DNA of 64,000 nucleotides from Spirochaetia bacterium. GTDB taxonomy: Bacteria; Spirochaetota; Spirochaetia; UBA9216. A model generated the notes under the pieces. The model had not been told where the DNA came from, ran no database searches, and was given only the letters and a program-made list of their open reading frames with translations. The stretch spans positions 1,376,001-1,440,000 of the forward strand of contig CAXXYH010000004.1 in assembly GCA_963677925.2 (NCBI GenBank), given 5' to 3'. Shown here piece after piece: positions 1 to 64,000 of this stretch. The stretch's first letter is position 1. Each line of letters opens with the position of its first letter. The position numbers and the translations under genes are program-made.

Positions 1-2
1 CA

Positions 3-617
3 CTTGCCAGGGGTATCGACTATTACGAGCTTGGTATTACCAGGTTTGTTGGGAACGCGCTTGTAACCCTGCTTCGATTCAATGAATACAGCAGTATTGA
101 TGATCTCAGAAAGCTTCTGGGTTCCGGAAATCCTCTGGGTAAATCCAAGTGGCTGGATCTTTCCGGTATGATTGCTCCGGAAGCCGCGCTTGAAGAGCTG
201 TACACCAGAATTGAAAACGGTGAATTAAAAGAGTTGAATGAGGTAGGGCAGGGTTTTAAGCAGATTTATGAGAATTATGCCTCATATGAGCTTGCCTGGA
301 ATACCGAGCAGCTTGAACAGCGTTACGGTAAACCATATACGGAACTGACTGCCGCTGATATTTCCTCATTTCTTGATGACTGGCTTGATGCTGTTGAAAC
401 CCTGGATAATATGCGCTGTGAAGATGCCCGGAAGGAATTTAACGGTACCGCTATGGTCGGTTTCGGTATTGACGGTGATGTTGCAGTCAGGAAGGCTGAT
501 TTTATCGAGGTCCGGGGAGATGAAAACTCCAATACTTTTATCACCGAGCTGAAGCAGCGGCTGACTCTGAAGCAGGGAACAGTCCGGGACCTCAAGAAGA
601 AGCTTGCCGGTTTATAA
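3..617 (+). CDS. DUF4954-family protein, C-terminal part (5' truncated by window edge)
   Basis: Frame is open from position 3 (LARGIDYY...WLDLSGMIAP) into the listed ORF. Motifs WxDLSGMIAP and DARKEF...GFGIDG...DF.EVRG recall DUF4954. Confidence 0.7.
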   Translation, partial: LARGIDYYELGITRFVGNALVTLLRFNEYSSIDDLRKLLGSGNPLGKSKWLDLSGMIAPEAALEELYTRIENGELKELNEVGQGFKQIYENYASYELAWNTEQLEQRYGKPYTELTAADISSFLDDWLDAVETLDNMRCEDARKEFNGTAMVGFGIDGDVAVRKADFIEVRGDENSNTFITELKQRLTLKQGTVRDLKKKLAGL

Positions 618-638
618 CTGTTCCCTGTACAGCAGCAT

Positions 639-3600
639 TTAAATTATAGTTTCATCCTTCCACATTGATTCATCCGGTTTTTCGCCGGAAAGCAGCCGAT
701 CTTTAAGATTTACTGTTTTTTCATCGGCTGTAACCTTGTAGTAGGTCTGCAGTTTCTTATTCAGTTTGTCGAATAATCTTGGAATTTCGCTTCTGTTTCC
801 GACTGCAGCGCTTGCAATCATCAGCAGGCGATAGGCCGGTTCGCAGAGCGGATCGGCATCAATTAGAATCTTTGCCCACTCAAGAGCCTCTCTGAAGCCG
901 GCTGTGTTGATTGAAAGCATTGTCATCTTGAAAAGAAGGTTCCGGTAACGGCTTTTCAGGTTTTCCCTTTCATCGCGGATAAAGTCGTAGTAAAGATCGC
1001 TTTCAAGAAAATCACCCTTATATGTCTCGATGGCCGATTTGTACATCATTATGGCATGATCAAAGTTGTTCTTCTTTTCGGCATCTGCTCCCATCTCTAT
1101 GTATTCAAGGAAGCGGTCAACATCGGTGATCGCAGTGTTTTCCTTAAACCTGATGGAGTTCACATCGGTGGACAGGAAATCAGTCTTGTCGTTGAGCAGT
1201 TTTCTCAGGCGGTAGATGATTGTGTTAAGGTTGTCTCTGGCGCTCTTATAGGAATAGCGCGGCCAGAAAAGCTCATACAGCCGTTCCTTCATAACTCCGT
1301 TTTTGCGGTAAACCACCAGAAGTTTCAGCAGATCCATTACCCTTTTCTGTCCGCCGAGCAAATCGGCAGATATCTCTTTTCCGAAAACAAAAACCTTGAA
1401 GCTTCCCAGAGTTTCAATCTCAAGATCATACTGGGTATTTGAGAGCTCCTCAAACTGCTTTTCATCTTTCAGTCTCGGGAAATTTTCGAAGGCCCTGTGT
1501 CCGCTGAGTTCGGAGATTTCTTTGAGCAGCTCCGGAGAGCAGACGTCAAGGTTCGTGTATTTCCGTTTTAAAATGACATCTTCCATTTCTCTGAAATGCT
1601 CATCAGCCCCGGATGGATCGCCTTCCTTGCTGCAGATATAACCGAGCAGTGCCTTTGCTGTGGCAAATGAATAAGGTGCATTGCTGCTGTTGATTTTCTG
1701 CAGGAGTTTACTCAGGATTTTTCTGCTTTTCTGTCCGTTCCCGGCGAAAATGCTAACCTCTGCCAGGGCTATGTGACTGAATGGAAAATCTGCATTTAAA
1801 AGTTTTTCATTCTCCTTTTCCATCAGCCGGTTGCAGTAGTATTCAGTTCGGTGGACATTATTGTTTCTGTAGGCCAGGAGCATCTCAAACAGGAAGTTGA
1901 TATTATAGAGCAGGTATAGGTTTTCACCTGTATCACTGTCTTTCAAATGTGCATAATGGCTGTCTGCCTTCTCGGTGTTATGAGTATAAAGATTATAGAA
2001 AACCAGGTTCAGATACAGATAGGGCCTGAATGCAAAATCCTTGCCTGAGCTTGAGATGGCCTTGTGGATTCTGTTGATAGCTGCGGGAATTTCCCCTTTA
2101 TAGAAGAAAATGTCTCCCATATAAAAGCTCAGCAGGCTGTTGTAGTATTTATACAGGTGAAGTGTTCCCTCTGAAAACATCTTTTCGGTGTTTTCAAGCA
2201 GTCCCATGGCCTGGTCAAATTCACCTCTTGAGATGTATATCTTTGATAGTACAAGCCTGGAGCAGAGAAAAGCCTCTTCATTGTTGATCTTGTTGGACAT
2301 CTCTTCTGCCCGGAGTGCAATCTCAAATGCTTTTTCCCGCGAGGCTCCGCTCCACCACTGTCCAAGAGGGATAAGGGCTTCAAGCAGTTCTTTCTGGTCC
2401 TGGTTTATCTGGCTTCCGCTGGTTATGAGGAAGTCTTCCGCCATATTGATTATATTCCCGACAGTCTCTGCGTTTGTCTGAAAGAAGAAATAGTTGGTAA
2501 GAAGTACTGCGTATATGGATGCTTCCTTGTTGTGTTCGCCCATGCTTCTGAATACATATAAAAGTTTCAGCAGTTTTTTTCTTGAGGTTTCCGGCTGCAT
2601 CAGGTTTTTAACCACTGCTTCATAATATGCCAGATACGGGTCTTCCTCTCTCATTTCTTCAGGAAAGTAGTTGAGAACCTCGTGTATGGCTTCATGCTCA
2701 TTGTTTTTTATTAGTTCTTCGGATAGTTCAATAAGTTCGGTTTTTGCACGTTCAAGCTCACCTGCTTCAGCCAGATACATAATCGGCGTATAAGGATCGT
2801 CTTCCTCTTCTTTATAGTAAGCTGCAGCATCGATAAGCGTCTGCCGTCTGTCATCCTCGGGCATTTCATCGAATTCATATTTCAGATAAGTCTGAAACAG
2901 CGGATTGAATCCATACATGTATTTTATGGGTTCATCACTCCAGACGAACAGGTTCTTATTCTGCAGCATCTCTATGAAATCGAGTCCGCTGACGCCGGTC
3001 AGAGCTTCAACCAGTTCCGGCGTAAACTCATGAACGCAGCTGAGCTTATACAGCTGCGGAATAAGAGCATCATCAAGTCTTGCAAGAACCTGTGATTCAA
3101 AAAAGTCATCAAGCTCAGGTGTACCCTTGTCATGCAGGAAATTCTCAAGCAGAGCTTCCCCTTCTTTTCTGTTAAGGGTACAGAGTTTTTCCATCAGAAA
3201 GATGATTCCTGTGATCCATCCGTCGGTCACTTCAAGAAGCCTGTCGAGGACTATTGAGTCAAAACTCATGTCGTAAACGCTGTACAGCAGATCGCGGATT
3301 TCTTCACGGCTGAATGCCAGATCCCGGTTTTTCAGTTCGGTGAGTTCTTTACGTGAGCGGATATGTGCCAGAGAAAGTTCAGGGGCTTCACGTGTCAGTA
3401 TTATTATCCTGGCTTTTTCGATAAGCATATCAAGCAGGTGCTCAAAAGCGGTCGATACTTCCTGGTTGCTGTTAACAACCTCGTATTTATCAAAGACAAT
3501 AAAGAGATCATCCGGTATAAGATCGAGGACCCTCTCGCAGAAATCCTCTACGTCTTCAAGAATGTCACGCTCTTCATTTACCAGATAGGGAGCTTTGTCA

Positions 3601-3863
3601 TCTGCCGGATTGCCGGTAAACGCTCTTATATAGCTTTCCAGATAATCCAGTAAAACCTTGTAATCAAGGTCCCAGTCATCAAGAGTATTCCATATACATT
3701 CTTTATCTTCGGAATTGATGTAGTCGATAGCGGCAGTGGTCTTTCCCTGACCTGGTGCGCCTTCAATAAAAATAACTCGTTTTTCTTCGAAAAACCTAAA
3801 AAGTCTAGTGCGTGAGTGCACTTTCTTGATTTCCGGTGGTAGGTATTCCCTTGGTCCCGGCAT
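639..3863 (-). CDS. MalT-like STAND ATPase / TPR / wHTH-BTAD transcriptional regulator
   Basis: N-terminal R.RL...GAPGQGKTT Walker A, MalT-like 'LAFSREE' and 'T.GW.G' motifs, C-terminal 'TLGSF...LFWP...IYRLRKLL...Y.GDFL...DPLCE' SARP/BTAD signature. Confidence 0.85.
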   Translation of the reverse strand: MPGPREYLPPEIKKVHSRTRLFRFFEEKRVIFIEGAPGQGKTTAAIDYINSEDKECIWNTLDDWDLDYKVLLDYLESYIRAFTGNPADDKAPYLVNEERDILEDVEDFCERVLDLIPDDLFIVFDKYEVVNSNQEVSTAFEHLLDMLIEKARIIILTREAPELSLAHIRSRKELTELKNRDLAFSREEIRDLLYSVYDMSFDSIVLDRLLEVTDGWITGIIFLMEKLCTLNRKEGEALLENFLHDKGTPELDDFFESQVLARLDDALIPQLYKLSCVHEFTPELVEALTGVSGLDFIEMLQNKNLFVWSDEPIKYMYGFNPLFQTYLKYEFDEMPEDDRRQTLIDAAAYYKEEEDDPYTPIMYLAEAGELERAKTELIELSEELIKNNEHEAIHEVLNYFPEEMREEDPYLAYYEAVVKNLMQPETSRKKLLKLLYVFRSMGEHNKEASIYAVLLTNYFFFQTNAETVGNIINMAEDFLITSGSQINQDQKELLEALIPLGQWWSGASREKAFEIALRAEEMSNKINNEEAFLCSRLVLSKIYISRGEFDQAMGLLENTEKMFSEGTLHLYKYYNSLLSFYMGDIFFYKGEIPAAINRIHKAISSSGKDFAFRPYLYLNLVFYNLYTHNTEKADSHYAHLKDSDTGENLYLLYNINFLFEMLLAYRNNNVHRTEYYCNRLMEKENEKLLNADFPFSHIALAEVSIFAGNGQKSRKILSKLLQKINSSNAPYSFATAKALLGYICSKEGDPSGADEHFREMEDVILKRKYTNLDVCSPELLKEISELSGHRAFENFPRLKDEKQFEELSNTQYDLEIETLGSFKVFVFGKEISADLLGGQKRVMDLLKLLVVYRKNGVMKERLYELFWPRYSYKSARDNLNTIIYRLRKLLNDKTDFLSTDVNSIRFKENTAITDVDRFLEYIEMGADAEKKNNFDHAIMMYKSAIETYKGDFLESDLYYDFIRDERENLKSRYRNLLFKMTMLSINTAGFREALEWAKILIDADPLCEPAYRLLMIASAAVGNRSEIPRLFDKLNKKLQTYYKVTADEKTVNLKDRLLSGEKPDESMWKDETII

Positions 3864-3992
3864 AATTTCACCTCATTTTACAGCAAATTCCGTAAATGAC
3901 AGGGCTGTGTCATAATCTGTTCAGAGCTGTGATAGGACATTATTGTATAAAATTAAACAAATGACAATCTTTTTATAATGAGGTACGAATAA

Positions 3993-5300
3993 ATGAATAG
4001 CGGTCCTAAAAGCAGAGCAATGTTTGAACGGGCAAAAAAATCAATTCCTGGCGGTGTTTCATCGAACTTCAGGTACTGGGGTGATGACAAAACACTCGTC
4101 GTAAAGAATGCGAAAGGCGCCTATCTCTGGGACCAGGATGACAACAAGTATGTCGATTACAGACTGGGTTTCGGCCCGGTAATTCTCGGACATGCGAGAG
4201 AGGAAATTAGAGAGTATGTGGCTGAGGCCATGAAGATCGGTAATGCGTTTGCAATGACTAATCCATATGAAATCAGTGTTGCTGAGAAGATCAGAGCTAT
4301 GACAGGTGTAGATCTTGTAAGATTTACAAATACCGGAACAGAAGCAACCATGGGTGCAATCAGAATTGCTAGAGCATTTACCGACAGAAATGATGTTCTG
4401 AAATTTGACGGAGCCTACCACGGCTTCCATGATTATACACTTTGGAATACTTATCCGCCTGTATCAGGTGTAGGATACAGAAACTCTCCGTTTCTTGTTC
4501 CACAGGGCTCCGGTATTCCGGCACTTATAAGCGACCTTGTGTGGTCACTTCCTTTTAACGATTTTGAGCTTCTCGAAAGAAAGCTTCATGAAAAATGGCA
4601 TGATATAGCATGTATTATTGTAGAACCGCTTCTCGGTAACCAGGCTTCAATTATGCCGCAGCCGGGCTTCCTTGATTTTATCAGAAAGAAATGTGATGAA
4701 TACGGTATCGTAATGATCATGGATGAAGTTAAAACCGGATTCCGTATAGCTCCGGGCGGGGCACAGGAATACTTCAATGTTAAAGCCGACCTTGTAACCT
4801 ATGCAAAGTGTCTTGGTAACGGTTTTCCTGTAGCAGCAATCGCCGGTAAAGAAGAGATTATGGGTGAAGTAGGTCCCGGAAAGATTCCTCACGGCGGAAC
4901 CTACGGTTCAAACGTTGTTTCAATGGCTGCAGCCGACAAGGTTCTTGATCTTATGGCTGCCGGTGAGCTGGACAAGGTTAACAGGCACGGAGCACTTCTT
5001 AAGGAAGGATTCAAGAAAATCCTCGATAAAGCAGGTGTGAACTATGTTGTTCAGGGACCTGATGCAATGCCGGGTATCATTTTCACCGATAAGGAAGAAT
5101 GTATTGAGTATCAGGACTGGGCAGACGGAGATCATGAACTTTACAGTGCTATTATCGATAAATGTATGGAAAAGGGCCTTATGCCCGACCATGATTCGAG
5201 AGAGCCCTGGTTTATTTCATCAGCTCACACTGATGAAGATGCAGAATTCTCACTTAACGCTTTTGAAGAAGCAGTAAAGGAAGTTCTTGCTGACTGGTAG
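3993..5300 (+). CDS. Class III PLP aminotransferase (GSA-aminomutase/HemL-like)
   Basis: IPGGVSSNFR, GPVILGH, GTEATM.AIRIAR, YHG.HD, DEVKTGFR, AKCLGNGFP (PLP Lys), GTYGSN. Confidence 0.9.
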   Translation: MNSGPKSRAMFERAKKSIPGGVSSNFRYWGDDKTLVVKNAKGAYLWDQDDNKYVDYRLGFGPVILGHAREEIREYVAEAMKIGNAFAMTNPYEISVAEKIRAMTGVDLVRFTNTGTEATMGAIRIARAFTDRNDVLKFDGAYHGFHDYTLWNTYPPVSGVGYRNSPFLVPQGSGIPALISDLVWSLPFNDFELLERKLHEKWHDIACIIVEPLLGNQASIMPQPGFLDFIRKKCDEYGIVMIMDEVKTGFRIAPGGAQEYFNVKADLVTYAKCLGNGFPVAAIAGKEEIMGEVGPGKIPHGGTYGSNVVSMAAADKVLDLMAAGELDKVNRHGALLKEGFKKILDKAGVNYVVQGPDAMPGIIFTDKEECIEYQDWADGDHELYSAIIDKCMEKGLMPDHDSREPWFISSAHTDEDAEFSLNAFEEAVKEVLADW

Positions 5301-5429
5301 AATATAAATGACAACCCCTGAATAGGGGTTGATCTTAATTATCACTCCTTTAACATGGCTGTGTCAGAGATGAGACAGCCATTATTTATAGAATGATTAG
5401 TCAATCTATATTAAGACAGGAGGAGATTA

Positions 5430-6938
5430 TTGAACGGTTCAGTAGTACAACTGCATGTCCTGGATTGGTTGATTCTGGGACTGTACATTGCGTTCATGCT
5501 CTTTGTCGGGTTTTATTTCTCGAAAAAGAAGCAGGGATTCGATGACTATTTCATGGCCGGCAGGACTCTTACAGCACCACTGCTTGTAGGAACCCTGGTA
5601 TCAACATTCTACGGGCTGGATACCCTTTTTGGAACATCAGAGGTTGGGTTCTATGAAGGAATATCCGCTTTCTTTGCATACTCGCTGCCTTATACGGCAC
5701 TGTATGTAGTAATGGCGTTCCTGGCGCCGAAATTCAAGGAGCTGTTTCCGGACGGAACGACAATGCAGGACATTGCGTTCAAAAAGTACGGAAAACCGGC
5801 AGGTATTTTCACTTCCATTGCGGCGTTCCTGTATTCGACCAACACAATGGAAATGATGGGGATCGGATTCATCCTGAATCTGATTACCGGAATGCCTATC
5901 TGGGCAGGAATCCTGATAGGTGCCGCCCTGGTACTGATCTATACGATCACCGGAGGTCTGTGGGCGGTAACAATGACCGACTTTATACAGTTCATCTCAA
6001 TGATGATAACAGTCGGTATCGCACTTATAATCGGCTGGAAGGCAATAGGCGGATATGAAAATGTCTTTAACGGTCTGATCGAGTGGACCGGAAGCGCCGA
6101 AGATGCCAGCTATTTCTTCAGTGCGGGTGCAGGCTACCTGAGTCCCTGGACTCTGGTTTCATATTCAATCACTGCTTTTGCAGTGCTTGCGGAACCTGCA
6201 TTCTTCCAGAGGGTTTTTGCATCAGCAGGACCTAAGGAAATTAAAAAGGCCTTTGCTGCCGGTGTTCCGATGTGGCTGTCGTTTGACTGGTGTGTCACAT
6301 TTCTGGGAATCCTTGGTGCGGCCGCAATTGGACTGGGAATTATCCCTGAGGTTGAAGCCAACCAGGCTCTGTTTGCAGTATGCGGACAGTATCTGCCGGT
6401 AGGACTTCTGGGTGTCTTTGTTGCAGGTGTATTTGCCGCGGCAATGTCAACTGCTGATTCCTACTTCCTGGTTGCGGGCGGTGTTATCGGATATGATATT
6501 TACAAGAATACCATTAATCCGAAGGCTGACTCTGCAAAGGTTGAAAAGATGACCAAGCTTGGAATGCTGCTTTCTGCGGCTCTGTCCATAGGTCTTTCAT
6601 TCACCTTTGATGCTATAATGGAAGTATGGGTATTCCAGGCTACGATTATTCTTTCAGTTGCCCTGGTTCCGGTATACTTTGGAGCATTCAGCAAGAAGCC
6701 GGTTAAAAAGATTGCCGGTACACTGTCTACAGCTGTAGGTCTGATACTCTCAGTTGTATGGTATATCTGGTCTAACTTCTTCGGAACATGGAGTGATGAC
6801 TGGGAAGTATATCTTGTTAAAGTCGGTAAGTTTGAGATCTGGCAGGAGCAGGGTATTCTTATAATTGTTCCTACGGTAATAATCATTTACCTGGTTGCAA
6901 ATGCTCTTGGTAAAAAGACCGTAGAGGAGGTAGTTTAA
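5430..6938 (+). CDS. Sodium:solute symporter (SSS) family transporter
   Basis: DYFMAGR, YTITGGLWAVTMTDFIQ, AAAMSTADS motifs; about 13 hydrophobic segments; AGGAG RBS before TTG. Confidence 0.93.
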   Translation: MNGSVVQLHVLDWLILGLYIAFMLFVGFYFSKKKQGFDDYFMAGRTLTAPLLVGTLVSTFYGLDTLFGTSEVGFYEGISAFFAYSLPYTALYVVMAFLAPKFKELFPDGTTMQDIAFKKYGKPAGIFTSIAAFLYSTNTMEMMGIGFILNLITGMPIWAGILIGAALVLIYTITGGLWAVTMTDFIQFISMMITVGIALIIGWKAIGGYENVFNGLIEWTGSAEDASYFFSAGAGYLSPWTLVSYSITAFAVLAEPAFFQRVFASAGPKEIKKAFAAGVPMWLSFDWCVTFLGILGAAAIGLGIIPEVEANQALFAVCGQYLPVGLLGVFVAGVFAAAMSTADSYFLVAGGVIGYDIYKNTINPKADSAKVEKMTKLGMLLSAALSIGLSFTFDAIMEVWVFQATIILSVALVPVYFGAFSKKPVKKIAGTLSTAVGLILSVVWYIWSNFFGTWSDDWEVYLVKVGKFEIWQEQGILIIVPTVIIIYLVANALGKKTVEEVV

Positions 6939-7060
6939 TGGGTTGGAATGTAACTTGTTATATTATGGGTGCCATTTCCATAATCGGTCCCATATGTCTT
7001 ATATTCTGGTATGTCCAGGGTGCAAAGGCTCAGCTGAAAAGGCTGCATAATAAAGAATAA
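6938..7060 (+). CDS. 40-aa single-TM small protein (not in ORF track), putative SSS accessory subunit
   Basis: TAATG overlap with the SSS stop and GAGGAGG RBS at 6924-6930. Sequence MGWNVTCYIMGAISIIGPICLIFWYVQGAKAQLKRLHNKE is a hydrophobic helix plus basic tail. Confidence 0.75.
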   Translation: MGWNVTCYIMGAISIIGPICLIFWYVQGAKAQLKRLHNKE

Positions 7061-7112
7061 AATTCTGATAAATCCAATTTGGAAGCATCAGAGGATTACA
7101 TCAGTATTAATT

Positions 7113-7140
7113 GCAGATCCGGTAATAGCACCGGATCTGC
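7113..7140 (+). other. Intercistronic 11-bp stem-loop (mRNA stabiliser or processing site)
   Basis: gcagatccggt-aatagc-accggatctgc perfect inverted repeat with no U-tract. Confidence 0.5.
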
Positions 7141-7211
7141 TCAATTATAATAAATAGGCAGGTTTCTGTCTGAACAAACGGCCGTAAAGGTTTATTTTGA
7201 GGTAAAAGAAC

Positions 7212-8432
7212 ATGAAAAAGGTAATAGTTGTCGGTGTAGGTGCACAGGGAAGTACTATTGCAAGAAGACTTGATGAAGAGAAAAATGTAGCTGAGGTAAT
7301 CTGTGCTGATTATGACCAGAAAGCCGCCGAAAGTATTGCCGCCCAGCTGACAAAGGCAAAGGCTGTGCAGCTTAATGCAAAGAATACTGATGAAATTATA
7401 AAAGCAGCAGCGGGCTGTGATTTAATTGTAAACGGACTCGATCCTAACTTTAATATGAATGTGATGGATGCTGCACTGGCTGTCGGTGCATGCTATCAGG
7501 ATCTCGCTTCAGGTCCGGTAAGCGACCTGGATTTCGTTTCAGCTGTAAAGCGCTGTCTCAACAGAAATGATGAGTTTGCTGCAAAGGGGCTTACAGCTCT
7601 CATTAATACCGGTTCAGCACCAGGAATGGCCAATGTGCTTACAAGGCACGGAGTTGAAAAACTCGACAGCTGTGACAAAATTGATATCTTTGTTTACGAT
7701 GAAATATGGTCAAAGAAGTTTATTCCGTTCTGGTGGTCACCCCAGACTGCCTTCGGCGATATGGCTGCAGAACCGATTCTTTATAAAAACGGTGAGTTTG
7801 TAAAAGTTCCTCCATTCAATAATCCGCAGATGACCGAGTTCAAGGGCGTAGGCGAGAAGAGAATGGTCGACCACGAGCATGAAGAGCCTGTTACAATGGG
7901 ACTTCTTTCGGGCAAGGTACTTAAGGGCGTTAAGGAAGTAAACTTCCGTTACGGCGGTCCCGGACTTGAGCTTGCAGAATCACTCTATAAAATGGGGCTG
8001 CTCTCAGATGAAAAAATTGAAGTTAAGGGTACAGAAATCGTACCTATGGACATAGTTTCAAAGCTCACTCCTCCGGCTCCCAAGTATGCCGATGAAATCA
8101 AGGCTGTTCTTGATGAAGGTATGGTTTCAGAAGACGGAGTTTTTCTTGTAAGGGTTGAGGGTGTTAAAGACGGAAGAAAGGTCAGAATCGATCTCTACTG
8201 TCTTGCTCCGGGCCTTACAGAAGCTTTTGAAAAAGCAGGAATTACACATGAATCCTACCTTACAGGTCAGGCCGCCTTCCTTTTTACTAAGATGTTTGTA
8301 AACGATGTAATCACAACAAAGGGATGTTTTCCGCCTGAGGTTCTCGAATCAAAAGAAAGGGAATATTACCTTTCCGAAGCTGCCAAACTTGACATTCTCG
8401 TAGATGAGATTGTTGAGACAAGGCTTTATTAA
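7212..8432 (+). CDS. Saccharopine dehydrogenase / carboxy(nor)spermidine dehydrogenase-like oxidoreductase
   Basis: GVGAQG Rossmann motif, YQDLA, GSAPGMANV, HEHEE motif, C-terminal G.FPPE. Confidence 0.85.
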   Translation: MKKVIVVGVGAQGSTIARRLDEEKNVAEVICADYDQKAAESIAAQLTKAKAVQLNAKNTDEIIKAAAGCDLIVNGLDPNFNMNVMDAALAVGACYQDLASGPVSDLDFVSAVKRCLNRNDEFAAKGLTALINTGSAPGMANVLTRHGVEKLDSCDKIDIFVYDEIWSKKFIPFWWSPQTAFGDMAAEPILYKNGEFVKVPPFNNPQMTEFKGVGEKRMVDHEHEEPVTMGLLSGKVLKGVKEVNFRYGGPGLELAESLYKMGLLSDEKIEVKGTEIVPMDIVSKLTPPAPKYADEIKAVLDEGMVSEDGVFLVRVEGVKDGRKVRIDLYCLAPGLTEAFEKAGITHESYLTGQAAFLFTKMFVNDVITTKGCFPPEVLESKEREYYLSEAAKLDILVDEIVETRLY

Positions 8433-8476
8433 GTCTTCTTAAGGAAGTAGTTTTCTACCCCCTTAAAAAATACCCG

Positions 8477-8511
8477 GGGCTGCCTTACTTGTAGGGCAGC
8501 CCAGTTTTTTT
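8477..8511 (+). terminator. Intrinsic terminator
   Basis: gggctgcctta-cttg-tagggcagccc followed by a T-tract. Confidence 0.8.
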
Positions 8512-8628
8512 GATATTTGAACTTCTTGCAAAACTATCTTATTTTCGCTTTTTACCCGCTCCGGATTATTTAATTGTAAAATTCAACAAGCTGTCATAAA
8601 ATTGAGAATATTCTAAAAGGAGAACATT

Positions 8629-9162
8629 ATGAAAACAAGAACGCTATTTCTGTTTCTGATACTTCTGACCGGACTGCTTCTTCCAGCGATGGTATTTGCC
8701 CAGGCTGAAGATATTACAGGATTATGGAAGACTATTGATGATGAAACCGGCAACCCTAAGGGAGTTGTTGCCATCTATAAGTATAATGGAATGATTTACG
8801 GCCGTGTGCTCTGTTCCTTCGACGATTTCGGAGTAATAGAGGATGATCTTTACCGGCAGGAAAAGAAATCTCCTTTTCTCAAAGGTGAGCCGGCATTTAA
8901 CGGTCTTACTATTATTTGGGAAATGAAAGACAAAAAGAAAAAATGGGGCGGCGGAAAGATTATGGATCCGGGTGATGAAGAAAAGAAACCGGGAATCTAT
9001 GACTGTGAACTCTGGAAGGAAGACGGCAACCTTATCGTCCGTGGAAAGATTCTGTTTATAGGACGTAACCAGACATGGCTGCCATTCAGTGAATCGGAAT
9101 TTCCTGCAGGATTCAAGGTTCCTGACTGGAGAAACTTCAGGCCTGAAATCCCCGAACTCTGA
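8629..9162 (+). CDS. DUF2147-family secreted protein
   Basis: Signal peptide; G.WKTIDDETG.PK, GGKIMDP, L.VRG.I..IGR.QTW motifs. Confidence 0.88.
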   Translation: MKTRTLFLFLILLTGLLLPAMVFAQAEDITGLWKTIDDETGNPKGVVAIYKYNGMIYGRVLCSFDDFGVIEDDLYRQEKKSPFLKGEPAFNGLTIIWEMKDKKKKWGGGKIMDPGDEEKKPGIYDCELWKEDGNLIVRGKILFIGRNQTWLPFSESEFPAGFKVPDWRNFRPEIPEL

Positions 9163-9166
9163 TAAT

Positions 9167-9207
9167 AAAAAATCCGCTGAGAACTGCAGTTTTCAGCGGA
9201 TTTTTTT
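9167..9207. terminator. Bidirectional intrinsic terminator between convergent genes
   Basis: aaaaaatccgctgagaact-gc-agttttcagcggattttttt. Confidence 0.85.
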
Positions 9208-9224
9208 ATAACCGGGGTTATTGT

Positions 9225-10400
9225 TTAATGCTGTCCGCGGCTTTGGCCTCCGCCCCCAAGGAGGTTTTTAGGATCAAGGCCGGCTTCGCTGTATATATCT
9301 TCAACAAAGATTCTGACATCTTCCGGATTAATACCAAGCTCTTCGAAGGTTCCGGATAAATCTTCTTCTCCAATATTCCATTCAGAAATAATGTAATCAG
9401 GGCTTATCCGGTATATCTGGATGATATCAATAAAGTTATTATTGTCTTTAACCTGTGCTGGTCCAAGCAGCAGTCTTTCTGTTTTATGAGGAAGCCCTGT
9501 CGGAGCCTTCCATACATAATCTCCGGTAGCAGTTGTAATACCAATAACCAGCACAAAAACGGCAGCTGTAAGAATTATCAGCAGAGACGGTTTAAGTATT
9601 CTTTTTTTCCCGCCATTAGACGGGGCTTCAACTGAGAGTGAGTCTACGGGACATATATCTACACATTCCATACAGGAAATACATTCTGCTGATGTAATTA
9701 CAGTTTTATCTGCGATTGGAATATTCATCTGGCAAATATGATCGCAGCATCCGCATGAAATGCACGTCTCTCTGTCATTACGAATTTTAAATATTCCGAT
9801 CTTTGAGACGGGGGCCAGAAATGCGCCCATTGGGCACATATATTTACAGAAGAACCTGTCGTCAAAAAATGAAACAATTACCGAGAGAGCAAGTATAATA
9901 ATACCGAAAAGATATTCAGCAAAGAGTTCATCAGAGCCTATATGATGGTAAGCGGCCCATGGATCCCAGGGTCTGAAAATCAAATTCATCGTGTACCATG
10001 TTCCTGCTATTACAACAGCAAGAATAACATATTTGAGGTACCTAAGCTTACGGTCGATGACGGATGGAATTGGTTTTCTTTTTATAAAGAACTTTCTTCC
10101 TATCTTTGCAGATATTTCCTGAAGAAATCCGAGCGGGCAAATATTACCGCAGAAACTTCGTTTGAAAAATAAAGCAGTAATTAGAACAGCTCCTAAAAGA
10201 ATGAAACTGCTTAAGGCAATTTTTCTGATCAGGGCATCGTATTTAATAAGTCCGTAAACTGCTTCAAGTCCGCCGAACGGGCAGAAAGCATCAACAGGAG
10301 GAAATAGCTTCAGAATAGCATGAAGCCGTCCCTGAATTGTTGTAAGCAGCAGTACGGCTGCAAGTATTGAAATGCGGATTACTTTGGTGGATTTCTTCAT
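9225..10400 (-). CDS. Membrane 4Fe-4S polyferredoxin (NapH/MauN/FixG-like)
   Basis: CPFGG, FCGNICPLG, FCKYMCPMG, CxxCxxCxxxC and CxxCxxCxxxCP motifs; several TM helices. Confidence 0.88.
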   Translation of the reverse strand: MKKSTKVIRISILAAVLLLTTIQGRLHAILKLFPPVDAFCPFGGLEAVYGLIKYDALIRKIALSSFILLGAVLITALFFKRSFCGNICPLGFLQEISAKIGRKFFIKRKPIPSVIDRKLRYLKYVILAVVIAGTWYTMNLIFRPWDPWAAYHHIGSDELFAEYLFGIIILALSVIVSFFDDRFFCKYMCPMGAFLAPVSKIGIFKIRNDRETCISCGCCDHICQMNIPIADKTVITSAECISCMECVDICPVDSLSVEAPSNGGKKRILKPSLLIILTAAVFVLVIGITTATGDYVWKAPTGLPHKTERLLLGPAQVKDNNNFIDIIQIYRISPDYIISEWNIGEEDLSGTFEELGINPEDVRIFVEDIYSEAGLDPKNLLGGGGQSRGQH

Positions 10401-10452
10401 CTCAGGATGCTAATATATAACAATGTATATGTCAATAAAAATTGTAAGGTAT

Positions 10453-10485
10453 AAAAAAAGCTGACCGGTAGTTTTCCGGTCAGCT
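10453..10485 (-). terminator. Intrinsic terminator
   Basis: Minus strand agctgaccgg-aaaacta-ccggtcagct followed by a T-tract. Confidence 0.85.
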
Positions 10486-10568
10486 CCAGTTCAAGTCTTA
10501 ATTAAATTTTACCTCTATTCATTTCATTATTCCCCCTCACTTTTTAACGAGTCCACGTCGTGGACGAA

Positions 10569-10814
10569 TCAGGCTTCAATCAGTCTTTCACCCAGCGAAA
10601 TAAGTTTTCTGCCAAGCGAAATTCTGATGCTCTCTGCGGCGGTCTTTAACACTGTTGGTTCCGCCATCCGGCTGACTGCTATTGCAGGGGAATCTGCGTT
10701 TGCAGCCATTGAGGCCAATTTAGCCCTCTTAGCCAGTCTGATTGATTCTGCTTCACGAAGCCGGTCCTTGTGAAGCCCTGCAGCCGTTCTGTAGTCATAA
10801 CCGTCTGCACACAT
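10569..10814 (-). CDS. Small hypothetical protein (81 aa, MCADGYDY...LGERLIEA)
   Basis: AAGGAG RBS precedes the ATG at 10814, so the ORF-track start at 10838 is probably too long. Helical 'DRLREAE..RLA' and 'LGRKLISLGERL' segments. Confidence 0.65.
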   Translation of the reverse strand: MCADGYDYRTAAGLHKDRLREAESIRLAKRAKLASMAANADSPAIAVSRMAEPTVLKTAAESIRISLGRKLISLGERLIEA

Positions 10815-10858
10815 TTTATCTCTCCTTTTTGACATCATCCGGAGATAAGTTCCGGATG

Positions 10859-10893
10859 AAAAAAAAGCCGCAAACTGGTAAAGTCTACGGCTT
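10859..10893 (-). terminator. Second leader terminator
   Basis: Minus strand aagccgtagac-tttacca-gtttgcggctt (11 bp with G-U pairs) running into a T8 tract. Confidence 0.75.
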
Positions 10894-10909
10894 CCGGCTG
10901 TAATACAGC

Positions 10910-10941
10910 AAAAAAAAAGCCGTGATTCAGAGAATCACGGC
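10910..10941 (-). terminator. First leader terminator (attenuator 3:4 hairpin)
   Basis: Minus strand gccgtgattc-tct-gaatcacggc followed by T9. Confidence 0.85.
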
Positions 10942-10965
10942 AACCAACTGCTATATAAATCAAGG

Positions 10966-11037
10966 TTACGACAGATTCTCCGATGAAACAAAATTAAAAT
11001 AAGAAAGCGCTGTGACGCATTTTACTACTCTAATCAT
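10966..11037 (-). CDS. Putative attenuator leader peptide MIRVVKCVTALSYFNFVSSENLS (23 aa)
   Basis: AAGGAG RBS at 11052-11047. Its 3' end is complementary both to the RBS-adjacent segment and to the terminator 5' arm. Confidence 0.65.
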   Translation of the reverse strand: MIRVVKCVTALSYFNFVSSENLS

Positions 11038-11260
11038 CAAATCTGTCTCCTTGTGTTAAGATGTTTATATTTAAACAGTATTCAGAATATTTGTCAACCT
11101 AAAACTTTAAAATTAATTAAAACATCAAAAAAATAACTGATAATATATGTAAACATAAGATATATATGTAAATATTTATATTTATATAATTTTAAGGAAA
11201 TATCATGCTTTGATGCTGTAATTAGGGTTTATGCCTGTTAGAATATGATCAGGAGCTTAT

Positions 11261-12307
11261 ATGGAAAAAATCAGGATCGGACAGTCTGAACTAAAAGCCG
11301 CTGCGGTAGCTTTGGGAACCTGGGCTATAGGGGGAGGACCCCAGTGGGGCGATAACGATGATAATGAATCTATCCGGGCTATTCAGGCCGCAGTGGATTG
11401 CGGTGTAGAACTGATTGATACTGCTCCTGCCTATGGTTTTGGTCACAGTGAAGAGATAGTCGGTAAGGCTCTTGCCGGGCGCAGAGATAAGGTTGTTCTT
11501 TCAACAAAATGCGGACTCTGGTGGAAGGATGGGAGGGGCAGTATGCTGTCTGCCGTAGTTGACGGAAAGAAGATAATGCGCTGCCTGCAGCCTGAAACCA
11601 TCCGTGAAGAAGTTGAAATGTCACTGCGGCGTTTGAATACTGATTATATAGATATCCTGCATACTCATTGGCAGGAAGCGGGGGCTGCAAGTCCCTCAGC
11701 ACCTGCAGAAGGCGAGTCGCAGATAAAATATGATCCGCCTACACCGGTAGCTGTTACTATGGAAACTCTTATGAATCTGAAGGAGGAGGGCAAGATACGG
11801 GCTGTTGGTGTTTCAAACTGCAGTGTTGAGATAATGCGTGAATATATTGATGCAGGTGTTCTTGATGCTAATCAGCCCAGATTCAGTATGCTCGACAGAA
11901 GCATAGAAAATGAAATACTGCCTTTCTGCCTGGAGAATAAAATATCGGTGCTTTCATACTCTCCGCTTGAACAGGGGATACTGACCGGGAAATTTAAAAT
12001 GGACACAGAATTAAAGGAAGGCACTTATCGCAATAGAATCTCCTGGTATCATCCAGAAAACAGGGAAAAGGTACTGCAGATGCTTGAAAGCTGGTCCGCC
12101 CTGACGGATAAATATAATTGTACAATTGCTCAGCTTGTAATTGCATGGACAGCTGCAAAGGAAGGTATAAGCTTTGTTTTATGCGGAGCACGAAAACCGG
12201 CACAGGCTGAGGAAAATGCCTCAGCATTGAACATTAAGCTGTCGAAGGACGATTTTGATTTTATCGATTCTGCATCAAGAGCTCTTAATGCAGAGACAAT
12301 GATATAA
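11261..12307 (+). CDS. Aldo/keto reductase (YdjG-like)
   Basis: LGTWAIGG, DTAPAYGFGHSEE, STKCG, SLRRLNTDYID, GKIRAVGVSN, YSPLEQGILTGK. Confidence 0.93.
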   Translation: MEKIRIGQSELKAAAVALGTWAIGGGPQWGDNDDNESIRAIQAAVDCGVELIDTAPAYGFGHSEEIVGKALAGRRDKVVLSTKCGLWWKDGRGSMLSAVVDGKKIMRCLQPETIREEVEMSLRRLNTDYIDILHTHWQEAGAASPSAPAEGESQIKYDPPTPVAVTMETLMNLKEEGKIRAVGVSNCSVEIMREYIDAGVLDANQPRFSMLDRSIENEILPFCLENKISVLSYSPLEQGILTGKFKMDTELKEGTYRNRISWYHPENREKVLQMLESWSALTDKYNCTIAQLVIAWTAAKEGISFVLCGARKPAQAEENASALNIKLSKDDFDFIDSASRALNAETMI

Positions 12308-12332
12308 AATAGATCCCCAAATGATTCCGGGA

Positions 12333-12548
12333 TCAGCTTTTCTGCTGTCCCGGAGGGTTATTTTTCATATATTCATGTTCTTCTGAAACTTCTTTAAGCA
12401 GGTCATTCACTACCCAGGTCCGGTTGGTTTCTGTTCCCATGGCAAAAGCTACCTCTGCGGGATCATCAAGAACCGCCTTTACTGCCCGCATTATTTTAAG
12501 GGTCTCCTCATTGCTGTATCCGTTTATCAGAATGACCTTTTTATCCAT
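12333..12548 (-). CDS. DUF3783-family small protein
   Basis: GGAG RBS before MDKKVILINGYS; AM.TETN..W.V.DL.KEV.EEHEYM motif. Confidence 0.8.
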   Translation of the reverse strand: MDKKVILINGYSNEETLKIMRAVKAVLDDPAEVAFAMGTETNRTWVVNDLLKEVSEEHEYMKNNPPGQQKS

Positions 12549-12635
12549 AATTACAATCTCCAAAATATAATGATTCTCAATCTTATTCACTGAAAGAAGT
12601 TGAATCAACCCCGGGAATAAACTAAAATTCCCTTT

Positions 12636-14129
12636 ATGAGTTTACTTTCCGAGTCGGATAGAAAGATAAAGATTCTGCCCCTGATCATACTATGCTTTGC
12701 AATAATAATTTTATATATAATACAGGGCAGAAACTATCTGCTTTTTCATGCCCTGACAGAAATATTCAGTATTGTTATAGCTTTCTCAATATTTATTCTG
12801 GTTTGGAACAGCAGTAAATATCTTTCGACACGGTACATGATAATTCTGGGTATTTCATATCTTTTTATAGCTCTTCTCGACCTTCTTCATACACTTGGCT
12901 ACAGGGGTATGAATATTTTTACCGATTATGACTATTACGCAAATCAGCTGTGGATTGCCGCGCGGATGATGGAAGCCCTGACTCTTTCTGTTTCACTGAG
13001 TTTTGTGGGACGCGTGATTAAAATCAAACCCTCTATGGTCTTTTCTATTTATACGGTGCTGACTGCAATAGTCATTTATACAATCTTTTTTTCCAGTATT
13101 TTTCCAGTTTGCTTCATTGAAGGTCATGGTCAGACCTCATTTAAAATATGCAGTGAGTATGTGATAATTGTTATCCTGCTTTATTCACTTTTTACCGCAT
13201 TCAGGAATCGCAGAAGATTTATTGCGGGTATATACAGGATGCTCAATCTTTCAATTATATTCACTGTGGTTTCAGAATTAGCCTTCACTTTCTATGTCAG
13301 TAATTACGGCTTTTCGAATATGGTAGGACATTTTGCGAAAATAATTTCATTTTATTTTCTGTACAGAGCTGTAATACAGAAAAGTATTTCTGAACCTTAT
13401 CAGACTATTTTTAATGAATTGAATACCCGTAAGGATGAACTTGAACGTGTGGATGAGCTGAAGTCGGGATTGTTTTCAGTAATTTCACATGATCTGTCAG
13501 GAATGTTCGGAGGTATTACCGGTGTAGTTCAGGGGCTTGATGAAGATTATGATCAAATTTCCGAGTCTGAACGGAAGGAATACGTCGGTGAATTGAGAAT
13601 TGCTGTTGATACCGGAGCTATCCTTGTGTCTAATCTGCTTGAATGGTCCAGGCTGGAAATGGGCGGGGCTGAAATTAAAAAGGAAAACTGCAGTTTAAAA
13701 CAAATGCTTGATGAGGCGGGAGAACTACTTGCTCCGTATTTATATGCGAAGAATCTTGATTTAAAAATTTCAGTAGAGCCGGATGTTGAACTGTTAATAG
13801 AACGTGAGTCATTTATGATAATAGCCAGGAATATTCTTTCCAATGCTGTCAAGTTCTCCTATCAGGGAGGAAGTATTGAAGTAGACGCACGGCAGCATGA
13901 AGATTCCGTTTTTATAACCTTTCGTGATCACGGTACCGGTATGGATTTTGATCCGCTTAAGTCAAACAGGATTGTTCATAAATCTATACGTGGTACAGGT
14001 AATGAAAAGGGCGCAGGCCTCGGGCTTACATTAATTAAAAGGTATACTGAAAAACTGGGCGGTACACTTTCAATTAAAACGGCCCCCGGAGAGGGGACCG
14101 GTATAAGTCTGGAGCTTCCTGTTAATTAA
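12636..14129 (+). CDS. MASE3-domain sensor histidine kinase (orphan)
   Basis: NYLLFH...EIFS, DLLHTLGY.GM, QLWIAAR, GHFAKIISF (MASE3); H-box SHDL; NAVKFS, DHGTGM, GLGL. Confidence 0.9.
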   Translation: MSLLSESDRKIKILPLIILCFAIIILYIIQGRNYLLFHALTEIFSIVIAFSIFILVWNSSKYLSTRYMIILGISYLFIALLDLLHTLGYRGMNIFTDYDYYANQLWIAARMMEALTLSVSLSFVGRVIKIKPSMVFSIYTVLTAIVIYTIFFSSIFPVCFIEGHGQTSFKICSEYVIIVILLYSLFTAFRNRRRFIAGIYRMLNLSIIFTVVSELAFTFYVSNYGFSNMVGHFAKIISFYFLYRAVIQKSISEPYQTIFNELNTRKDELERVDELKSGLFSVISHDLSGMFGGITGVVQGLDEDYDQISESERKEYVGELRIAVDTGAILVSNLLEWSRLEMGGAEIKKENCSLKQMLDEAGELLAPYLYAKNLDLKISVEPDVELLIERESFMIIARNILSNAVKFSYQGGSIEVDARQHEDSVFITFRDHGTGMDFDPLKSNRIVHKSIRGTGNEKGAGLGLTLIKRYTEKLGGTLSIKTAPGEGTGISLELPVN

Positions 14130-15244
14130 ACTGCAACCTTTGTACAGTTTATCAAAGCCCTTATATTTTCAATCCTGGTGTTTATGGGTACTTCGCATCC
14201 GGACCCCAGGATCATCCCTCCTTCCATTGCTAATTCGATAAGCATGCTGCAGTAATCTTCTGTTTCCTTTTCTGTTCCGAAGGCAAGAATAGAAGCAGGT
14301 AAATCTCCGCGGATGCACTGATAACCGTTAAGAACTTTTTTTGCTTCCCGGATGTCTGTATCACCGTCCAGCTCAATAATACAGCTTCCCATGGGGACCT
14401 GCTGAAAGTAGGGCAGCATGGGAAGCCAGTTCCCATCTGCGTGAATGATAGTTGTGACACCCTTGCTGTAAAACGCTTCTATCATCTGTTTGATATAAGG
14501 GAAGGCGAATTCTTCAAACATCTGCGGAGAGACGAAGGTTGCAGAAGATCTCATTGCATATACTGCGATCCTGTCGCCTTTTTTTGCACCCCTAAGTGCT
14601 GTTTTTATTATTTCAGGGGTTGCAGCTGCACAGGCTTTCTTTACAAGTTCCGGTTCATCATAAAGATCATAGAAAAATTTCTCCATACTGCGACTCATCG
14701 AAAAAGTGTCGAATGCAGGTGCCGTGCCGTTATGAAACATTACCGGAACCCCCTGCTTTTCCCAGAAAATTCTGTTTGCCTTGAGATTTTTACCAATTTT
14801 AATAAATCTTGAAATAACCTTCATGTTTTTCATCATTCCGGTGAAGGGCGGGTTCTGGATGGATGCAACAAATGGAAGCTGCCATGCTGACATTCCTTTT
14901 TCAATTATTTTTTTATAATCATCCATGCACATAAGCTCTTCTTCAAGGAACTGAAACAGTTCATCATCTTCTAGTTCTTTTCCAGGAATTCGAACTTTCA
15001 GTTGTTCTATAAAAGAAGTATCCAGAGGGTTCATGGGGAATACTGCATCAGGTATTGAACCTATTTCCTCATAGCATTTAACCAGGGCATCCATCCATGA
15101 ACTGTTATCTTTAAAAATCTCTGCCTGAGTTTTTCCGGCGGGTACTGCTGCATAAGTAATGATCATCGGGTAGACTGGAATATCGGAAATGTTTTTTAAT
15201 GGTTTTAAATTTATTGCATTTTCTATTTTTTCGAATTTATTCAT
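14126..15244 (-). CDS. UroD/MtaA-CmuA (corrinoid methyltransferase-like) family protein
   Basis: RSMEKFFYDLYDEPE, SPQMFEEFAFPY, HADG, K.VL.G..CIRGD, GG.ILGSGCEVP.N...EN. Confidence 0.85.
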   Translation of the reverse strand: MNKFEKIENAINLKPLKNISDIPVYPMIITYAAVPAGKTQAEIFKDNSSWMDALVKCYEEIGSIPDAVFPMNPLDTSFIEQLKVRIPGKELEDDELFQFLEEELMCMDDYKKIIEKGMSAWQLPFVASIQNPPFTGMMKNMKVISRFIKIGKNLKANRIFWEKQGVPVMFHNGTAPAFDTFSMSRSMEKFFYDLYDEPELVKKACAAATPEIIKTALRGAKKGDRIAVYAMRSSATFVSPQMFEEFAFPYIKQMIEAFYSKGVTTIIHADGNWLPMLPYFQQVPMGSCIIELDGDTDIREAKKVLNGYQCIRGDLPASILAFGTEKETEDYCSMLIELAMEGGMILGSGCEVPINTRIENIRALINCTKVAV

Positions 15245-15320
15245 CCTTCTTCTCCTGATTATTTATCAATAAATTGTATTCCCGGATGAATGATTTGTGA
15301 ATTTACATTAAGTTACTGAT

Positions 15321-15339
15321 TGTTAACCTTAAGTTAACA
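15321..15339. promoter_or_regulatory. Putative LysR operator (T-N11-A palindrome)
   Basis: tgttaac-cttaa-gttaaca between the divergent UroD-family and LysR genes. Confidence 0.55.
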
Positions 15340-15381
15340 CAAAGAAATTCTCGCAGATAAAAAATATCATGATATACTCGA

Positions 15382-16251
15382 TTGAGTATGGAATTCAGGC
15401 GTGTCGAATATTTTCTGATACTTGCAGAAACACTCAATTTTCATGAGGCAGCAGATATCCTGTGTATTTCCCCTCCGGCTTTGTCAAGACAGATTTCCCT
15501 GCTTGAAGAGGAGGTCGGCGGCAGACTTTTTGATCGTACTACAAAGTCTGTCAGGCTTACATCCGAAGGGGAAGCAGCATATGAAAAGTTTAATGCGGTT
15601 AAGCTTCTTTGGGATAATGCCATTACCGAAATTAGAAGCGGATTCTGTATTAATTCAGATGTTATAAGAGTCGGTTTTTTTACACTGCTTCCGACTTCCA
15701 GTTTTGTTAACCCTGTCATCAATGCCTTTAGATGTTACAATCAGAATTTTGATTTCAATATCACTTCAGGGGAGATGTCCAAGCTGCACTCTATGCTTCT
15801 TAACAGGGAAATAGATTTATGTATCACGGCAACAAATGATTTTGAAAACTGGTCAGGCTGTAAGGTTGTTAAGTACAGGACCTATCCGGCAAAAATTATG
15901 GTGTCATCAAAACATCGCTGGAGCAGTGAGAGCAGGGTTTCTAAGTTTGATATTGCAGAGGACTCAATAGCTCTGCTTGATGATCATAAATATCTTTATC
16001 CTGAAAGTCTGTACAGACGAATTAGAACAAAAAATAAACTACAGGTTTCTGATTTTAATGCACTGATTGCTTCTCTTCAAATGGGGAAATATTTTTCTAT
16101 TTCTCCTGAATATTTTAACGGGATACTTGATACAAAATTAAAATTTATTGAACTTCCAGACAGTATGAAATTTGACTGCTACTGGGCCTGTGTATGCCTG
16201 AAGACAAACACCGCCCTGATGGAAATGCTGGATGCTGTTAAATCATTGTGA
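15382..16251 (+). CDS. LysR-family transcriptional regulator
   Basis: LNFHEAADILCISPPALSRQISLLEEEVGGRLFDRTTKSVRLT HTH; start may be the ATG at 15388. Confidence 0.92.
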   Translation: MSMEFRRVEYFLILAETLNFHEAADILCISPPALSRQISLLEEEVGGRLFDRTTKSVRLTSEGEAAYEKFNAVKLLWDNAITEIRSGFCINSDVIRVGFFTLLPTSSFVNPVINAFRCYNQNFDFNITSGEMSKLHSMLLNREIDLCITATNDFENWSGCKVVKYRTYPAKIMVSSKHRWSSESRVSKFDIAEDSIALLDDHKYLYPESLYRRIRTKNKLQVSDFNALIASLQMGKYFSISPEYFNGILDTKLKFIELPDSMKFDCYWACVCLKTNTALMEMLDAVKSL

Positions 16252-16266
16252 TATATATAAGTAAAA

Positions 16267-18726
16267 TTAAATTTTTTCAATAAGAATCAGCTGTATTTCA
16301 TGAGGCTCAAGTTCCATATTTACAGTCAGACTTGTATTAGTGATGTTAATTGTCTGCATCTGGTAGAAAGGGCTGGAGTGCTGTTTCAGTATGTCGATAT
16401 CATCCCTGCTGTAAATTTCCTGTGAGAACATTCTTGTCCACATATCAAAACAGCTTCCGCTCTTTCTGTTTACCCTGTACCTTTTTTGTGTATATTCTCC
16501 ATTTATTATTTTCGAAAGATTAAGCCTTAGTTCAATATTTCGGGTCTGATGGAATGGTGTGTATCGTTCCGAAAACGTCATGTCGAATCTTTCGCCTTCT
16601 GCATACAGCTGGGAATAATGGGAATAATTATATGCAATAATCTGATAACCGGTTTCGCTTCCGGTTACCATATAGCACTCACCAGAATCTATAAGTTTGT
16701 TTCCCAATCTGCTTAGAAATGAAAGAGCGTAGTATGATGGTTTTTTTATACCGTTCTTTGTGAATAGACCAAGTCCGCCGTGAAATAATTTATCACCTGT
16801 CTCAAGATCCAGATTAAAATCTGATAGTATCCAGTATCCAAAACTGTCAAGCTTGTCATAATTTTTTACAATATTTCTAACTATATAAGCAGCTTTAAAA
16901 CATGTGTCGTTAAGAAGATCTACATTTGAGGTTGAGGAATTCCAGTCAGAGAGGTAGATTGGAATTGCAAAGGTTTTTTTTATGTTCAGCTGTTCCATTA
17001 TTTTGTTTATAAAAGTCTGCAGAGAGTCGGGGTTTTTATCAAGTAAAAATCTGGTTCTCTTTTCCGAGGCTTCAGCAATTACCGGAAAATATTTAAAAGT
17101 AAAAAAATCAGGCATACATTTATAGCGGTTAAAGAACTCGAGAAACTCGGATAATATCGGGGTGTCAATCATCATATAAGGCATCAGTGGAGACGGTCCG
17201 AATTTAATAGCAGTATTATGAGATTTAATAGCTTTGAATGTTGTAAGGTAAAGCTGCTTGTAACGGTCTTCTGTTTTGTGATTAATGAGAAGTTTATTTC
17301 TGTCATATTCTTCCTGAAGGCAGAACTTCCAGGAAGCTACTTCCTCTTTTCCGAATCTCCATTCGATATGCAGAAGGAATTCAGTAATAAACTGATACCA
17401 CTTATCAAGTGATGAGTTAATTACAGAAGGGTTTCTGAGTAGTTCTGATATGTAAGAAGTCTCTTTGAATTCTATACCCAGCTTTAAAAAAGGTTTCAGA
17501 TTAATTGAAAGTATAAATTCAAGAATCTTATCAATTCTGTTGAAATTGAACAAATATTCTTTGTCATCTGAAAGCAGGTATTGAGCAACTGACTTGTCAA
17601 ATAGACCATGAAAAAGAATGTATTCAAAACCGATGTCCCTCTGCATCTCTATCAGCATCTCCTGGATTTCAGCATAAAGAATTGCCCGGCCGTCCCCGAA
17701 TGAGAAAATCTTTTTAAAATTATGTGTAAGTTCGCGACAGCTTTTTTTTACATTAATTATTCCGCTTGTTATTGTGTCCCATTCAGTTTTTATCGGAAGC
17801 ATTGATGTGATGTCGGTGTTAAGGTATCTAGTGAGGTTTTTAAGATAATCACTTTTTTCTATCTGAGTATAGTCGATATTTTCTGACTTGTGTGCAAAAT
17901 GAAGATAATTGTTTTTCCTGTAAGTATTTGGATTATCGCCATATTCTTCCTTGAATACAGCAACAAAGGATCTCGCATTTGAAAAACCAGCTTCTTCAGC
18001 AATTTCTGATATATTCTTGTCGGTTGAAATAAGTTCATTAACTCCGTGAAGCAGGCGAATTTTATTAAGGTAATTTTTAAATGTCTGTCCCGTCTGTTCT
18101 TTAAAAAAACGGGAGAGATACGGTACGGATAAATTCTCTTTTTCTGCAAGTGATTCAAGTGATATGTAGGTTGAATAATTTGTATTGATATAATTAATTA
18201 TACGGTTGGTTCTGTCATATAATTTTAAGTCCGCAGCTGGTTCTTCTCTGCCGGTTATCCGGAAATTATTCATAAGTTCGTAAAGAAGTTCATATAGATA
18301 AGCCTTATTTATAATTTCAAGAAATTTACCATTCTCCGTATTTTTTTTAACGAGTTTTGCTATCAGAACTTTCAGATTATAGAAAATCATTTTATCGTGA
18401 TGTGCCGAAGAGTTGCAGTTGAATCTGGCATCTGCAGGAAATGGCGAATCAGGTGCATTGAAAAATGCAGAATTAATTTCGAGTTTTATAAGAACGCAGC
18501 CGCTGGATTGAAGTTCGTGAAGCTCATTTCTGTTTATTAGGTATACATCATCTTCATTAAGCATGTGGGTTTTATTGTTGCTGTAAATTGAAATTTTACC
18601 GGATAGGATAAACAGAAGTTCAATGCTGTCATGGCAATGCCTGAAAACATTTTTGAGCTTGTGCAGTGAGATTTTCATAAAACTTCCGCTGTTGTCATAA
18701 TTTGTTATATCATGCTGCACTCTCAT
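16267..18726 (-). CDS. AraC-family regulator fused to a GH39-like (beta-xylosidase fold) domain
   Basis: N-terminal cupin (H.H..IEL), AraC HTH (LS..YLSRFFK, IAEEAGFSN..SF...FK..YG..P..YR), then GH39-like GFEYI.FHGLF, YW..SD, FHGGLGLFT..GIKKP.YY. Confidence 0.88.
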   Translation of the reverse strand: MRVQHDITNYDNSGSFMKISLHKLKNVFRHCHDSIELLFILSGKISIYSNNKTHMLNEDDVYLINRNELHELQSSGCVLIKLEINSAFFNAPDSPFPADARFNCNSSAHHDKMIFYNLKVLIAKLVKKNTENGKFLEIINKAYLYELLYELMNNFRITGREEPAADLKLYDRTNRIINYINTNYSTYISLESLAEKENLSVPYLSRFFKEQTGQTFKNYLNKIRLLHGVNELISTDKNISEIAEEAGFSNARSFVAVFKEEYGDNPNTYRKNNYLHFAHKSENIDYTQIEKSDYLKNLTRYLNTDITSMLPIKTEWDTITSGIINVKKSCRELTHNFKKIFSFGDGRAILYAEIQEMLIEMQRDIGFEYILFHGLFDKSVAQYLLSDDKEYLFNFNRIDKILEFILSINLKPFLKLGIEFKETSYISELLRNPSVINSSLDKWYQFITEFLLHIEWRFGKEEVASWKFCLQEEYDRNKLLINHKTEDRYKQLYLTTFKAIKSHNTAIKFGPSPLMPYMMIDTPILSEFLEFFNRYKCMPDFFTFKYFPVIAEASEKRTRFLLDKNPDSLQTFINKIMEQLNIKKTFAIPIYLSDWNSSTSNVDLLNDTCFKAAYIVRNIVKNYDKLDSFGYWILSDFNLDLETGDKLFHGGLGLFTKNGIKKPSYYALSFLSRLGNKLIDSGECYMVTGSETGYQIIAYNYSHYSQLYAEGERFDMTFSERYTPFHQTRNIELRLNLSKIINGEYTQKRYRVNRKSGSCFDMWTRMFSQEIYSRDDIDILKQHSSPFYQMQTINITNTSLTVNMELEPHEIQLILIEKI

Positions 18727-18797
18727 TATTATCCCCGCTTGTAAGTTAATTAACTACAGTATACATCAGGATTGCATATTAAGGTTTTTTAAAATAT

Positions 18798-18860
18798 CAA
18801 AAAATTACATATAGCACAATAATTAGTTGCGTTGACGGCGGAAAATAGTCAGCGGATAAT
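18798..18860 (+). promoter_or_regulatory. Promoter with conserved operator (copy 1)
   Basis: CAAAAAATTACA-N11-AATTAGTTGCG; -35 TTGACG (18832), 17-nt spacer, -10 GATAAT. Near-identical to copy 2 at 20378. Confidence 0.7.
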
Positions 18861-18885
18861 TTCTGAAAACTTTTAGAAGTAATAT

Positions 18886-20262
18886 TTGGAGGGTTCGATG
18901 GAACTATTGGGTCTTGTCGGTATAATTATCGGTATCGTACTTTTTCTTGTCCTGGCGTATAAAGGATGGTCTACTCTGTGGGTAGCGCCGGTCTGTGCTG
19001 TCATTGTTGCAATATTTAATCAGCTGAATCCGGTTACAGCAATAGCAAGTAATTACGTGAGTGGAATGACAGATGTAATTATTAGTCTATTCTCTCTGAT
19101 TTTTATGGGGGCGGTATTCGGTAAAGTATATGCAGAAACCGGTGCGGCCTCATCAATTGCGGTCACTCTTGTAAATAAATTTGTATTGCCCAGAAAGGGT
19201 GAAGGTCAGGTGAAGGCTGCAGTTTTTGTTATCCTTATAGTAAGTGCGATCTTTACTTTCGGCGGAGTGGATGCTTTTGTTGTTGTATTTACACTATTCC
19301 CGATAATAATGGTTGTAGCTGAAAAGACTGATATACCGAGAAAGTTCGTGCCGGCACTGCTATGCCTGGGTGCGCCTTTTATTGCTGCTCCGGGAGCGCC
19401 TCAGCATAATAATATTATGGTTATGCAGGCCTTAAAGGCTCAGGGTATTGAAATATTGCCTACCGCCGGTCTTATTCCCGGGTTTGTTGCAGTAATAATT
19501 ATTGCTGTATTGAGCTATTTTACTGTAGTACGGTTAATTATTAAATCAAAAGCGAAGGGAGATAAGTTTGAGATGGGAGAAGCCTACTGCCCTCCTGTTG
19601 AAAATAGAGAACTTCCCAATTTCTGGGTCGCATTGATACCTCTGCTTGTAGTCTTTATTTTATTTCTTGTATTTCATGAAGTTTTAATTGCTCTGGGTGC
19701 AGGAATAATACTTGCAATAATTCTGATGTTTAAATATATGGTTTCACGAGGTGACGGCTGCAGTGAAATAACTCTCGGAAAAGCAATTATAAATTCCATT
19801 AACAGCGGTGCAGGGGAATATCCTAATGCGCTTATCTCTATAGTAACACCATCAGGACTTGCTGCTGTAATTGCTTCTACCGCAGCCTTTGGAATGGTTA
19901 TTGGATTCTTCTACGGTATGCAGGTACATTATATGATCGCAGCAATTATCGTAATCAGCATAGTTGTTGCTTTAACTTCATCTCCGCCCGCAGCTATTTT
20001 TATATCGATTCCGATTATTATGGGAATTGTAGGGCAAAGCGGAATGATTCCTAATATTCCCGGAATTGCACGTGTTGTCGCCCTTGCTTCCACTACATTT
20101 GAAACACTGCCTGCTAACGGATTTGTCCTTCTGATACTTGGTCTATCAAAGATTAAGCATAAGGAAGGATATCTGCCGGTTTTTCTTATGACAGTTGCCT
20201 ATACCCTTGTCGGTACTGTTATTGCAGCTGTGATGTTCATGCTGTTTCCCGGACTGGGCTGA
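18886..20262 (+). CDS. GntP/CitM-type (ion transporter superfamily) organic-acid permease
   Basis: GAVFGKVY..TGAA.SIA, FGGVDAFVVVF, PGAPQ..N, LP.NG motifs; about 11-12 TM helices. Confidence 0.88.
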   Translation: MEGSMELLGLVGIIIGIVLFLVLAYKGWSTLWVAPVCAVIVAIFNQLNPVTAIASNYVSGMTDVIISLFSLIFMGAVFGKVYAETGAASSIAVTLVNKFVLPRKGEGQVKAAVFVILIVSAIFTFGGVDAFVVVFTLFPIIMVVAEKTDIPRKFVPALLCLGAPFIAAPGAPQHNNIMVMQALKAQGIEILPTAGLIPGFVAVIIIAVLSYFTVVRLIIKSKAKGDKFEMGEAYCPPVENRELPNFWVALIPLLVVFILFLVFHEVLIALGAGIILAIILMFKYMVSRGDGCSEITLGKAIINSINSGAGEYPNALISIVTPSGLAAVIASTAAFGMVIGFFYGMQVHYMIAAIIVISIVVALTSSPPAAIFISIPIIMGIVGQSGMIPNIPGIARVVALASTTFETLPANGFVLLILGLSKIKHKEGYLPVFLMTVAYTLVGTVIAAVMFMLFPGLG

Positions 20263-20276
20263 ATCAAAATGAGATA

Positions 20277-20320
20277 AAAGCAGAAGCGCCCGCTTTGATA
20301 ATCCAGGCGGGCTGCTTTCT
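20277..20320 (+). terminator. Probable terminator after the permease
   Basis: gcccgc(tt)...(ag)gcgggc stem with flanking aaagc/gcttt. Confidence 0.5.
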
Positions 20321-20377
20321 ATAAGATAAAAAATTACAGTTAGAATAAACATAACTGTTGGAAATTATACCAAATAA

Positions 20378-20440
20378 CAAAAAGATACAGTTTTTAGTGT
20401 AATAAGTTGCGTTGACGGCTGGAAAAAGCCGGAACATAAT
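20378..20440 (+). promoter_or_regulatory. Promoter with conserved operator (copy 2)
   Basis: CAAAAAGATACA-N11-AATAAGTTGCG; -35 TTGACG (20412), 17-nt spacer, -10 CATAAT. Confidence 0.7.
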
Positions 20441-20530
20441 CTTAAAACCTTATTTCTAATAAAAGTAAAAAACTAACAGTTAAACATGCTGAGTGTTAAA
20501 AATTAATTTTTGAATCTTGGAGGATAAAAT

Positions 20531-20875
20531 ATGAAAAAAAGACAAGTTGAAGAGTGCAGTACTTATGATGCTCCGGGACATTTTAAAATGACAGCCATGA
20601 GGCTTCACGGAAAAGATGAATCAAATGCTCAAAAGTTCTGGATGGGACTGAGTCATTTTCTTCCTGGAGGTGGAGCCGATTATGCATATGAAGATTCACC
20701 AACCGAAAAAATCTATTATGTACTTGAGGGTGAGCTGACAGTATACACAAAAGACAAAAAAGAAAAGATTGTACTTAAAAAAAATGATTCAATCTTCATC
20801 GGTCCTAATGAAGGACGTTCACTTATTAACGAAACAAATTTCCCGGCTTCAATGCTGGTTATCGTTAATTACTAG
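20531..20875 (+). CDS. Cupin-domain protein
   Basis: SHFLPGGG, EKIYYVLEGEL, DS.FIGPNE.R...N cupin motifs; GGAGG RBS. Confidence 0.88.
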   Translation: MKKRQVEECSTYDAPGHFKMTAMRLHGKDESNAQKFWMGLSHFLPGGGADYAYEDSPTEKIYYVLEGELTVYTKDKKEKIVLKKNDSIFIGPNEGRSLINETNFPASMLVIVNY

Positions 20876-20889
20876 GTTTCAGGAGTAGT

Positions 20890-21678
20890 TTGATGACAAC
20901 AGATTTTGTAACTAATTTATTCGATGTAAAAAATAAAGTCGCTGTAATTACCGGTGCTACCGGAGCTCTGGGCCGTGCAATTGCATTCGGCTACGGTCAT
21001 GCCGGTATGAAAGTTTTTGTAACCGGTCGAAATGAATCTAAAAATAAAGGTCTTTGTGATGAATTAAAAAGTGCCGGTATAGAATGCGCTTCTGAGGCTG
21101 GAGATCCTGCAAAAGAAGAAGATGTAATAAAGATTGTTAACTCAGCAGTTAAGACATTCGGAGAGATAAATGTACTTGTAACGGCAGCAGGATATAATCA
21201 TCCCCAGCCGATAGTTGAGCAGGATTTATCGGAGTGGAAAAAAATTATGGACTCCGATGTTCAGGGTACTTGGCTATTCTGTAAATATGCAGGGAAGCAG
21301 ATGATAGAGCAGGGAAAGGGCGGAAAGGTTATTCTTGTGTCCTCTGCAAGGTCGAAAATGGGAATGGCTAATTATACCGGCTATTGTACAGCAAAAGCAG
21401 GAATCGATTTGATGGCACAGTCTCTTGCCTGTGAATGGACTGCCAAATATAAAATTAATGTGAACACCATCAACCCGACAGTCTTCAGATCAGAACTTAC
21501 AGAATGGATGTTTGATCCTGAAAGTGAGGTCTATAAAAACTTTCTAAAAAGACTTCCTGTCGGAAGACTGGGCGAACCCGAAGATTTTGTCGGCCCGTGC
21601 ATTTTTCTTGCATCAAAATCAAGTGATTTTATGACCGGGGCTAATATAGCTACTGACGGCGGATACTGGGCTAACTAG
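20890..21678 (+). CDS. SDR oxidoreductase, probable phloroglucinol reductase
   Basis: TGATGALG, SS, YCTAK catalytic motif, INPTVFRS.LT, DGGYWA; pathway context. Confidence 0.8.
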   Translation: MMTTDFVTNLFDVKNKVAVITGATGALGRAIAFGYGHAGMKVFVTGRNESKNKGLCDELKSAGIECASEAGDPAKEEDVIKIVNSAVKTFGEINVLVTAAGYNHPQPIVEQDLSEWKKIMDSDVQGTWLFCKYAGKQMIEQGKGGKVILVSSARSKMGMANYTGYCTAKAGIDLMAQSLACEWTAKYKINVNTINPTVFRSELTEWMFDPESEVYKNFLKRLPVGRLGEPEDFVGPCIFLASKSSDFMTGANIATDGGYWAN

Positions 21679-21680
21679 GT

Positions 21681-22634
21681 ATGATGATTTCAGATATAAA
21701 GAAAATTACAATCCTCGGGGCTGGCATGATGGGTCCCGGGCTCGCACAGATTTTTGCATCAAAGGGTTATTCGGTTACAGTCTGGGCCCGTCGTGCTGAA
21801 GTCCTTCCGGGAGTTGTTGATCAAATAGAAGGCAATCTATCTCTTATGGCGGACAATGGAATAGGCAGTCATGAGAGCATAGCGTCTATTATTTCAAAAG
21901 TGACAACAACTGATGATTTTGAGAAAGCAGTGGTTGATGCAGATTTCGTTATTGAAGCCATTGGAGAGAAGCTGGAACTTAAACAGGAATTTTTTCAAAA
22001 GCTTGATAAGCTCTGCAAACCTGAAACTGTTCTTGCCACCAATACTTCTGTAATCAGTATTACGGAAATTGCTTCGACATCAGAAAAAAGGGATCGGATT
22101 ATAGGAACTCACTTCTGGAATCCCCCTTACCTTATTCCGCTGGTAGAAGTTGTTCCTGCTTCTGACACTTCAGATGAGACTGTGCAGATTACAATGGAAC
22201 TTCTTTCAGAATGCGGAAGAAAACCAATTCATGTTAAAAAAGATGTTCCGGGTTTTGTAGCAAATAGACTGCAGCATGCGCTATGGCGCGAGGCGATATC
22301 AATCGTTGAGAGGGGAATAGCTGATCCTAAAACCGTAGATGATGCAATTCGGTACAGTTTTGGTTTCAGACTTCCAATCCTGGCTCCAATTGAAAACTCC
22401 GACATGGTTGGAACAGAATTAACCTGGAATATTCACAGCTACATATTAAAGCATATTGAGAGCTCTACAGAACCGTCTCCACTGCTGAAGGATATGATAG
22501 ATAAAGGTACAATCGGTTTTAAATCAGGGAAAGGGTTTTACGATTGGGATGACGAGAAAATTGCTGCTTCTAAAAGAGCTCTCCAGGAGTATCTGATTAA
22601 GCAGCAGGGAACAAATGAAAAGGATTATTTTTAA
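21681..22634 (+). CDS. 3-hydroxyacyl-CoA dehydrogenase family, probable 3-hydroxy-5-oxohexanoate dehydrogenase
   Basis: GAGMMG, ATNTS, GTHFWNPPYLIPLVE, PGFVANRLQHAL.REA, G.KSGKGFY; context. Confidence 0.82.
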   Translation: MMISDIKKITILGAGMMGPGLAQIFASKGYSVTVWARRAEVLPGVVDQIEGNLSLMADNGIGSHESIASIISKVTTTDDFEKAVVDADFVIEAIGEKLELKQEFFQKLDKLCKPETVLATNTSVISITEIASTSEKRDRIIGTHFWNPPYLIPLVEVVPASDTSDETVQITMELLSECGRKPIHVKKDVPGFVANRLQHALWREAISIVERGIADPKTVDDAIRYSFGFRLPILAPIENSDMVGTELTWNIHSYILKHIESSTEPSPLLKDMIDKGTIGFKSGKGFYDWDDEKIAASKRALQEYLIKQQGTNEKDYF

Positions 22635-22703
22635 GTAAAGGCGGAGGGTAAGTTTTACCCTCATTTTAATGATTAATTTTTTTAAATTATTTGGAGTAAT
22701 ATT

Positions 22704-23642
22704 ATGGGAAAAAAAATATTTGTAGATTTAACACATCCGTTCAGTGCAGAAATACCAAGGTGGCCTTATTTTGATAAGCCTGTAATTGATAATAATCATA
22801 CAATGGCAAAGGGTGGAGTCCTTACTCAGAAGATAACATGTACCATGCATACCGGAACTCATGCAGATGCACCGCGGCATGTAATGGAAAGAGAGTTCGA
22901 CGGCAGAAGAGCCCGCTACACACATGAAATGCCTGTTGATGCTTATACAGGCGATGCTGTATGTCTTCCGATCGAAATTGAGAGATGGGGCCTTATAGGA
23001 CCTAAGCACCTTGAAGCGGCATGTGAGAAAGTCGGAATTAAGCCTGCAGAACTGGAAGGAATGGTTGTATGCCTGAATACCGGGATGCATCGAAAGTTTG
23101 ATGATTCAAAAGAATATTATCATTACGCATGCGGAACCGGAGTTGAAGCCGGCAAGTGGTTTGTTAAGCATAAGGTTAAATGCGTAGCAAATGATACTCA
23201 GGCCCTTGATCATCCTCTGCATACTGCAATGGGTAATAATGGAATGACAAAGATGAATCTTATAGGAGCATCCGGAAAACCGATTACTGAAGAATACATC
23301 GAACAGTTCGGTGAAGAAGCTTATGCCGAGTTTGACAAATTCACATATATAAAAGTTCACGGTCAGGAAGCTTATGATGCAAAGTACGGCGACCTTGAAG
23401 CTATTGGATGCTGGGGAACATGGGAGCCATGTCACAAGCAGATGCTGGGACACGGAATTGTCGGTGTTGAAAATCTAGGCGGAGATCTCGATAAAGTTAG
23501 CGGAAAAAGATTCCGTTTCTACTGCTTTCCTCTTCGATGGTATCTTGGTGACGGCTCAATGGTTAGATGTGTCGCAGAAATCGACGAGGCTGATCTAAAT
23601 GATGTTCCTGACAGGGTATATACCTACGGCGGAAATATTTAA
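22704..23642 (+). CDS. Cyclase/kynurenine-formamidase family, probable dihydrophloroglucinol cyclohydrolase
   Basis: DLTHP, HTGTHADAP metal motif, H..MLG.GI.GVENL, GDGS.VR.VA. Confidence 0.85.
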   Translation: MGKKIFVDLTHPFSAEIPRWPYFDKPVIDNNHTMAKGGVLTQKITCTMHTGTHADAPRHVMEREFDGRRARYTHEMPVDAYTGDAVCLPIEIERWGLIGPKHLEAACEKVGIKPAELEGMVVCLNTGMHRKFDDSKEYYHYACGTGVEAGKWFVKHKVKCVANDTQALDHPLHTAMGNNGMTKMNLIGASGKPITEEYIEQFGEEAYAEFDKFTYIKVHGQEAYDAKYGDLEAIGCWGTWEPCHKQMLGHGIVGVENLGGDLDKVSGKRFRFYCFPLRWYLGDGSMVRCVAEIDEADLNDVPDRVYTYGGNI

Positions 23643-23653
23643 CGGGGATAATT

Positions 23654-24496
23654 ATGGGTGATTTGGATAATAAAGTAATACTTACAGTTGCGCACACTGG
23701 TGCGTGGCCTACAAAAAATGAAAACCCTAATGTGCCTCTTCAGCCGCAGGAAATTGCAGATGATGTCTATGCATGCTGGAAAGCCGGTGCATCGGTTTCA
23801 CATATCCATGTGAGGGATGATAATGATAAATCATCAATGAGTTTTGAAAAGTTTAAGGAAACCGTTGAGCTCATAAGAGCCACTGATTGTGACATTGTTA
23901 TCAACCTCACAACTTCCGGACAGCTTGGTCTGACTGATGAAGAGAGGATGGTTCATATAAAAGAACTGAAGCCGGAGATGGCTTCGTATGACTGCGGTTC
24001 AATGAACTGGCTGAATACCTCAGTTTTTGAAAACAGTCCAAGGTTTCTTGAAAAGCTCGGTGCTACCATGCAGGAATATAACATTAAGCCTGAAATTGAA
24101 ATATTTGATGTCGGAATGCTGTCAAATGCTCTTTATTATCTGAAGAAGGGTATATTAAAAGCTCCGCTGCATTTTCAGCTTTGTATGGGTGCGGCCGGAG
24201 GAATGCCGGCAACAGTTGAGAATCTGGTTTATCTTCACGGTTTGCTCCCTGAAGGTTGTACCTGGGGTGGCTTTGGAATCGGCAAGGGGCATATGCCTCT
24301 GCTGTATACAACAATCGCTCTCGGCGGTCATGTCCGGGTAGGATTTGAAGATAATGTTCTATACCAGAAGGGAGTTCCGGCTGAATCGAATGTTCAGTTT
24401 GTCGAAAGAGCAAAAAGACTTATAACCGAATTTGGAAAAGAAGTTGCAACTCCTGATGAGGCACGGCAGATTCTCGGGCTGAATAAAGCTGAATGA
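23654..24496 (+). CDS. Beta-keto acid cleavage enzyme (Kce/DUF849), probable triacetate acetoacetate-lyase
   Basis: P..PQEIA, AGAS..HIHVRD (Zn HxH), GSMN, KPEIEIFD, GGHVRVGFEDN, ATPDEAR.ILG. Confidence 0.88.
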   Translation: MGDLDNKVILTVAHTGAWPTKNENPNVPLQPQEIADDVYACWKAGASVSHIHVRDDNDKSSMSFEKFKETVELIRATDCDIVINLTTSGQLGLTDEERMVHIKELKPEMASYDCGSMNWLNTSVFENSPRFLEKLGATMQEYNIKPEIEIFDVGMLSNALYYLKKGILKAPLHFQLCMGAAGGMPATVENLVYLHGLLPEGCTWGGFGIGKGHMPLLYTTIALGGHVRVGFEDNVLYQKGVPAESNVQFVERAKRLITEFGKEVATPDEARQILGLNKAE

Positions 24497-24600
24497 CATT
24501 GAATAAAACAAAAGTAATGGAATTTTAATACCGAATCTGAGCAGCTCTCCTGGAGAGTCAATGTCTTTGGGGAGCTGCTGTTCTTATCAAAGGAGTAATT

Positions 24601-25422
24601 ATGGCAATGGTTAATCAGGGTTTGGTCCCTGTTACTGAACAGGATAAAGAAAAAACATATTTTAAATATTTTAACGAGGAAATGGCTGAGGCTCCTAAGG
24701 AAAAATACCAGGAAGTATTAATGGGCCCTGTTGATCCCCGGAGGGCATTAAAATTCAAGGATAGAAATGACTTGTTTAATCCGGGATATCTGGATGTTGA
24801 AGTCGGATACTGTGTTATGGAAGACGGTACCGGTTTTGTTGCAAATCATACAATGATGCTCGGTGTAACGGTAGAGATGTTTGACTGGTGGTTCGCCTGG
24901 CATGGACTTGATAATCTTCGATACTCCATCTGGAATCATGAAGATCATTATCAGGCAGAATCGATGCAGAAAGTCAGGGCGCATGATCCTGAATTAAGTA
25001 TTAAAGAAAAATACTGGGATACTACACATCACGTAATAGAAGATGTGGGTATGGGGCCTGAACACCTGAGTATCAATTTTAAATATCCGGGGGACCTTGG
25101 ATTTGATATGACTAAATACGGTACAGCAGCCTGCGGTACAATAGTGTGCGCAAAGGGTAACGGTATTGGTCATCCTCCATTCGCAAGTCCCGGTACTATC
25201 ATGTGTCATTTTATCAGAGAAATAGATGGTGGCGTTGAGCTTAGAACCAGATTCTGGATGGGGTGGACATTCGAAAACGGCAGAGATGTAAAAGCTCTTC
25301 CGGACGGATTCAGAATGCCGCCGATGGGTCCTATGGCTCTTCTTCTTCATAATATAAAAGAGTTTACCAATCTGGCATCACTGCTTCCCAGAGTTTACAC
25401 TGAGGAAAAAAATAACTTTTAG
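24601..25422 (+). CDS. phy: Phloretin hydrolase / DAPG hydrolase (PhlG) family C-C hydrolase
   Basis: EMFDWWFAWH, LRY.IW..EDH, H.VIEDVG.GPE, RFW.G, HNIKEFTNLA.LLP.VY.EEK..F; 273 aa, closely resembling Eubacterium ramulus Phy as recalled. Confidence 0.85.
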   Translation: MAMVNQGLVPVTEQDKEKTYFKYFNEEMAEAPKEKYQEVLMGPVDPRRALKFKDRNDLFNPGYLDVEVGYCVMEDGTGFVANHTMMLGVTVEMFDWWFAWHGLDNLRYSIWNHEDHYQAESMQKVRAHDPELSIKEKYWDTTHHVIEDVGMGPEHLSINFKYPGDLGFDMTKYGTAACGTIVCAKGNGIGHPPFASPGTIMCHFIREIDGGVELRTRFWMGWTFENGRDVKALPDGFRMPPMGPMALLLHNIKEFTNLASLLPRVYTEEKNNF

Positions 25423-25443
25423 AAAGACAAGGAGAACTGCTGC

Positions 25444-25683
25444 ATGGCAAACCATAAAATAAATTTTAATCCTTCAACCTGCATAGGCTGCAAGGTCTGC
25501 TACAAATCATGCTTTGTTGACGTCATACGCTGGGATGAGAATAAAAAATTGCCAGTATTCAAGTATGTTGAAGACTGCGTTCATTGCACCTATTGTGAAG
25601 CTTTATGCCCTAAAGACTGTATTGAAGTAGTTATAGATTTTGAGGGCGAAAGAGTCTATCAGAATTTTGATGCATACCGATAG
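25444..25683 (+). CDS. 2x[4Fe-4S] ferredoxin (AprB-like small subunit)
   Basis: CIGCKVCYKSC and CVHCTYCEALCP. Confidence 0.9.
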   Translation: MANHKINFNPSTCIGCKVCYKSCFVDVIRWDENKKLPVFKYVEDCVHCTYCEALCPKDCIEVVIDFEGERVYQNFDAYR

Positions 25684-25715
25684 GATAGCCAATAGGAAAT
25701 TGGAGAGTAAATAAT

Positions 25716-27410
25716 ATGAAACCTGAAAATAAGAATATGACAGTTGATGTGCTTGTTGTAGGAGGCGGAATAGCCGGTCTGTCTGCAGCGGTGCGTACTA
25801 AAGAGCTTGATGATAAATTAAGCGTACTGATAATGGAAAAAAATACAACAGGATGGAGCGGGAAGGCTAATCGCGGCGGAGGAGTTCTTCAGTATTTTGA
25901 TTTTAACCGCTGTACTCCGGATCAGTTTGTGGAATATCATGCGCACAATGTCGGAGCATATCTTGGTGATCAGAAGCTGCTTCACAAATATGTAAGCATG
26001 AATAATGAGATGATCGAAAAACTTTCGGACTGGGGTGTGAATGTCCCCTATAACGAGGATGGAAGTTTGAAGGTTATGCCTACAGGCCCGCTGACAGGAA
26101 TGATAGGTGTTGATCTTGATATAACTGTCAATGTCAGAAAGACTGCTAAAAAGCTGGGAGTTGAGCTGCTGGATAAAGTTGTTTTATCAGATATTCTTCT
26201 CAACAAAGGAAAGGCCGTCGGAGCTGTCGGATACAGTCTGCTTGACGGAATCTTTTATACTATAAATGCAAAGACCGTAATTCTTGCAACAGGCAGTCAG
26301 AACTATAAAATTATGCCGATGTGGAACAGCCGGGGTGACGGAATAGCAGCAGCTTACAGGGCCGGAGCTGAAATGCGTAATGTTGAGTTTGGAAACTTTG
26401 CACAGCAGTATAAGTCAAAGAGTCACCATGACGCAGTATTTTCAGAAAATGTCATGTACAACGCTCTTGGAGAAAATATAACAAAAAACTTCAGACGCTT
26501 TCCGGAAGCAGATGTTTCTTCTACCGCGGTGCGGGAATGGTATAACCAGATGTCTGCAGGTAAAGGCCCGGTTTCGATTCATATAGATGAATATGAAGTG
26601 ACCGCCCATGGTGATGCACTGTTTACAACTTCCCATGTATGGGATAGACCATACGGCATAAAAGTATGGAAGAAGATATACGGAAAAGCTGCTGCACAAG
26701 ACGGCGATAACAAGGAAGTTGTGATGTGCCTTGTAGGTGAACAGTCTCCGGTTAAAGTCGGACATGATATGCAGACTACTATTCCAGGACTCTATGCCAT
26801 AGGTGATATAAGCTACTGCGGATCTGCTTCTCCGGGGGCTGTACCTGCACCTCCAGGAAGAAACCGTGGTTCAGGAATTCTGAATGCAGTTTTTAACGGA
26901 CTGCTGGTTGCAGAATCAGTTTCTGATTATAACTCCCGTAATGAACTCTGCGCTGTCAATGAGAGCCAGGTTCAGGAATGTATAGACAGGGCAGTAGCTC
27001 CTTTGTTGAGGAATGAAGGTATTGAAGCTGAAGAACTTATGACTGCTGTCAGGGAGGCCATAGGTCCTGTCGAATACAGCGTCTACATGAGTCAGCACAG
27101 GCTTGATATCGGTCTTCGTAAAATTGAAAAGGCAAAGGCTATGATTCCAAAGCTTAAAGCCGAGGATCCTCACGGACTTTGCAACTGTCATGAGGCAGAG
27201 GCAATGGTGCTTTCAGCAGAGATGCAGTTCAGGGCTGCTTCAATGAGAAAAGAGTCACGCGGATGGTTCCTGCGTGAAGATTATCCTCAGATGGATAATA
27301 AGGAATGGCTGAAATATATAATAGTAAAAAATGAAAATGGAGAAATGGTTTTCTCTACGGAAGACGTTCCTATTCAGGATTATCCTGTTAAACCGCCGAT
27401 GTTCGGCTAA
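25716..27410 (+). CDS. AprA/SdhA/NadB-family FAD flavoprotein
   Basis: GGGIAG, VILATG, GDG.A.AYRAGA, PGLYAIGD, R.ESRG.F.REDYP..DN.EWLK. Confidence 0.88.
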   Translation: MKPENKNMTVDVLVVGGGIAGLSAAVRTKELDDKLSVLIMEKNTTGWSGKANRGGGVLQYFDFNRCTPDQFVEYHAHNVGAYLGDQKLLHKYVSMNNEMIEKLSDWGVNVPYNEDGSLKVMPTGPLTGMIGVDLDITVNVRKTAKKLGVELLDKVVLSDILLNKGKAVGAVGYSLLDGIFYTINAKTVILATGSQNYKIMPMWNSRGDGIAAAYRAGAEMRNVEFGNFAQQYKSKSHHDAVFSENVMYNALGENITKNFRRFPEADVSSTAVREWYNQMSAGKGPVSIHIDEYEVTAHGDALFTTSHVWDRPYGIKVWKKIYGKAAAQDGDNKEVVMCLVGEQSPVKVGHDMQTTIPGLYAIGDISYCGSASPGAVPAPPGRNRGSGILNAVFNGLLVAESVSDYNSRNELCAVNESQVQECIDRAVAPLLRNEGIEAEELMTAVREAIGPVEYSVYMSQHRLDIGLRKIEKAKAMIPKLKAEDPHGLCNCHEAEAMVLSAEMQFRAASMRKESRGWFLREDYPQMDNKEWLKYIIVKNENGEMVFSTEDVPIQDYPVKPPMFG

Positions 27411-27591
27411 TAATTAGAGATAAATTCCCCTAAATTTATCTGACTGGTTTGATTTTTTGGGAAAACCGCCAGCTGAATTATTTTATTTAAAAAAGTTTAA
27501 TTAAAAAAATATTTTCTACATCACCCGTTCACATTTCGTTTACAAATTCCAGTCATCCTCTCTCCTGTAAATAACGAGAGAGAGGGTATTT

Positions 27592-28632
27592 ATGAAATTA
27601 AAGAAGATAAAGCCGGCAAGGCTTATCAGATGGGCTGTTCTTGCTGCAAGTACAGTATTCTTCCTGTTTATTTCAGGAGTAGTTTCAGAGCATGCTATTT
27701 GTCCAATCGGCGGTTTTGAAATGTTTTTTACCGGTGTTTTCAATACGGGTTTCACTATTGCAGGCTTGTTTTCAGGCATGGTGATACTGTTTCTAATAAT
27801 GTCGGTTTTCTCCATTATATTCAGACGGGCATATTGCGGTTACGTCTGTCCAATGGGAGCGCTGCAGGAGCTATTTGAAAAGATCGGCAGGCTGGTTCTT
27901 CCTGAGAAGTTAAGGAAGAAACTGAGAATTCCCGAAAAAGCGGATAAGGTCTTACGATGGTTTAAATATCCGGTGCTGGCGGCATTCGTAGTCTTTGCTG
28001 GTTTGTTTGGCGGACACTGGATGATAAAAGCTGATCCGTTTATTGCAATGATGGGAATATTCAAGGGGCAGGGATTTTCGGCTGCCTTTCTTAGAAATCC
28101 GGGTTCTTATATCTTCTTTTTTGCAATTCTGATATTTGCATTCTTTATGGGACGGGGCTTCTGTAAATATATCTGTCCCGCAGGTGCATGGTATGCTATA
28201 TTATCAAAGTTAAGCCCTAACAGGATTGTCCGTAATCAGGATAAATGTTCAGGCTGTACGCTCTGTTCAAGGGCATGTCCTATGAATATTGATGTCGCCA
28301 ATCTTGAAAAAGTCACTACGGTGGAATGCTTAGGCTGCCAGGAATGTGTGAATGCCTGTCCTGTTGACGGCGCGCTTTCGTCAAAGATGGGGAAGGCTGA
28401 TATTCCAAAAGTACTTGCCCCGATAGCTGCCGCGGCAGTGTTCAGCGGGGGACTGGTTCTGGCATCATCGATTTCAAGCCAGGGCGGAGGACATCCTCAT
28501 GGTTCCGGGGGCAGCGGAGACTACCATGGGGAAACGCGGGATGTCAGCGAAGCGGATGTTTCTGCATCCACAGCCGGTACCGGGTATGCCGGATGTTCCA
28601 GCTGTATCGGCTGCGGTATCTGTGCGGGCTGA
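27592..28632 (+). CDS. Membrane 4Fe-4S polyferredoxin (NapH/FixG-like) with C-terminal Cys cluster
   Basis: CPIGG, YCGYVCPMG, FCKYICPAG, two ferredoxin motifs, terminal CSSCIGCGIC. Confidence 0.88.
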   Translation: MKLKKIKPARLIRWAVLAASTVFFLFISGVVSEHAICPIGGFEMFFTGVFNTGFTIAGLFSGMVILFLIMSVFSIIFRRAYCGYVCPMGALQELFEKIGRLVLPEKLRKKLRIPEKADKVLRWFKYPVLAAFVVFAGLFGGHWMIKADPFIAMMGIFKGQGFSAAFLRNPGSYIFFFAILIFAFFMGRGFCKYICPAGAWYAILSKLSPNRIVRNQDKCSGCTLCSRACPMNIDVANLEKVTTVECLGCQECVNACPVDGALSSKMGKADIPKVLAPIAAAAVFSGGLVLASSISSQGGGHPHGSGGSGDYHGETRDVSEADVSASTAGTGYAGCSSCIGCGICAG

Positions 28633-28654
28633 AAAATATTAAGGGGATTCTGAT

Positions 28655-29341
28655 ATGGAAAAGATTCTTGTAGTTGAGGATGAAAAAAAACTGAATGATC
28701 TGATAAAAGATTATCTGCTGTCGCTGGGGTATGAGGCGGTGCAGTGCTTTAACGGAATCGATGCCCTCAAACTGCATGAATCCGAGAAACCTGATTTAAT
28801 GGTACTTGATCTTATGCTTCCGGGCCTGGACGGTCTGGAAGTGGCCAGACGAATCAGGACTTCCGCCGGAACTCCAATTATAATGCTTACTTCCAGAGAC
28901 TCGGAGGCAGATAAGCTTCTGGGGCTTGAGATTGGTGCAGATGATTATATGACAAAACCTTTCAGTGTGAGAGAATTATGTGCAAGAATAAGGGCGGTAC
29001 TCAGAAGAGCTGTAGCCGTATCAGATGCTGCTGAAGCATCATCATTGATTAAACTGAATGAAATTGAGATAGACACCTCAAAGCGTAGAGTTACAAAAAG
29101 CGGAAAGGAAGTCCCCCTGACCTCAGCTCAGTTTGAGCTGCTACACCTCCTGTTTCAGTCTCCGGGAAGAGTTTTCACTCGGGGCGAACTGATTCAGGCT
29201 TTGAGCGGATATAAATATGAAGGATATGAGAGAACCATTGATGTACATATTAAAAATCTGCGGAAACTTATTGAGGATAATCCTTCTGTCCCGGATATCA
29301 TCCTGACTGTCTGGGGTGTAGGATACAAGGTAAAAGAATGA
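28655..29341 (+). CDS. OmpR-family response regulator
   Basis: VEDE, LDLMLP, GADDY.TKPFS, RTIDVHIKNLRK, TVWGVGY. Confidence 0.95.
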   Translation: MEKILVVEDEKKLNDLIKDYLLSLGYEAVQCFNGIDALKLHESEKPDLMVLDLMLPGLDGLEVARRIRTSAGTPIIMLTSRDSEADKLLGLEIGADDYMTKPFSVRELCARIRAVLRRAVAVSDAAEASSLIKLNEIEIDTSKRRVTKSGKEVPLTSAQFELLHLLFQSPGRVFTRGELIQALSGYKYEGYERTIDVHIKNLRKLIEDNPSVPDIILTVWGVGYKVKE

Positions 29342-30756
29342 AAATTAGAAATGAACTGTTTGCAGGGCTTGCTGTAATTCTGATACTCAGCAGCCTTGCG
29401 ACTTATCTTATAGTAAGAATCTCCGTAAATAAAAATTTTGATGATCTAGTTGAAAAGAATGATATAGCGATAGCAAAAAACTATGCGGAATCAATTTCAG
29501 CCTACTGCAGTGAAAACGGTACACTTGATGGTATTGAGCAATATCTTGAAAGGATAAAAAGTGATCCTGATACATATAACGGAACCGCAGACAGAACCTT
29601 TGACCGAAGGCATCCCAAAGATTCTGAGATTCCGATAGTTATAACCGACAAACAGGGCGCTGTAGTTTTCTCAGGACTTGAGCAGCGGGACGGCCCCCCC
29701 GAAGACAAGCTTCCGCAGAAAATGAAAACAGATCAGGGCGAAGAAATTCTGATAGATGACGATACAATCGGATATGTATTTTTCAAATCGATGATCACAC
29801 AGGATTATAATCCTCAGGAGCTGACCTTTATTAAGGCTGTAACTGCATCCACTGGTATATCAGTGCTGCTGGGTATCATTCTTGCTGTTGTTTCGGGAAC
29901 GCTTCTGGCTGCCAGATTTGCTAAGCCCATTACTGAACTTGATTCTGCAGTTAAGAAAATAACATCAGGAGATCTTTCAGCCAGGGTTGATGTCGCAGGC
30001 AGAAACGAAATAGGCAGTCTGGCTGAGAATTATAATCACATGGCGGACAGGCTCCAGAAAACCGAGAACTCAAGGCAGACGCTGCTCTCTGATATTGCTC
30101 ATGAACTGCGGACTCCCGTGAGTGTTATACAGGCAAATCTTGAGATGATAATTGACGGAGTATATACAGCAGATGAAGAGCGGATGAAAAGCCTTTATGA
30201 AGAAACCAGAATTCTGACAGGACTCATCTCGGACCTCCGGTCATTAAGTGATCTGGAGTCAGGTGCTGCCGGAATGAATATGGACCGGATATCTTTATCA
30301 GGACTTCTTGATGGAACATGTGGTAAGCTTCGTCCCCTGTTTGAAGACAAGGGGATTCATCTTAATCTGGACAGCTCGTCCGGAGACGTTTTTGTTACGG
30401 CAGAAGAGGAGAAGCTGAGACAGGTTCTCAGAAACATAATTGGCAATGCTCACAAGTATGCCCCGTCTGATACCACAGTATCTGTTTCCCTTTCAGAGAG
30501 CAGGACTGAGCGCGCCGGTCAGTCATATGTCAGGGTTACCGTAACAGACGAAGGGGAGGGCGTTCCCGAAGGAGATACTGAAAAAATCTTCGAGCGTTTT
30601 TACAGAGTTGATTTTTCCAGAAACAGAGAGTCCGGCGGAAGGGGTCTGGGCCTTGCTATCAGTAAAAGAATTATCGAGGCATTCGGAGGCTGTGTCGGTG
30701 CCTTCAACAACAGTCCTAAGGGTCTTTCGGTCTGGTTTGAACTGCCTGTTCAATAG
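29338..30756 (+). CDS. HAMP-domain sensor histidine kinase (BaeS-like)
   Basis: Two TM helices, HAMP, DIAHELRTP, NAHKY, FERFYRVD.SR, GLGLAI; ATGA overlap with the regulator. Confidence 0.95.
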   Translation: MKIRNELFAGLAVILILSSLATYLIVRISVNKNFDDLVEKNDIAIAKNYAESISAYCSENGTLDGIEQYLERIKSDPDTYNGTADRTFDRRHPKDSEIPIVITDKQGAVVFSGLEQRDGPPEDKLPQKMKTDQGEEILIDDDTIGYVFFKSMITQDYNPQELTFIKAVTASTGISVLLGIILAVVSGTLLAARFAKPITELDSAVKKITSGDLSARVDVAGRNEIGSLAENYNHMADRLQKTENSRQTLLSDIAHELRTPVSVIQANLEMIIDGVYTADEERMKSLYEETRILTGLISDLRSLSDLESGAAGMNMDRISLSGLLDGTCGKLRPLFEDKGIHLNLDSSSGDVFVTAEEEKLRQVLRNIIGNAHKYAPSDTTVSVSLSESRTERAGQSYVRVTVTDEGEGVPEGDTEKIFERFYRVDFSRNRESGGRGLGLAISKRIIEAFGGCVGAFNNSPKGLSVWFELPVQ

Positions 30757-30846
30757 ATTCAAGCTATCAATTCAATGATTTTTTAGAATTGGACACTATA
30801 TTTCTCCACCATTATAATTTCTTCAATATTTATATTGGAGTAATAA

Positions 30847-32535
30847 ATGAGCACATTTGAAGTACTCAGCCCCTGGGCGGAAGTAGACTGGTCTGAAATT
30901 AGAGGGCTGAGTCCAAGGCTTGAAGATCTTGAAGGAAAAACAATCGGAATGTTCGGTGATTTTATGATTAATTCCGAATATATGCTCAAAGAGGTTGAGA
31001 AAGAATTAAGCCGCAGATATAAAAATATAAAATTTTCCCATATAAGATACCTGGTAGAACTTCCTGAACTCAGTCAGAATAAAGAGTTTCTTCCTGAGTT
31101 TCATACATGGCTTGAAGGGGTGGACGCAGTAATAAGTTTTTACGGCAGCGTTCCGTCAAGCGCCCTGTTCCAGGGTTATAATACAGCATATATTGAAAAA
31201 CTGGGAAAACCCTGTGTAATGCTTACGACAGAGCGGACCTTTGGAAATGGTGTCCGCGGAGTTACTACAAAGAAAGTTCCTGATATGAGGATATACAAAT
31301 ATGATATTCAGGTAGACCGTGTCCGCGGTCATGTTACTCAGGAGCTGGTTTCAGAGGCATTGAAAGACGACTTGTCCATGATTACAGACTGGATGGTTGA
31401 AGGCCTTATCAAGCCGCTCAATAAACAGGAAGCAGATCCTGCAGTACCTGATCAGAGTCTTGCAACCGGAACTTATACGGGAACTTCCGAAGAAATTAAT
31501 AGAATATTTTATAAAAACGGATGGAGCAACGGTTCTCCGATACTGATGCCCACAAGAGAAGCCGTTGATGAAATGCTTAGGGGAACTGATCTTCCAGCCG
31601 ACTATGTAGTTGCAGAAATCCCACCGATGATGGGCAAGGCAACTGTTGAAAAGATTGTAGTAAATGCAGTTATGGCCGGCTGTCTTCCTACATATCTACC
31701 GGTTCTAATATCTGCTGTTAAGGGTTCGCTTGATGAAAAGATATTTTTTGAAGGCTGGACATGCAGCCAGTCAACCTGGGGGCCCATGCTTACTCTCAGC
31801 GGTCCAATTGTCCGTGATATTAACCTTAACGTGGACGGTAATTTCCTGTCTCCCTATTACAAAGCCAATACTGCAATAGCCCGTGCTTACGGAAATATCC
31901 TCATGAACATCGGAGGGGTTAGACCAGGCATAGAGGATCTTTCGGAAATGGGGCATGAGTTCAGGATCGGATACTGCATGGGTGACAACAGCGAGATGAA
32001 TCCATGGCAGCCTCTTCATATGGATTTCGGATTTGCTGAAGCCGACTCTGCTGTTACAATGTCATGGCCGCAGGAGCACAGGGTTTTTCAGAAGGGCAGT
32101 CCCTCTGCATTTCTTAAGGAGATTTGCAAGATTAATCCTCTTGGATGGGATCCGGGCCTCATCCTGATTTTTTCTCCAATAGCTGCAAAGATGTTCGCCG
32201 ATGCGGGATGGACTAAAAAAAAGGTTCTGGATTATATAGTTGAATACGCAAGGGTTCCCGGAGAGGATGTTGATATTCAGTGGCTTGTTGGAAACATGCA
32301 TGAGCCTGAGAATGTTCCGCTGCCCGAGGATATGAAGGCTTCTACAAGAATATTCTGGAGCAGCAGACATATGTTTGCTGTAGTCGGCGGCGGAATGGCA
32401 GGTCCAATGATGGCAGTTCTTGCAGGCGGCGGAGATCATGGCGGCCCCTCCTGTACAAAGATTGATCTTCCTAAAAACTGGGATGCACTGGTTAAGGAAT
32501 ACAGTGATTATTCCAGAGGTCATATTGATTATTAA
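30847..32535 (+). CDS. UGSC-family-like fusion protein (N-terminal UGSC-like domain + TVEKxxxNAVMAGC domain)
   Basis: PRLEDLEGKTIG; GWSNG.PI..PT...VDEML; ATVEKIVVNAVMAGCLP; AN..I.RA...IL.NIGG. Confidence 0.72.
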   Translation: MSTFEVLSPWAEVDWSEIRGLSPRLEDLEGKTIGMFGDFMINSEYMLKEVEKELSRRYKNIKFSHIRYLVELPELSQNKEFLPEFHTWLEGVDAVISFYGSVPSSALFQGYNTAYIEKLGKPCVMLTTERTFGNGVRGVTTKKVPDMRIYKYDIQVDRVRGHVTQELVSEALKDDLSMITDWMVEGLIKPLNKQEADPAVPDQSLATGTYTGTSEEINRIFYKNGWSNGSPILMPTREAVDEMLRGTDLPADYVVAEIPPMMGKATVEKIVVNAVMAGCLPTYLPVLISAVKGSLDEKIFFEGWTCSQSTWGPMLTLSGPIVRDINLNVDGNFLSPYYKANTAIARAYGNILMNIGGVRPGIEDLSEMGHEFRIGYCMGDNSEMNPWQPLHMDFGFAEADSAVTMSWPQEHRVFQKGSPSAFLKEICKINPLGWDPGLILIFSPIAAKMFADAGWTKKKVLDYIVEYARVPGEDVDIQWLVGNMHEPENVPLPEDMKASTRIFWSSRHMFAVVGGGMAGPMMAVLAGGGDHGGPSCTKIDLPKNWDALVKEYSDYSRGHIDY

Positions 32536-32556
32536 ATAGCTGATATTTATTGTTGG

Positions 32557-32599
32557 AAAGCCTCAGACAAAACACAGCCGATTTATCTGAGGCTTTTTT
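32557..32599 (+). terminator. Intrinsic terminator
   Basis: aaagcctcaga...tctgaggc followed by T6. Confidence 0.75.
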
Positions 32600-32604
32600 A
32601 TAAC

Positions 32605-33531
32605 TTAAGACGTGTAACTGCTGAATGATTCAAGAAGGTTGTCCAGATACAGCTTTGCAGCGGCTGAGAGGCGTTTATCTATTAGATGCGCTATCCCTAT
32701 CTCCTTGATGCTGTAATCATTTTCTATCGGTATAAACAAAAGCTTTCTTTCCCAGTCTTCGGATCTGGGGGATGCAAGGACTCTTTCCTTTCTTGTTCTT
32801 GATACAAACGAAACTCCGTATCCTCTGACAACAGCCTGCCCCGTCATTTTAACCGAGTTCCCTTCAAACGCTATTTTCGGAGAGAAGCCGGCCTGCCTGC
32901 AGAGGTGGTGAAGAGAATCTTCCTTTCCGGGGGCAATTTTATCAATTATGAAATTTTCATTGCTGAGCTCCTCCAGCCTTACAGATTCCCGTTTACTGAA
33001 CCTGGAACCCTCAGCTGTCAGCAGAAAAAGTTCTTCGGAATACAGATGATTCCATTTGATCTGCGGCAGATTAAGCTCATCTTTTGTGCATAATGAAAAA
33101 TCAATAAACCTTGTTTCCAGCAGGTTGAGGATCTGCTCAGTGCTCTGCTGATAAAAATGAAAATGAATCTGAGGGTGATCCATATAGAATTTCCATGAAT
33201 TTTCAAGAATCGGATTTGGTTCGGTAAGCTCAAAAGATGAAGCGACCCTTACATCTCCATGAGCGCCGATATTCATATCCTTGATTTCCATCTCTGCTTC
33301 AGCAAGCTGATCAAAAACCTTTTTAACATGCTTATAGAGGCATTTGCCGAATTCATTAAGATATACAGATTTCTTGTCACGTTCAAATAGATTGGTTCCA
33401 AGCTCGTCTTCAAGATTGGCAATTGCCTTGCTGAGTGACGGCTGGGAAATATGAAGCTGTTCGGCCGCATTGGTGAAATGCTGGAGTTCCGCTACTGCTT
33501 TAAAATATTTTAACTGTGTTAATTCCATCAT
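32605..33531 (-). CDS. LysR-family transcriptional regulator
   Basis: QHFTNAAEQLHISQPSLSKAIANLEDELGTNLFER; AGFSPKIAFE. Confidence 0.93.
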   Translation of the reverse strand: MMELTQLKYFKAVAELQHFTNAAEQLHISQPSLSKAIANLEDELGTNLFERDKKSVYLNEFGKCLYKHVKKVFDQLAEAEMEIKDMNIGAHGDVRVASSFELTEPNPILENSWKFYMDHPQIHFHFYQQSTEQILNLLETRFIDFSLCTKDELNLPQIKWNHLYSEELFLLTAEGSRFSKRESVRLEELSNENFIIDKIAPGKEDSLHHLCRQAGFSPKIAFEGNSVKMTGQAVVRGYGVSFVSRTRKERVLASPRSEDWERKLLFIPIENDYSIKEIGIAHLIDKRLSAAAKLYLDNLLESFSSYTS

Positions 33532-33603
33532 CTCCTCCGGCTATTATTATAGCATTAAATAATAGTTTAAGGCTATGATGAGATCTTTTATGTAATGGAA
33601 AAC

Positions 33604-33642
33604 AAAAAACCTCTGCCACAACCTTATAGTGCGGCAGAGGTT
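33604..33642 (-). terminator. Terminator of the aor operon
   Basis: Minus strand aacctctgccgc...tggcagagg followed by a T-tract. Confidence 0.75.
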
Positions 33643-33661
33643 ATAAGGTTAAAATCTTCTA

Positions 33662-35461
33662 TTATAGAGCTGCTTTATAAGCTTCAATAAATTCCTTTTC
33701 AATACCGAGTTCTTCAAGCTTTGAAACTGTCGGGCGGCCTCTTTCATCCCATCCCCGGTATTCATAGTACTCGTCCATAGCCTTGTTGAATGCTTCGGAT
33801 GTGTAGGCGATATCCTTGGGAGGTCCGGCCTTTAGCAGTTCCTTGTGGAACCTTTCGGGAAGCCTGTCTTCGGTCCGGTCGAAACCGGCCATTATATTGA
33901 ACATCCTCTGCAGGTTGAATACACGCTCACCGGTCTTGTACACCTTGTCGGCAGGCCATTCGCCGCCGTAACTCAGTTCAAAGAGTCTCCCAAGTGTATC
34001 ATCTTCGATGGGCCAGAAGTCGCAGACTCCCATGGAGAATTTACAGAACTGTGAGTTCTGCATGTCGGCTACAAGCTTTCCCTTTCCTTCAAATGTAAAA
34101 GGATCAAGCTCGCCCCAGGCTTCAAGAGCGATTGGGTAGGCTGACATATGACATCCGCCGCGTGGGGCTGTTACATATGCAATTCCCATGGCCCATGAGC
34201 CGCGCGGATCGTAACCGGGAAGCTCCATTCCCTTAACCTGCATTGCGAACTCTTCTCCGCCGTATTTTTTAGCAAGAGCCTTTGAGCCGGAAGCCGCCTC
34301 ATCGCCAAGGCCTTTTCGGTGCGCTATTGTGCCAAGCATTTCAATGGCCTTGTTTGCTTCTCCGAAACGGATTCCGAAATCATGGATACCTTTTTCAGTG
34401 GCTTCCATCATATAGGCGATGGTTCCCCCGGCGGATATGGTATCAAGGCCCAGATCGTCACATACAGAGTTAAACTCAATTACCTTTTCCCTGTTTCCAA
34501 TCCCGAGTGAAGAACCGCCGATTGCGATACTTTCATATTCCGGACCTTCAACCGATGCCCGGCCGTCAACTACATAGTTTCCGCAGGCAATACCGCATGA
34601 AAAACATGCTTTCTTATTTTTACGGACATCCTTGAATGACTGTCCGTTGATTTTATCTGAATCTTCGAATCTTCCTTCCTGGAAGTTTCTGGTCGGCAGA
34701 AGTCCCGATTCCTGGCTGTAGTCTACAAGACAGGTTGTTCCAAGGTCATATATTTCATTATCAGCAGAAATAACTTCATCTCTGACAATTACTTCCTTTG
34801 TATAATCAAGAAGACCTTTCATGTCGGCAGCACCGACACCTTTTTTACCGCGGATAACTATGGCTTTGAGATTTTTACTTCCCATGACAGCAGCCATTCC
34901 TCCGCGCCCGAGCTGACGGTATTTTTCAGATGAAACACAGGAATAGAGTACCAGATTCTCACCGGCTGGACCGATTGCAAGAATCTTTAATTCATCATCT
35001 CCGATTTCTTCCTTGATGAGTTTGTCAGTTTCAAAACAGCCAAGCCCCTTGAGCGCCGCTGCATCCCTGAGTTCTGCCTTTTTATCGGTTATATAAAGAT
35101 AGGAAAGCCTGTCTGCCTTGCCTGTAATACTTACTGCGTCGAAACCGGCATATTTAAGCTCAGCACCTGTATGGCCGCCGACAGAGCCGTCGGATATAGT
35201 TCCTGTAAGGGGTGATTTCGTTGCCATTGCCAGCTTTGAAGAGCACGAGACAATGGTTCCGCCCATTACGGAGCTGGCAAGTACGACCTTGTTTTCTTCT
35301 GAAAAAGCATCTGTTTTAGGATCAAAACCTTCCATCAGTATTCTTGATGCAAGACCTTTCTGTCCGGTGTACAGTTCCACCCATTCTTTCGGTGTGTCCG
35401 CTGCTTCAATCTTGCCTGCAGATAAGTCCACATTCAGCATTTTTCCCATTAGACTGTTCAT
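33662..35461 (-). CDS. aor: Aldehyde:ferredoxin oxidoreductase (tungsten AOR family)
   Basis: KSPLTG, LKYAGFD, IGPAGEN, GRGG..AVMGSKNLKA, CFSCGIAC, EGPEYE, DDLGLD, YDPRG, RGGCH. Start at MNSL by ATGA overlap with the ferredoxin. Confidence 0.93.
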   Translation of the reverse strand: MNSLMGKMLNVDLSAGKIEAADTPKEWVELYTGQKGLASRILMEGFDPKTDAFSEENKVVLASSVMGGTIVSCSSKLAMATKSPLTGTISDGSVGGHTGAELKYAGFDAVSITGKADRLSYLYITDKKAELRDAAALKGLGCFETDKLIKEEIGDDELKILAIGPAGENLVLYSCVSSEKYRQLGRGGMAAVMGSKNLKAIVIRGKKGVGAADMKGLLDYTKEVIVRDEVISADNEIYDLGTTCLVDYSQESGLLPTRNFQEGRFEDSDKINGQSFKDVRKNKKACFSCGIACGNYVVDGRASVEGPEYESIAIGGSSLGIGNREKVIEFNSVCDDLGLDTISAGGTIAYMMEATEKGIHDFGIRFGEANKAIEMLGTIAHRKGLGDEAASGSKALAKKYGGEEFAMQVKGMELPGYDPRGSWAMGIAYVTAPRGGCHMSAYPIALEAWGELDPFTFEGKGKLVADMQNSQFCKFSMGVCDFWPIEDDTLGRLFELSYGGEWPADKVYKTGERVFNLQRMFNIMAGFDRTEDRLPERFHKELLKAGPPKDIAYTSEAFNKAMDEYYEYRGWDERGRPTVSKLEELGIEKEFIEAYKAAL

Positions 35462-35865
35462 GCTGAAGCCCCCTTCTTTTCCTTTAGTGATATTACGTCT
35501 TTGGGACACCATTCTATACAGGCGGGTTCTCCTCCGCAGAGATCACAGATTACTGATTTTTTTTCGTCTAAAAAGATTATCTTTGTAGGGCAGTTTCTAA
35601 CGCAGGTTCCGCAGCCTATACATTTGGCTTCGTCCACTATCATCCACCTGCCGTTGCTTGTAATTGCATTTTCAGGGCATACTTTTTCGCATTTACGGCA
35701 CATAATACAATGTTTGGACGCTATTTTAATACCGTCATCATTGTATTCATGGATCATCTTTAATCTTGCTTTTTCCGGATTGAATACTCCGTAATGTCCG
35801 GCCGAGCAGGCGAGCTGACAGAGTTTACAGCCGGTACACCCTGAAAGATCGAATTTTAAGGGCAT
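35458..35865 (-). CDS. 4x[4Fe-4S] ferredoxin subunit of AOR (AorA/DmsB-like)
   Basis: CTGCKLCQLAC, CIMCRKCEKVCP, CIGCGTCVRNCP, CDLCGGEPACIEWCP. Confidence 0.92.
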   Translation of the reverse strand: MPLKFDLSGCTGCKLCQLACSAGHYGVFNPEKARLKMIHEYNDDGIKIASKHCIMCRKCEKVCPENAITSNGRWMIVDEAKCIGCGTCVRNCPTKIIFLDEKKSVICDLCGGEPACIEWCPKDVISLKEKKGASA

Positions 35866-35880
35866 AACCCCTCCTTAAGT

Positions 35881-35990
35881 GATATTCTCCTTCTCAAGAT
35901 TGGAAGGCTGAACTGTTTCCGGTTCAACCCTGGCGGCCTGCTTCCATAGACTGAGATTCGCCCTGCAGGAAGGTCAGCTCGGAGTATGAT
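35881..35990 (-). ncRNA. Moco RNA motif riboswitch, P3-less (Tuco) variant
   Basis: Minus strand CUCCGAGC...CUAUGG...GGCC-GC-CAGGGU...GAAAC...GCCUUCC...GAGAAGGAG matches the Moco motif order; lies directly upstream of the AOR operon. Confidence 0.8.
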
Positions 35991-36120
35991 TCATTATAAA
36001 TCAACTTATCATCTTTGCAATTCTGTTTTTCGTCATTTCAGAGCAATATCAGTTTGAAATCAGAGAAAATGTAAAAATCTATGGTATAAATAGATACAGC
36101 GTTATTTGCGGGGGATTAGT

Positions 36121-36324
36121 GTGCTTACGGTCAATGGAAAACCGGTAGAATGGAGGGAGGATATTTCGTTTTCAGAAATATATTCAGCTATCGGTTATAC
36201 AATCAGCAATCCACGGGTAATTGTCAGGGTTAACGGCATTAATGTTCCGAAAACGGAGCGTGCCGGTTTCAGTATTCCTGACGAGGCTGAAATAGAGGTT
36301 ATAAACACTCTTTGCGGAGGCTGA
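36121..36324 (+). CDS. ThiS/MoaD-family sulfur carrier
   Basis: LTVNG..., V.VNG..VP, C-terminal CGG; GTG start at 36121 preferred. Confidence 0.82.
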   Translation: MLTVNGKPVEWREDISFSEIYSAIGYTISNPRVIVRVNGINVPKTERAGFSIPDEAEIEVINTLCGG

Positions 36325-36331
36325 GCAATTA

Positions 36332-38020
36332 ATGAACAGAAGAATATGGCTCACAGGCATACTGAGTATTGCCGTCATTTTTATCACGGTATACATCTAC
36401 AACACCTTCTTTCTTCCCGATAATGATTCCAATTCTGATGCAGAACCGGCTTCAGCCGCAGCTGTTGAAACAGCTGAAGAGCAGGGGCCTGATAAAAGCA
36501 GTTTTTATAAATCGGTATCTCCTGAAAAATCAGGCTACTACAGTTACGAAACCAGTCTGCTGACTGCCGTCTTTGATCTGAATGACGGAACACTGCATTC
36601 TCTGTTTTTGAAGGAGTATTCAGAACCGGACGGAAGCCCGACAGATCTGGTTTATTCAGATGATAGCGGTCTCTATCCTTTCAGGCTTTCAGCGGGAGGT
36701 TTTGACGGATATGAATTAAACGGTCCGTACCAGGTGAAGGAGCTGGAGGACGGAATCGCGTTTTACACTGATTACATATCTGATTCTGAGCGTTTTAAGG
36801 TTGTACTTAACTATCATTTTGATGATTCTGATTATATGTTCCGATTCAATCTTAAACTCAATCCGGAACCGGGCTTCTCTTTACCGCAGGATTCAGCCGG
36901 TAATGTTTACAGTCTGGGATTCGGACCGCAGCTGGGGCCCGGGTTTAAGGAAACTGAACGAAGTTATGTTTACCGGTATTTCTGTCTGGAAAGCGAGGGT
37001 GAAAAGAAGAATCTAGCCGTTCCCGAAACCCAGGGATATCTTGAACTCGAAGGTACTTTCAAGTGGATGGGCGTGGAGGGCCGGTATTTTGCTGGGGTCC
37101 TGGCTCCCGTTAACCTTGAATATTCAGCGGTCTGGGTCGACAGCCCTCTTGACGGCATTGTAAAGCAGAACAGCTTTTATGTTCAGCGAAGTTCTGACGG
37201 AAGCGCTGTAGATGATACCTATCTTGTTTATTACGGGCCGAAGGATTCAGCAGTGCTCTCGGGATACGAAAATTTTGAAACCGGAGGATTCAGCACTGCG
37301 GATCTTAATCTGAAACTGCTTTCAGGCCGGGATTCGTTTACTGATATCCTTTCGGGTATTCCGCATGTGATTCTGAATCTCTTATTCAGAATCATTCCCA
37401 ATTACGGCATTGGAATAATTATACTTGTCCTTGCTGTACAGGCTGCGATATTTCCATTATCCCGCAGGACATATGGAAATGCGATACGAATGCAGCTTCT
37501 CGGCCCTAAAATATCGGAATTAAAGAAGCAGTTTCAGTGGAATACAGAAAAGATGAACCAGGAAGTTCTGGCTCTTTTTGAGAAAAATGACGTAAAACCG
37601 CGCTCCAGTTTTCTGCCGATGATAATCCATCTTCCGGTTTTTATTCTTCTGTATATTCTGCTTCTGACCGACATAGATTTCAGAGCAGCTGTCTTTATTC
37701 CCGGCTGGATACCCGATATCTCTGTCCCTGAGTACATTTGGAATTTTTCTCCTTTTACGGTTCCGGTAACGGGCTGGACAAAATTGAGAATTCTACCCTT
37801 AATAATTCTTTGTATTTCAATAATTCAGTCAAGATATATTCAGGCTCCCCAGGATTCTGTGGGAAGCATGCGTGTTATGTCTTATGTTATTCCGGTTCTC
37901 ATGTTCCTTGTTATTTATAATATGCCCTCCGGAGTTCAGCTGTACTGGCTTGTGATGACTCTGACTAATCTGATACTTCAATGGAGGCTAAAAATTCATT
38001 ATGGGCGTTCTCAAACTTAA
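36332..38020 (+). CDS. yidC: Membrane protein insertase YidC
   Basis: N-terminal TM, periplasmic domain with Y.GPK, PNYGIGII, P.ISELK, LP.IIHLPVF, WIPD.S.P, NMPSGVQLYW. Confidence 0.88.
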   Translation: MNRRIWLTGILSIAVIFITVYIYNTFFLPDNDSNSDAEPASAAAVETAEEQGPDKSSFYKSVSPEKSGYYSYETSLLTAVFDLNDGTLHSLFLKEYSEPDGSPTDLVYSDDSGLYPFRLSAGGFDGYELNGPYQVKELEDGIAFYTDYISDSERFKVVLNYHFDDSDYMFRFNLKLNPEPGFSLPQDSAGNVYSLGFGPQLGPGFKETERSYVYRYFCLESEGEKKNLAVPETQGYLELEGTFKWMGVEGRYFAGVLAPVNLEYSAVWVDSPLDGIVKQNSFYVQRSSDGSAVDDTYLVYYGPKDSAVLSGYENFETGGFSTADLNLKLLSGRDSFTDILSGIPHVILNLLFRIIPNYGIGIIILVLAVQAAIFPLSRRTYGNAIRMQLLGPKISELKKQFQWNTEKMNQEVLALFEKNDVKPRSSFLPMIIHLPVFILLYILLLTDIDFRAAVFIPGWIPDISVPEYIWNFSPFTVPVTGWTKLRILPLIILCISIIQSRYIQAPQDSVGSMRVMSYVIPVLMFLVIYNMPSGVQLYWLVMTLTNLILQWRLKIHYGRSQT

Positions 38021-38876
38021 TAAAAGCGGCCGCAAGGCTGAAATATTTCTTCTTATCTCCGCTTTCTTATGGGGCGGAGAGTATGTTGTTGTAAAGGATG
38101 CAGTTGCCTACCTGCCTCCGAACTGGATTAACGCTGTCCGTTTTCTTTCGGCCAGTGCTATTCTTTTTGTAATTTTCAGAAAATCAATTATTAAGACCAG
38201 TATTCAGGAAATAAAGGCAGGTATTATTCTCGGTGTTTTCCTCTTCGGCGGTTTCGCTCTGCAGACCATAGGGATTCAATATACAACTGCAAGTAAATCA
38301 GGCTTTCTTACATCTGTTTATGTTGTAATCGTCCCCTTTGCGGTATGGATTCTAAAGGGGAAGAGTCCGGGAGTCAGAGCTTTTATAAGCGCCCTTGTCT
38401 GTATTGCCGGGGTTGCCTTTATATCCCTTGAGAACGGTTTCAAATTTAATCCCGGCGATGTCCTTACTCTAGGTGCTGCCGTCTTCTATGCCGGCGGAAT
38501 CATCGGCTTTGATCATTATTCAAAAATCTATGTTCCGATTAACCTGACGTTTTATGAAATGTTTGCAGCCGGAATATTCTCGCTTATTGTATTTCTCGGT
38601 TTTGAGTCTGCACCTTCGATTCAGTGGGGAGCATATGAAATATCCCAGATGCTCTATATAATTGTGCTGGGATCCCTTGTCTGTCATCTGCTTTCAAATG
38701 TTGCAATGAAATATCTAGAGGCAGCCAGAGCATCAATCCTGTATTCATTTGAATCAGTTTTTGCCCTTGTCCTCTCAGCTATTTTTCTCCATGAACGCTT
38801 TTCATTTCAGGCCGTTATCGGTTTTATTCTGATTTTCTCCTCCCTTCTTATCAGTGAAAGCTCAGATATAGATTAG
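38001..38876 (+). CDS. DMT/EamA-family transporter
   Basis: LWGG..VVVK, RF, LQTIGIQYTTASKSGFLT, GD.LTL, SFESVFA; 10 TM. Confidence 0.9.
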   Translation: MGVLKLNKSGRKAEIFLLISAFLWGGEYVVVKDAVAYLPPNWINAVRFLSASAILFVIFRKSIIKTSIQEIKAGIILGVFLFGGFALQTIGIQYTTASKSGFLTSVYVVIVPFAVWILKGKSPGVRAFISALVCIAGVAFISLENGFKFNPGDVLTLGAAVFYAGGIIGFDHYSKIYVPINLTFYEMFAAGIFSLIVFLGFESAPSIQWGAYEISQMLYIIVLGSLVCHLLSNVAMKYLEAARASILYSFESVFALVLSAIFLHERFSFQAVIGFILIFSSLLISESSDID

Positions 38877-38910
38877 TTTACTGATTTTTTTTGCTTTTTT
38901 GAGACAGAAT

Positions 38911-38973
38911 AGCAAATTATACTCACAAATAATCAAAATGAAACTTGTTTTATGATTTAAGAGAGTGTATAAT
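38911..38973 (+). promoter_or_regulatory. Promoter with upstream ATCAAAA-type repeats
   Basis: actcacaaat-aatcaaaatg-aaac, -35 TTGTTT, 17 nt, -10 TATAAT. Confidence 0.55.
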
Positions 38974-39061
38974 AGCCAAAACGCTCAATTAGAGTTTCTA
39001 TAATACTGCAATATTTAACCTTAATTTTATTAATGAATAATTTTTTTGGAGGAGACCACAT

Positions 39062-39847
39062 ATGGCTGAAAACTACAAAGAGCCTAAAATTGTTTTTGAC
39101 GGATGGACAGCACCGGCCGGAACAGGAATTATTGTAACCGGAGGCGCAAGCGGAATCGGCGCTGCAACATGTATTCTTGCTGCACAGTATGGTTTGAAAG
39201 TTTCTGCATGGGATATGAATGTAAACGGCATTGATGAAACAATTGAAAGAGCCGGAGAATACGGCAGCAATATAAAGGCCATTCAGTGCGACCTCAGCAG
39301 CGATGAATCTGTTGCGGAAGCAATGAATAAGACAATAGAATGGGCAAAGCCTCTTTATCTAGCAAATGTTGCCGGTCCTACAATGCTCGGAGCAAAGGGC
39401 AGATCTTTTGAAGATGTTGTTCAGCTTGCTCTTGGTATGATTAACAGGGTTTCTGAAGCCTTTGTTGCAAGTGTGCCCGCTGAAGGAGCTGCGATATGCA
39501 ATGTATCTGCTGTTGCCGGTGTTTTTGTTGGTGATAAGAACGGCGAAGCCTGGTATCCAACAGCAAAAGCAGGTATTGTAGGCTGGTCGCTTAACCGTGC
39601 ATGTGCATATCAGGGCAAGGTCAGGGTTAATGTTATATGTCCGGGAGGACCAATTCTCACCCCCCGTAACTATAATTTTATTGATACTGCACCGGGGCTT
39701 CTTGAGCTTAAAAAGAGAAATCCTATGCATCGTCCCGGACGTCCTGAAGAATGTGCCGCAGGTATAATGTTTTTTCTCTCACCTGCGGCAAGTTATGTTA
39801 ATGGTCAGGTAATGGCTGTTGACGGCGGACTCACACGCGAAGCATAA
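39062..39847 (+). CDS. SDR oxidoreductase
   Basis: TGGASGIG, NVAG, YPTAK, RVNVICPG, YVNGQVMAVDGG. Confidence 0.92.
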   Translation: MAENYKEPKIVFDGWTAPAGTGIIVTGGASGIGAATCILAAQYGLKVSAWDMNVNGIDETIERAGEYGSNIKAIQCDLSSDESVAEAMNKTIEWAKPLYLANVAGPTMLGAKGRSFEDVVQLALGMINRVSEAFVASVPAEGAAICNVSAVAGVFVGDKNGEAWYPTAKAGIVGWSLNRACAYQGKVRVNVICPGGPILTPRNYNFIDTAPGLLELKKRNPMHRPGRPEECAAGIMFFLSPAASYVNGQVMAVDGGLTREA

Positions 39848-39865
39848 TTAAAGAGGAGTAATTGA

Positions 39866-40543
39866 ATGTCAAATAATATCAGCAATGAAAGAAAAGAAAG
39901 CCTTGTAAAATCAGTTAAGAAACTGCAGGCATATGAAGAAATTCAGAACACTATGGGCCGCTGTACGGCTGCATTTAATTTCAGACAGGCAGAAAAGGTT
40001 TTAGGCTTTTTTGCAATGAAACAGGCCGATGTTTCGGTAGAATACTCGGACGAGGGCGTTTTTGAAAGTCCTGAAAATGTAAAATCCATAATTATGGAAG
40101 TTGTAGGTGCTCCTCAGGAAAAAGGCGAGATGATGGATATGCAGCTTACTACACCTATGATTGTTGTAGCCGATGACCTGCAGACTGCAAAAGCCGTATG
40201 GTGGTGTCCGGGCGGAGGTGCTATACCGCAGGAAAATGCTGATCCTATGGCTGTATGGAACTGGGGACAGATTGCCGCCGATTTTATTCTTGAAGACGGG
40301 GAATGGAAGATTTGGCATTTTCACTGGTTCAGAATGTTTAAGTGTTCATATGAAAAGGGCTGGGTAGAAGATCTCAGTATGCTGCACAGGCTTAACACTC
40401 CAGTTCATCCTCTTTCTAAACCATCTACTTATCACAATCCGTACTCTCCTACAGGTATCAGAGAAGGAATTCCTGCCTGTCCGCGTCCGTACGAGACATA
40501 TACTGACAGCAGCTGGATGCTTGAAACCGATAAGACAAAGTAG
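39866..40543 (+). CDS. NTF2-like / SnoaL_4 family protein
   Basis: EEIQN.MGR, LTTPMIVVADD.QTAKAVW, DFILEDGEWKIWH, C-terminal P.PY.T. Confidence 0.82.
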   Translation: MSNNISNERKESLVKSVKKLQAYEEIQNTMGRCTAAFNFRQAEKVLGFFAMKQADVSVEYSDEGVFESPENVKSIIMEVVGAPQEKGEMMDMQLTTPMIVVADDLQTAKAVWWCPGGGAIPQENADPMAVWNWGQIAADFILEDGEWKIWHFHWFRMFKCSYEKGWVEDLSMLHRLNTPVHPLSKPSTYHNPYSPTGIREGIPACPRPYETYTDSSWMLETDKTK

Positions 40544-40552
40544 GGGGCTTTC

Positions 40553-41224
40553 ATGAATTTTGATTTAAATGAACTTGATGAATTAAGTAATGAGGAATTT
40601 GAAGCGCTTGAAAAAAGCGTTAATAAGCTCCTTGCAGTCTGGGAAATCAAAAATGTAAGGGGTAATGCCGCTATCTTTCATGATGATCAGAGAATTGGTC
40701 AGAAAAGAAGAGAGCTGCAGTCTATGAAGCATCCGAGTGTCGATGTTGAAGGTATTATGGCTTTCCGCAGCAAGGCAGTTGTAGACAGTCTTGAAGGAAA
40801 TATGCTCATTCACCCGCTGACAACACCTGTCATAGAAGTAAATGATGAGTGTACAATGGCCAGAGGCGTATGGTGGTCTATAGGTGTTGAAGGCCTATCA
40901 AAGTTCAGGGAAACTCCGATGGCAATAATCAGCCTTGGAATGGTTCCCGGCACCCATATTGTTGAAGACGGGGAGTGGCGTGTGCTAAGCGGAGCCTGGC
41001 AGCGGACTACTAAAAATGAATACAAGAAAGGCTGGGTTCACGATATGCAGCCGACTAACACAAGACCTCCGCTGACTCCGGAACAGGATCGAAACTTCCT
41101 CGGAAAATATTCCTACCAGAAGGATGAATATAGAAAAGCTTCTCCGGAGCCTCCGCGGCCCGATACCTGGGAAAAATTCCCTGATGAAACGGATAATTCC
41201 TGGCTTTATGTTAATATAGAGTAG
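40553..41224 (+). CDS. NTF2-like / SnoaL_4 family protein (paralogue)
   Basis: WEIKN, HPLTTPVIEV...TMARGVW, EDGEWR, PEPP.PDTW. Confidence 0.8.
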   Translation: MNFDLNELDELSNEEFEALEKSVNKLLAVWEIKNVRGNAAIFHDDQRIGQKRRELQSMKHPSVDVEGIMAFRSKAVVDSLEGNMLIHPLTTPVIEVNDECTMARGVWWSIGVEGLSKFRETPMAIISLGMVPGTHIVEDGEWRVLSGAWQRTTKNEYKKGWVHDMQPTNTRPPLTPEQDRNFLGKYSYQKDEYRKASPEPPRPDTWEKFPDETDNSWLYVNIE

Positions 41225-41243
41225 GAATATTAGAGAGGTTTAA

Positions 41244-41948
41244 ATGCAGATTATTAAAGATGTATATCAGCTTTGCGGTTCCCCCTACGGTCTTGCGAGA
41301 GCCGTATCAAACTGCTATGCCGTAAAAGGCCAGGATTCTGTAATTCTTATAGATTCCGGAGTTGATGAAAATCAGCTTAATATAATAGATGCAAACATGA
41401 AATACTGGGGACTTGATAAGTTCCCGGTATCTCATCTGCTTATTACTCATTCCCATTTTGATCACAGCGGTAATGCCCATGTTTTTAAAGAGCGGGGTGC
41501 AGTTGTTTATGCCGGTCCCGGCGATGCAGAAGGAATTGAGAAGGGCGACGACCGTACCATCGGATATGCCTTTAACAGAACATTTCCAGTCTGTAAAGTT
41601 GATACAGTTCTTAAGGATGGTGATGTTATACAGGCTGGCGGTTTGGAGTTTAAGGTTATTCATATGCCCGGTCATACTGCAGGAAGTCTTATTTTCAGTA
41701 TTGAAATGGAAGGCCGTCTAATCTTTTTTACCGGAGATGTAATCAATATAAGTGCTGAATGTGATGAGGCTCTGCTGGGCTGGAACGGCAGTGTTGACTA
41801 TGACAAGGCTGCGTATTTTCAATCAATAACAAAGATTAAAGATATGGAACCGGATATAATTCTCGGCGGACATTTTGACAACTGCCTGATAGATTCTGGA
41901 AGGATTATCAAAAACGCCTACCTTAAGGCGCTTCTCGAGCTAAGATAG
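41244..41948 (+). CDS. Metallo-beta-lactamase fold hydrolase
   Basis: LIDSG, THSHFDHSG, PGHTAGS, FTGD, GGH. Confidence 0.92.
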   Translation: MQIIKDVYQLCGSPYGLARAVSNCYAVKGQDSVILIDSGVDENQLNIIDANMKYWGLDKFPVSHLLITHSHFDHSGNAHVFKERGAVVYAGPGDAEGIEKGDDRTIGYAFNRTFPVCKVDTVLKDGDVIQAGGLEFKVIHMPGHTAGSLIFSIEMEGRLIFFTGDVINISAECDEALLGWNGSVDYDKAAYFQSITKIKDMEPDIILGGHFDNCLIDSGRIIKNAYLKALLELR

Positions 41949-42001
41949 AGAAACTTCTTTCCCTTTCTGTTTCCGGTTCTGAACTATATGATTGTTTAAA
42001 T

Positions 42002-42061
42002 CTTCAAAACAATCAAAATAATCAAAACAAACTTGACGTATTGACCACACAATGTTAGTAT
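42002..42061 (+). promoter_or_regulatory. ulaG promoter with three 9-nt TCAAAA repeats
   Basis: cttcaaaac-aatcaaaat-aatcaaaac-aaac, -35 TTGACG, 17 nt, -10 TAGTAT. Confidence 0.65.
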
Positions 42062-42084
42062 CGATATATAGTTAAGAGGTAATT

Positions 42085-43149
42085 ATGAGTAAAATTGATG
42101 ATATAACTAGAGAGTCCTGGATTCTGAGCACTTTTCCTGAGTGGGGAACCTGGCTTAATGAAGAAATTGAAAATGAAATCGTAGCAAAGGGTACCTTTGC
42201 AATGTGGTGGCTGGGCTGTACGGGTATCTGGGTTAAATCAGAAGGCAACACAAATATTTGTATTGATCTCTGGGTTAAGACCGGAAAAAAGACACAGTCA
42301 AACCCATGGATGACTGAGCAGCATCAGCATCAGAGAATGATAGGCTGCAAGAAGCTTCAGCCCAACCTGCGGAATGTTCCCTGTGTGCTCGATCCCTTTG
42401 CAATTAAGAAGGTCGATGCTATTCTTGCTACCCATGATCATGGCGATCACATAGATGAAAATGTTGCCGCCGCTGTAATACAGAACTGCGACAGCTGTGT
42501 TCCCTTTATAGGTCCTCAGGCATGTGTGGATCTATGGATCAAATGGGGTGTACCTGAGGAGCGCTGTAAGGCTGTTAAGCCTGGTGATGTTGAAAAGGTA
42601 GGTGATATTGAAATTATCGCTCTCGATTCTTTCGACAGAACCGAGCTTGTTACCGCACCTAAGGGGGTTACGCTAAAGGGCAAAATGCCTCAGGACATGG
42701 ATAATATTGCGGTTAACTATATAATCAAGACTCCCGGCGGTTCTCTCTATCACAGCGGAGACTCTCACTATTCAAATTATTATGCAAAGCACGGTAATGA
42801 ACACGATATTGATGTTGCTCTCGGTTCATACGGAGAAAACCCAAGGGGAATGACCGATAAGATGACATCTGTTGACATACTCAGGATGGCAGAATGTCTG
42901 AATACAAAGGTTGTAATCCCTTTCCACCATGATATATGGACTAACTTTCAGGCGGATCCGCAGGAAATCCGTGTCCTCTGGGATATGAAGAAAGACAGAC
43001 TCCAGTACAAATTTAAACCTTTTATATGGCAGGTAGGCGGAAAGTTTGTTTATCCTGCTGATAAGGATAAGCTTGAATACCACTATCCGAGAGGTTTTGA
43101 TGATGCCTTTGCGATTGAACCTGATCTTCCGTTTAAATCATTACTTTAG
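42085..43149 (+). CDS. ulaG: L-ascorbate-6-phosphate lactonase UlaG
   Basis: [63 protein letters not shown]; 354 aa like E. coli UlaG. Confidence 0.95.
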
Positions 43150-43178
43150 CTATTTATAATCTGAAAAATTGAATACTT

Positions 43179-43207
43179 AAGCAGCCTGTCAGGGGCTGCT
43201 TTTTTTT
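43179..43207 (+). terminator. Intrinsic terminator after ulaG
   Basis: aagcagcc-tgtcagg-ggctgc followed by T8. Confidence 0.8.
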
Positions 43208-43276
43208 GTTCTCCTGTCTTTTTATTGAGATTAGCATACGTTTTGATTGTATATATAATTTATTGAGTGTTAACGT

Positions 43277-43337
43277 ACTCAAAACGATAAAAAAGAACAA
43301 AAAAAAGCTTGCGATATGAAAAGTTTAACTGTACTAT
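43277..43337 (+). promoter_or_regulatory. Opp-operon promoter with 9-nt A-rich repeats
   Basis: actcaaaac-gataaaaaa-gaacaaaaa, -35 TTGCGA, 17 nt, -10 TACTAT. Confidence 0.55.
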
Positions 43338-43407
43338 AGATCTCATAACTGCTAAAAAGATCATTATTTATCAGCTCGAATAATAGTTTGTGCAAGGAGA
43401 ATACCAA

Positions 43408-44397
43408 TTGCTTCAATACATAATCAAACGTATTTTAATGATGATCCCGGTCCTTTTAGGTGTTTCCGTTATTGTTTTTGCTCTGCAGGTTTTTACCCCC
43501 GGTGACCCTGCTGATGTTGTACTTGGTGCAACAGCCAGCGATGAACAGAGAGCAGAATGGAAAGCTAAATATGATCTGGATAAGCCCATTTACTACCAGT
43601 ACGTAAAGTACATGAAAGGATTAATCACAAAAGGAGATTTCGGAATCTCATACAGAACCGGAACTTCACTGAACAGCGAAATTGCGCACAGGTGGCCTAT
43701 TTCTTTGAAGCTTGCAATCTGCAGCGTTGTAATCGGATGTCTGATAGGTATTCCGCTGGGAATACTCTCTGCCCAGCACAGAGGGAAACTGCTGGATGCA
43801 ATTGCAAGAATTTTAGGAATTCTGGGTATATCTATCCCAATGTTCTGGCTTGCGTATCTTCTGATTATGCTGTTTGCGATCAACCTGAAACTGCTTCCGG
43901 TTTCCGGCCTGTATTCATTTAAACACTGGATACTTCCGGCTTTTACAATGGGAATCTTAAGTTCAGCTTCCATACTGCGTGTTGTCCGTTCAGCTGTTCT
44001 GGACAGTATCTCACAGGATTTTGTGAGAACTGCAAGGTCCAAGGGACAGAAGGAATCAGTTATCACCCGTCATCATATACTTAGAAACTCACTCATTCCC
44101 ATCATCAACAGTGTAGGAACCGAGTTTGCAACCAACCTTGGCGGTTCGGCAGTTATAGAAACTGTATTTGTAATCACCGGAATGGGCGTACTGATGGTTT
44201 CGGCTATAAATAACCGTGATTACGCACAGCTGAGAGCCTGTGTAATTCTGGTAGCTCTGGCTGTTTCAATTGTCAATCTGTTTATTGACCTGGCGTATGC
44301 CTTTATTGACCCGCGCATAAAGGCGCAGTTTAAAAGCACAAAAAGAATGAAGAAGAAAACAGCCGCAATCATGGATAAGGATGAAACAGATGAATGA
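43408..44397 (+). CDS. Opp/Dpp-type ABC permease (OppB-like)
   Basis: YIIKR, PGDP, GDFG.SY, DFVRTARSKG, H.LRNSLIP, YAFIDPR; TTG start after AAGGAG. Confidence 0.93.
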   Translation: MLQYIIKRILMMIPVLLGVSVIVFALQVFTPGDPADVVLGATASDEQRAEWKAKYDLDKPIYYQYVKYMKGLITKGDFGISYRTGTSLNSEIAHRWPISLKLAICSVVIGCLIGIPLGILSAQHRGKLLDAIARILGILGISIPMFWLAYLLIMLFAINLKLLPVSGLYSFKHWILPAFTMGILSSASILRVVRSAVLDSISQDFVRTARSKGQKESVITRHHILRNSLIPIINSVGTEFATNLGGSAVIETVFVITGMGVLMVSAINNRDYAQLRACVILVALAVSIVNLFIDLAYAFIDPRIKAQFKSTKRMKKKTAAIMDKDETDE

Positions 44398-45271
44398 AAC
44401 TGAGGTAAAAATGGAAGGCGCATACAAGCATCGAAGCATGTTTGCTGTTTCAATGAGAAGATTGCTTAGAAACAAGACCGCTATGCTTGGTCTTCTGATT
44501 CTGATTGTAATAATTGTTTTATGTGCAATGGCAAATGTAATCTGCCCTGAAGGATATGATGCACAGAATATTGATGACCGCTTTTTAGGCCCCGGCCAGG
44601 ACTATATATTCGGAACAGACGGATTGGGACGCTCAATGCTTGCAAGAATTCTTTATGGAGGAAGATCATCGCTTCTTATAGGTTTTTCAGCAGCTGTAAT
44701 CAGTGTGTTTTTTGGAGTGATCTTCGGCCTGGCATCTGCTTTTTACGGAGGCAAAACTGACAACATAATTATGCGTATTCTTGATGTCCTCAATGCCATC
44801 CCTCCCATGCTCCTGGCTATCTGCGTATCAGCGCTTTTCGGAGGTACGGTAAGAAACTGCATCATCGCAGTCGGCATAGCTTGTATCCCAGGCTCCACAA
44901 AGGCAATAAGAGGTCCTGCACTGTCGGTTATGGGGCAGGATTTTATTGAAGCAGCAAGAAGTATTGATGCCGGTGACTGGAGGATAATGCTGAGGCATGT
45001 CCTGCCCAGTATAAGCAGTATGCTTATAGTTAACTTCACCATGCGTGTCGGACTGTCTGTTCTTATAGCCTCTGCCCTGAGTTTTCTGGGGCTTGGAGTT
45101 CAGCCGCCGTCTCCTGAATGGGGCGCGATGCTTGCAAGCGCCCGTACCTACATGCGTAATTATCCCTATCTCGTAACAATTCCGGGAAGCGCCATTGCTC
45201 TGGTTGTTTTATCTATGAATTTGTTTGGTGACGGGCTTCGTGATGCCCTTGACCCCAAACTGAAGTATTAA
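44381..45271 (+). CDS. Opp/Dpp-type ABC permease (OppC-like)
   Basis: FGTDGLGR, FIEAARSI, LSFLGLGVQPP.PEWG, GDGLRDALDP. Confidence 0.93.
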   Translation: MKQMNETEVKMEGAYKHRSMFAVSMRRLLRNKTAMLGLLILIVIIVLCAMANVICPEGYDAQNIDDRFLGPGQDYIFGTDGLGRSMLARILYGGRSSLLIGFSAAVISVFFGVIFGLASAFYGGKTDNIIMRILDVLNAIPPMLLAICVSALFGGTVRNCIIAVGIACIPGSTKAIRGPALSVMGQDFIEAARSIDAGDWRIMLRHVLPSISSMLIVNFTMRVGLSVLIASALSFLGLGVQPPSPEWGAMLASARTYMRNYPYLVTIPGSAIALVVLSMNLFGDGLRDALDPKLKY

Positions 45272-45283
45272 GGCGGAATTGAA

Positions 45284-46267
45284 ATGAGCGAGAAAATATT
45301 ATCCATCAATGATCTTACAGTACATTACTTCACCGATGATATGGGCATCAGTAAGGCTGTAAATAATTTTTCAATAGATATACGGGAAGGGGAAACCTTC
45401 GGGCTGGTCGGCGAAACCGGAGCCGGAAAGACTACCGTTGCACTGAGTATACTTGGGCTTCTGCAGGCTCCTCCGGGTAAAGTTCTGGGAGGTTCAATCA
45501 ACTATAAGGGAAAGGACCTTCTGAAGATGAAGGCTTCTGAAATGCGGAAGATTCGCGGTAAGGAAATTTCCATGGTTTTTCAAGATCCGATGACAGCCCT
45601 GAATCCTATAGACAGGGTAGGGGATCAGATTGCCGAGGTTATTTACCTCCATCAGGGATGCAGCCGCAAGGAAGCTCTTAAAAGGGCTGCTGAAATGCTT
45701 GAGCTTGTTGGAATATCACTGGATCGGTTCCGGGAATTCCCTCATCAGTTTTCAGGCGGAATGAAGCAGAGGGTTGTAATCGCCATGGCGCTTGCATGTT
45801 CACCCCAGATCCTGCTGGCTGACGAACCTACCACTGCACTTGATGTGACAATACAGGCCCAGATGCTTGAAATGATGAATAACCTGAAAAAAGAGCTTAA
45901 AACCTCGGTACTCATGATTACCCATGACCTTGGAGTAGTTGCTGAAATGTGTGATCGGGTAGCTGTAATGTATGCCGGTGAGATTCTTGAGGTAGGCAGT
46001 CCGGTAGATATCTTCAATAACACTGCTCATCCATATACCAAAGGACTGTTTTCTTCCCTTCCGGGGTATATGAAAAACTCCAAAAGGCTGCTGCCTGTTC
46101 CCGGGCTGATGCCGGATCCGGCGAACCTGCCGAAGCTATGTAAATTTGCACCCCGGTGTCAGAGCAAGTTTGATTTGTGTGAGAAGGAACTTCCGGAACT
46201 CGTAGAAATATCGGACGGTCATTTTGTTCGCTGTTTATTGTGCTCTAAAGGAAAGGATTGCAGATGA
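45284..46267 (+). CDS. Opp/Dpp-type ABC ATPase (OppD-like)
   Basis: GETGAGKT, FSGGMKQR, ADEPTTALD, HPYT, C-terminal Cys motif. Confidence 0.94.
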   Translation: MSEKILSINDLTVHYFTDDMGISKAVNNFSIDIREGETFGLVGETGAGKTTVALSILGLLQAPPGKVLGGSINYKGKDLLKMKASEMRKIRGKEISMVFQDPMTALNPIDRVGDQIAEVIYLHQGCSRKEALKRAAEMLELVGISLDRFREFPHQFSGGMKQRVVIAMALACSPQILLADEPTTALDVTIQAQMLEMMNNLKKELKTSVLMITHDLGVVAEMCDRVAVMYAGEILEVGSPVDIFNNTAHPYTKGLFSSLPGYMKNSKRLLPVPGLMPDPANLPKLCKFAPRCQSKFDLCEKELPELVEISDGHFVRCLLCSKGKDCR

Positions 46268-47214
46268 GTAATTTGATCGAAATTAAGAACTTAAAGAAAT
46301 ATTTTGAAACAGGAAACGGCTATCTTCATGCCGTCGATAATGTGAGTTTCTCAATCAAGACAGGAGAAACACTTGGAGTTGTAGGAGAATCGGGCTGCGG
46401 TAAATCAACTCTCGGAAGGGTTCTGATTCATCTGCTCGAGAGTACCGGCGGTGAAATTTTATACCGGAACAATGATATTACCAAGGTATCTAGAAAAGAG
46501 CTCAGTAAGCTTAGACGGGAAATGCAGATCATCTTTCAGGATCCGTATTCATCACTGAATCCCAGAATGACTGTCTATCAGATAATCTCTGAACCTCTGG
46601 TCATTGCTAAAAGCTGTTCCCGGAAAGAGATTTCTGAAAGAGTTTACAGGATAATGGATACGGTAGGTCTGGCCAGACGGCTTGTAAACTGTTACCCGCA
46701 TGAACTGGACGGAGGCAGAAGGCAGCGTATCGGTATAGCCAGATCGCTGATACTTGATCCTGATTTTATTGTATGTGATGAACCTGTTTCCGCACTGGAT
46801 GTTTCTATTCAGGCACAGATCATAAACCTGCTGCTTGATATTCAGCAGGAGAAAAATCTGACATACATATTCATTACTCATGATCTGATGGTCGTCAAAT
46901 ATATATCAGATAATATTATGGTCATGTATCTAGGCCAGATCGTTGAGTATGCTGATAATGAAGAGCTTTTTGAAAATCCGGTACATCCGTATACTCAGGC
47001 ACTGCTTTCAGCTGTTCCTGTTCCCGATCTTCAGGAGAAAAAAGAAAGAATAATAATGAAGGGAGAAATCCGTTCCCCCATCGATCCCCCGCCGGGATGC
47101 CGGTTTGCTGCAAGATGCGCTTATGCTACAGATGTCTGCAGATCAAAAAATCCGGTGCTGACAGAACTTTATCCCGGACATATGGTTGCCTGCTTTCATC
47201 CGCAGGGGAAATAG
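46264..47214 (+). CDS. Opp/Dpp-type ABC ATPase (OppF-like)
   Basis: GESGCGKST, LDGGRRQR, CDEPVSALD, HPYT, PPPGCRF; ATGA overlap with the OppD-like gene. Confidence 0.94.
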   Translation: MSNLIEIKNLKKYFETGNGYLHAVDNVSFSIKTGETLGVVGESGCGKSTLGRVLIHLLESTGGEILYRNNDITKVSRKELSKLRREMQIIFQDPYSSLNPRMTVYQIISEPLVIAKSCSRKEISERVYRIMDTVGLARRLVNCYPHELDGGRRQRIGIARSLILDPDFIVCDEPVSALDVSIQAQIINLLLDIQQEKNLTYIFITHDLMVVKYISDNIMVMYLGQIVEYADNEELFENPVHPYTQALLSAVPVPDLQEKKERIIMKGEIRSPIDPPPGCRFAARCAYATDVCRSKNPVLTELYPGHMVACFHPQGK

Positions 47215-47266
47215 AGAATAAAAAAAATTGTGAGATATCACAACAAAAATATATTAGGAGAGAAGA

Positions 47267-48889
47267 ATGAAAAAGAACGGTTTTACTGTTAAGCTGCTTG
47301 TTGCCCTTGCTCTTGCAGCAGTTCTTGTTCTGTCTGCATGCAGTAAAGACAGCTCGGATGACGGTGCAAAGGCATCTAAGGACACCCTTACGATAGCCTG
47401 TAATGCCGATCATGGAAATGTGAATAAGGCGGACTCAATCGGAGACAATGCAGCAATGCTTGCTTCACTGGCGACAAACTCATTGTTTGATCAGTATTAT
47501 AAGGAAGACGGCAGTATCGGTTTCGGTATCTGTGACAGAAGTCTTGCGGAGTCCTACCAGTTTGATGATGACTATCTTGGTATAACCATCAACCTTAGAA
47601 AGGGTGTGAAGTTTCAGAACGGAGTAGAGATGAAAGCGTCCGATGTAGTATTTTCACTCGGATTTTTCTCATCCAAATCCAATATGAAATTCATAGATTT
47701 CGAAAATGCTGCTGCAGTAGATGATTACACTGTTCATATTCCGCTGAACTACGTGTACAGAAGCGTTCTTAAAGCTTTGGGAATAATCGGTATCTGGAGT
47801 GAAAAGTACTGGGAAGAAGTCGGCGGTGATGCAGCAGTGTTCTTCCATGATGCTCCTATAGGAACCGGTGCTTTTCAGATTGTAAAATACATAACAGATG
47901 ACTATGCAGAACTGAACCGCTTTGATGATTATTTTGAAGGACCCGCCAAGCTTGCTAAAATCAGAGTAAGGTTTATCGGAGAAGCCTCTGTTGCCTTTGC
48001 TGAACTTGAAACAGGCGGAGTTGATTATATTTTTACACCCGGCGGAACAGATGTTAAAAATGTTCAGAACGGTGAGTATGGTGATGATTTTCAGGTTTAT
48101 TCCGCTCTGCAGGAAAATGCATTCCTGATTGGTTTTAACGGCTACAGCAAGGCTCTTAAAGATATCAAAGTAAGACAGGCTGTTGCACATGCAATTAACC
48201 GATCTTCAGTAACTACAGTTTTCTCGGGTGTTGCAGCTGATATCTATACAATTCTCAGTAATGCCCCCGGTACAATGACCGATTATTCAAAAAACTGGTT
48301 TTATCCGTATGATCCCGCTGCTGCTAAAGCAAAACTGAAGGAAGCCGGTTATGAGGATCGAGACAACGACGGTCTGGTTGAAGATGCTTCAGGTAATAAG
48401 ATTACACTGCGGTATCTTTACATAGGACCCAACCAGATGTATGCTGCCGCAGGTGAAGTCATGAAGAGCAACCTTGCCGATGTCGGAATTACTCTGGAAC
48501 TGCTTGGATACGATGTTCCAACCTACGATGCAATGATGAGAAACGATGTACAGTCATGGGATTTCTTTGAAATGAACATGGCAAGTATTGCCGGTTCACA
48601 GGGATGGAACTATACACCGGAAACTTTAATGATAACCTACAACCATATTGATCAGTATGAAAACTATGGTGAATACTACAGCAGATACATCGAGCCCATG
48701 AATACAACTCTTGATGATGATAAGTGGTGGGAGATTTTCAGGGATTTTGAAGATGCTGCACTTACAGAGTTCTTATACTGGTATCCGCTCTGCCAGAGAC
48801 TGGATTTCTCAATATACGCTTCAAATCTTAAGGATTTTGAAAGGGTAAATACCCAGACCTGGAATCTGAAAGATACTTATTTTGAATAG
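47267..48889 (+). CDS. Family 5 solute-binding lipoprotein (OppA/DppA-like)
   Basis: Lipobox LSAC; LRKGVKF.NG, PIGTGAF, VRQAVAHAINR, YDPAAAK..L.EAGY. Confidence 0.92.
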   Translation: MKKNGFTVKLLVALALAAVLVLSACSKDSSDDGAKASKDTLTIACNADHGNVNKADSIGDNAAMLASLATNSLFDQYYKEDGSIGFGICDRSLAESYQFDDDYLGITINLRKGVKFQNGVEMKASDVVFSLGFFSSKSNMKFIDFENAAAVDDYTVHIPLNYVYRSVLKALGIIGIWSEKYWEEVGGDAAVFFHDAPIGTGAFQIVKYITDDYAELNRFDDYFEGPAKLAKIRVRFIGEASVAFAELETGGVDYIFTPGGTDVKNVQNGEYGDDFQVYSALQENAFLIGFNGYSKALKDIKVRQAVAHAINRSSVTTVFSGVAADIYTILSNAPGTMTDYSKNWFYPYDPAAAKAKLKEAGYEDRDNDGLVEDASGNKITLRYLYIGPNQMYAAAGEVMKSNLADVGITLELLGYDVPTYDAMMRNDVQSWDFFEMNMASIAGSQGWNYTPETLMITYNHIDQYENYGEYYSRYIEPMNTTLDDDKWWEIFRDFEDAALTEFLYWYPLCQRLDFSIYASNLKDFERVNTQTWNLKDTYFE

Positions 48890-48908
48890 TATACAGTTTT
48901 AAAGATTC

Positions 48909-48945
48909 AAAAGAGTAAGCCTGCTGCAGGCTTACTCTTTTTTTT
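48909..48945 (+). terminator. Intrinsic terminator
   Basis: aaaagagtaagcctg-ctg-caggcttactc followed by T8. Confidence 0.88.
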
Positions 48946-49011
48946 GCCGTTATTGCTGTTTTAAATACAGTTATAATAGAAGAAAACAAAAGAAAATACG
49001 ATTCACCGCAT

Positions 49012-49044
49012 AAAAAAGGAGATGCCCGTAAGGGCATCTCCTTT
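49012..49044 (-). terminator. Intrinsic terminator
   Basis: Minus strand aaaggagatgccc-ttac-gggcatctcc followed by T6. Confidence 0.85.
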
Positions 49045-49078
49045 CAAAATTGTTCGGGCGACGATTCAAAGAATCTAC

Positions 49079-50752
49079 TTATTTCTCCAATGCTTCAAGC
49101 TTTTCAGGGGTAAGTGTCCTGAAGTAGCTTCCGCACAGGTTTTTCGGGTTAATTGCTTTGCGCATCTTGTACTGGTAGGCATATACCCATGGCTGAGCAG
49201 CCTTGATCATAAGTTCATCATGCTCTTCCTGGGTAAAGTTGTATCCATTCATGTGGCGTACGTCAGAGTTCCATCTGCAGAAGTCAGGACCAAAGCTGTG
49301 CTTATTGTGGAATTCCTGGTTTCCGTCCATAAAATCACAGGCGCCTTTGACAGAGTTCTTGTCATATGAGTCGAAGTTTGTAAAGAATTCCCAGCCTGTA
49401 GCTCCACCGCCTCCGATACCGGAAGTTGAACCCATTGCTGAGTCTCCGCCGGTGGCTGCAATTGAGTCATGCTCAAGTTCCCACTTTCTCTTAATTGCAA
49501 CGGCATCTTCGATGACTTCGATAGTCTTCCATACGTTGGGAGCAAGACCGAATGTACCTTCATAAGCACCGCACATTACGTAGTTAAGGTTCTTGTGACC
49601 GAGTCTTGTAAGGTAAAGAAGGGCATAGTCCATCATGTCCTTATCAAGCATCATTTCATTCTTCCAGCCGCCTGTCTGTTCGAGGATGTAGTCAACTGCT
49701 GCTTCCTTGTACTCAAAGTCTCTCTGTGTCATACCGGCAATTACGATATGATAATCGAGTTTCATACTTTCATTTTCTTTCTGGATTACAGGGTCTGCAA
49801 GTACTGTTTCAAGGTCTGATAGCTGAAGTTCAGGGCTGTTGATAATCTTGAGCATTGCTGCCTTAAGGTTTCTGCCGAACATGCTGAACTGTCTGTGGCC
49901 AAGGTAGAGTACATCGCTTTCGTGGAAGTACTGAACACTTCGTGCCCATGCCTTCCAGTCGGGGAAACACATAGTGTAGCACTTGAAATTATCACCGAAA
50001 TCGGCTCTGTATGCAGGAATTGTTCCTCTTGTGGGGAAGTCTTTTGGGCCCGGCCATGGGTGAAGTCTTACAGCCATCTTTGTACAGATACCTGATGTAC
50101 CTGCTGTACCAAAAGTACCTCTGAGCATACCTCTCTGGCTTGGTCCGGGGCCTTCGCCGCAGAACCAGTCATCACTTGAACCAAGTGAACCTGTTTTAAG
50201 AAGTTCGCCGTTGGGAAGAATCCATTCTGAGGCAAGAAGGTTTTCAGGAGTTGAACCCATGAAAATTGTTCCGGGACCGAATCCAATCCAGCCTGCGGTA
50301 CTTGCAAGAGTTGAACTTGAGCATCCTACACCGGGGATATTAAGGTTGAGTCCTACTTTCATGGCTTCTGCCTGAACTGTAGCTGCAATTGCATAGGGCT
50401 CAATGACTGCTGTCATATTTTTAACATCAATTTCAACGCTTTTCATTCTTCTGAGGTCAATCTGAAGACCGTAGTCTGAACCGATATGGCCCATTGTTGA
50501 CCAGAAAGTAGAAGCAGCTTTGAATTCAATATCGTACTTATTACATAATTTAACTATCTGCTGAACTTCTTCTGTTGTTGAAGGAAGAATTACAGCCTGC
50601 GGGATTGGAGTCCAGACTTCTGATGGTCCATAGTGAGCTGAACTCTGAGATGGAATACTTCTATATGTTTCACATACCCCGATATCTTCAGAAACGTTTC
50701 TTTTTCCTACAATATCTTCAAGGGCCTGGTATATTTCTCTTGAAAAAGCCAT
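49079..50752 (-). CDS. FAD-binding oxidoreductase (VAO/PCMH, GlcD-like)
   Basis: P.AVILP.TTEEVQ.IVK, IDLRRM, IEP, EW.LPNGEL..TGS, GPGP...G...G..GT.GI.TK, INPKN. Confidence 0.85.
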   Translation of the reverse strand: MAFSREIYQALEDIVGKRNVSEDIGVCETYRSIPSQSSAHYGPSEVWTPIPQAVILPSTTEEVQQIVKLCNKYDIEFKAASTFWSTMGHIGSDYGLQIDLRRMKSVEIDVKNMTAVIEPYAIAATVQAEAMKVGLNLNIPGVGCSSSTLASTAGWIGFGPGTIFMGSTPENLLASEWILPNGELLKTGSLGSSDDWFCGEGPGPSQRGMLRGTFGTAGTSGICTKMAVRLHPWPGPKDFPTRGTIPAYRADFGDNFKCYTMCFPDWKAWARSVQYFHESDVLYLGHRQFSMFGRNLKAAMLKIINSPELQLSDLETVLADPVIQKENESMKLDYHIVIAGMTQRDFEYKEAAVDYILEQTGGWKNEMMLDKDMMDYALLYLTRLGHKNLNYVMCGAYEGTFGLAPNVWKTIEVIEDAVAIKRKWELEHDSIAATGGDSAMGSTSGIGGGGATGWEFFTNFDSYDKNSVKGACDFMDGNQEFHNKHSFGPDFCRWNSDVRHMNGYNFTQEEHDELMIKAAQPWVYAYQYKMRKAINPKNLCGSYFRTLTPEKLEALEK

Positions 50753-50766
50753 TATTTTACCTCCTG

Positions 50767-52041
50767 TTAAAGTGCCTGCTGCACAAGCTCAATGATATCC
50801 AGAACATCGATTGTGTTGCCGTCTTCATCTGCAGTACCGGTGAAGTTATCCTTACACCATGGACATGCTGTTACCATTGCGTCAGCACCTGTTGCGTTTG
50901 CTTCGGCAACTCTCTCACCTGCTGTCCATTTTGAGAACTCAGGATTTGATTCATTACATCCGCCGCCTGCACCGCAGCACCATGAGTATTCCCTGATTCT
51001 TTCCATTTCGTTAAGTTTAACACCGGGAATTGCTTCGAGGATATTTCTCGGAGCATCATAGATTCCGTGAGCACCGTTGTATCTTGGTCTTCTTGGTTCC
51101 CAAATCTGAATCTGGTTGAAGATTTTCTTTTCAACACCGTTCCATTCTTCATATTTTTCACCGAGTCTTCCAAGGTGACATGGGTCGTGGTAGGTAACTG
51201 TCATATCAACTGACTTTGTGAACTTGATTTTGCCTTCTTCGATAAGTCTGTCGATGTATTCTACTACGTGGAGTACTTCAACTTCGAAACCGAGTTTTGC
51301 ATACTGTCTCTTGAAAGCATGGTAACAGTCGGAACAGGGTGTAACGATTGTTTTAACACCGGCTTTTTCAAAAGCCTTGATGTTTGAATCAGCTCTGTCT
51401 TTGAACTCTGTGAAGAAACCCATCTGATGCGATCTTCCTGCACAGCAGTTGTCTGCAGCTCCGAGGTAGCCAAGATCAACTTCGGCACTCTGAAGTACTT
51501 TGACTGCATTCTGGGCTACTTTCTGAAGTTTCTCGTCGTAGCTGTATTTACAACCTGGAAAGAATGCAACATCACCCTGTTCTTTGAAAAGATCCTTCAT
51601 TTTAAGGTCTTTCGCCCAGTCTGATCTGTTTGCTTTCTTTGTTCCGGGAATCATGCTGTTTTCTTTTTTAAGGTTCTCTATAACAGGTTTCTGTCCTTCA
51701 AGAATTACACCCTTCTCAACAGCGTATGCTTTCTGTTCGATATTGTGCTCAAGCGGCTCAAGGTTGTACCTTGTAACCTTACACATAGTGTCGCATGCAC
51801 CGCAGGAAGTACATGAATGGATTACTTCTGCTGCCTTGTCGTTCAGCTCAGCTCTTCCGTCAAGAAGACTCTGGCTTAACTGGTAACGACCGCGTGCAGA
51901 GTAGGTCATGAAATTATAATAACCGATACTTGGACAGTTTTCTCCAAATCTCAGGCTTTTAATTTTATCAAAAGGAATGAATTTACAGCTTGCGCAGCTG
52001 CTGCATCGTTCCATCATAGCTCTATGATCTTTTAAGGCCAT
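50767..52041 (-). CDS. Fe-S oxidoreductase with CCG domains (GlcF/GlpC/HdrD-like)
   Basis: CSSCASC, CTSCGAC, CCAG, TPCSDC, YHDPCHLGR, CCGAGGG, TACPWC. Confidence 0.9.
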   Translation of the reverse strand: MALKDHRAMMERCSSCASCKFIPFDKIKSLRFGENCPSIGYYNFMTYSARGRYQLSQSLLDGRAELNDKAAEVIHSCTSCGACDTMCKVTRYNLEPLEHNIEQKAYAVEKGVILEGQKPVIENLKKENSMIPGTKKANRSDWAKDLKMKDLFKEQGDVAFFPGCKYSYDEKLQKVAQNAVKVLQSAEVDLGYLGAADNCCAGRSHQMGFFTEFKDRADSNIKAFEKAGVKTIVTPCSDCYHAFKRQYAKLGFEVEVLHVVEYIDRLIEEGKIKFTKSVDMTVTYHDPCHLGRLGEKYEEWNGVEKKIFNQIQIWEPRRPRYNGAHGIYDAPRNILEAIPGVKLNEMERIREYSWCCGAGGGCNESNPEFSKWTAGERVAEANATGADAMVTACPWCKDNFTGTADEDGNTIDVLDIIELVQQAL

Positions 52042-52064
52042 GCTCGTTTCCTCCGTTTCTAATA

Positions 52065-53537
52065 TTATTTTATTGTAAGCTTTCCAGTATTCATGATGTT
52101 GTTCGGATCGAAAACATCTTTAAGATCCCGCAGGACCTTGTATGTCTGAGCATCCTTATTAAGCTGAATGCCGGCCCAGATGTCGTATGGTCGTGCGTAG
52201 TATCCGCCGAGTTTTGACATTTCCTTACTTGCTGCAACATAGAGAGCTTTTACTTTCTTAGCCTCTTTTGCGTTTTCCTTGTCATAAGGCAGGCTGAATT
52301 CAAGATGAACAGAAGTTCCCATGTGCTGAGGCTGGATATAAACACCAAGATCTTCAGTCGGGTAACCTGCATCGATAGCCATTTCATACATCTTGTTGAT
52401 GAATGTTGAGGTCTTGTCGAGAGTGGTTACAAAGAAGATATCCTGGAAAGAACCCTTCTGTGTCTGCTTCCAGTACTTTTCTCCTGAAGGCTTTGCAACT
52501 TTTGCAAGTACATCTTCGCCTGCTGCGCCCGGAACTGCCTTGAGGAACTGAAGTCCGCATTCCTGAGCTATGTCAGCAATGTCTTCTTCCTGTGCTTTCA
52601 CTTTCATTTCCGGAAGGAGAATATCCGCAGAAATTCCAACCGGAGCTACCCATGCCGGGAGCTCTGCTTTAAGAGCAGCAATTTCTTCCTTTGATTCGCC
52701 CATCAGGCTTGCAAGGTAGGCCTTGTTCATAACAAAAAGTTTGTCGCTGAATCTGAATCTGAGTGTTTTGTAGACAAAGTCTTCAAGATCAGTAGATTTC
52801 TTAGCGGGTACCATGTACATCTTGTTGATTGTAGGGAGAAGTTCACATTTCATGGATGCCCATGTAACAATTCCCATGCTTCCCTGAGCCTGCATAACCA
52901 TTCGGAGCATGTCAGTCATGTTGGGTCCGTTTGAGTGAACCTGCCATTTTCCGAGATCCCACTGTTTCTGAAGATCTTTTGGTCCGTTTCCGGCTTCACC
53001 GGTGTAGATCTGATGACCGTCACCAAATGTAACTTCTGTACATCTGATTGGTTCAGTATAGTTGAACTGATGAACACTGTTCAGTCTTGGTTCCATTTCA
53101 AGAACACTTGTTAAAACCGATTTGTTTGCTTTTGGTGCTATAGAAGTTGGGAGCGTCAATCCTTCTTTTGCCAGTGCAGGCTGCAGCTGGGCGTATGTTA
53201 CACCCGGCTCAATAACAATCATTCTCTGCTGGCGGTTGATGCTGATAATTTTGTTCATTCCACTGAGATCAACAATTATTGACTGTGGTGCGCTTGGTAC
53301 AGTATCACCCTTGAAATGGGGTGCACCTGAACTTACCGGTACAAGCGGTGTTTTTGATTCGTTTGCCCACTTAACTAATTTTTCTACCTGTTCTGCGTTT
53401 TCGGGTTTTACAACAAAGAACGGTTTAATAGGTGTAGCAAAACTTTCGTCTTTAGAATAACTTTCAATTACTTCCGGACTATCGATAACATTCTTTGCAC
53501 CGACAATCCCAACTAAATTTTGTTTCATGCTTTCCAA
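52065..53537 (-). CDS. FAD-binding oxidoreductase (GlcD/GlcE-like)
   Basis: VVKP...EQV, VDLSGMNKI, IEPGVTY, QGSMGIVT, K..FDPNNIMN.GK; TTG start after AAGGAGG. Confidence 0.87.
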   Translation of the reverse strand: MESMKQNLVGIVGAKNVIDSPEVIESYSKDESFATPIKPFFVVKPENAEQVEKLVKWANESKTPLVPVSSGAPHFKGDTVPSAPQSIIVDLSGMNKIISINRQQRMIVIEPGVTYAQLQPALAKEGLTLPTSIAPKANKSVLTSVLEMEPRLNSVHQFNYTEPIRCTEVTFGDGHQIYTGEAGNGPKDLQKQWDLGKWQVHSNGPNMTDMLRMVMQAQGSMGIVTWASMKCELLPTINKMYMVPAKKSTDLEDFVYKTLRFRFSDKLFVMNKAYLASLMGESKEEIAALKAELPAWVAPVGISADILLPEMKVKAQEEDIADIAQECGLQFLKAVPGAAGEDVLAKVAKPSGEKYWKQTQKGSFQDIFFVTTLDKTSTFINKMYEMAIDAGYPTEDLGVYIQPQHMGTSVHLEFSLPYDKENAKEAKKVKALYVAASKEMSKLGGYYARPYDIWAGIQLNKDAQTYKVLRDLKDVFDPNNIMNTGKLTIK

Positions 53538-53762
53538 AGCTTCGGCCTCCTTTTGAAGATTAAAAAAAATTGTAATGATTGTAATTATTGCACTATTTAA
53601 AGTATCTGTCAAATTTTATTGAACCCATTCGGTCAAAAAAAATAGAGAATAGAATATTTACCTGATATGTAAGGATTTATGCGGGATATTTGCAGTATTT
53701 TTGTAATGATAAAAGAGGCGAAATGAAAATAAAATTTAAAGACTTTAAGGTAAGGGAAGTTT

Positions 53763-54497
53763 TTAAGCTTTGGGATTTTCCCAGACGCCGCGGTCTCCGG
53801 CGGCATTTAGATACTCCTGTACAGACACTATGTGGTCATACATTACCCTGGCTGCAGTTTCAGCGTCACGGTTTTTCAGGGCATTATAAATCTGTTCATG
53901 AGACCTGAAGATAGCGACATACTCTTCCTGCTTGATGATGTGGTTCACCTTCAGTTCTTCCATGACGTTTTCAAGGAACTCGATGATTATGATAAACAGC
54001 GGATTCTGACTGGCCTGTCCTATAATCTTGTGAAAACTAAGGTCGTATCTTCCGGTTTTCCATATTTCAGCGCTTTGAAGATTGATGTTTTTGGAGGTTT
54101 CAACTATCTGCCTGAGCTCTTCAAGCTGTTCATCGGTAATCAGTTCGGCTGCCATTCTTGCCGCAGTGGGTTCGATTGTCTTCCGGAAGTCGCAGACCTG
54201 GTTTACGCTGAGATTTTTAAAATATAGAAAATTTGCAAGCATTTCCTGGGGAACTACACTGTCAACTTCTGCTATGCAGGGACCGCCGGCAGCACCCTTC
54301 TTGATTTCTATCAGACCGATAAACTCAAGAGCCCGCAGAGCTTCTCTTAAAGTCTGTCTGCTTACGTTGAACTGTTCTGTAAGAATGTTTTCGGGAGGCA
54401 GTCTGTCGCCGGGGCTTAATTTTCCTTTGAAGATCATATTCCGGATTTGCGAAATTATTTCACTTGAGATTTTATTTCCTCTGACTGATTCAAACAT
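53763..54497 (-). CDS. GntR/FadR-family regulator
   Basis: L.PGDRLP.E..L...F.VSR.TLREAL; FCD domain with FH...ASQNP. Confidence 0.93.
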   Translation of the reverse strand: MFESVRGNKISSEIISQIRNMIFKGKLSPGDRLPPENILTEQFNVSRQTLREALRALEFIGLIEIKKGAAGGPCIAEVDSVVPQEMLANFLYFKNLSVNQVCDFRKTIEPTAARMAAELITDEQLEELRQIVETSKNINLQSAEIWKTGRYDLSFHKIIGQASQNPLFIIIIEFLENVMEELKVNHIIKQEEYVAIFRSHEQIYNALKNRDAETAARVMYDHIVSVQEYLNAAGDRGVWENPKA

Positions 54498-54520
54498 AGG
54501 CTCTGCCTCAACGATAAAAG

Positions 54521-54531
54521 TTATCTGATAA
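54521..54531. promoter_or_regulatory. Putative FadR-type operator palindrome
   Basis: TTATCTGATAA upstream of the regulator; similar GTATCTGTCAA (53602) and TTACCTGATAT (53658) upstream of the oxidoreductase operon. Confidence 0.45.
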
Positions 54532-54571
54532 TAGGTTCCGTAACTTTTATTGTCAAGACAGGCTGGACTGT

Positions 54572-56070
54572 CTAATCCGTCAGGATATCGTATAAATTGC
54601 TGTTTTTAATAATTTTAAGAAGCTTTTGCCTCTTTTGTATAAGTTCCGAATAAATTTCAGTGTGCCTGCTTATCGGTTCATAGGCTCTGCATTGACTCTC
54701 ATCAACCGCGGATTTAAATGCTGTTTTATAATCGGGAAAGTGTCCAAGCCTGTATGCTGCTGATATCCAGGCACCCAGCGATGTCGCTTCATCAGACTGG
54801 TATCTTATCACTTTCCGGTTTGCAGCATCAGCCTGAATCTGGTTGAAAAGACTGAAAGATGTCATTCCTCCTGCCGTTGATATTGTTCGAATATCCGGTA
54901 TGAACTCTGAAAAAAGATTCAGGTTGTCAGCAAGTTCAAATGCAATGCTTTCTATTACAGCTCTGCACATATCAGCTTTGGAGGTTGCGAGTGTCAGGCC
55001 GTGGAATGAGCCAGTAGCTGAGGGTTCCCACATGGGTGAACCAGCTCCTTTGAAGTAGGGCAGCAGAAGCACTCCGTTTGCACCTGCAGGTGTTTGTTCA
55101 ACATCCGAATTGAGCAGTTCAAAATCCTTGCTGCCGACATAGAAATTTTCTGAAAACCACCTGTAGACTGAACCGGTGGTGAGTACCGATGCCTCTATTA
55201 TGAAACTGTTTTTAACAGCAGAGACATTGCAGGAAAGGCGCATGTCCGGATCGAATACAGCTCAGCAGTTGAGCCGATAAGATATGAACCAGTTCCGGTG
55301 TTTGCTACAACTGTCGAACTGTCGAACATTCCCTGCCCGAGAGCCGCACACTGCTGATCGCCTCCTGCAGAGATGACAGGAATACCCTGTCTAAGGCCTG
55401 AAAGTCTGGCTGCCTCTATGGTCAGGCCGCCTGCAGATGAGCCCTGTTCAATTATACGGCACAGCTTATCTTCTTCAATATCAAAGATTTGAAGCAGTTC
55501 TTTATCCCACTGCTTTGTATGCAGATTAAGAAGGCAGGTTCTGCTTGCAAGAGTCGCATCGGTAACAAAATTCCCAGTAAGAGCATTAAGCAGCAGATCC
55601 TGTATTCCAATGAACTTGTAAGTGCTGCTGTAGATTTCGGGTTTGTTGTCTTTTATCCAGTTTATTTTTGGAGCTGAGAATACCGGCGAAATCCTCATTC
55701 CGCATCTGCTGTAGACGTCAGCCTCTGCTTCTTTTAAAGAATCACAGCAGTACTCTGTTCTCTTGTCCTGCCACATAATTGCAGGGTATATATGTTTTCC
55801 ATTACGGTCCACAGGAATGACTGACGAACGCTGAGACGTCAGTGATATAGCTGAGATATCAGCTCCATCCGCATCTGCCTTTGCTTTTAAATCCTGCAGT
55901 ATTACAAAGAGTTTTGTCAGCCAGGTCTGCGGGTCCTGTTCAACCCAGCCGTTTTTATGATAAATGGGAGGGTTTTCGAGTTGGCAGACATGCATCTGTT
56001 TACCGTATTGGTCAAAGAGTATACCTCGTATACTTGTAGTTCCTGTATCAATAGTGACAATTTCCAACAT
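54572..56070 (-). pseudogene. FGGY carbohydrate kinase split by a 1-nt frameshift near 55260
   Basis: N-half (IDTGTTS, QRSS, WQDKR, GGDQQ, TGTGS) and C-half (LLLPYF.G...P, RAVIE, GG, EATSLGA) lie in different frames. One added C restores ...TAEPVFDPDMRLSC. Confidence 0.8.
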
Positions 56071-56113
56071 TGGAGTTGATTTTACCTGAAATGAGCAATA
56101 TAATCAATTTAAT

Positions 56114-56902
56114 ATGAACAATATGAACAGTCGATCATTCGTATATAACAGACACCTCAGAATTCTTGACATTTTAAAAGATAAGGGAAGCGTCAGTGTA
56201 GATGAACTTGCAGAGGCTCTTGATGTCTCTGCAGTAACAATAAGAAGAGACCTCGATGTCCTTGATCAGCGTGGTTTTCTTGTAAGAACTCACGGCGGAG
56301 CCCTGCCGATGAATCAGAGAGTTGAGCAGGTACCCGAGCGTCAATTCAATGAAAAAGATATTCTGAATGTAATGGAAAAAAAGCGCATTGCAGAGAAAGC
56401 TGTCGAGCTTGTTCAGGATGGTGAGATAATTTTCATGAACTCAGGTTCCACCCTGCTGTTCTTTATTAAGGCTCTCCGGAATAAAAGGGTAAAAATAATC
56501 ACAAATAATGCTGCGGCAATAGACTGTGAGCATGATCCTCTTGTAGAATTTATGTTTTTAGGCGGAGAATACCGCGAACAGTCCAGAAGTTTTGTCGGAG
56601 AGATTCCAATTAATACACTTAAAAACTTCTATAGTAACCATACATTTCTTGGAACAAACGGTCTGGACCTGGAAAGAGGTCTTACAACCAGTAATTATCA
56701 GGAATGCAGTATAAATCAGGCAATGATTGAAAATACTCATGGCAAGGTAATAGTGCTGGCCGATTCTTCAAAGCTTGGAAAGGTTTCAAATTTTATCAGC
56801 TCTGAATTAAATAAGGTTGATGTAGTGGTGACGGATACAGGCTGTCCCGACTCTATCAAAAAGCAGCTGATTGAAAAGGGTATCGAAGTCATACTCTCCT
56901 GA
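56114..56902 (+). CDS. DeoR/GlpR-family regulator (UlaR-like)
   Basis: VS.VTIRRDL, RTHGGA, EKKRIA, NSGST, ITNN, ADSSKLG. Confidence 0.93.
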   Translation: MNNMNSRSFVYNRHLRILDILKDKGSVSVDELAEALDVSAVTIRRDLDVLDQRGFLVRTHGGALPMNQRVEQVPERQFNEKDILNVMEKKRIAEKAVELVQDGEIIFMNSGSTLLFFIKALRNKRVKIITNNAAAIDCEHDPLVEFMFLGGEYREQSRSFVGEIPINTLKNFYSNHTFLGTNGLDLERGLTTSNYQECSINQAMIENTHGKVIVLADSSKLGKVSNFISSELNKVDVVVTDTGCPDSIKKQLIEKGIEVILS

Positions 56903-57035
56903 CAGGATTTTAAGTTAATATTTTTATTGTCATCTCACTTACTTCCGCACAGCTGAGTCAGGGGGTATCTCTCTTTGTTTGAATCAAAACAATATGATTA
57001 TTTAGCCTGAAAATAATCATTCATTTAATTAAAGT

Positions 57036-57096
57036 TATCAAAAAGAAAGAAAAAAACAAAAAGATACTTGCGAAATGCGCATGGTGGGTATATAAT
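57036..57096 (+). promoter_or_regulatory. Sugar-ABC promoter with 9-nt A-rich repeats
   Basis: tatcaaaaa-gaaagaaaa-aaacaaaaa, -35 TTGCGA, 17 nt, -10 TATAAT. Confidence 0.55.
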
Positions 57097-57125
57097 TTTC
57101 CAATCCAAACAGAGGAGGAGTTAAC

Positions 57126-58076
57126 TTGAAAAAAATAAGTATTCTACTTGTAATACTGATTTTATCAGTTTCAATGGTCTGGGCTAATGGAGACTCAGAG
57201 GGTAAAGACGGAGGTTCTGCACCAAAAATCAAAGCAGGTTTTTCACTTATCAACCTTGCTGACACAGTAATTGCTCAGATGGTTTCTGATGCAAAGGTAG
57301 AGGCCGACAAGCTTGGAATCGATCTGCTGCTCAGCGATGCTGCCGGTGATCCGGACAAACAGATTAATGCTGTTCAGAACTTCATTGCTGCAAAGTGCGA
57401 TGTAATTATCATTCAGGCTCTTGATGCTGAATCAATGTCCAAGGTTGCTAAAGAAGCAATGGATCAGGGAATTAAAATTGTTGCATACGGAATCGGACTT
57501 AATAATTATGACTGCTGGTACAAGAATGACAACTATGCTGTTGGTAAGGCTATAGGAACCATGGCAGGTGAATGGATCAATGAGAACGCAGGCGGAAAAG
57601 CAAGCGTAGGTCTTATTGAGTTTCCTGTAGTTCAGGTTCTTATTGACAGAGCTGATGGTATTCGTGACGGACTTAGTGCTACTGCTCCCGCTGCGGAAAT
57701 TGTAGTTAAGGGTTCTGCCATTGACAGTGCTAACGGTGCAAATCTTGCTGATACCTTTCTTCAGAAAGATCCGAATCTTAACGTTATTGTAAGTATAAGT
57801 GACGGACCGGCTCTCGGCGCCTATGAAGCAGTTAAAGCAGCAGGTAAGGATAACGAGAATTTCGCAATTTTCGGAAGTGACCTTTCAGAAGTTGCTGTAG
57901 CCAATATTGCAAAGGTTTCCGCATACAGGGGAACAATTGACTGTGATTCAAAGGTTTCCGGTGTTATGACAATGGACATCGTCCATAAACTCGCTACAAA
58001 TCAGCCTATCGACGACATAATTGTGATGGGAGTAATTCCTGTCTCAATTGACAATATCAGCGAATATACAAAATAA
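57126..58076 (+). CDS. Sugar ABC transporter substrate-binding protein (RbsB-like)
   Basis: Signal peptide, DA.GDP.KQ, R..G, D..ALGA..A; GGAGGAG RBS. Confidence 0.9.
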   Translation: MKKISILLVILILSVSMVWANGDSEGKDGGSAPKIKAGFSLINLADTVIAQMVSDAKVEADKLGIDLLLSDAAGDPDKQINAVQNFIAAKCDVIIIQALDAESMSKVAKEAMDQGIKIVAYGIGLNNYDCWYKNDNYAVGKAIGTMAGEWINENAGGKASVGLIEFPVVQVLIDRADGIRDGLSATAPAAEIVVKGSAIDSANGANLADTFLQKDPNLNVIVSISDGPALGAYEAVKAAGKDNENFAIFGSDLSEVAVANIAKVSAYRGTIDCDSKVSGVMTMDIVHKLATNQPIDDIIVMGVIPVSIDNISEYTK

Positions 58077-58194
58077 TATAAATAAGAAAGCTGAACAGTT
58101 AATTTTCAGTCTTAAGATTGTCTCCCCTTAGAAAGGGGAGACTGTTTTATCAAAATCAAACAGCATGAAGCCGCTCATCATAAGGAGGGAGCCT

Positions 58195-59679
58195 TTGTCA
58201 GACCTTTTATTATCATTGGAAAATGTAACTAAACTTTATCCCGGTGTTGTTGCCATTGATGATGTATCTGTTGATTTTAATAAAGCAGAAGTTCATGCCC
58301 TGGTTGGAGAAAACGGCGCTGGTAAGTCCACAATGATTAAGGTGATTGCCGGCGCCATTAAACCTGAACGTGGAAATCTTGTTTTCGAGAATGAAAAGAT
58401 AGAAAATATTTCACCGGAACTTATAAAGAAGAAAGGCATCGAAGTTGTATATCAGGAATTTAACCTTGCTCCCGATCTTGCAGTATATGAGAATATATTT
58501 CTTGGAGACTATAAGAAGAAGGGCTTGTTTCTTGATAAAAAAGGGATGATCGAAAAGACAAGGAGAATTTTTGAATCTCTAAATATTCAGATAGATCCTG
58601 AAATAAGAGTCAAGGATTTAACTGTCGCATATATGCAGCTTGTCGAGATTGCCAAGGCTATCTCAAAGGATGTCAAGGTCCTGATTATGGATGAGCCCAC
58701 TGCTGCTCTGACAACAGCAGAGACTGAGGTTCTGTTTAAACTGATACGCCGATTAAAGGCTGAGGGTGTTCTTGTTATCTATGTTTCTCACCGCATGGAG
58801 GAAATTTTCAGTCTTGCAGACAGGGTTACTGTAATGCGTGACGGTAAAAAGATTAAAACCCTTAATATTGAAGATACAAGCCGAAAGGATCTTATCAGCC
58901 ACATGGTAGGCCGGGAAGTTTCAGAATCATACCCGGAACGGAATGTGGTGATAGGCAATGAAGTCCTGAGGGTAGAAAATTTGACCGGAAACGGAGTCAG
59001 GAATATTAGTTTTGATTTGAAAAAAGGTGAGATTCTGGGGCTGGCCGGTCTGGTAGGTGCCGGAAGAACAGAGCTCGTCCGCCTGATTTATGGAGCGGAA
59101 CGTCCGGACAGCGGAAGCATATTCAGAAACGGCAAGACTGTTTCCATTAACTCACCTAAGGATGCTGTCGGTCAGGGAATTGCACTTATTCCGGAAGACC
59201 GGAAGCAGCAGGGTGTCCTTCTTGAAAAATCCATCAGGCATAATATTACCCTTACCATACTCAAAAAGCTCCGTAAGGGCATCATCATGGATACTGCAAA
59301 GGAGCAGGCGATTATTGACCGTCAGTCGGCAGATCTGATGATAAAATCTCCTTCGCATGAACAGCTGGTTAAAAATCTGAGCGGGGGAAATCAGCAGAAG
59401 GTTGTCCTTGCAAAATGGCTTGTAACTGAATCAGATATTCTTATTTTTGATGAACCCACCCGCGGTATCGATGTTGGTGCAAAGCAGGAAATTTACAAGA
59501 TTATGAATGGCCTTGTAGAAGCGGGTAAATCTATAATTATGATTTCTTCAGAGATGGAAGAGCTGCTTGGTATGTCAGACCGGCTGATAGTCATGGCTGA
59601 AGGAGACCAGGTCGGCTCTATGGAAAAAGATGAATTTGATAAAAATAAACTGCTGGATATGGAATCCGGTGATAAATAA
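58195..59679 (+). CDS. Sugar ABC transporter ATPase (RbsA/MglA-like)
   Basis: GENGAGKST, DEPTAAL, SHR, PEDRK, LSGGNQQK, DEPTRGIDVGAK; TTG start after AAGGAGG. Confidence 0.95.
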   Translation: MSDLLLSLENVTKLYPGVVAIDDVSVDFNKAEVHALVGENGAGKSTMIKVIAGAIKPERGNLVFENEKIENISPELIKKKGIEVVYQEFNLAPDLAVYENIFLGDYKKKGLFLDKKGMIEKTRRIFESLNIQIDPEIRVKDLTVAYMQLVEIAKAISKDVKVLIMDEPTAALTTAETEVLFKLIRRLKAEGVLVIYVSHRMEEIFSLADRVTVMRDGKKIKTLNIEDTSRKDLISHMVGREVSESYPERNVVIGNEVLRVENLTGNGVRNISFDLKKGEILGLAGLVGAGRTELVRLIYGAERPDSGSIFRNGKTVSINSPKDAVGQGIALIPEDRKQQGVLLEKSIRHNITLTILKKLRKGIIMDTAKEQAIIDRQSADLMIKSPSHEQLVKNLSGGNQQKVVLAKWLVTESDILIFDEPTRGIDVGAKQEIYKIMNGLVEAGKSIIMISSEMEELLGMSDRLIVMAEGDQVGSMEKDEFDKNKLLDMESGDK

Positions 59680-59699
59680 TAAATTAAGGAAGGCGCAAC

Positions 59700-60662
59700 T
59701 TGAAAAAAGGAATTAAATTACAGAGTGTCAGCATTTATATAGCCCTTATAGTTGTTGTATTCTTGTTTTCAGTTTCCAGCGATACATTTCTGACTGTTCC
59801 GAATGTTATAAATATATTCAGGCAGGTTTCAACTCTAGGTATCATGGCAATAGGGGCTACCTTTGTTATGATTACCGGCGGCGTTGACCTTTCAGTTGGA
59901 GCACAGGTATCCATTATTGGAATTACAATCTCACATCTTATGGTCAATATGCAGGTTCATCCGGTTTTATCGGTCATTCTAGGAATACTCGTAGGTGTGC
60001 TTATCGGGCTTTGCAACGGGCTGATTGTTACCAAGATTAACATTCCGCCGATGATTGCTACACTTGGAATGATGCAGATTGTTAAGGGTATGAGTTATTT
60101 TATCTGTTCCGGTCTGCCTATTTACGGCTTCCCGGACGGTTTCAGTGTGATCGGGCAGAAATCCATCGGGATAATACCGATATCGGTAATGATCTTTGTA
60201 GCCTGTATTATAGTAGGATGGTTCATTCTGAATATGACATCTTTCGGACGTTATATCTATGCGGTCGGAAGTAATGAAGAAGCAACCAGACTTTCTGGAA
60301 TTGCTACAAAGAAAATTAAACTCAGCGTCTATGTAATAGGCTCCCTTTTTACAGCGGTAGCCGCGCTTATCACGCTCTCTAGAATTAACGCCGGCCAGGC
60401 AATCTCCGGAATCGGTACAGAATTTGATGTACTAACAGCAGTAATTCTGGGCGGTGTTGCCTTTACCGGTGGAGCGGGGCGAATTTCGGGTGTTATTGCA
60501 GGTATTCTTATTATCGGAGTACTCAGCAACGGACTTGTCATGGTGGGAATCGGTGAATATGTTCAGATAATGATTAAGGGGTTTGTACTGCTTTTCGCAC
60601 TCAGTACAACAACTCTTACTGATTATATTTCGGCTCAAAGAGCTAAGAAGCGAACTGCCTGA
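59700..60662 (+). CDS. Sugar ABC transporter permease (RbsC-like)
   Basis: GGVDLSVG, IATLG, GRYIYAVGSNEEATRLSGI, AVILGG...GG.G. Confidence 0.94.
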   Translation: MKKGIKLQSVSIYIALIVVVFLFSVSSDTFLTVPNVINIFRQVSTLGIMAIGATFVMITGGVDLSVGAQVSIIGITISHLMVNMQVHPVLSVILGILVGVLIGLCNGLIVTKINIPPMIATLGMMQIVKGMSYFICSGLPIYGFPDGFSVIGQKSIGIIPISVMIFVACIIVGWFILNMTSFGRYIYAVGSNEEATRLSGIATKKIKLSVYVIGSLFTAVAALITLSRINAGQAISGIGTEFDVLTAVILGGVAFTGGAGRISGVIAGILIIGVLSNGLVMVGIGEYVQIMIKGFVLLFALSTTTLTDYISAQRAKKRTA

Positions 60663-60683
60663 TTCAATAGTCTGGTTGATATC

Positions 60684-60729
60684 ACGGAGACTGCATGGCA
60701 GGAATGCCCTGTGCAGTCTCCGTTTTTTT
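60684..60729 (+). terminator. Intrinsic terminator
   Basis: acggagactgca...tgcagtctccg followed by T7. Confidence 0.85.
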
Positions 60730-60805
60730 GCTCTGAAACTGCTGCCATTTACAATCTTTTCTGTTTATATTACATTTTGAATACAATTAATCTCAGGTGG
60801 TTATT

Positions 60806-61594
60806 ATGCTTCGAACAGGTTTTATAGGTGCCGGAAATATGGCTTTTGCCCTCGCCGGTGCGATCTCTGAATCATTCGCTGATGCTGTGATTGTTCCTTT
60901 TGATATCAGTCAGGAACGTATCAGCCTTTTTAAAGAAAGTTTCTCATCCGTTGAACCGGCAGATTCTGTTGAATCACTTTCAGGCAGCTGTGATGCTGTT
61001 TTTCTTTCTGTAAAACCTCAGATGATGGCAGATGTTATCAAACCGCTTGAAAAAAGCAGGGGACTGTTTATCACCATAGCTGCAGGATTGAAACTTGATT
61101 TCTATGAGAAAGCCATGCCTGAGGCAAGGATTGTAAGGGTTATGCCTAATACACCCTGTCTTGTCGGTGAAATGGCTGCCGGTTATACCGCCGGAAAGCT
61201 TGTAACCGCTGAAGATCTCGAACTTGTAAGGAAGCTTCTTGCTGCAGCCGGAACAGCGGTTGAAGTTAAGGAAGAGCTTATAGATACCGTTACAGGAGTT
61301 TCCGGTTCCGGACCTGCATATTTTGCCCGAATTGCAGAGGCATTTATTGAGGCCGGCGTTGCAGGAGGACTAAGCCCTGAAATGGCTGCCGAGCTTGCAA
61401 TTCAGACAATGAAGGGAACAGCTGCACTTCTGCAGCAGAAGCAGATGTCGCCGGAAGAGCTGGTTAAGATGGTAAGTTCGCCGAACGGAACTACAGTGGC
61501 AGGACGGGAGATTCTTGAATCTTCCGATTATAAGGAAGTGATTGCAGCAACTGTTGCAAGAACAATCGAACGAAGCAGGGAGCTTGGAAAATGA
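60806..61594 (+). CDS. proC: Pyrroline-5-carboxylate reductase
   Basis: GFIGAGNM, VKPQ, RVMPNTP, SGSGPAY, V.SPNGTT. Confidence 0.95.
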   Translation: MLRTGFIGAGNMAFALAGAISESFADAVIVPFDISQERISLFKESFSSVEPADSVESLSGSCDAVFLSVKPQMMADVIKPLEKSRGLFITIAAGLKLDFYEKAMPEARIVRVMPNTPCLVGEMAAGYTAGKLVTAEDLELVRKLLAAAGTAVEVKEELIDTVTGVSGSGPAYFARIAEAFIEAGVAGGLSPEMAAELAIQTMKGTAALLQQKQMSPEELVKMVSSPNGTTVAGREILESSDYKEVIAATVARTIERSRELGK

Positions 61595-62865
61595 ACCTGA
61601 TAGAACAGACAAAGGCACTCAAAGAATCATCATACAGACTTGCAGCTGCGGACTGTGAGCTTAGAAATATGGCGTTGAAGAACATTGCTGCCGCACTTAG
61701 AGCAAAAACAGCAGAAATAATAGAAGCAAATACGCTTGATCTTGAGGCGGCTGAGAAAAACAATCTCGGACAGGCACTTGTAAAGAGGCTTGCGCTATCG
61801 GACAAGAAGATTGACCAGATGGCTGCCGGTCTTGAATCACTTGAATCACTGCCCGATCCTCTCGGTAAACTCACGCTGGAGCGTGAACTTGATGAGGGCC
61901 TTCTTCTTAAAAGAGTCAGCGTTCCCATCGGGCTTATCGGAGTTATTTTTGAATCACGTCCTGACGCTCTGGTTCAGATTGCAGGGCTTTGCGTTAAGTC
62001 GGGTAACACTGTTATTCTTAAAGGCGGCAGTGAGGCTCTGAATTCCAACAGGATTCTTGCTTCAGTTATTGTTGAGGCTGTAGAGACTACTGACTCTGTT
62101 TTTAAGAATACGATTATGCTGGTGGAAAGCCGTGAAGATATAAACGCCCTTCTGGCTCTTGATCAGTATATAGATCTGATGATTCCAAGGGGTTCAAATC
62201 AGCTTGTCCGCTACATTATGGAGAACACCCGAATCCCTGTAATGGGCCATTCCGACGGAATCTGTCATATGTTTGTGGACAGCAGCTTTGAGATGGAAAA
62301 AAGCCTTAATCTCATCAGAGATGCCAAATGTCAGTATCCTGCAGTATGTAACGCAATAGAGACTCTTCTTGTTCATAAGAATTCAGCTTCTGAAATTATT
62401 CCGAAGCTTCCCGCAAAGATGCCGGAGGTTAAACTCCTCGGTGATGAGGAAACAAGGAAACTGATTGATATTGAAGCTGCTTCCGATGATGACTGGGACA
62501 CAGAATATAACGATTATATTCTTTCGGTTAAGGTTGTCGACAGTCTGGAAGATGCTGTAGTCTTCATCAATACTCACGGCAGTCATCATACTGACTGTAT
62601 ACTTACGACGGATGAGTCCCATGCAGCATATTTTATGGCTAACGTTGATTCAAGTTCGGTAATGAAAAACTGTTCCACAAGGTTTGCTGATGGTTTCCGG
62701 TACGGTTTCGGTGCCGAGGTTGGAATTTCTACCGGGAAAATACACTCCCGGGGCCCTGTAGGACTTGAAGGTCTAACTATATACAAGTACTTTGTCACCG
62801 GTGACGGGCACTGTGTTAAACCCTACGCTGTTGGTGAAAAGGAATTCACCCATAAGGATTTATAA
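61591..62865 (+). CDS. proA: Glutamate-5-semialdehyde dehydrogenase
   Basis: VPIGLIGVIFESRP, LKGGSEA, IPRGS, CNAIETLLVH, STRFADG, EVGISTGKIHSRGPVGL. Confidence 0.96.
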   Translation: MNLIEQTKALKESSYRLAAADCELRNMALKNIAAALRAKTAEIIEANTLDLEAAEKNNLGQALVKRLALSDKKIDQMAAGLESLESLPDPLGKLTLERELDEGLLLKRVSVPIGLIGVIFESRPDALVQIAGLCVKSGNTVILKGGSEALNSNRILASVIVEAVETTDSVFKNTIMLVESREDINALLALDQYIDLMIPRGSNQLVRYIMENTRIPVMGHSDGICHMFVDSSFEMEKSLNLIRDAKCQYPAVCNAIETLLVHKNSASEIIPKLPAKMPEVKLLGDEETRKLIDIEAASDDDWDTEYNDYILSVKVVDSLEDAVVFINTHGSHHTDCILTTDESHAAYFMANVDSSSVMKNCSTRFADGFRYGFGAEVGISTGKIHSRGPVGLEGLTIYKYFVTGDGHCVKPYAVGEKEFTHKDL

Positions 62866-63647
62866 TGAAGCTTCTTGTTAAGATTGGAAGTGCCCTGATA
62901 AGCAGGGATAACAGAATAGATTACAACTGGCTAAAGAAGAAGGTTGATGAACTGGCTTTTCTGTACAGGGAAGGTGTTCGTCCCATCATAGTCAGCTCCG
63001 GTGCTGTTGCGGCCGGAATGGAAGTTAAAAGTATTCGAAAACGCCCCTCCGATACTCTCAGTCTTCAAATGCTGTCGGGAATAGGTCAGGTACGCTTAAG
63101 CAAGTATTACAAGGATCTTTTCAAAGAGAAATATATTTTCACTGCGCAGATGCTGCTTACTCACCATAATTTTGACAATCCCGGTGAGGTTGAGACCATT
63201 AAAGAGATCATCAACCATTATCTGGACGACGATGTGATTCCTATTATCAATGAAAATGATATGACCAATAAGGAAGAGTTTGATTCCGAGGGCAACTTTA
63301 CAGATAATGATATTCTTGCCGCCTTTGTTTCAATTGCCGCCGGTGTTGATAAAGCCCTCATTCTGACAAACGTAGACGGGCTCTATAACGGCAATCCGAA
63401 TTCCGTCGATGCCGGGGGTAAAAAGCCCGAACTTATAACTGCCGTTGATAAAATTGACGACTCAATTCTTAAAATGGCGGCTGTCGGCAAGAGTGAACTG
63501 GGACTCGGCGGAATGCTATCCAAGGTCCATGCTGCCGATATGATCACATCAAAAGGAATCCCTGCTGTCATTGCAAACGGTAACTACTCAATTTCTGATA
63601 TCCTGGAAAACAGGGTTCCCTGTTCAGTCTTTAAACCTGTGAAATGA
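62865..63647 (+). CDS. proB: Glutamate 5-kinase (short form without PUA domain)
   Basis: KIGS, VSSGAVAAG, PIINEND, DND.LAA, LTNVDGLY, GGM.SK; 260 aa. Confidence 0.92.
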   Translation: MKLLVKIGSALISRDNRIDYNWLKKKVDELAFLYREGVRPIIVSSGAVAAGMEVKSIRKRPSDTLSLQMLSGIGQVRLSKYYKDLFKEKYIFTAQMLLTHHNFDNPGEVETIKEIINHYLDDDVIPIINENDMTNKEEFDSEGNFTDNDILAAFVSIAAGVDKALILTNVDGLYNGNPNSVDAGGKKPELITAVDKIDDSILKMAAVGKSELGLGGMLSKVHAADMITSKGIPAVIANGNYSISDILENRVPCSVFKPVK

Positions 63648-63672
63648 ATCTTCACTGGTTTAACTTGTAAAA

Positions 63673-63730
63673 TAACCTCCGGACGTTTATAGTTTATAAG
63701 TGAGCTAATAAATGTCTGTGAGGTTTTTTT
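63673..63730 (+). terminator. Long imperfect hairpin with T-tract, terminator of proCAB
   Basis: aacctc/gaggtt, cggacgtttat/ataaatgtctg and agttta/tgagct stems followed by a T-tract. Confidence 0.6.
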
Positions 63731-64000
63731 ATGAGAAAAATAATCTGTATTTCAATAATTCTTCTCCTGCCGGTTCTGGCTTTTGCATCAGGAACTGCAG
63801 AGGCTGAGACAGAAACCCAAACTCCGCAGGCCCCGGTAAAGGGGCAGCTGGTTTACATGGAAGGTGATGTTGAGGTGAACAGTCGTCCTGCAGAAATAGG
63901 AATGTCAATTCCCTATGGTGCCCGGATTGCTACAGGTGAGTTTTCATACTGTGAAGTTGTTTTTGAAACAGGCAATGTCTTCAAGGTCATGGAATCGACC
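63731..64000 (+). CDS. Exported FecR-domain protein (3' truncated by window edge)
   Basis: Signal peptide MRKIICISIILLLPVLAFASG; then Y.EGDV.V...A.IGM...G..I.TG..S.CEV.F..GN, typical of the FecR N-domain. Confidence 0.65.
   Translation, partial: MRKIICISIILLLPVLAFASGTAEAETETQTPQAPVKGQLVYMEGDVEVNSRPAEIGMSIPYGARIATGEFSYCEVVFETGNVFKVMEST

Follow-up and report, generated by a model that had tools for sequence, protein, structure and literature searches.

Among the polyphenols of diet and soil, flavonoids are the main group. Their degradation by anaerobes determines which phenolic acids the host receives and the amount of phenolic carbon set free in anoxic soils. Few enzymes make up the accepted pathway (FLR, CHI, Fcr and Phy), and several of its steps are listed in reviews as lacking one (PMC11572103, PMC13515148, PMC12203004). 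Flavanones and flavanonols are converted to dihydrochalcones by the Fcr / enoate reductase of Eubacterium ramulus (reviews PMC13515148, PMC11572103). Characterised Phy enzymes have been described as free homodimers (PMC11572103), and since recombinant E. ramulus Phy was reported to be active alone (review PMC11572103), hydrolysis as such requires no reductase. For the phloroglucinol released, the PGR, DPGC, TfD and TAL families are described for Clostridium scatologenes (CsDPGC, CsTfD) in PMC10470551; DAPG_hydrolase is recorded there in some clusters, and the searched portions of its text and supplements mention no flavoprotein or ferredoxin partner. The PAPS reductase of Methanothermococcus thermolithotrophicus (8a8o) is an alpha2beta2 enzyme with a two-cluster ferredoxin domain as beta subunit and Trp206 as an FAD-binding residue (PMC10322725).

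The locus presented here lies within a window of 64,000 nucleotides (the whole stretch of DNA that was analysed) from a Spirochaetia bacterium. Its features are as follows.

18886..20262, + strand: GntP-like permease, opening the same-strand run (Pfam GntP_permease 2.5e-10)
20531..20875, + strand: small cupin (Pfam Cupin_2 1.7e-10)
20890..21678, + strand: SDR, phloroglucinol reductase (PGR)-type gene (Pfam adh_short_C2 1.2e-45)
21681..22634, + strand: 3-hydroxyacyl-CoA-dehydrogenase family, candidate TfD-type (S)-3-hydroxy-5-oxohexanoate dehydrogenase (Pfam 3HCDH_N 7.9e-59)
22704..23642, + strand: 'Cyclase' family, candidate dihydrophloroglucinol cyclohydrolase (DPGC) (Pfam Cyclase 5.4e-32)
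23654..24496, + strand: BKACE family, candidate triacetate acetoacetate-lyase (TAL) (Pfam BKACE 1.2e-108)
24601..25422, + strand: Phy, 273 aa, phloretin hydrolase / PhlG-family metal-dependent C-C hydrolase (Pfam PF18089 5.1e-79)
25444..25683, + strand: 2x[4Fe-4S] ferredoxin, 79 aa (Pfam Fer4 families)
25716..27410, + strand: flavoprotein, 564 aa, non-covalent FAD, AprA / PAPS-reductase-like fold (FAD_binding_2 + Succ_DH_flav_C)
27592..28632, + strand: NapH-like membrane polyferredoxin (Pfam Fer4_5 1.5e-19; NCBIfam NapH/MauN 4.2e-24, below cut-off)

The phy, ferredoxin and flavoprotein genes (the trio) are separated by 21 nt (25423-25443) and 32 nt (25684-25715), so that the spacing given in the original prediction is borne out by the ORF coordinates, and a purine-rich ribosome-binding stretch precedes the ATG after each gap. 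The trio sits directly 3' of a complete phloroglucinol-degradation gene set. All four families described for C. scatologenes are found together in one run (20890-24496), here directly 5' of phy, with activities that are putative and assigned from sequence. At least three of the four pathway genes were found in 15 of the 79 related loci described below, and the PGR-type SDR gene adjoins the trio in other loci too. The small cupin travels with this SDR gene; a cupin cluster was found in 10 of the 79, mostly immediately 5' of the SDR. The GntP-like permease, a possible transporter of substrate or product, was found among the related loci only in the twin L032. While the original prediction had stated that no membrane anchor is nearby, the NapH-like membrane Fe-S protein is encoded 181 nt 3' of the flavoprotein. 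It is, however, only 22 nt before a response regulator and co-occurs with the flavoprotein in just one of the 79 loci, the same-genus twin L032, and it probably belongs to the two-component system that comes next and not to the enzyme.

Phy scores 265.4 bits against a cut-off of 22.7 for PF18089 (DAPG_hydrolase) and is a member of this family. Its best solved relatives are phloretin hydrolase (5xe5_A, 4.9e-37) and PhlG (3hwp_A, 2.8e-30), and residues H116, E147, H250 and E254 align to four metal-ligand positions of PhlG, which we take to be His129, Glu160, His270 and Glu274. The window protein is full-length, carries the four ligand positions and is alike in these respects to the phloretin hydrolases of E. 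ramulus and M. abscessus (5xe5) and to PhlG (3hwp). In 5 of 10 sampled Phy-positive genomes, Phy was present without the flavoprotein.

The flavoprotein matched FAD_binding_2 (4.3e-20) and Succ_DH_flav_C (2.5e-14), a domain order shared with FrdA, SdhA and L-aspartate oxidase of the same superfamily. Its closest PDB match was 8a8o_A (7.4e-29 by phmmer, 7.9e-45 by profile), and when the AF2 model (pLDDT 78.8, pTM 0.85) was searched with Foldseek, 8a8o again ranked first, followed by AprA (1jnr/2fja), at approximately 22% identity. PAPS reductase and AprAB are therefore the closest solved relatives of the flavoprotein in both fold and sequence, and in both, as in the trio, FAD is not attached via a histidine of the SdhA type. 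The original prediction had noted that the SdhA covalent-FAD histidine motif is not evident, and this was confirmed: residues 49-56 read GKANRGGG, and Gly49, at the position of E. coli FrdA His44 (covalent 8-alpha-FAD), is invariant in 23 family members. The position of the dicarboxylate-binding FrdA His232 (HPT motif) is occupied by Ala229 (EFGNFAQ), whereas the ESRG arginine of FrdA, presumably Arg390, is kept as R515. Unlike FrdA and SdhA, the trio has neither an SdhB-type subunit, its partner being the 79-aa 2x[4Fe-4S] protein, nor a membrane anchor operon.

With respect to APS reductase, the profile alignment covers only residues 16-216 and 428-636 of AprA, leaving the capping domain unaligned. 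For A. fulgidus AprA we assume Asn74, Arg265 and His398 to be the substrate-binding or catalytic residues; Asn74 aligns to L58, or to Q59 with a one-residue shift. The histidine of the 8a8o GGHGQ stretch, which we take to be catalytic, aligns to Gly341, and the invariant W203 aligns to the FAD-binding Trp206 of 8a8o. None of the 48 NCBIfam matches of the flavoprotein was above its cut-off, including TIGR02061 aprA (77.5 bits against 641.75), NF005331 (159.8 against 557) and the best match NF006131 (189.5 against 587); the PRK08275 score was likewise 189.5 against 587. The lack of sat near the trio, also part of the original prediction, holds genome-wide, with no PF01747 match for ATP sulfurylase in this genome (99.63% complete), while the same search gave matches in 5 of 14 known genomes. 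In summary, the flavoprotein fails the tests for a fumarate reductase, and those for an APS reductase were either failed or inconclusive.

The ferredoxin matches several 4Fe-4S dicluster families in Pfam, with cysteine motifs at C13, C16, C19, C23 and at C45, C48, C51, C55; each of these eight cluster cysteines is retained in 79-80 of the 80 sequences compared. Its gene precedes that of the flavoprotein as aprB precedes aprA, and a two-[4Fe-4S] partner encoded beside the alpha subunit is common to the trio, 8a8o and AprAB. Unlike the partner in AprAB and PAPS reductase, however, it is a bare 79-aa ferredoxin core, generic by sequence, and AprB was absent from the best 60 of its 97 PDB matches. 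In a distant relative (P0214) the flavoprotein is fused to a dicluster domain. AprAB has nothing that corresponds to the third, Phy-fold component, and the sulfate activation gene is absent from the trio genome, in contrast to the AprAB and PAPS reductase systems.

Conserved linkage to phy had been set beforehand as a point on which the original prediction could be refuted, and it was upheld. Loci were retrieved with peptide patterns of the flavoprotein alone; 596 stretches matched, 97 were confirmed and 80 were kept, giving 79 distinct loci, many of which come from related MAGs and hence are not independent. A ferredoxin homologue lies immediately 5' of the flavoprotein in all 79, and in 74 a Phy gene or domain lies beside it or close by: directly upstream in 46, fused in 19, directly downstream in 8 and, in the one remaining locus, only at a distance of 2.6 kb. 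Flavoprotein relatives at 49% identity or more account for 73 of the 79 loci and cover four phyla as given in record titles, with three further loci at approximately 40-42% identity from Actinomycetota. The carriers include many gut, rumen and sediment bacteria. Neighbours in other loci include MFS transporters, LysR regulators, pyrogallol hydroxytransferase and URO-D-like genes, together with a second flavin oxidoreductase (NMO family) 3' of the flavoprotein in 20 loci and an OYE-type reductase adjoining the trio in 4.

The 19 fusion ORFs (approximately 812-915 aa, one of them ending at a contig edge) carry the flavoprotein N-terminally and a Phy domain with intact ligands C-terminally. A fused 825-aa cluster representative (P0122) was the second-best match among 1.84 billion representatives, and the fused form also makes up a separate 50%-identity cluster. 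Thirteen of the 46 upstream Phy-like genes are without two to three of the four ligand positions. These form one clade (support 100) and are under purifying selection, with dN/dS of 0.037-0.158 in 8 of 10 pairs and saturated dS in the other two; 12 of these 13 loci also encode, 1.3-2.4 kb downstream, another Phy whose four ligands are all intact. The Phy fold of the trio thus differs from characterised Phy in being fused to, or predicted to dock on, the flavoprotein and in having lost its ligands in 13 loci.

Prediction of the flavoprotein-Phy complex gave a score of 0.81 compared with 0.56 for the best control, with at least 97% of contacts in agreement between runs and a partner pLDDT of at least 91; of 157 solved complexes 116 attained this mark, as did 2 of 215 mismatched pairs. 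As the control of Phy with an unrelated 617-aa protein scored 0.56, the Phy surface is generally sticky. The predicted interface includes the invariant R462, E521, D522 and P524 of the flavoprotein, just after the ESRG active-site motif, and residues 136-144 of Phy, beside ligand E147. It is only moderately conserved across Phy groups, and loop 187-191 is missing from the fused forms. This modelling supports physical binding between the flavoprotein and Phy.

We consider it highly probable that the three proteins cooperate on substrates of the Phy type, and they appear to be one enzyme unit that is previously undescribed; no description of a hydrolase-ferredoxin-flavoprotein unit was found in our literature search. 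The original prediction thus stands insofar as it tied the pair to Phy and not to APS or fumarate reduction, on the strength of synteny (74 of 79 loci), the 19 fusions, the ligand-less partners, the complex prediction and the family tests, while we infer where the electrons come from, which way they flow and, from context, the substrate. For the chemistry, the original prediction had offered a chalcone C=C reduction, a C-ring-cleaving reduction or an action on the released phenylpropionate as candidates. We propose the flavoprotein as the catalytic (alpha) subunit and the ferredoxin as the electron-entry (beta) subunit. Phy itself, a point absent from the original prediction, looks like a subunit of the enzyme, and we propose that it is the hydrolytic and substrate-binding one.

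The reaction that we consider the most likely, and tentatively assign to the trio, is the reduction of a chalcone or flavanone to the dihydrochalcone, in the anaerobic catabolism of flavonoid-type acylphloroglucinols. The AprA-like alpha subunit would bind FAD non-covalently, and the 79-aa two-cluster ferredoxin would pass single electrons from a low-potential cellular pool via the conserved W203 to the flavin, with the Phy-fold subunit docked on the capping and C-terminal domains of the flavoprotein. The flavin would reduce the enone of a 2',4',6'-trihydroxychalcone to give the dihydrochalcone; its substrate may be the chalcone as such, or a flavanone or isoflavanone bound in its open form in the Phy-fold pocket. 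The Phy site would then cleave the aryl-carbonyl C-C bond to yield phloroglucinol and a phenylpropionic acid, and the phloroglucinol would be consumed by the PGR, DPGC, TfD and TAL gene products encoded just upstream. Where the docked Phy-like subunit is ligand-less, it would serve only in substrate binding or complex cohesion, and the second, free Phy would hydrolyse.

The trio may therefore work like Fcr without being an Fcr. The reaction proposed for it is that of Fcr, at the same point of the pathway, immediately ahead of Phy; both systems combine flavin and iron-sulfur centres and both are probably oxygen-sensitive. Fcr, however, consists of an OYE domain and an FAD/[4Fe-4S] domain, whereas the fold of the trio is unrelated and no PF00724 (Oxidored_FMN) match was found by Pfam in any of its three proteins. 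Electrons would enter the trio through the ferredoxin subunit and reach Fcr from NADH, and a need for Phy as partner is not reported for Fcr. The original prediction that OYE-type reductases are absent is correct for the window, but not for the genome, which has 18 PF00724 matches, all outside the window. Given that OYE-type enoate reductases are known catalysts of the chalcone step and that an NMO gene is present in 20 loci, this step may have its enzyme already, and the trio may serve another purpose. It is possible, although doubtful, that the trio represents a new class of flavoenzyme: an AprAB-like FAD/iron-sulfur reductase that requires a C-C hydrolase fold as a subunit, whether fused, separate or without catalytic activity, and forms with it a composite or channelled active site. 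Such an enzyme would take an unassigned flavonoid step in strictly anaerobic bacteria of gut, rumen, digesters and sediments, such as ferredoxin-driven C-ring cleavage of flavanones or isoflavanones, or a step of the auronol/flavanonol branch.

Other reactions were weighed against chalcone or flavanone reduction. The same three-subunit unit could carry out a different reductive step, on an oxygenated C3 bridge: it would reduce or reductively dehydroxylate an acylphloroglucinol that bears an alpha-hydroxy or alpha-keto group (taxifolin dihydrochalcone, the auronol alphitonin as its open diketone, or flavanonols), after which Phy would cleave the product. Such a role, which we regard as rather unlikely, would fill steps for which reviews and a metatranscriptome study give no known enzyme, namely alphitonin cleavage and taxifolin C-3 dehydroxylation (PMC11572103; PMC12203004); a dedicated iron-sulfur electron entry would suit a reduction harder than that of an enone, and the NMO and OYE-type enzymes beside the trio may take care of the chalcone. 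However, conversion of alphitonin to 3,4-dihydroxyphenylacetate and phloroglucinol takes no net reduction by our own balance, no structural or sequence feature indicates oxygenated-bridge substrates, and the trio also occurs in organisms like this one, where the locus holds no other flavonoid gene. We consider it improbable that Phy cleaves a chalcone, an unsaturated acylphloroglucinol, and that the flavoprotein reduces the released hydroxycinnamate to phenylpropionate and so disposes of electrons, as fumarate and cinnamate reductases do. While this option was offered in the original prediction, and the superfamily typically reduces a C=C bond beside a carboxylate, for which the carboxylate-binding arginine is retained as R515, the catalytic histidine of FrdA is replaced by Ala229 and a docked, non-hydrolysing Phy fold (13 loci) has no evident use to a cinnamate reductase. 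The hydroxycinnamate reductases known to us are, moreover, of the soluble FAD_binding_2 type without Succ_DH_flav_C, which also counts against this role.

Quite improbable in our view is an oxidative role, in which the flavoprotein would dehydrogenate a reduced precursor, such as a diarylpropan-2-ol or a flavan-type compound, to the aryl ketone for Phy, while the ferredoxin subunit would pass the electrons on to an acceptor. Relatives such as succinate dehydrogenase and aspartate oxidase do run oxidatively, catechin to taxifolin is listed with unknown enzymes (PMC12203004), and the NapH-like protein just 3' offers a possible quinone link; that gene, though, occurs with the flavoprotein in only 1 of the 79 loci, among which neither a hydratase nor another oxidising gene is conserved, and the majority of carriers are Clostridia that live by fermentation, apparently with no high-potential acceptor. 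It is very improbable that the flavoprotein reduces the phloroglucinol ring, free or acylated, as a ferredoxin-linked counterpart of the NADPH-dependent PGR or of the ferredoxin-dependent resorcinol reductase: although the Phy-fold pocket binds the phloroglucinol moiety, and a ferredoxin-dependent resorcinol reductase with analogous chemistry is mentioned in PMC10470551, the operon here already encodes an SDR-type PGR, 15 loci have one next to the trio, and NADPH readily reduces phloroglucinol (PMC10470551). Finally, that an ordinary APS/PAPS or fumarate reductase stands beside phy by chance is already near refuted. The best solved relatives are indeed PAPS reductase and AprA, then SdhA and FrdA, and the annotation at source is 'succinate dehydrogenase/fumarate reductase flavoprotein subunit', but the linkage to Phy with its fusions, the NCBIfam scores far under their cut-offs, the lack of ATP sulfurylase in a 99.6% complete genome, the loss of both FrdA histidines to Gly and Ala and an AprA capping domain that is not alignable all speak against it.

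The unit is widespread, yet its annotation everywhere goes no further than 'FAD-binding protein' or 'succinate dehydrogenase flavoprotein'. Should it prove to be a flavonoid reductase, surveys that judge the capacity for flavonoid degradation from genes would have overlooked a major player, and its ligand-less Phy partners would be a natural tool for trapping the reduced intermediate. It would also add a carbon-substrate function to the AprA branch of the fumarate reductase superfamily.

The gene arrangement of the original prediction, which had proposed a ferredoxin-flavoprotein pair coupled to phy as a candidate flavonoid reductase, was present in the window as claimed with respect to open reading frames, spacers and protein families. 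Spacers of 21 nt and 32 nt separate the three ORFs, and a purine-rich ribosome-binding stretch lies ahead of each. They are listed below with one small upstream gene.

20531-20875, + strand: cupin, 114 aa, just ahead of the phloroglucinol reductase-type SDR
24601-25422, + strand: Phy, 273 aa, DAPG_hydrolase/Phy family (Pfam, 5.1e-79)
25444-25683, + strand: two-[4Fe-4S] ferredoxin, 79 aa
25716-27410, + strand: flavoprotein, 564 aa, FAD_binding_2 and Succ_DH_flav_C domains

Upstream on the same strand lie, in order, genes for a GntP-like permease, the cupin, an SDR, and members of the 3-hydroxyacyl-CoA-dehydrogenase, "cyclase" and BKACE families. In Clostridium scatologenes phloroglucinol is converted to acetoacetate and acetyl-CoA via PGR, TfD, DPGC and TAL, as described in the accessible part of PMC10470551, and the last four of these window genes belong to exactly those families. 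Because of this match the locus was read as one in which Phy frees phloroglucinol from an acylphloroglucinol, with fermentation to follow. The cupin gene precedes the SDR gene in about 10 related loci as well, and no mention of a cupin was found in the same part of PMC10470551. A promoter and terminator scan of 18500-33000 gave 38 and 13 hits versus shuffle expectations of 30.8 and 10.2, and no operon boundaries were obtained from it. A look for RNA runs covering 20500-28700 found none.

The claim that no membrane anchor lies nearby did not hold, as a NapH-like membrane iron-sulfur protein is encoded 181 nt downstream of the flavoprotein (27592-28632), followed 22 nt on by a response regulator and then by a histidine kinase. 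These three genes are taken to be a separate unit from the trio. A role for the NapH-like protein as membrane anchor was rejected, since among the 79 related loci described below it occurs only in the same-genus twin and its gene lies 181 nt from the flavoprotein versus 22 nt from the response regulator. The regulator is OmpR-type and the kinase carries a HAMP domain, which suggests a redox-sensing module. A second NapH/Fer4_5-type membrane polyferredoxin is encoded at 9225-10400 (-). With respect to OYE-type reductases, their reported absence was true of the window, but 18 matches were found elsewhere in the 5.04-Mb genome; the absence of sat extends to the whole genome (99.6% complete), from which ATP sulfurylase is missing.

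The nearest solved protein to the flavoprotein was 8a8o_A (7.4e-29 with the single sequence, 7.9e-45 with the family profile), the alpha subunit of a PAPS reductase from M. thermolithotrophicus that resembles APS reductase, followed by AprA and then by FrdA, SdhA and NadB. An AlphaFold model (pLDDT 78.8, pTM 0.85) searched with Foldseek ranked these relatives in the same order. According to the accessible part of PMC10322725, the M. thermolithotrophicus enzyme is an alpha2beta2 assembly in which the beta subunit amounts to little more than a two-cluster ferredoxin domain, and Trp206 of the enzyme touches FAD. Trp203 of the flavoprotein aligns to this residue and is invariant in the alignment of homologues. 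The flavoprotein stayed below the family cut-offs, with 77.5 against 641.75 for NCBIfam aprA and 189.5 against 587 for the top-scoring "fumarate reductase" model. The capping domain of AprA, where the APS-binding residues lie, gave no alignment to the flavoprotein whatsoever. As had been noted from the sequence, an SdhA-type covalent-FAD histidine is not evident: the FrdA position is occupied by Gly49, the first residue of the GKANRGGG motif (residues 49-56). In contrast to FrdA, Ala229 stands at the His232 position, while the arginine of the ESRG motif is kept. The reading of the flavoprotein as an ordinary reductase of APS or fumarate is almost ruled out. Conservation in the family is highest in the stretch GSAxPGAVPAPPGRNRGSGILN (residues 369-385, window about 26820-26870), which is almost entirely invariant and sits where FrdA has the GANRLG FAD motif; it is also where the AlphaFold model has its lowest confidence (pLDDT below 50), and it may become ordered only in the presence of FAD or a partner.

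To survey the wider family, 23 flavoprotein homologues were aligned and two peptide patterns were run against one genome per species (GTDB). The patterns were drawn from the flavoprotein only, so the scan was blind to Phy. The 596 matched stretches yielded 97 confirmed and 80 kept hits in 79 distinct loci, all ORFs of which were compared against the 16 proteins of the window. A ferredoxin gene was found immediately 5' of the flavoprotein in every one of the 79 loci, and its eight cluster cysteines are conserved in 79-80 of 80 sequences. In 74 of the 79 the flavoprotein was accompanied by Phy, as a gene or as a domain, although such locus counts overstate independence, as many loci come from related MAGs. 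The original prediction would have been refuted by a lack of linkage to phy; linkage proved to be conserved. Phy was adjacent upstream in 46 loci, fused in 19, adjacent downstream in eight and present only at 2.6 kb in one, and the three gene orders formed distinct clades in a Phy tree. The five Phy-less loci were L031, L037, L075 (where the contig start cuts the locus) and the Thermoleophilia loci L076 and L077 (42% identity). Only phloroglucinol genes were found near the flavoprotein of L031, and the neighbours in the other four (regulators, transporters and unrelated genes) were not informative. At least three of the four phloroglucinol genes were present within the fetched flanks of 15 of the 79 loci. 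By their labels, most carriers were Bacillota of rumen, gut, digester and termite-gut origin; the others included a Geopsychrobacteraceae MAG, actinobacterial and Thermoleophilia records and the near-twin of the window (Spirochaetia). Cultured carriers include Alkalibacter mobilis M17 DMB, Anoxynatronum buryatiense Su22 and Fusibacter sp. 3D3.

The reverse survey, starting from Phy, used even samples of 401 genomes from each of two classes. In the window's own class 6 of 401 genomes gave a Phy match, and in the class of a Roseburia carrier 7 of 401. Among the ten Phy-positive genomes that had not been picked by the feature, the flavoprotein was present in five (G039, G184, G585, G594, G666) and missing from five (G763, with three Phy copies, G672, G482, G160 and G226), so the unit is one of at least two ways to use Phy. 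With respect to origin, the window was set against loci L001-L006 and L032. The twin locus, labelled Spirochaetia, is near-identical (98%), and the closest other relatives of flavoprotein and Phy (72-79%) are from Bacillota (Alkalibacter, Anoxynatronum, Vallitaleaceae, Acidaminobacter) and one Geopsychrobacteraceae MAG. On the basis of these Bacillota-like relatives and the rarity of Phy in the class, the whole operon (18886-27410) was probably acquired horizontally.

The 19 fused loci encode a single ORF of about 812-915 aa which comprises the whole flavoprotein followed by the whole Phy domain, one being cut by a contig end. All four metal-ligand positions are kept in each of the 18 complete fused Phy domains. 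The second-best match among 1.84 billion cluster representatives was itself a fused form (P0122, 825 aa); the search gave 668 relatives at E <= 1e-30. A more distant relative (P0126, 749 aa) carries a shortened Phy-like domain (hhalign probability 93.7), and another (P0214) has a dicluster ferredoxin domain at its C-terminus, so that both partners occur joined to the flavoprotein somewhere in the family. In further distant relatives (P0143, P0158, P0160, P0163, P0174, P0182) the C-terminus is extended by 110-190 aa that match no Pfam family, and these extensions may be other partner domains for other substrates; that of P0160 showed no likeness to Phy (hhalign probability 0.1).

When the window Phy was aligned to PhlG (3hwp_A), His116, Glu147, His250 and Glu254 occupied the four positions which, from PhlG numbering, we take to be the metal ligands. 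All four were present in 73 of the 86 Phy sequences from the loci. The 13 ligand-less sequences (with patterns such as N-R-Q-E or N-K-Q-E) were all encoded directly upstream of the ferredoxin in Eubacterium/Lachnospiraceae-type loci such as L028 and L029, and formed a single clade with support of 100 in a quick IQ-TREE tree. Their genes are full length, with dN/dS of 0.037-0.158 in eight of the ten pairs computed and saturated dS in the other two. In twelve of the 13 loci a further Phy that retains all four ligands is encoded 1.3-2.4 kb downstream; in the tree these second copies group in a separate clade, whose sister comprises the fused and downstream forms. The ligand-less protein has lost metal binding but is still conserved beside the flavoprotein, and a separate gene provides a working Phy; the simplest reading is that the ligand-less Phy-fold serves the flavoenzyme as a structural or substrate-binding subunit.

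All 13 ligand-less loci also carry a gene for an NMO-family (PF03060) FMN oxidoreductase, which in 11 follows the flavoprotein directly, at 15-130 nt. It accompanies the flavoprotein, mostly directly after it, in 20 loci overall (L019, L022, L024, L028-L030, L033, L036, L062, L063, L065, L069, L071 and seven further), and may serve as a second ene-reductase or as a point of entry for NAD(P)H. Its identification as the flavone reductase FLR was rejected, as FLR is WrbA/flavodoxin-like according to the accessible parts of PMC7862272 and PMC11868195.

Flavoprotein and Phy were co-folded using alignments of 21 rows each, drawn from the same loci. The complex scored 0.81 versus 0.56 for the best control, for which the tool returned the verdict "supports binding"; the score mark is attained by 116 of 157 solved complexes and by 2 of 215 mismatched pairs. 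Contact agreement between runs was at least 97% and partner pLDDT at least 91. Replacing the flavoprotein while keeping Phy gave a control score of 0.56, indicating that Phy has a sticky face. We know of no comparable complex, so a memorised pass of the prediction seems unlikely. On the flavoprotein side, the predicted interface is formed by loop 277-283 of the capping domain, by helix 459-472, which contains the invariant Arg462, and by Glu521, Asp522 and Pro524, which immediately follow the active-site ESRG motif in the chain; on the Phy side it is formed by residues 131-144 (beside ligand Glu147), 157-165, 185-191 and 225-227. Identity to the window Phy at interface versus other positions was 0.41 versus 0.42 in ligand-less partners, 0.24 versus 0.41 in free second copies and 0.36 versus 0.50 in fused forms, a conservation test of the predicted complex that is only suggestive. 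Docking of Phy on the flavoprotein is supported by the model.

The trio looks like a conserved three-part unit in which the hydrolase fold belongs to the reductase, rather than a hydrolase with a neighbouring redox pair, and it is very probable that its proteins cooperate on acylphloroglucinol-type polyphenols. In the chemistry we infer, electrons would follow an AprAB-like route from an external donor through the two clusters and Trp203 to FAD, where they would serve a reduction of a Phy-type substrate. The candidate step is the conversion of a chalcone, or of a ring-opened flavanone or isoflavanone, to the dihydrochalcone, which precedes Phy in the accepted pathway; this specific reaction is put forward tentatively. 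In E. ramulus the same step is carried out by Fcr (accessible parts of PMC11572103 and PMC13515148), an OYE-type enzyme unrelated to the flavoprotein.

A serious rival is a different reductive step, at the alpha-oxygenated bridge of flavanonol- or auronol-derived intermediates, in view of the ene-type reductases that adjoin the unit (NMO in 20 loci, OYE type in four) and of the OYE-type reductases that abound in the window's genome. For these bridge steps no enzyme is listed in the accessible parts of PMC11572103 and PMC12203004. Weaker than either are the possibilities that the flavoprotein acts on the released cinnamate, that it reduces the ring, or that the unit runs oxidatively.

Several other genes of the window and of related loci were recorded. 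An aldehyde:ferredoxin oxidoreductase (AFOR_N and AFOR_C, 2.4e-119; 33662-35512, -) lies with a LysR regulator (32605-33531, -) a few kb downstream of the unit; it is ferredoxin-linked, was seen in none of the other loci, and could act on aromatic acids or aldehydes. The 562-aa protein encoded at 30847-32535 gave only a weak match to the UGSC family (1.4e-05) and none in NCBIfam; it is conserved in the twin, L032. The FGGY carbohydrate kinase at 54572-56070 (-) is split into overlapping ORFs (N-domain 55198-56070, C-domain 54572-55243), likely by a frameshift or sequencing error. A URO-D-like (methyltransferase-type) gene is present at 14126-15244 (-); such genes lie near the unit in six loci (L028, L030, L034, L042, L065, L069) and pyrogallol hydroxytransferase large subunits in four, both indicative of a broader catabolism of methoxylated aromatics and tannins around the unit.

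In the openly accessible full-text literature no description was found of a flavoprotein or ferredoxin partner of Phy, of the fusion, or of ligand-less Phy homologues; this covers the available parts of PMC10470551, PMC8398226, PMC11170127, PMC13689313, PMC7862272, PMC11572103, PMC11868195, PMC13515148, PMC12203004 and PMC10322725. Four supplementary files of PMC10470551 do not contain the Pfam names of the pair. The 120 closest proteins carry generic annotations ("FAD-binding protein", [quoted passage not shown]). According to the accessible part of PMC7862272, ten STRING partners of F. plautii phy, which may include homologues, were expressed and each assayed for apigenin reduction only.

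We rate the unit as an AprAB-type flavoenzyme with a new partner and, as we infer, a carbon substrate. We see a fair chance that it forms a new class of enzymes acting at an open step in the anaerobic breakdown of flavonoids.
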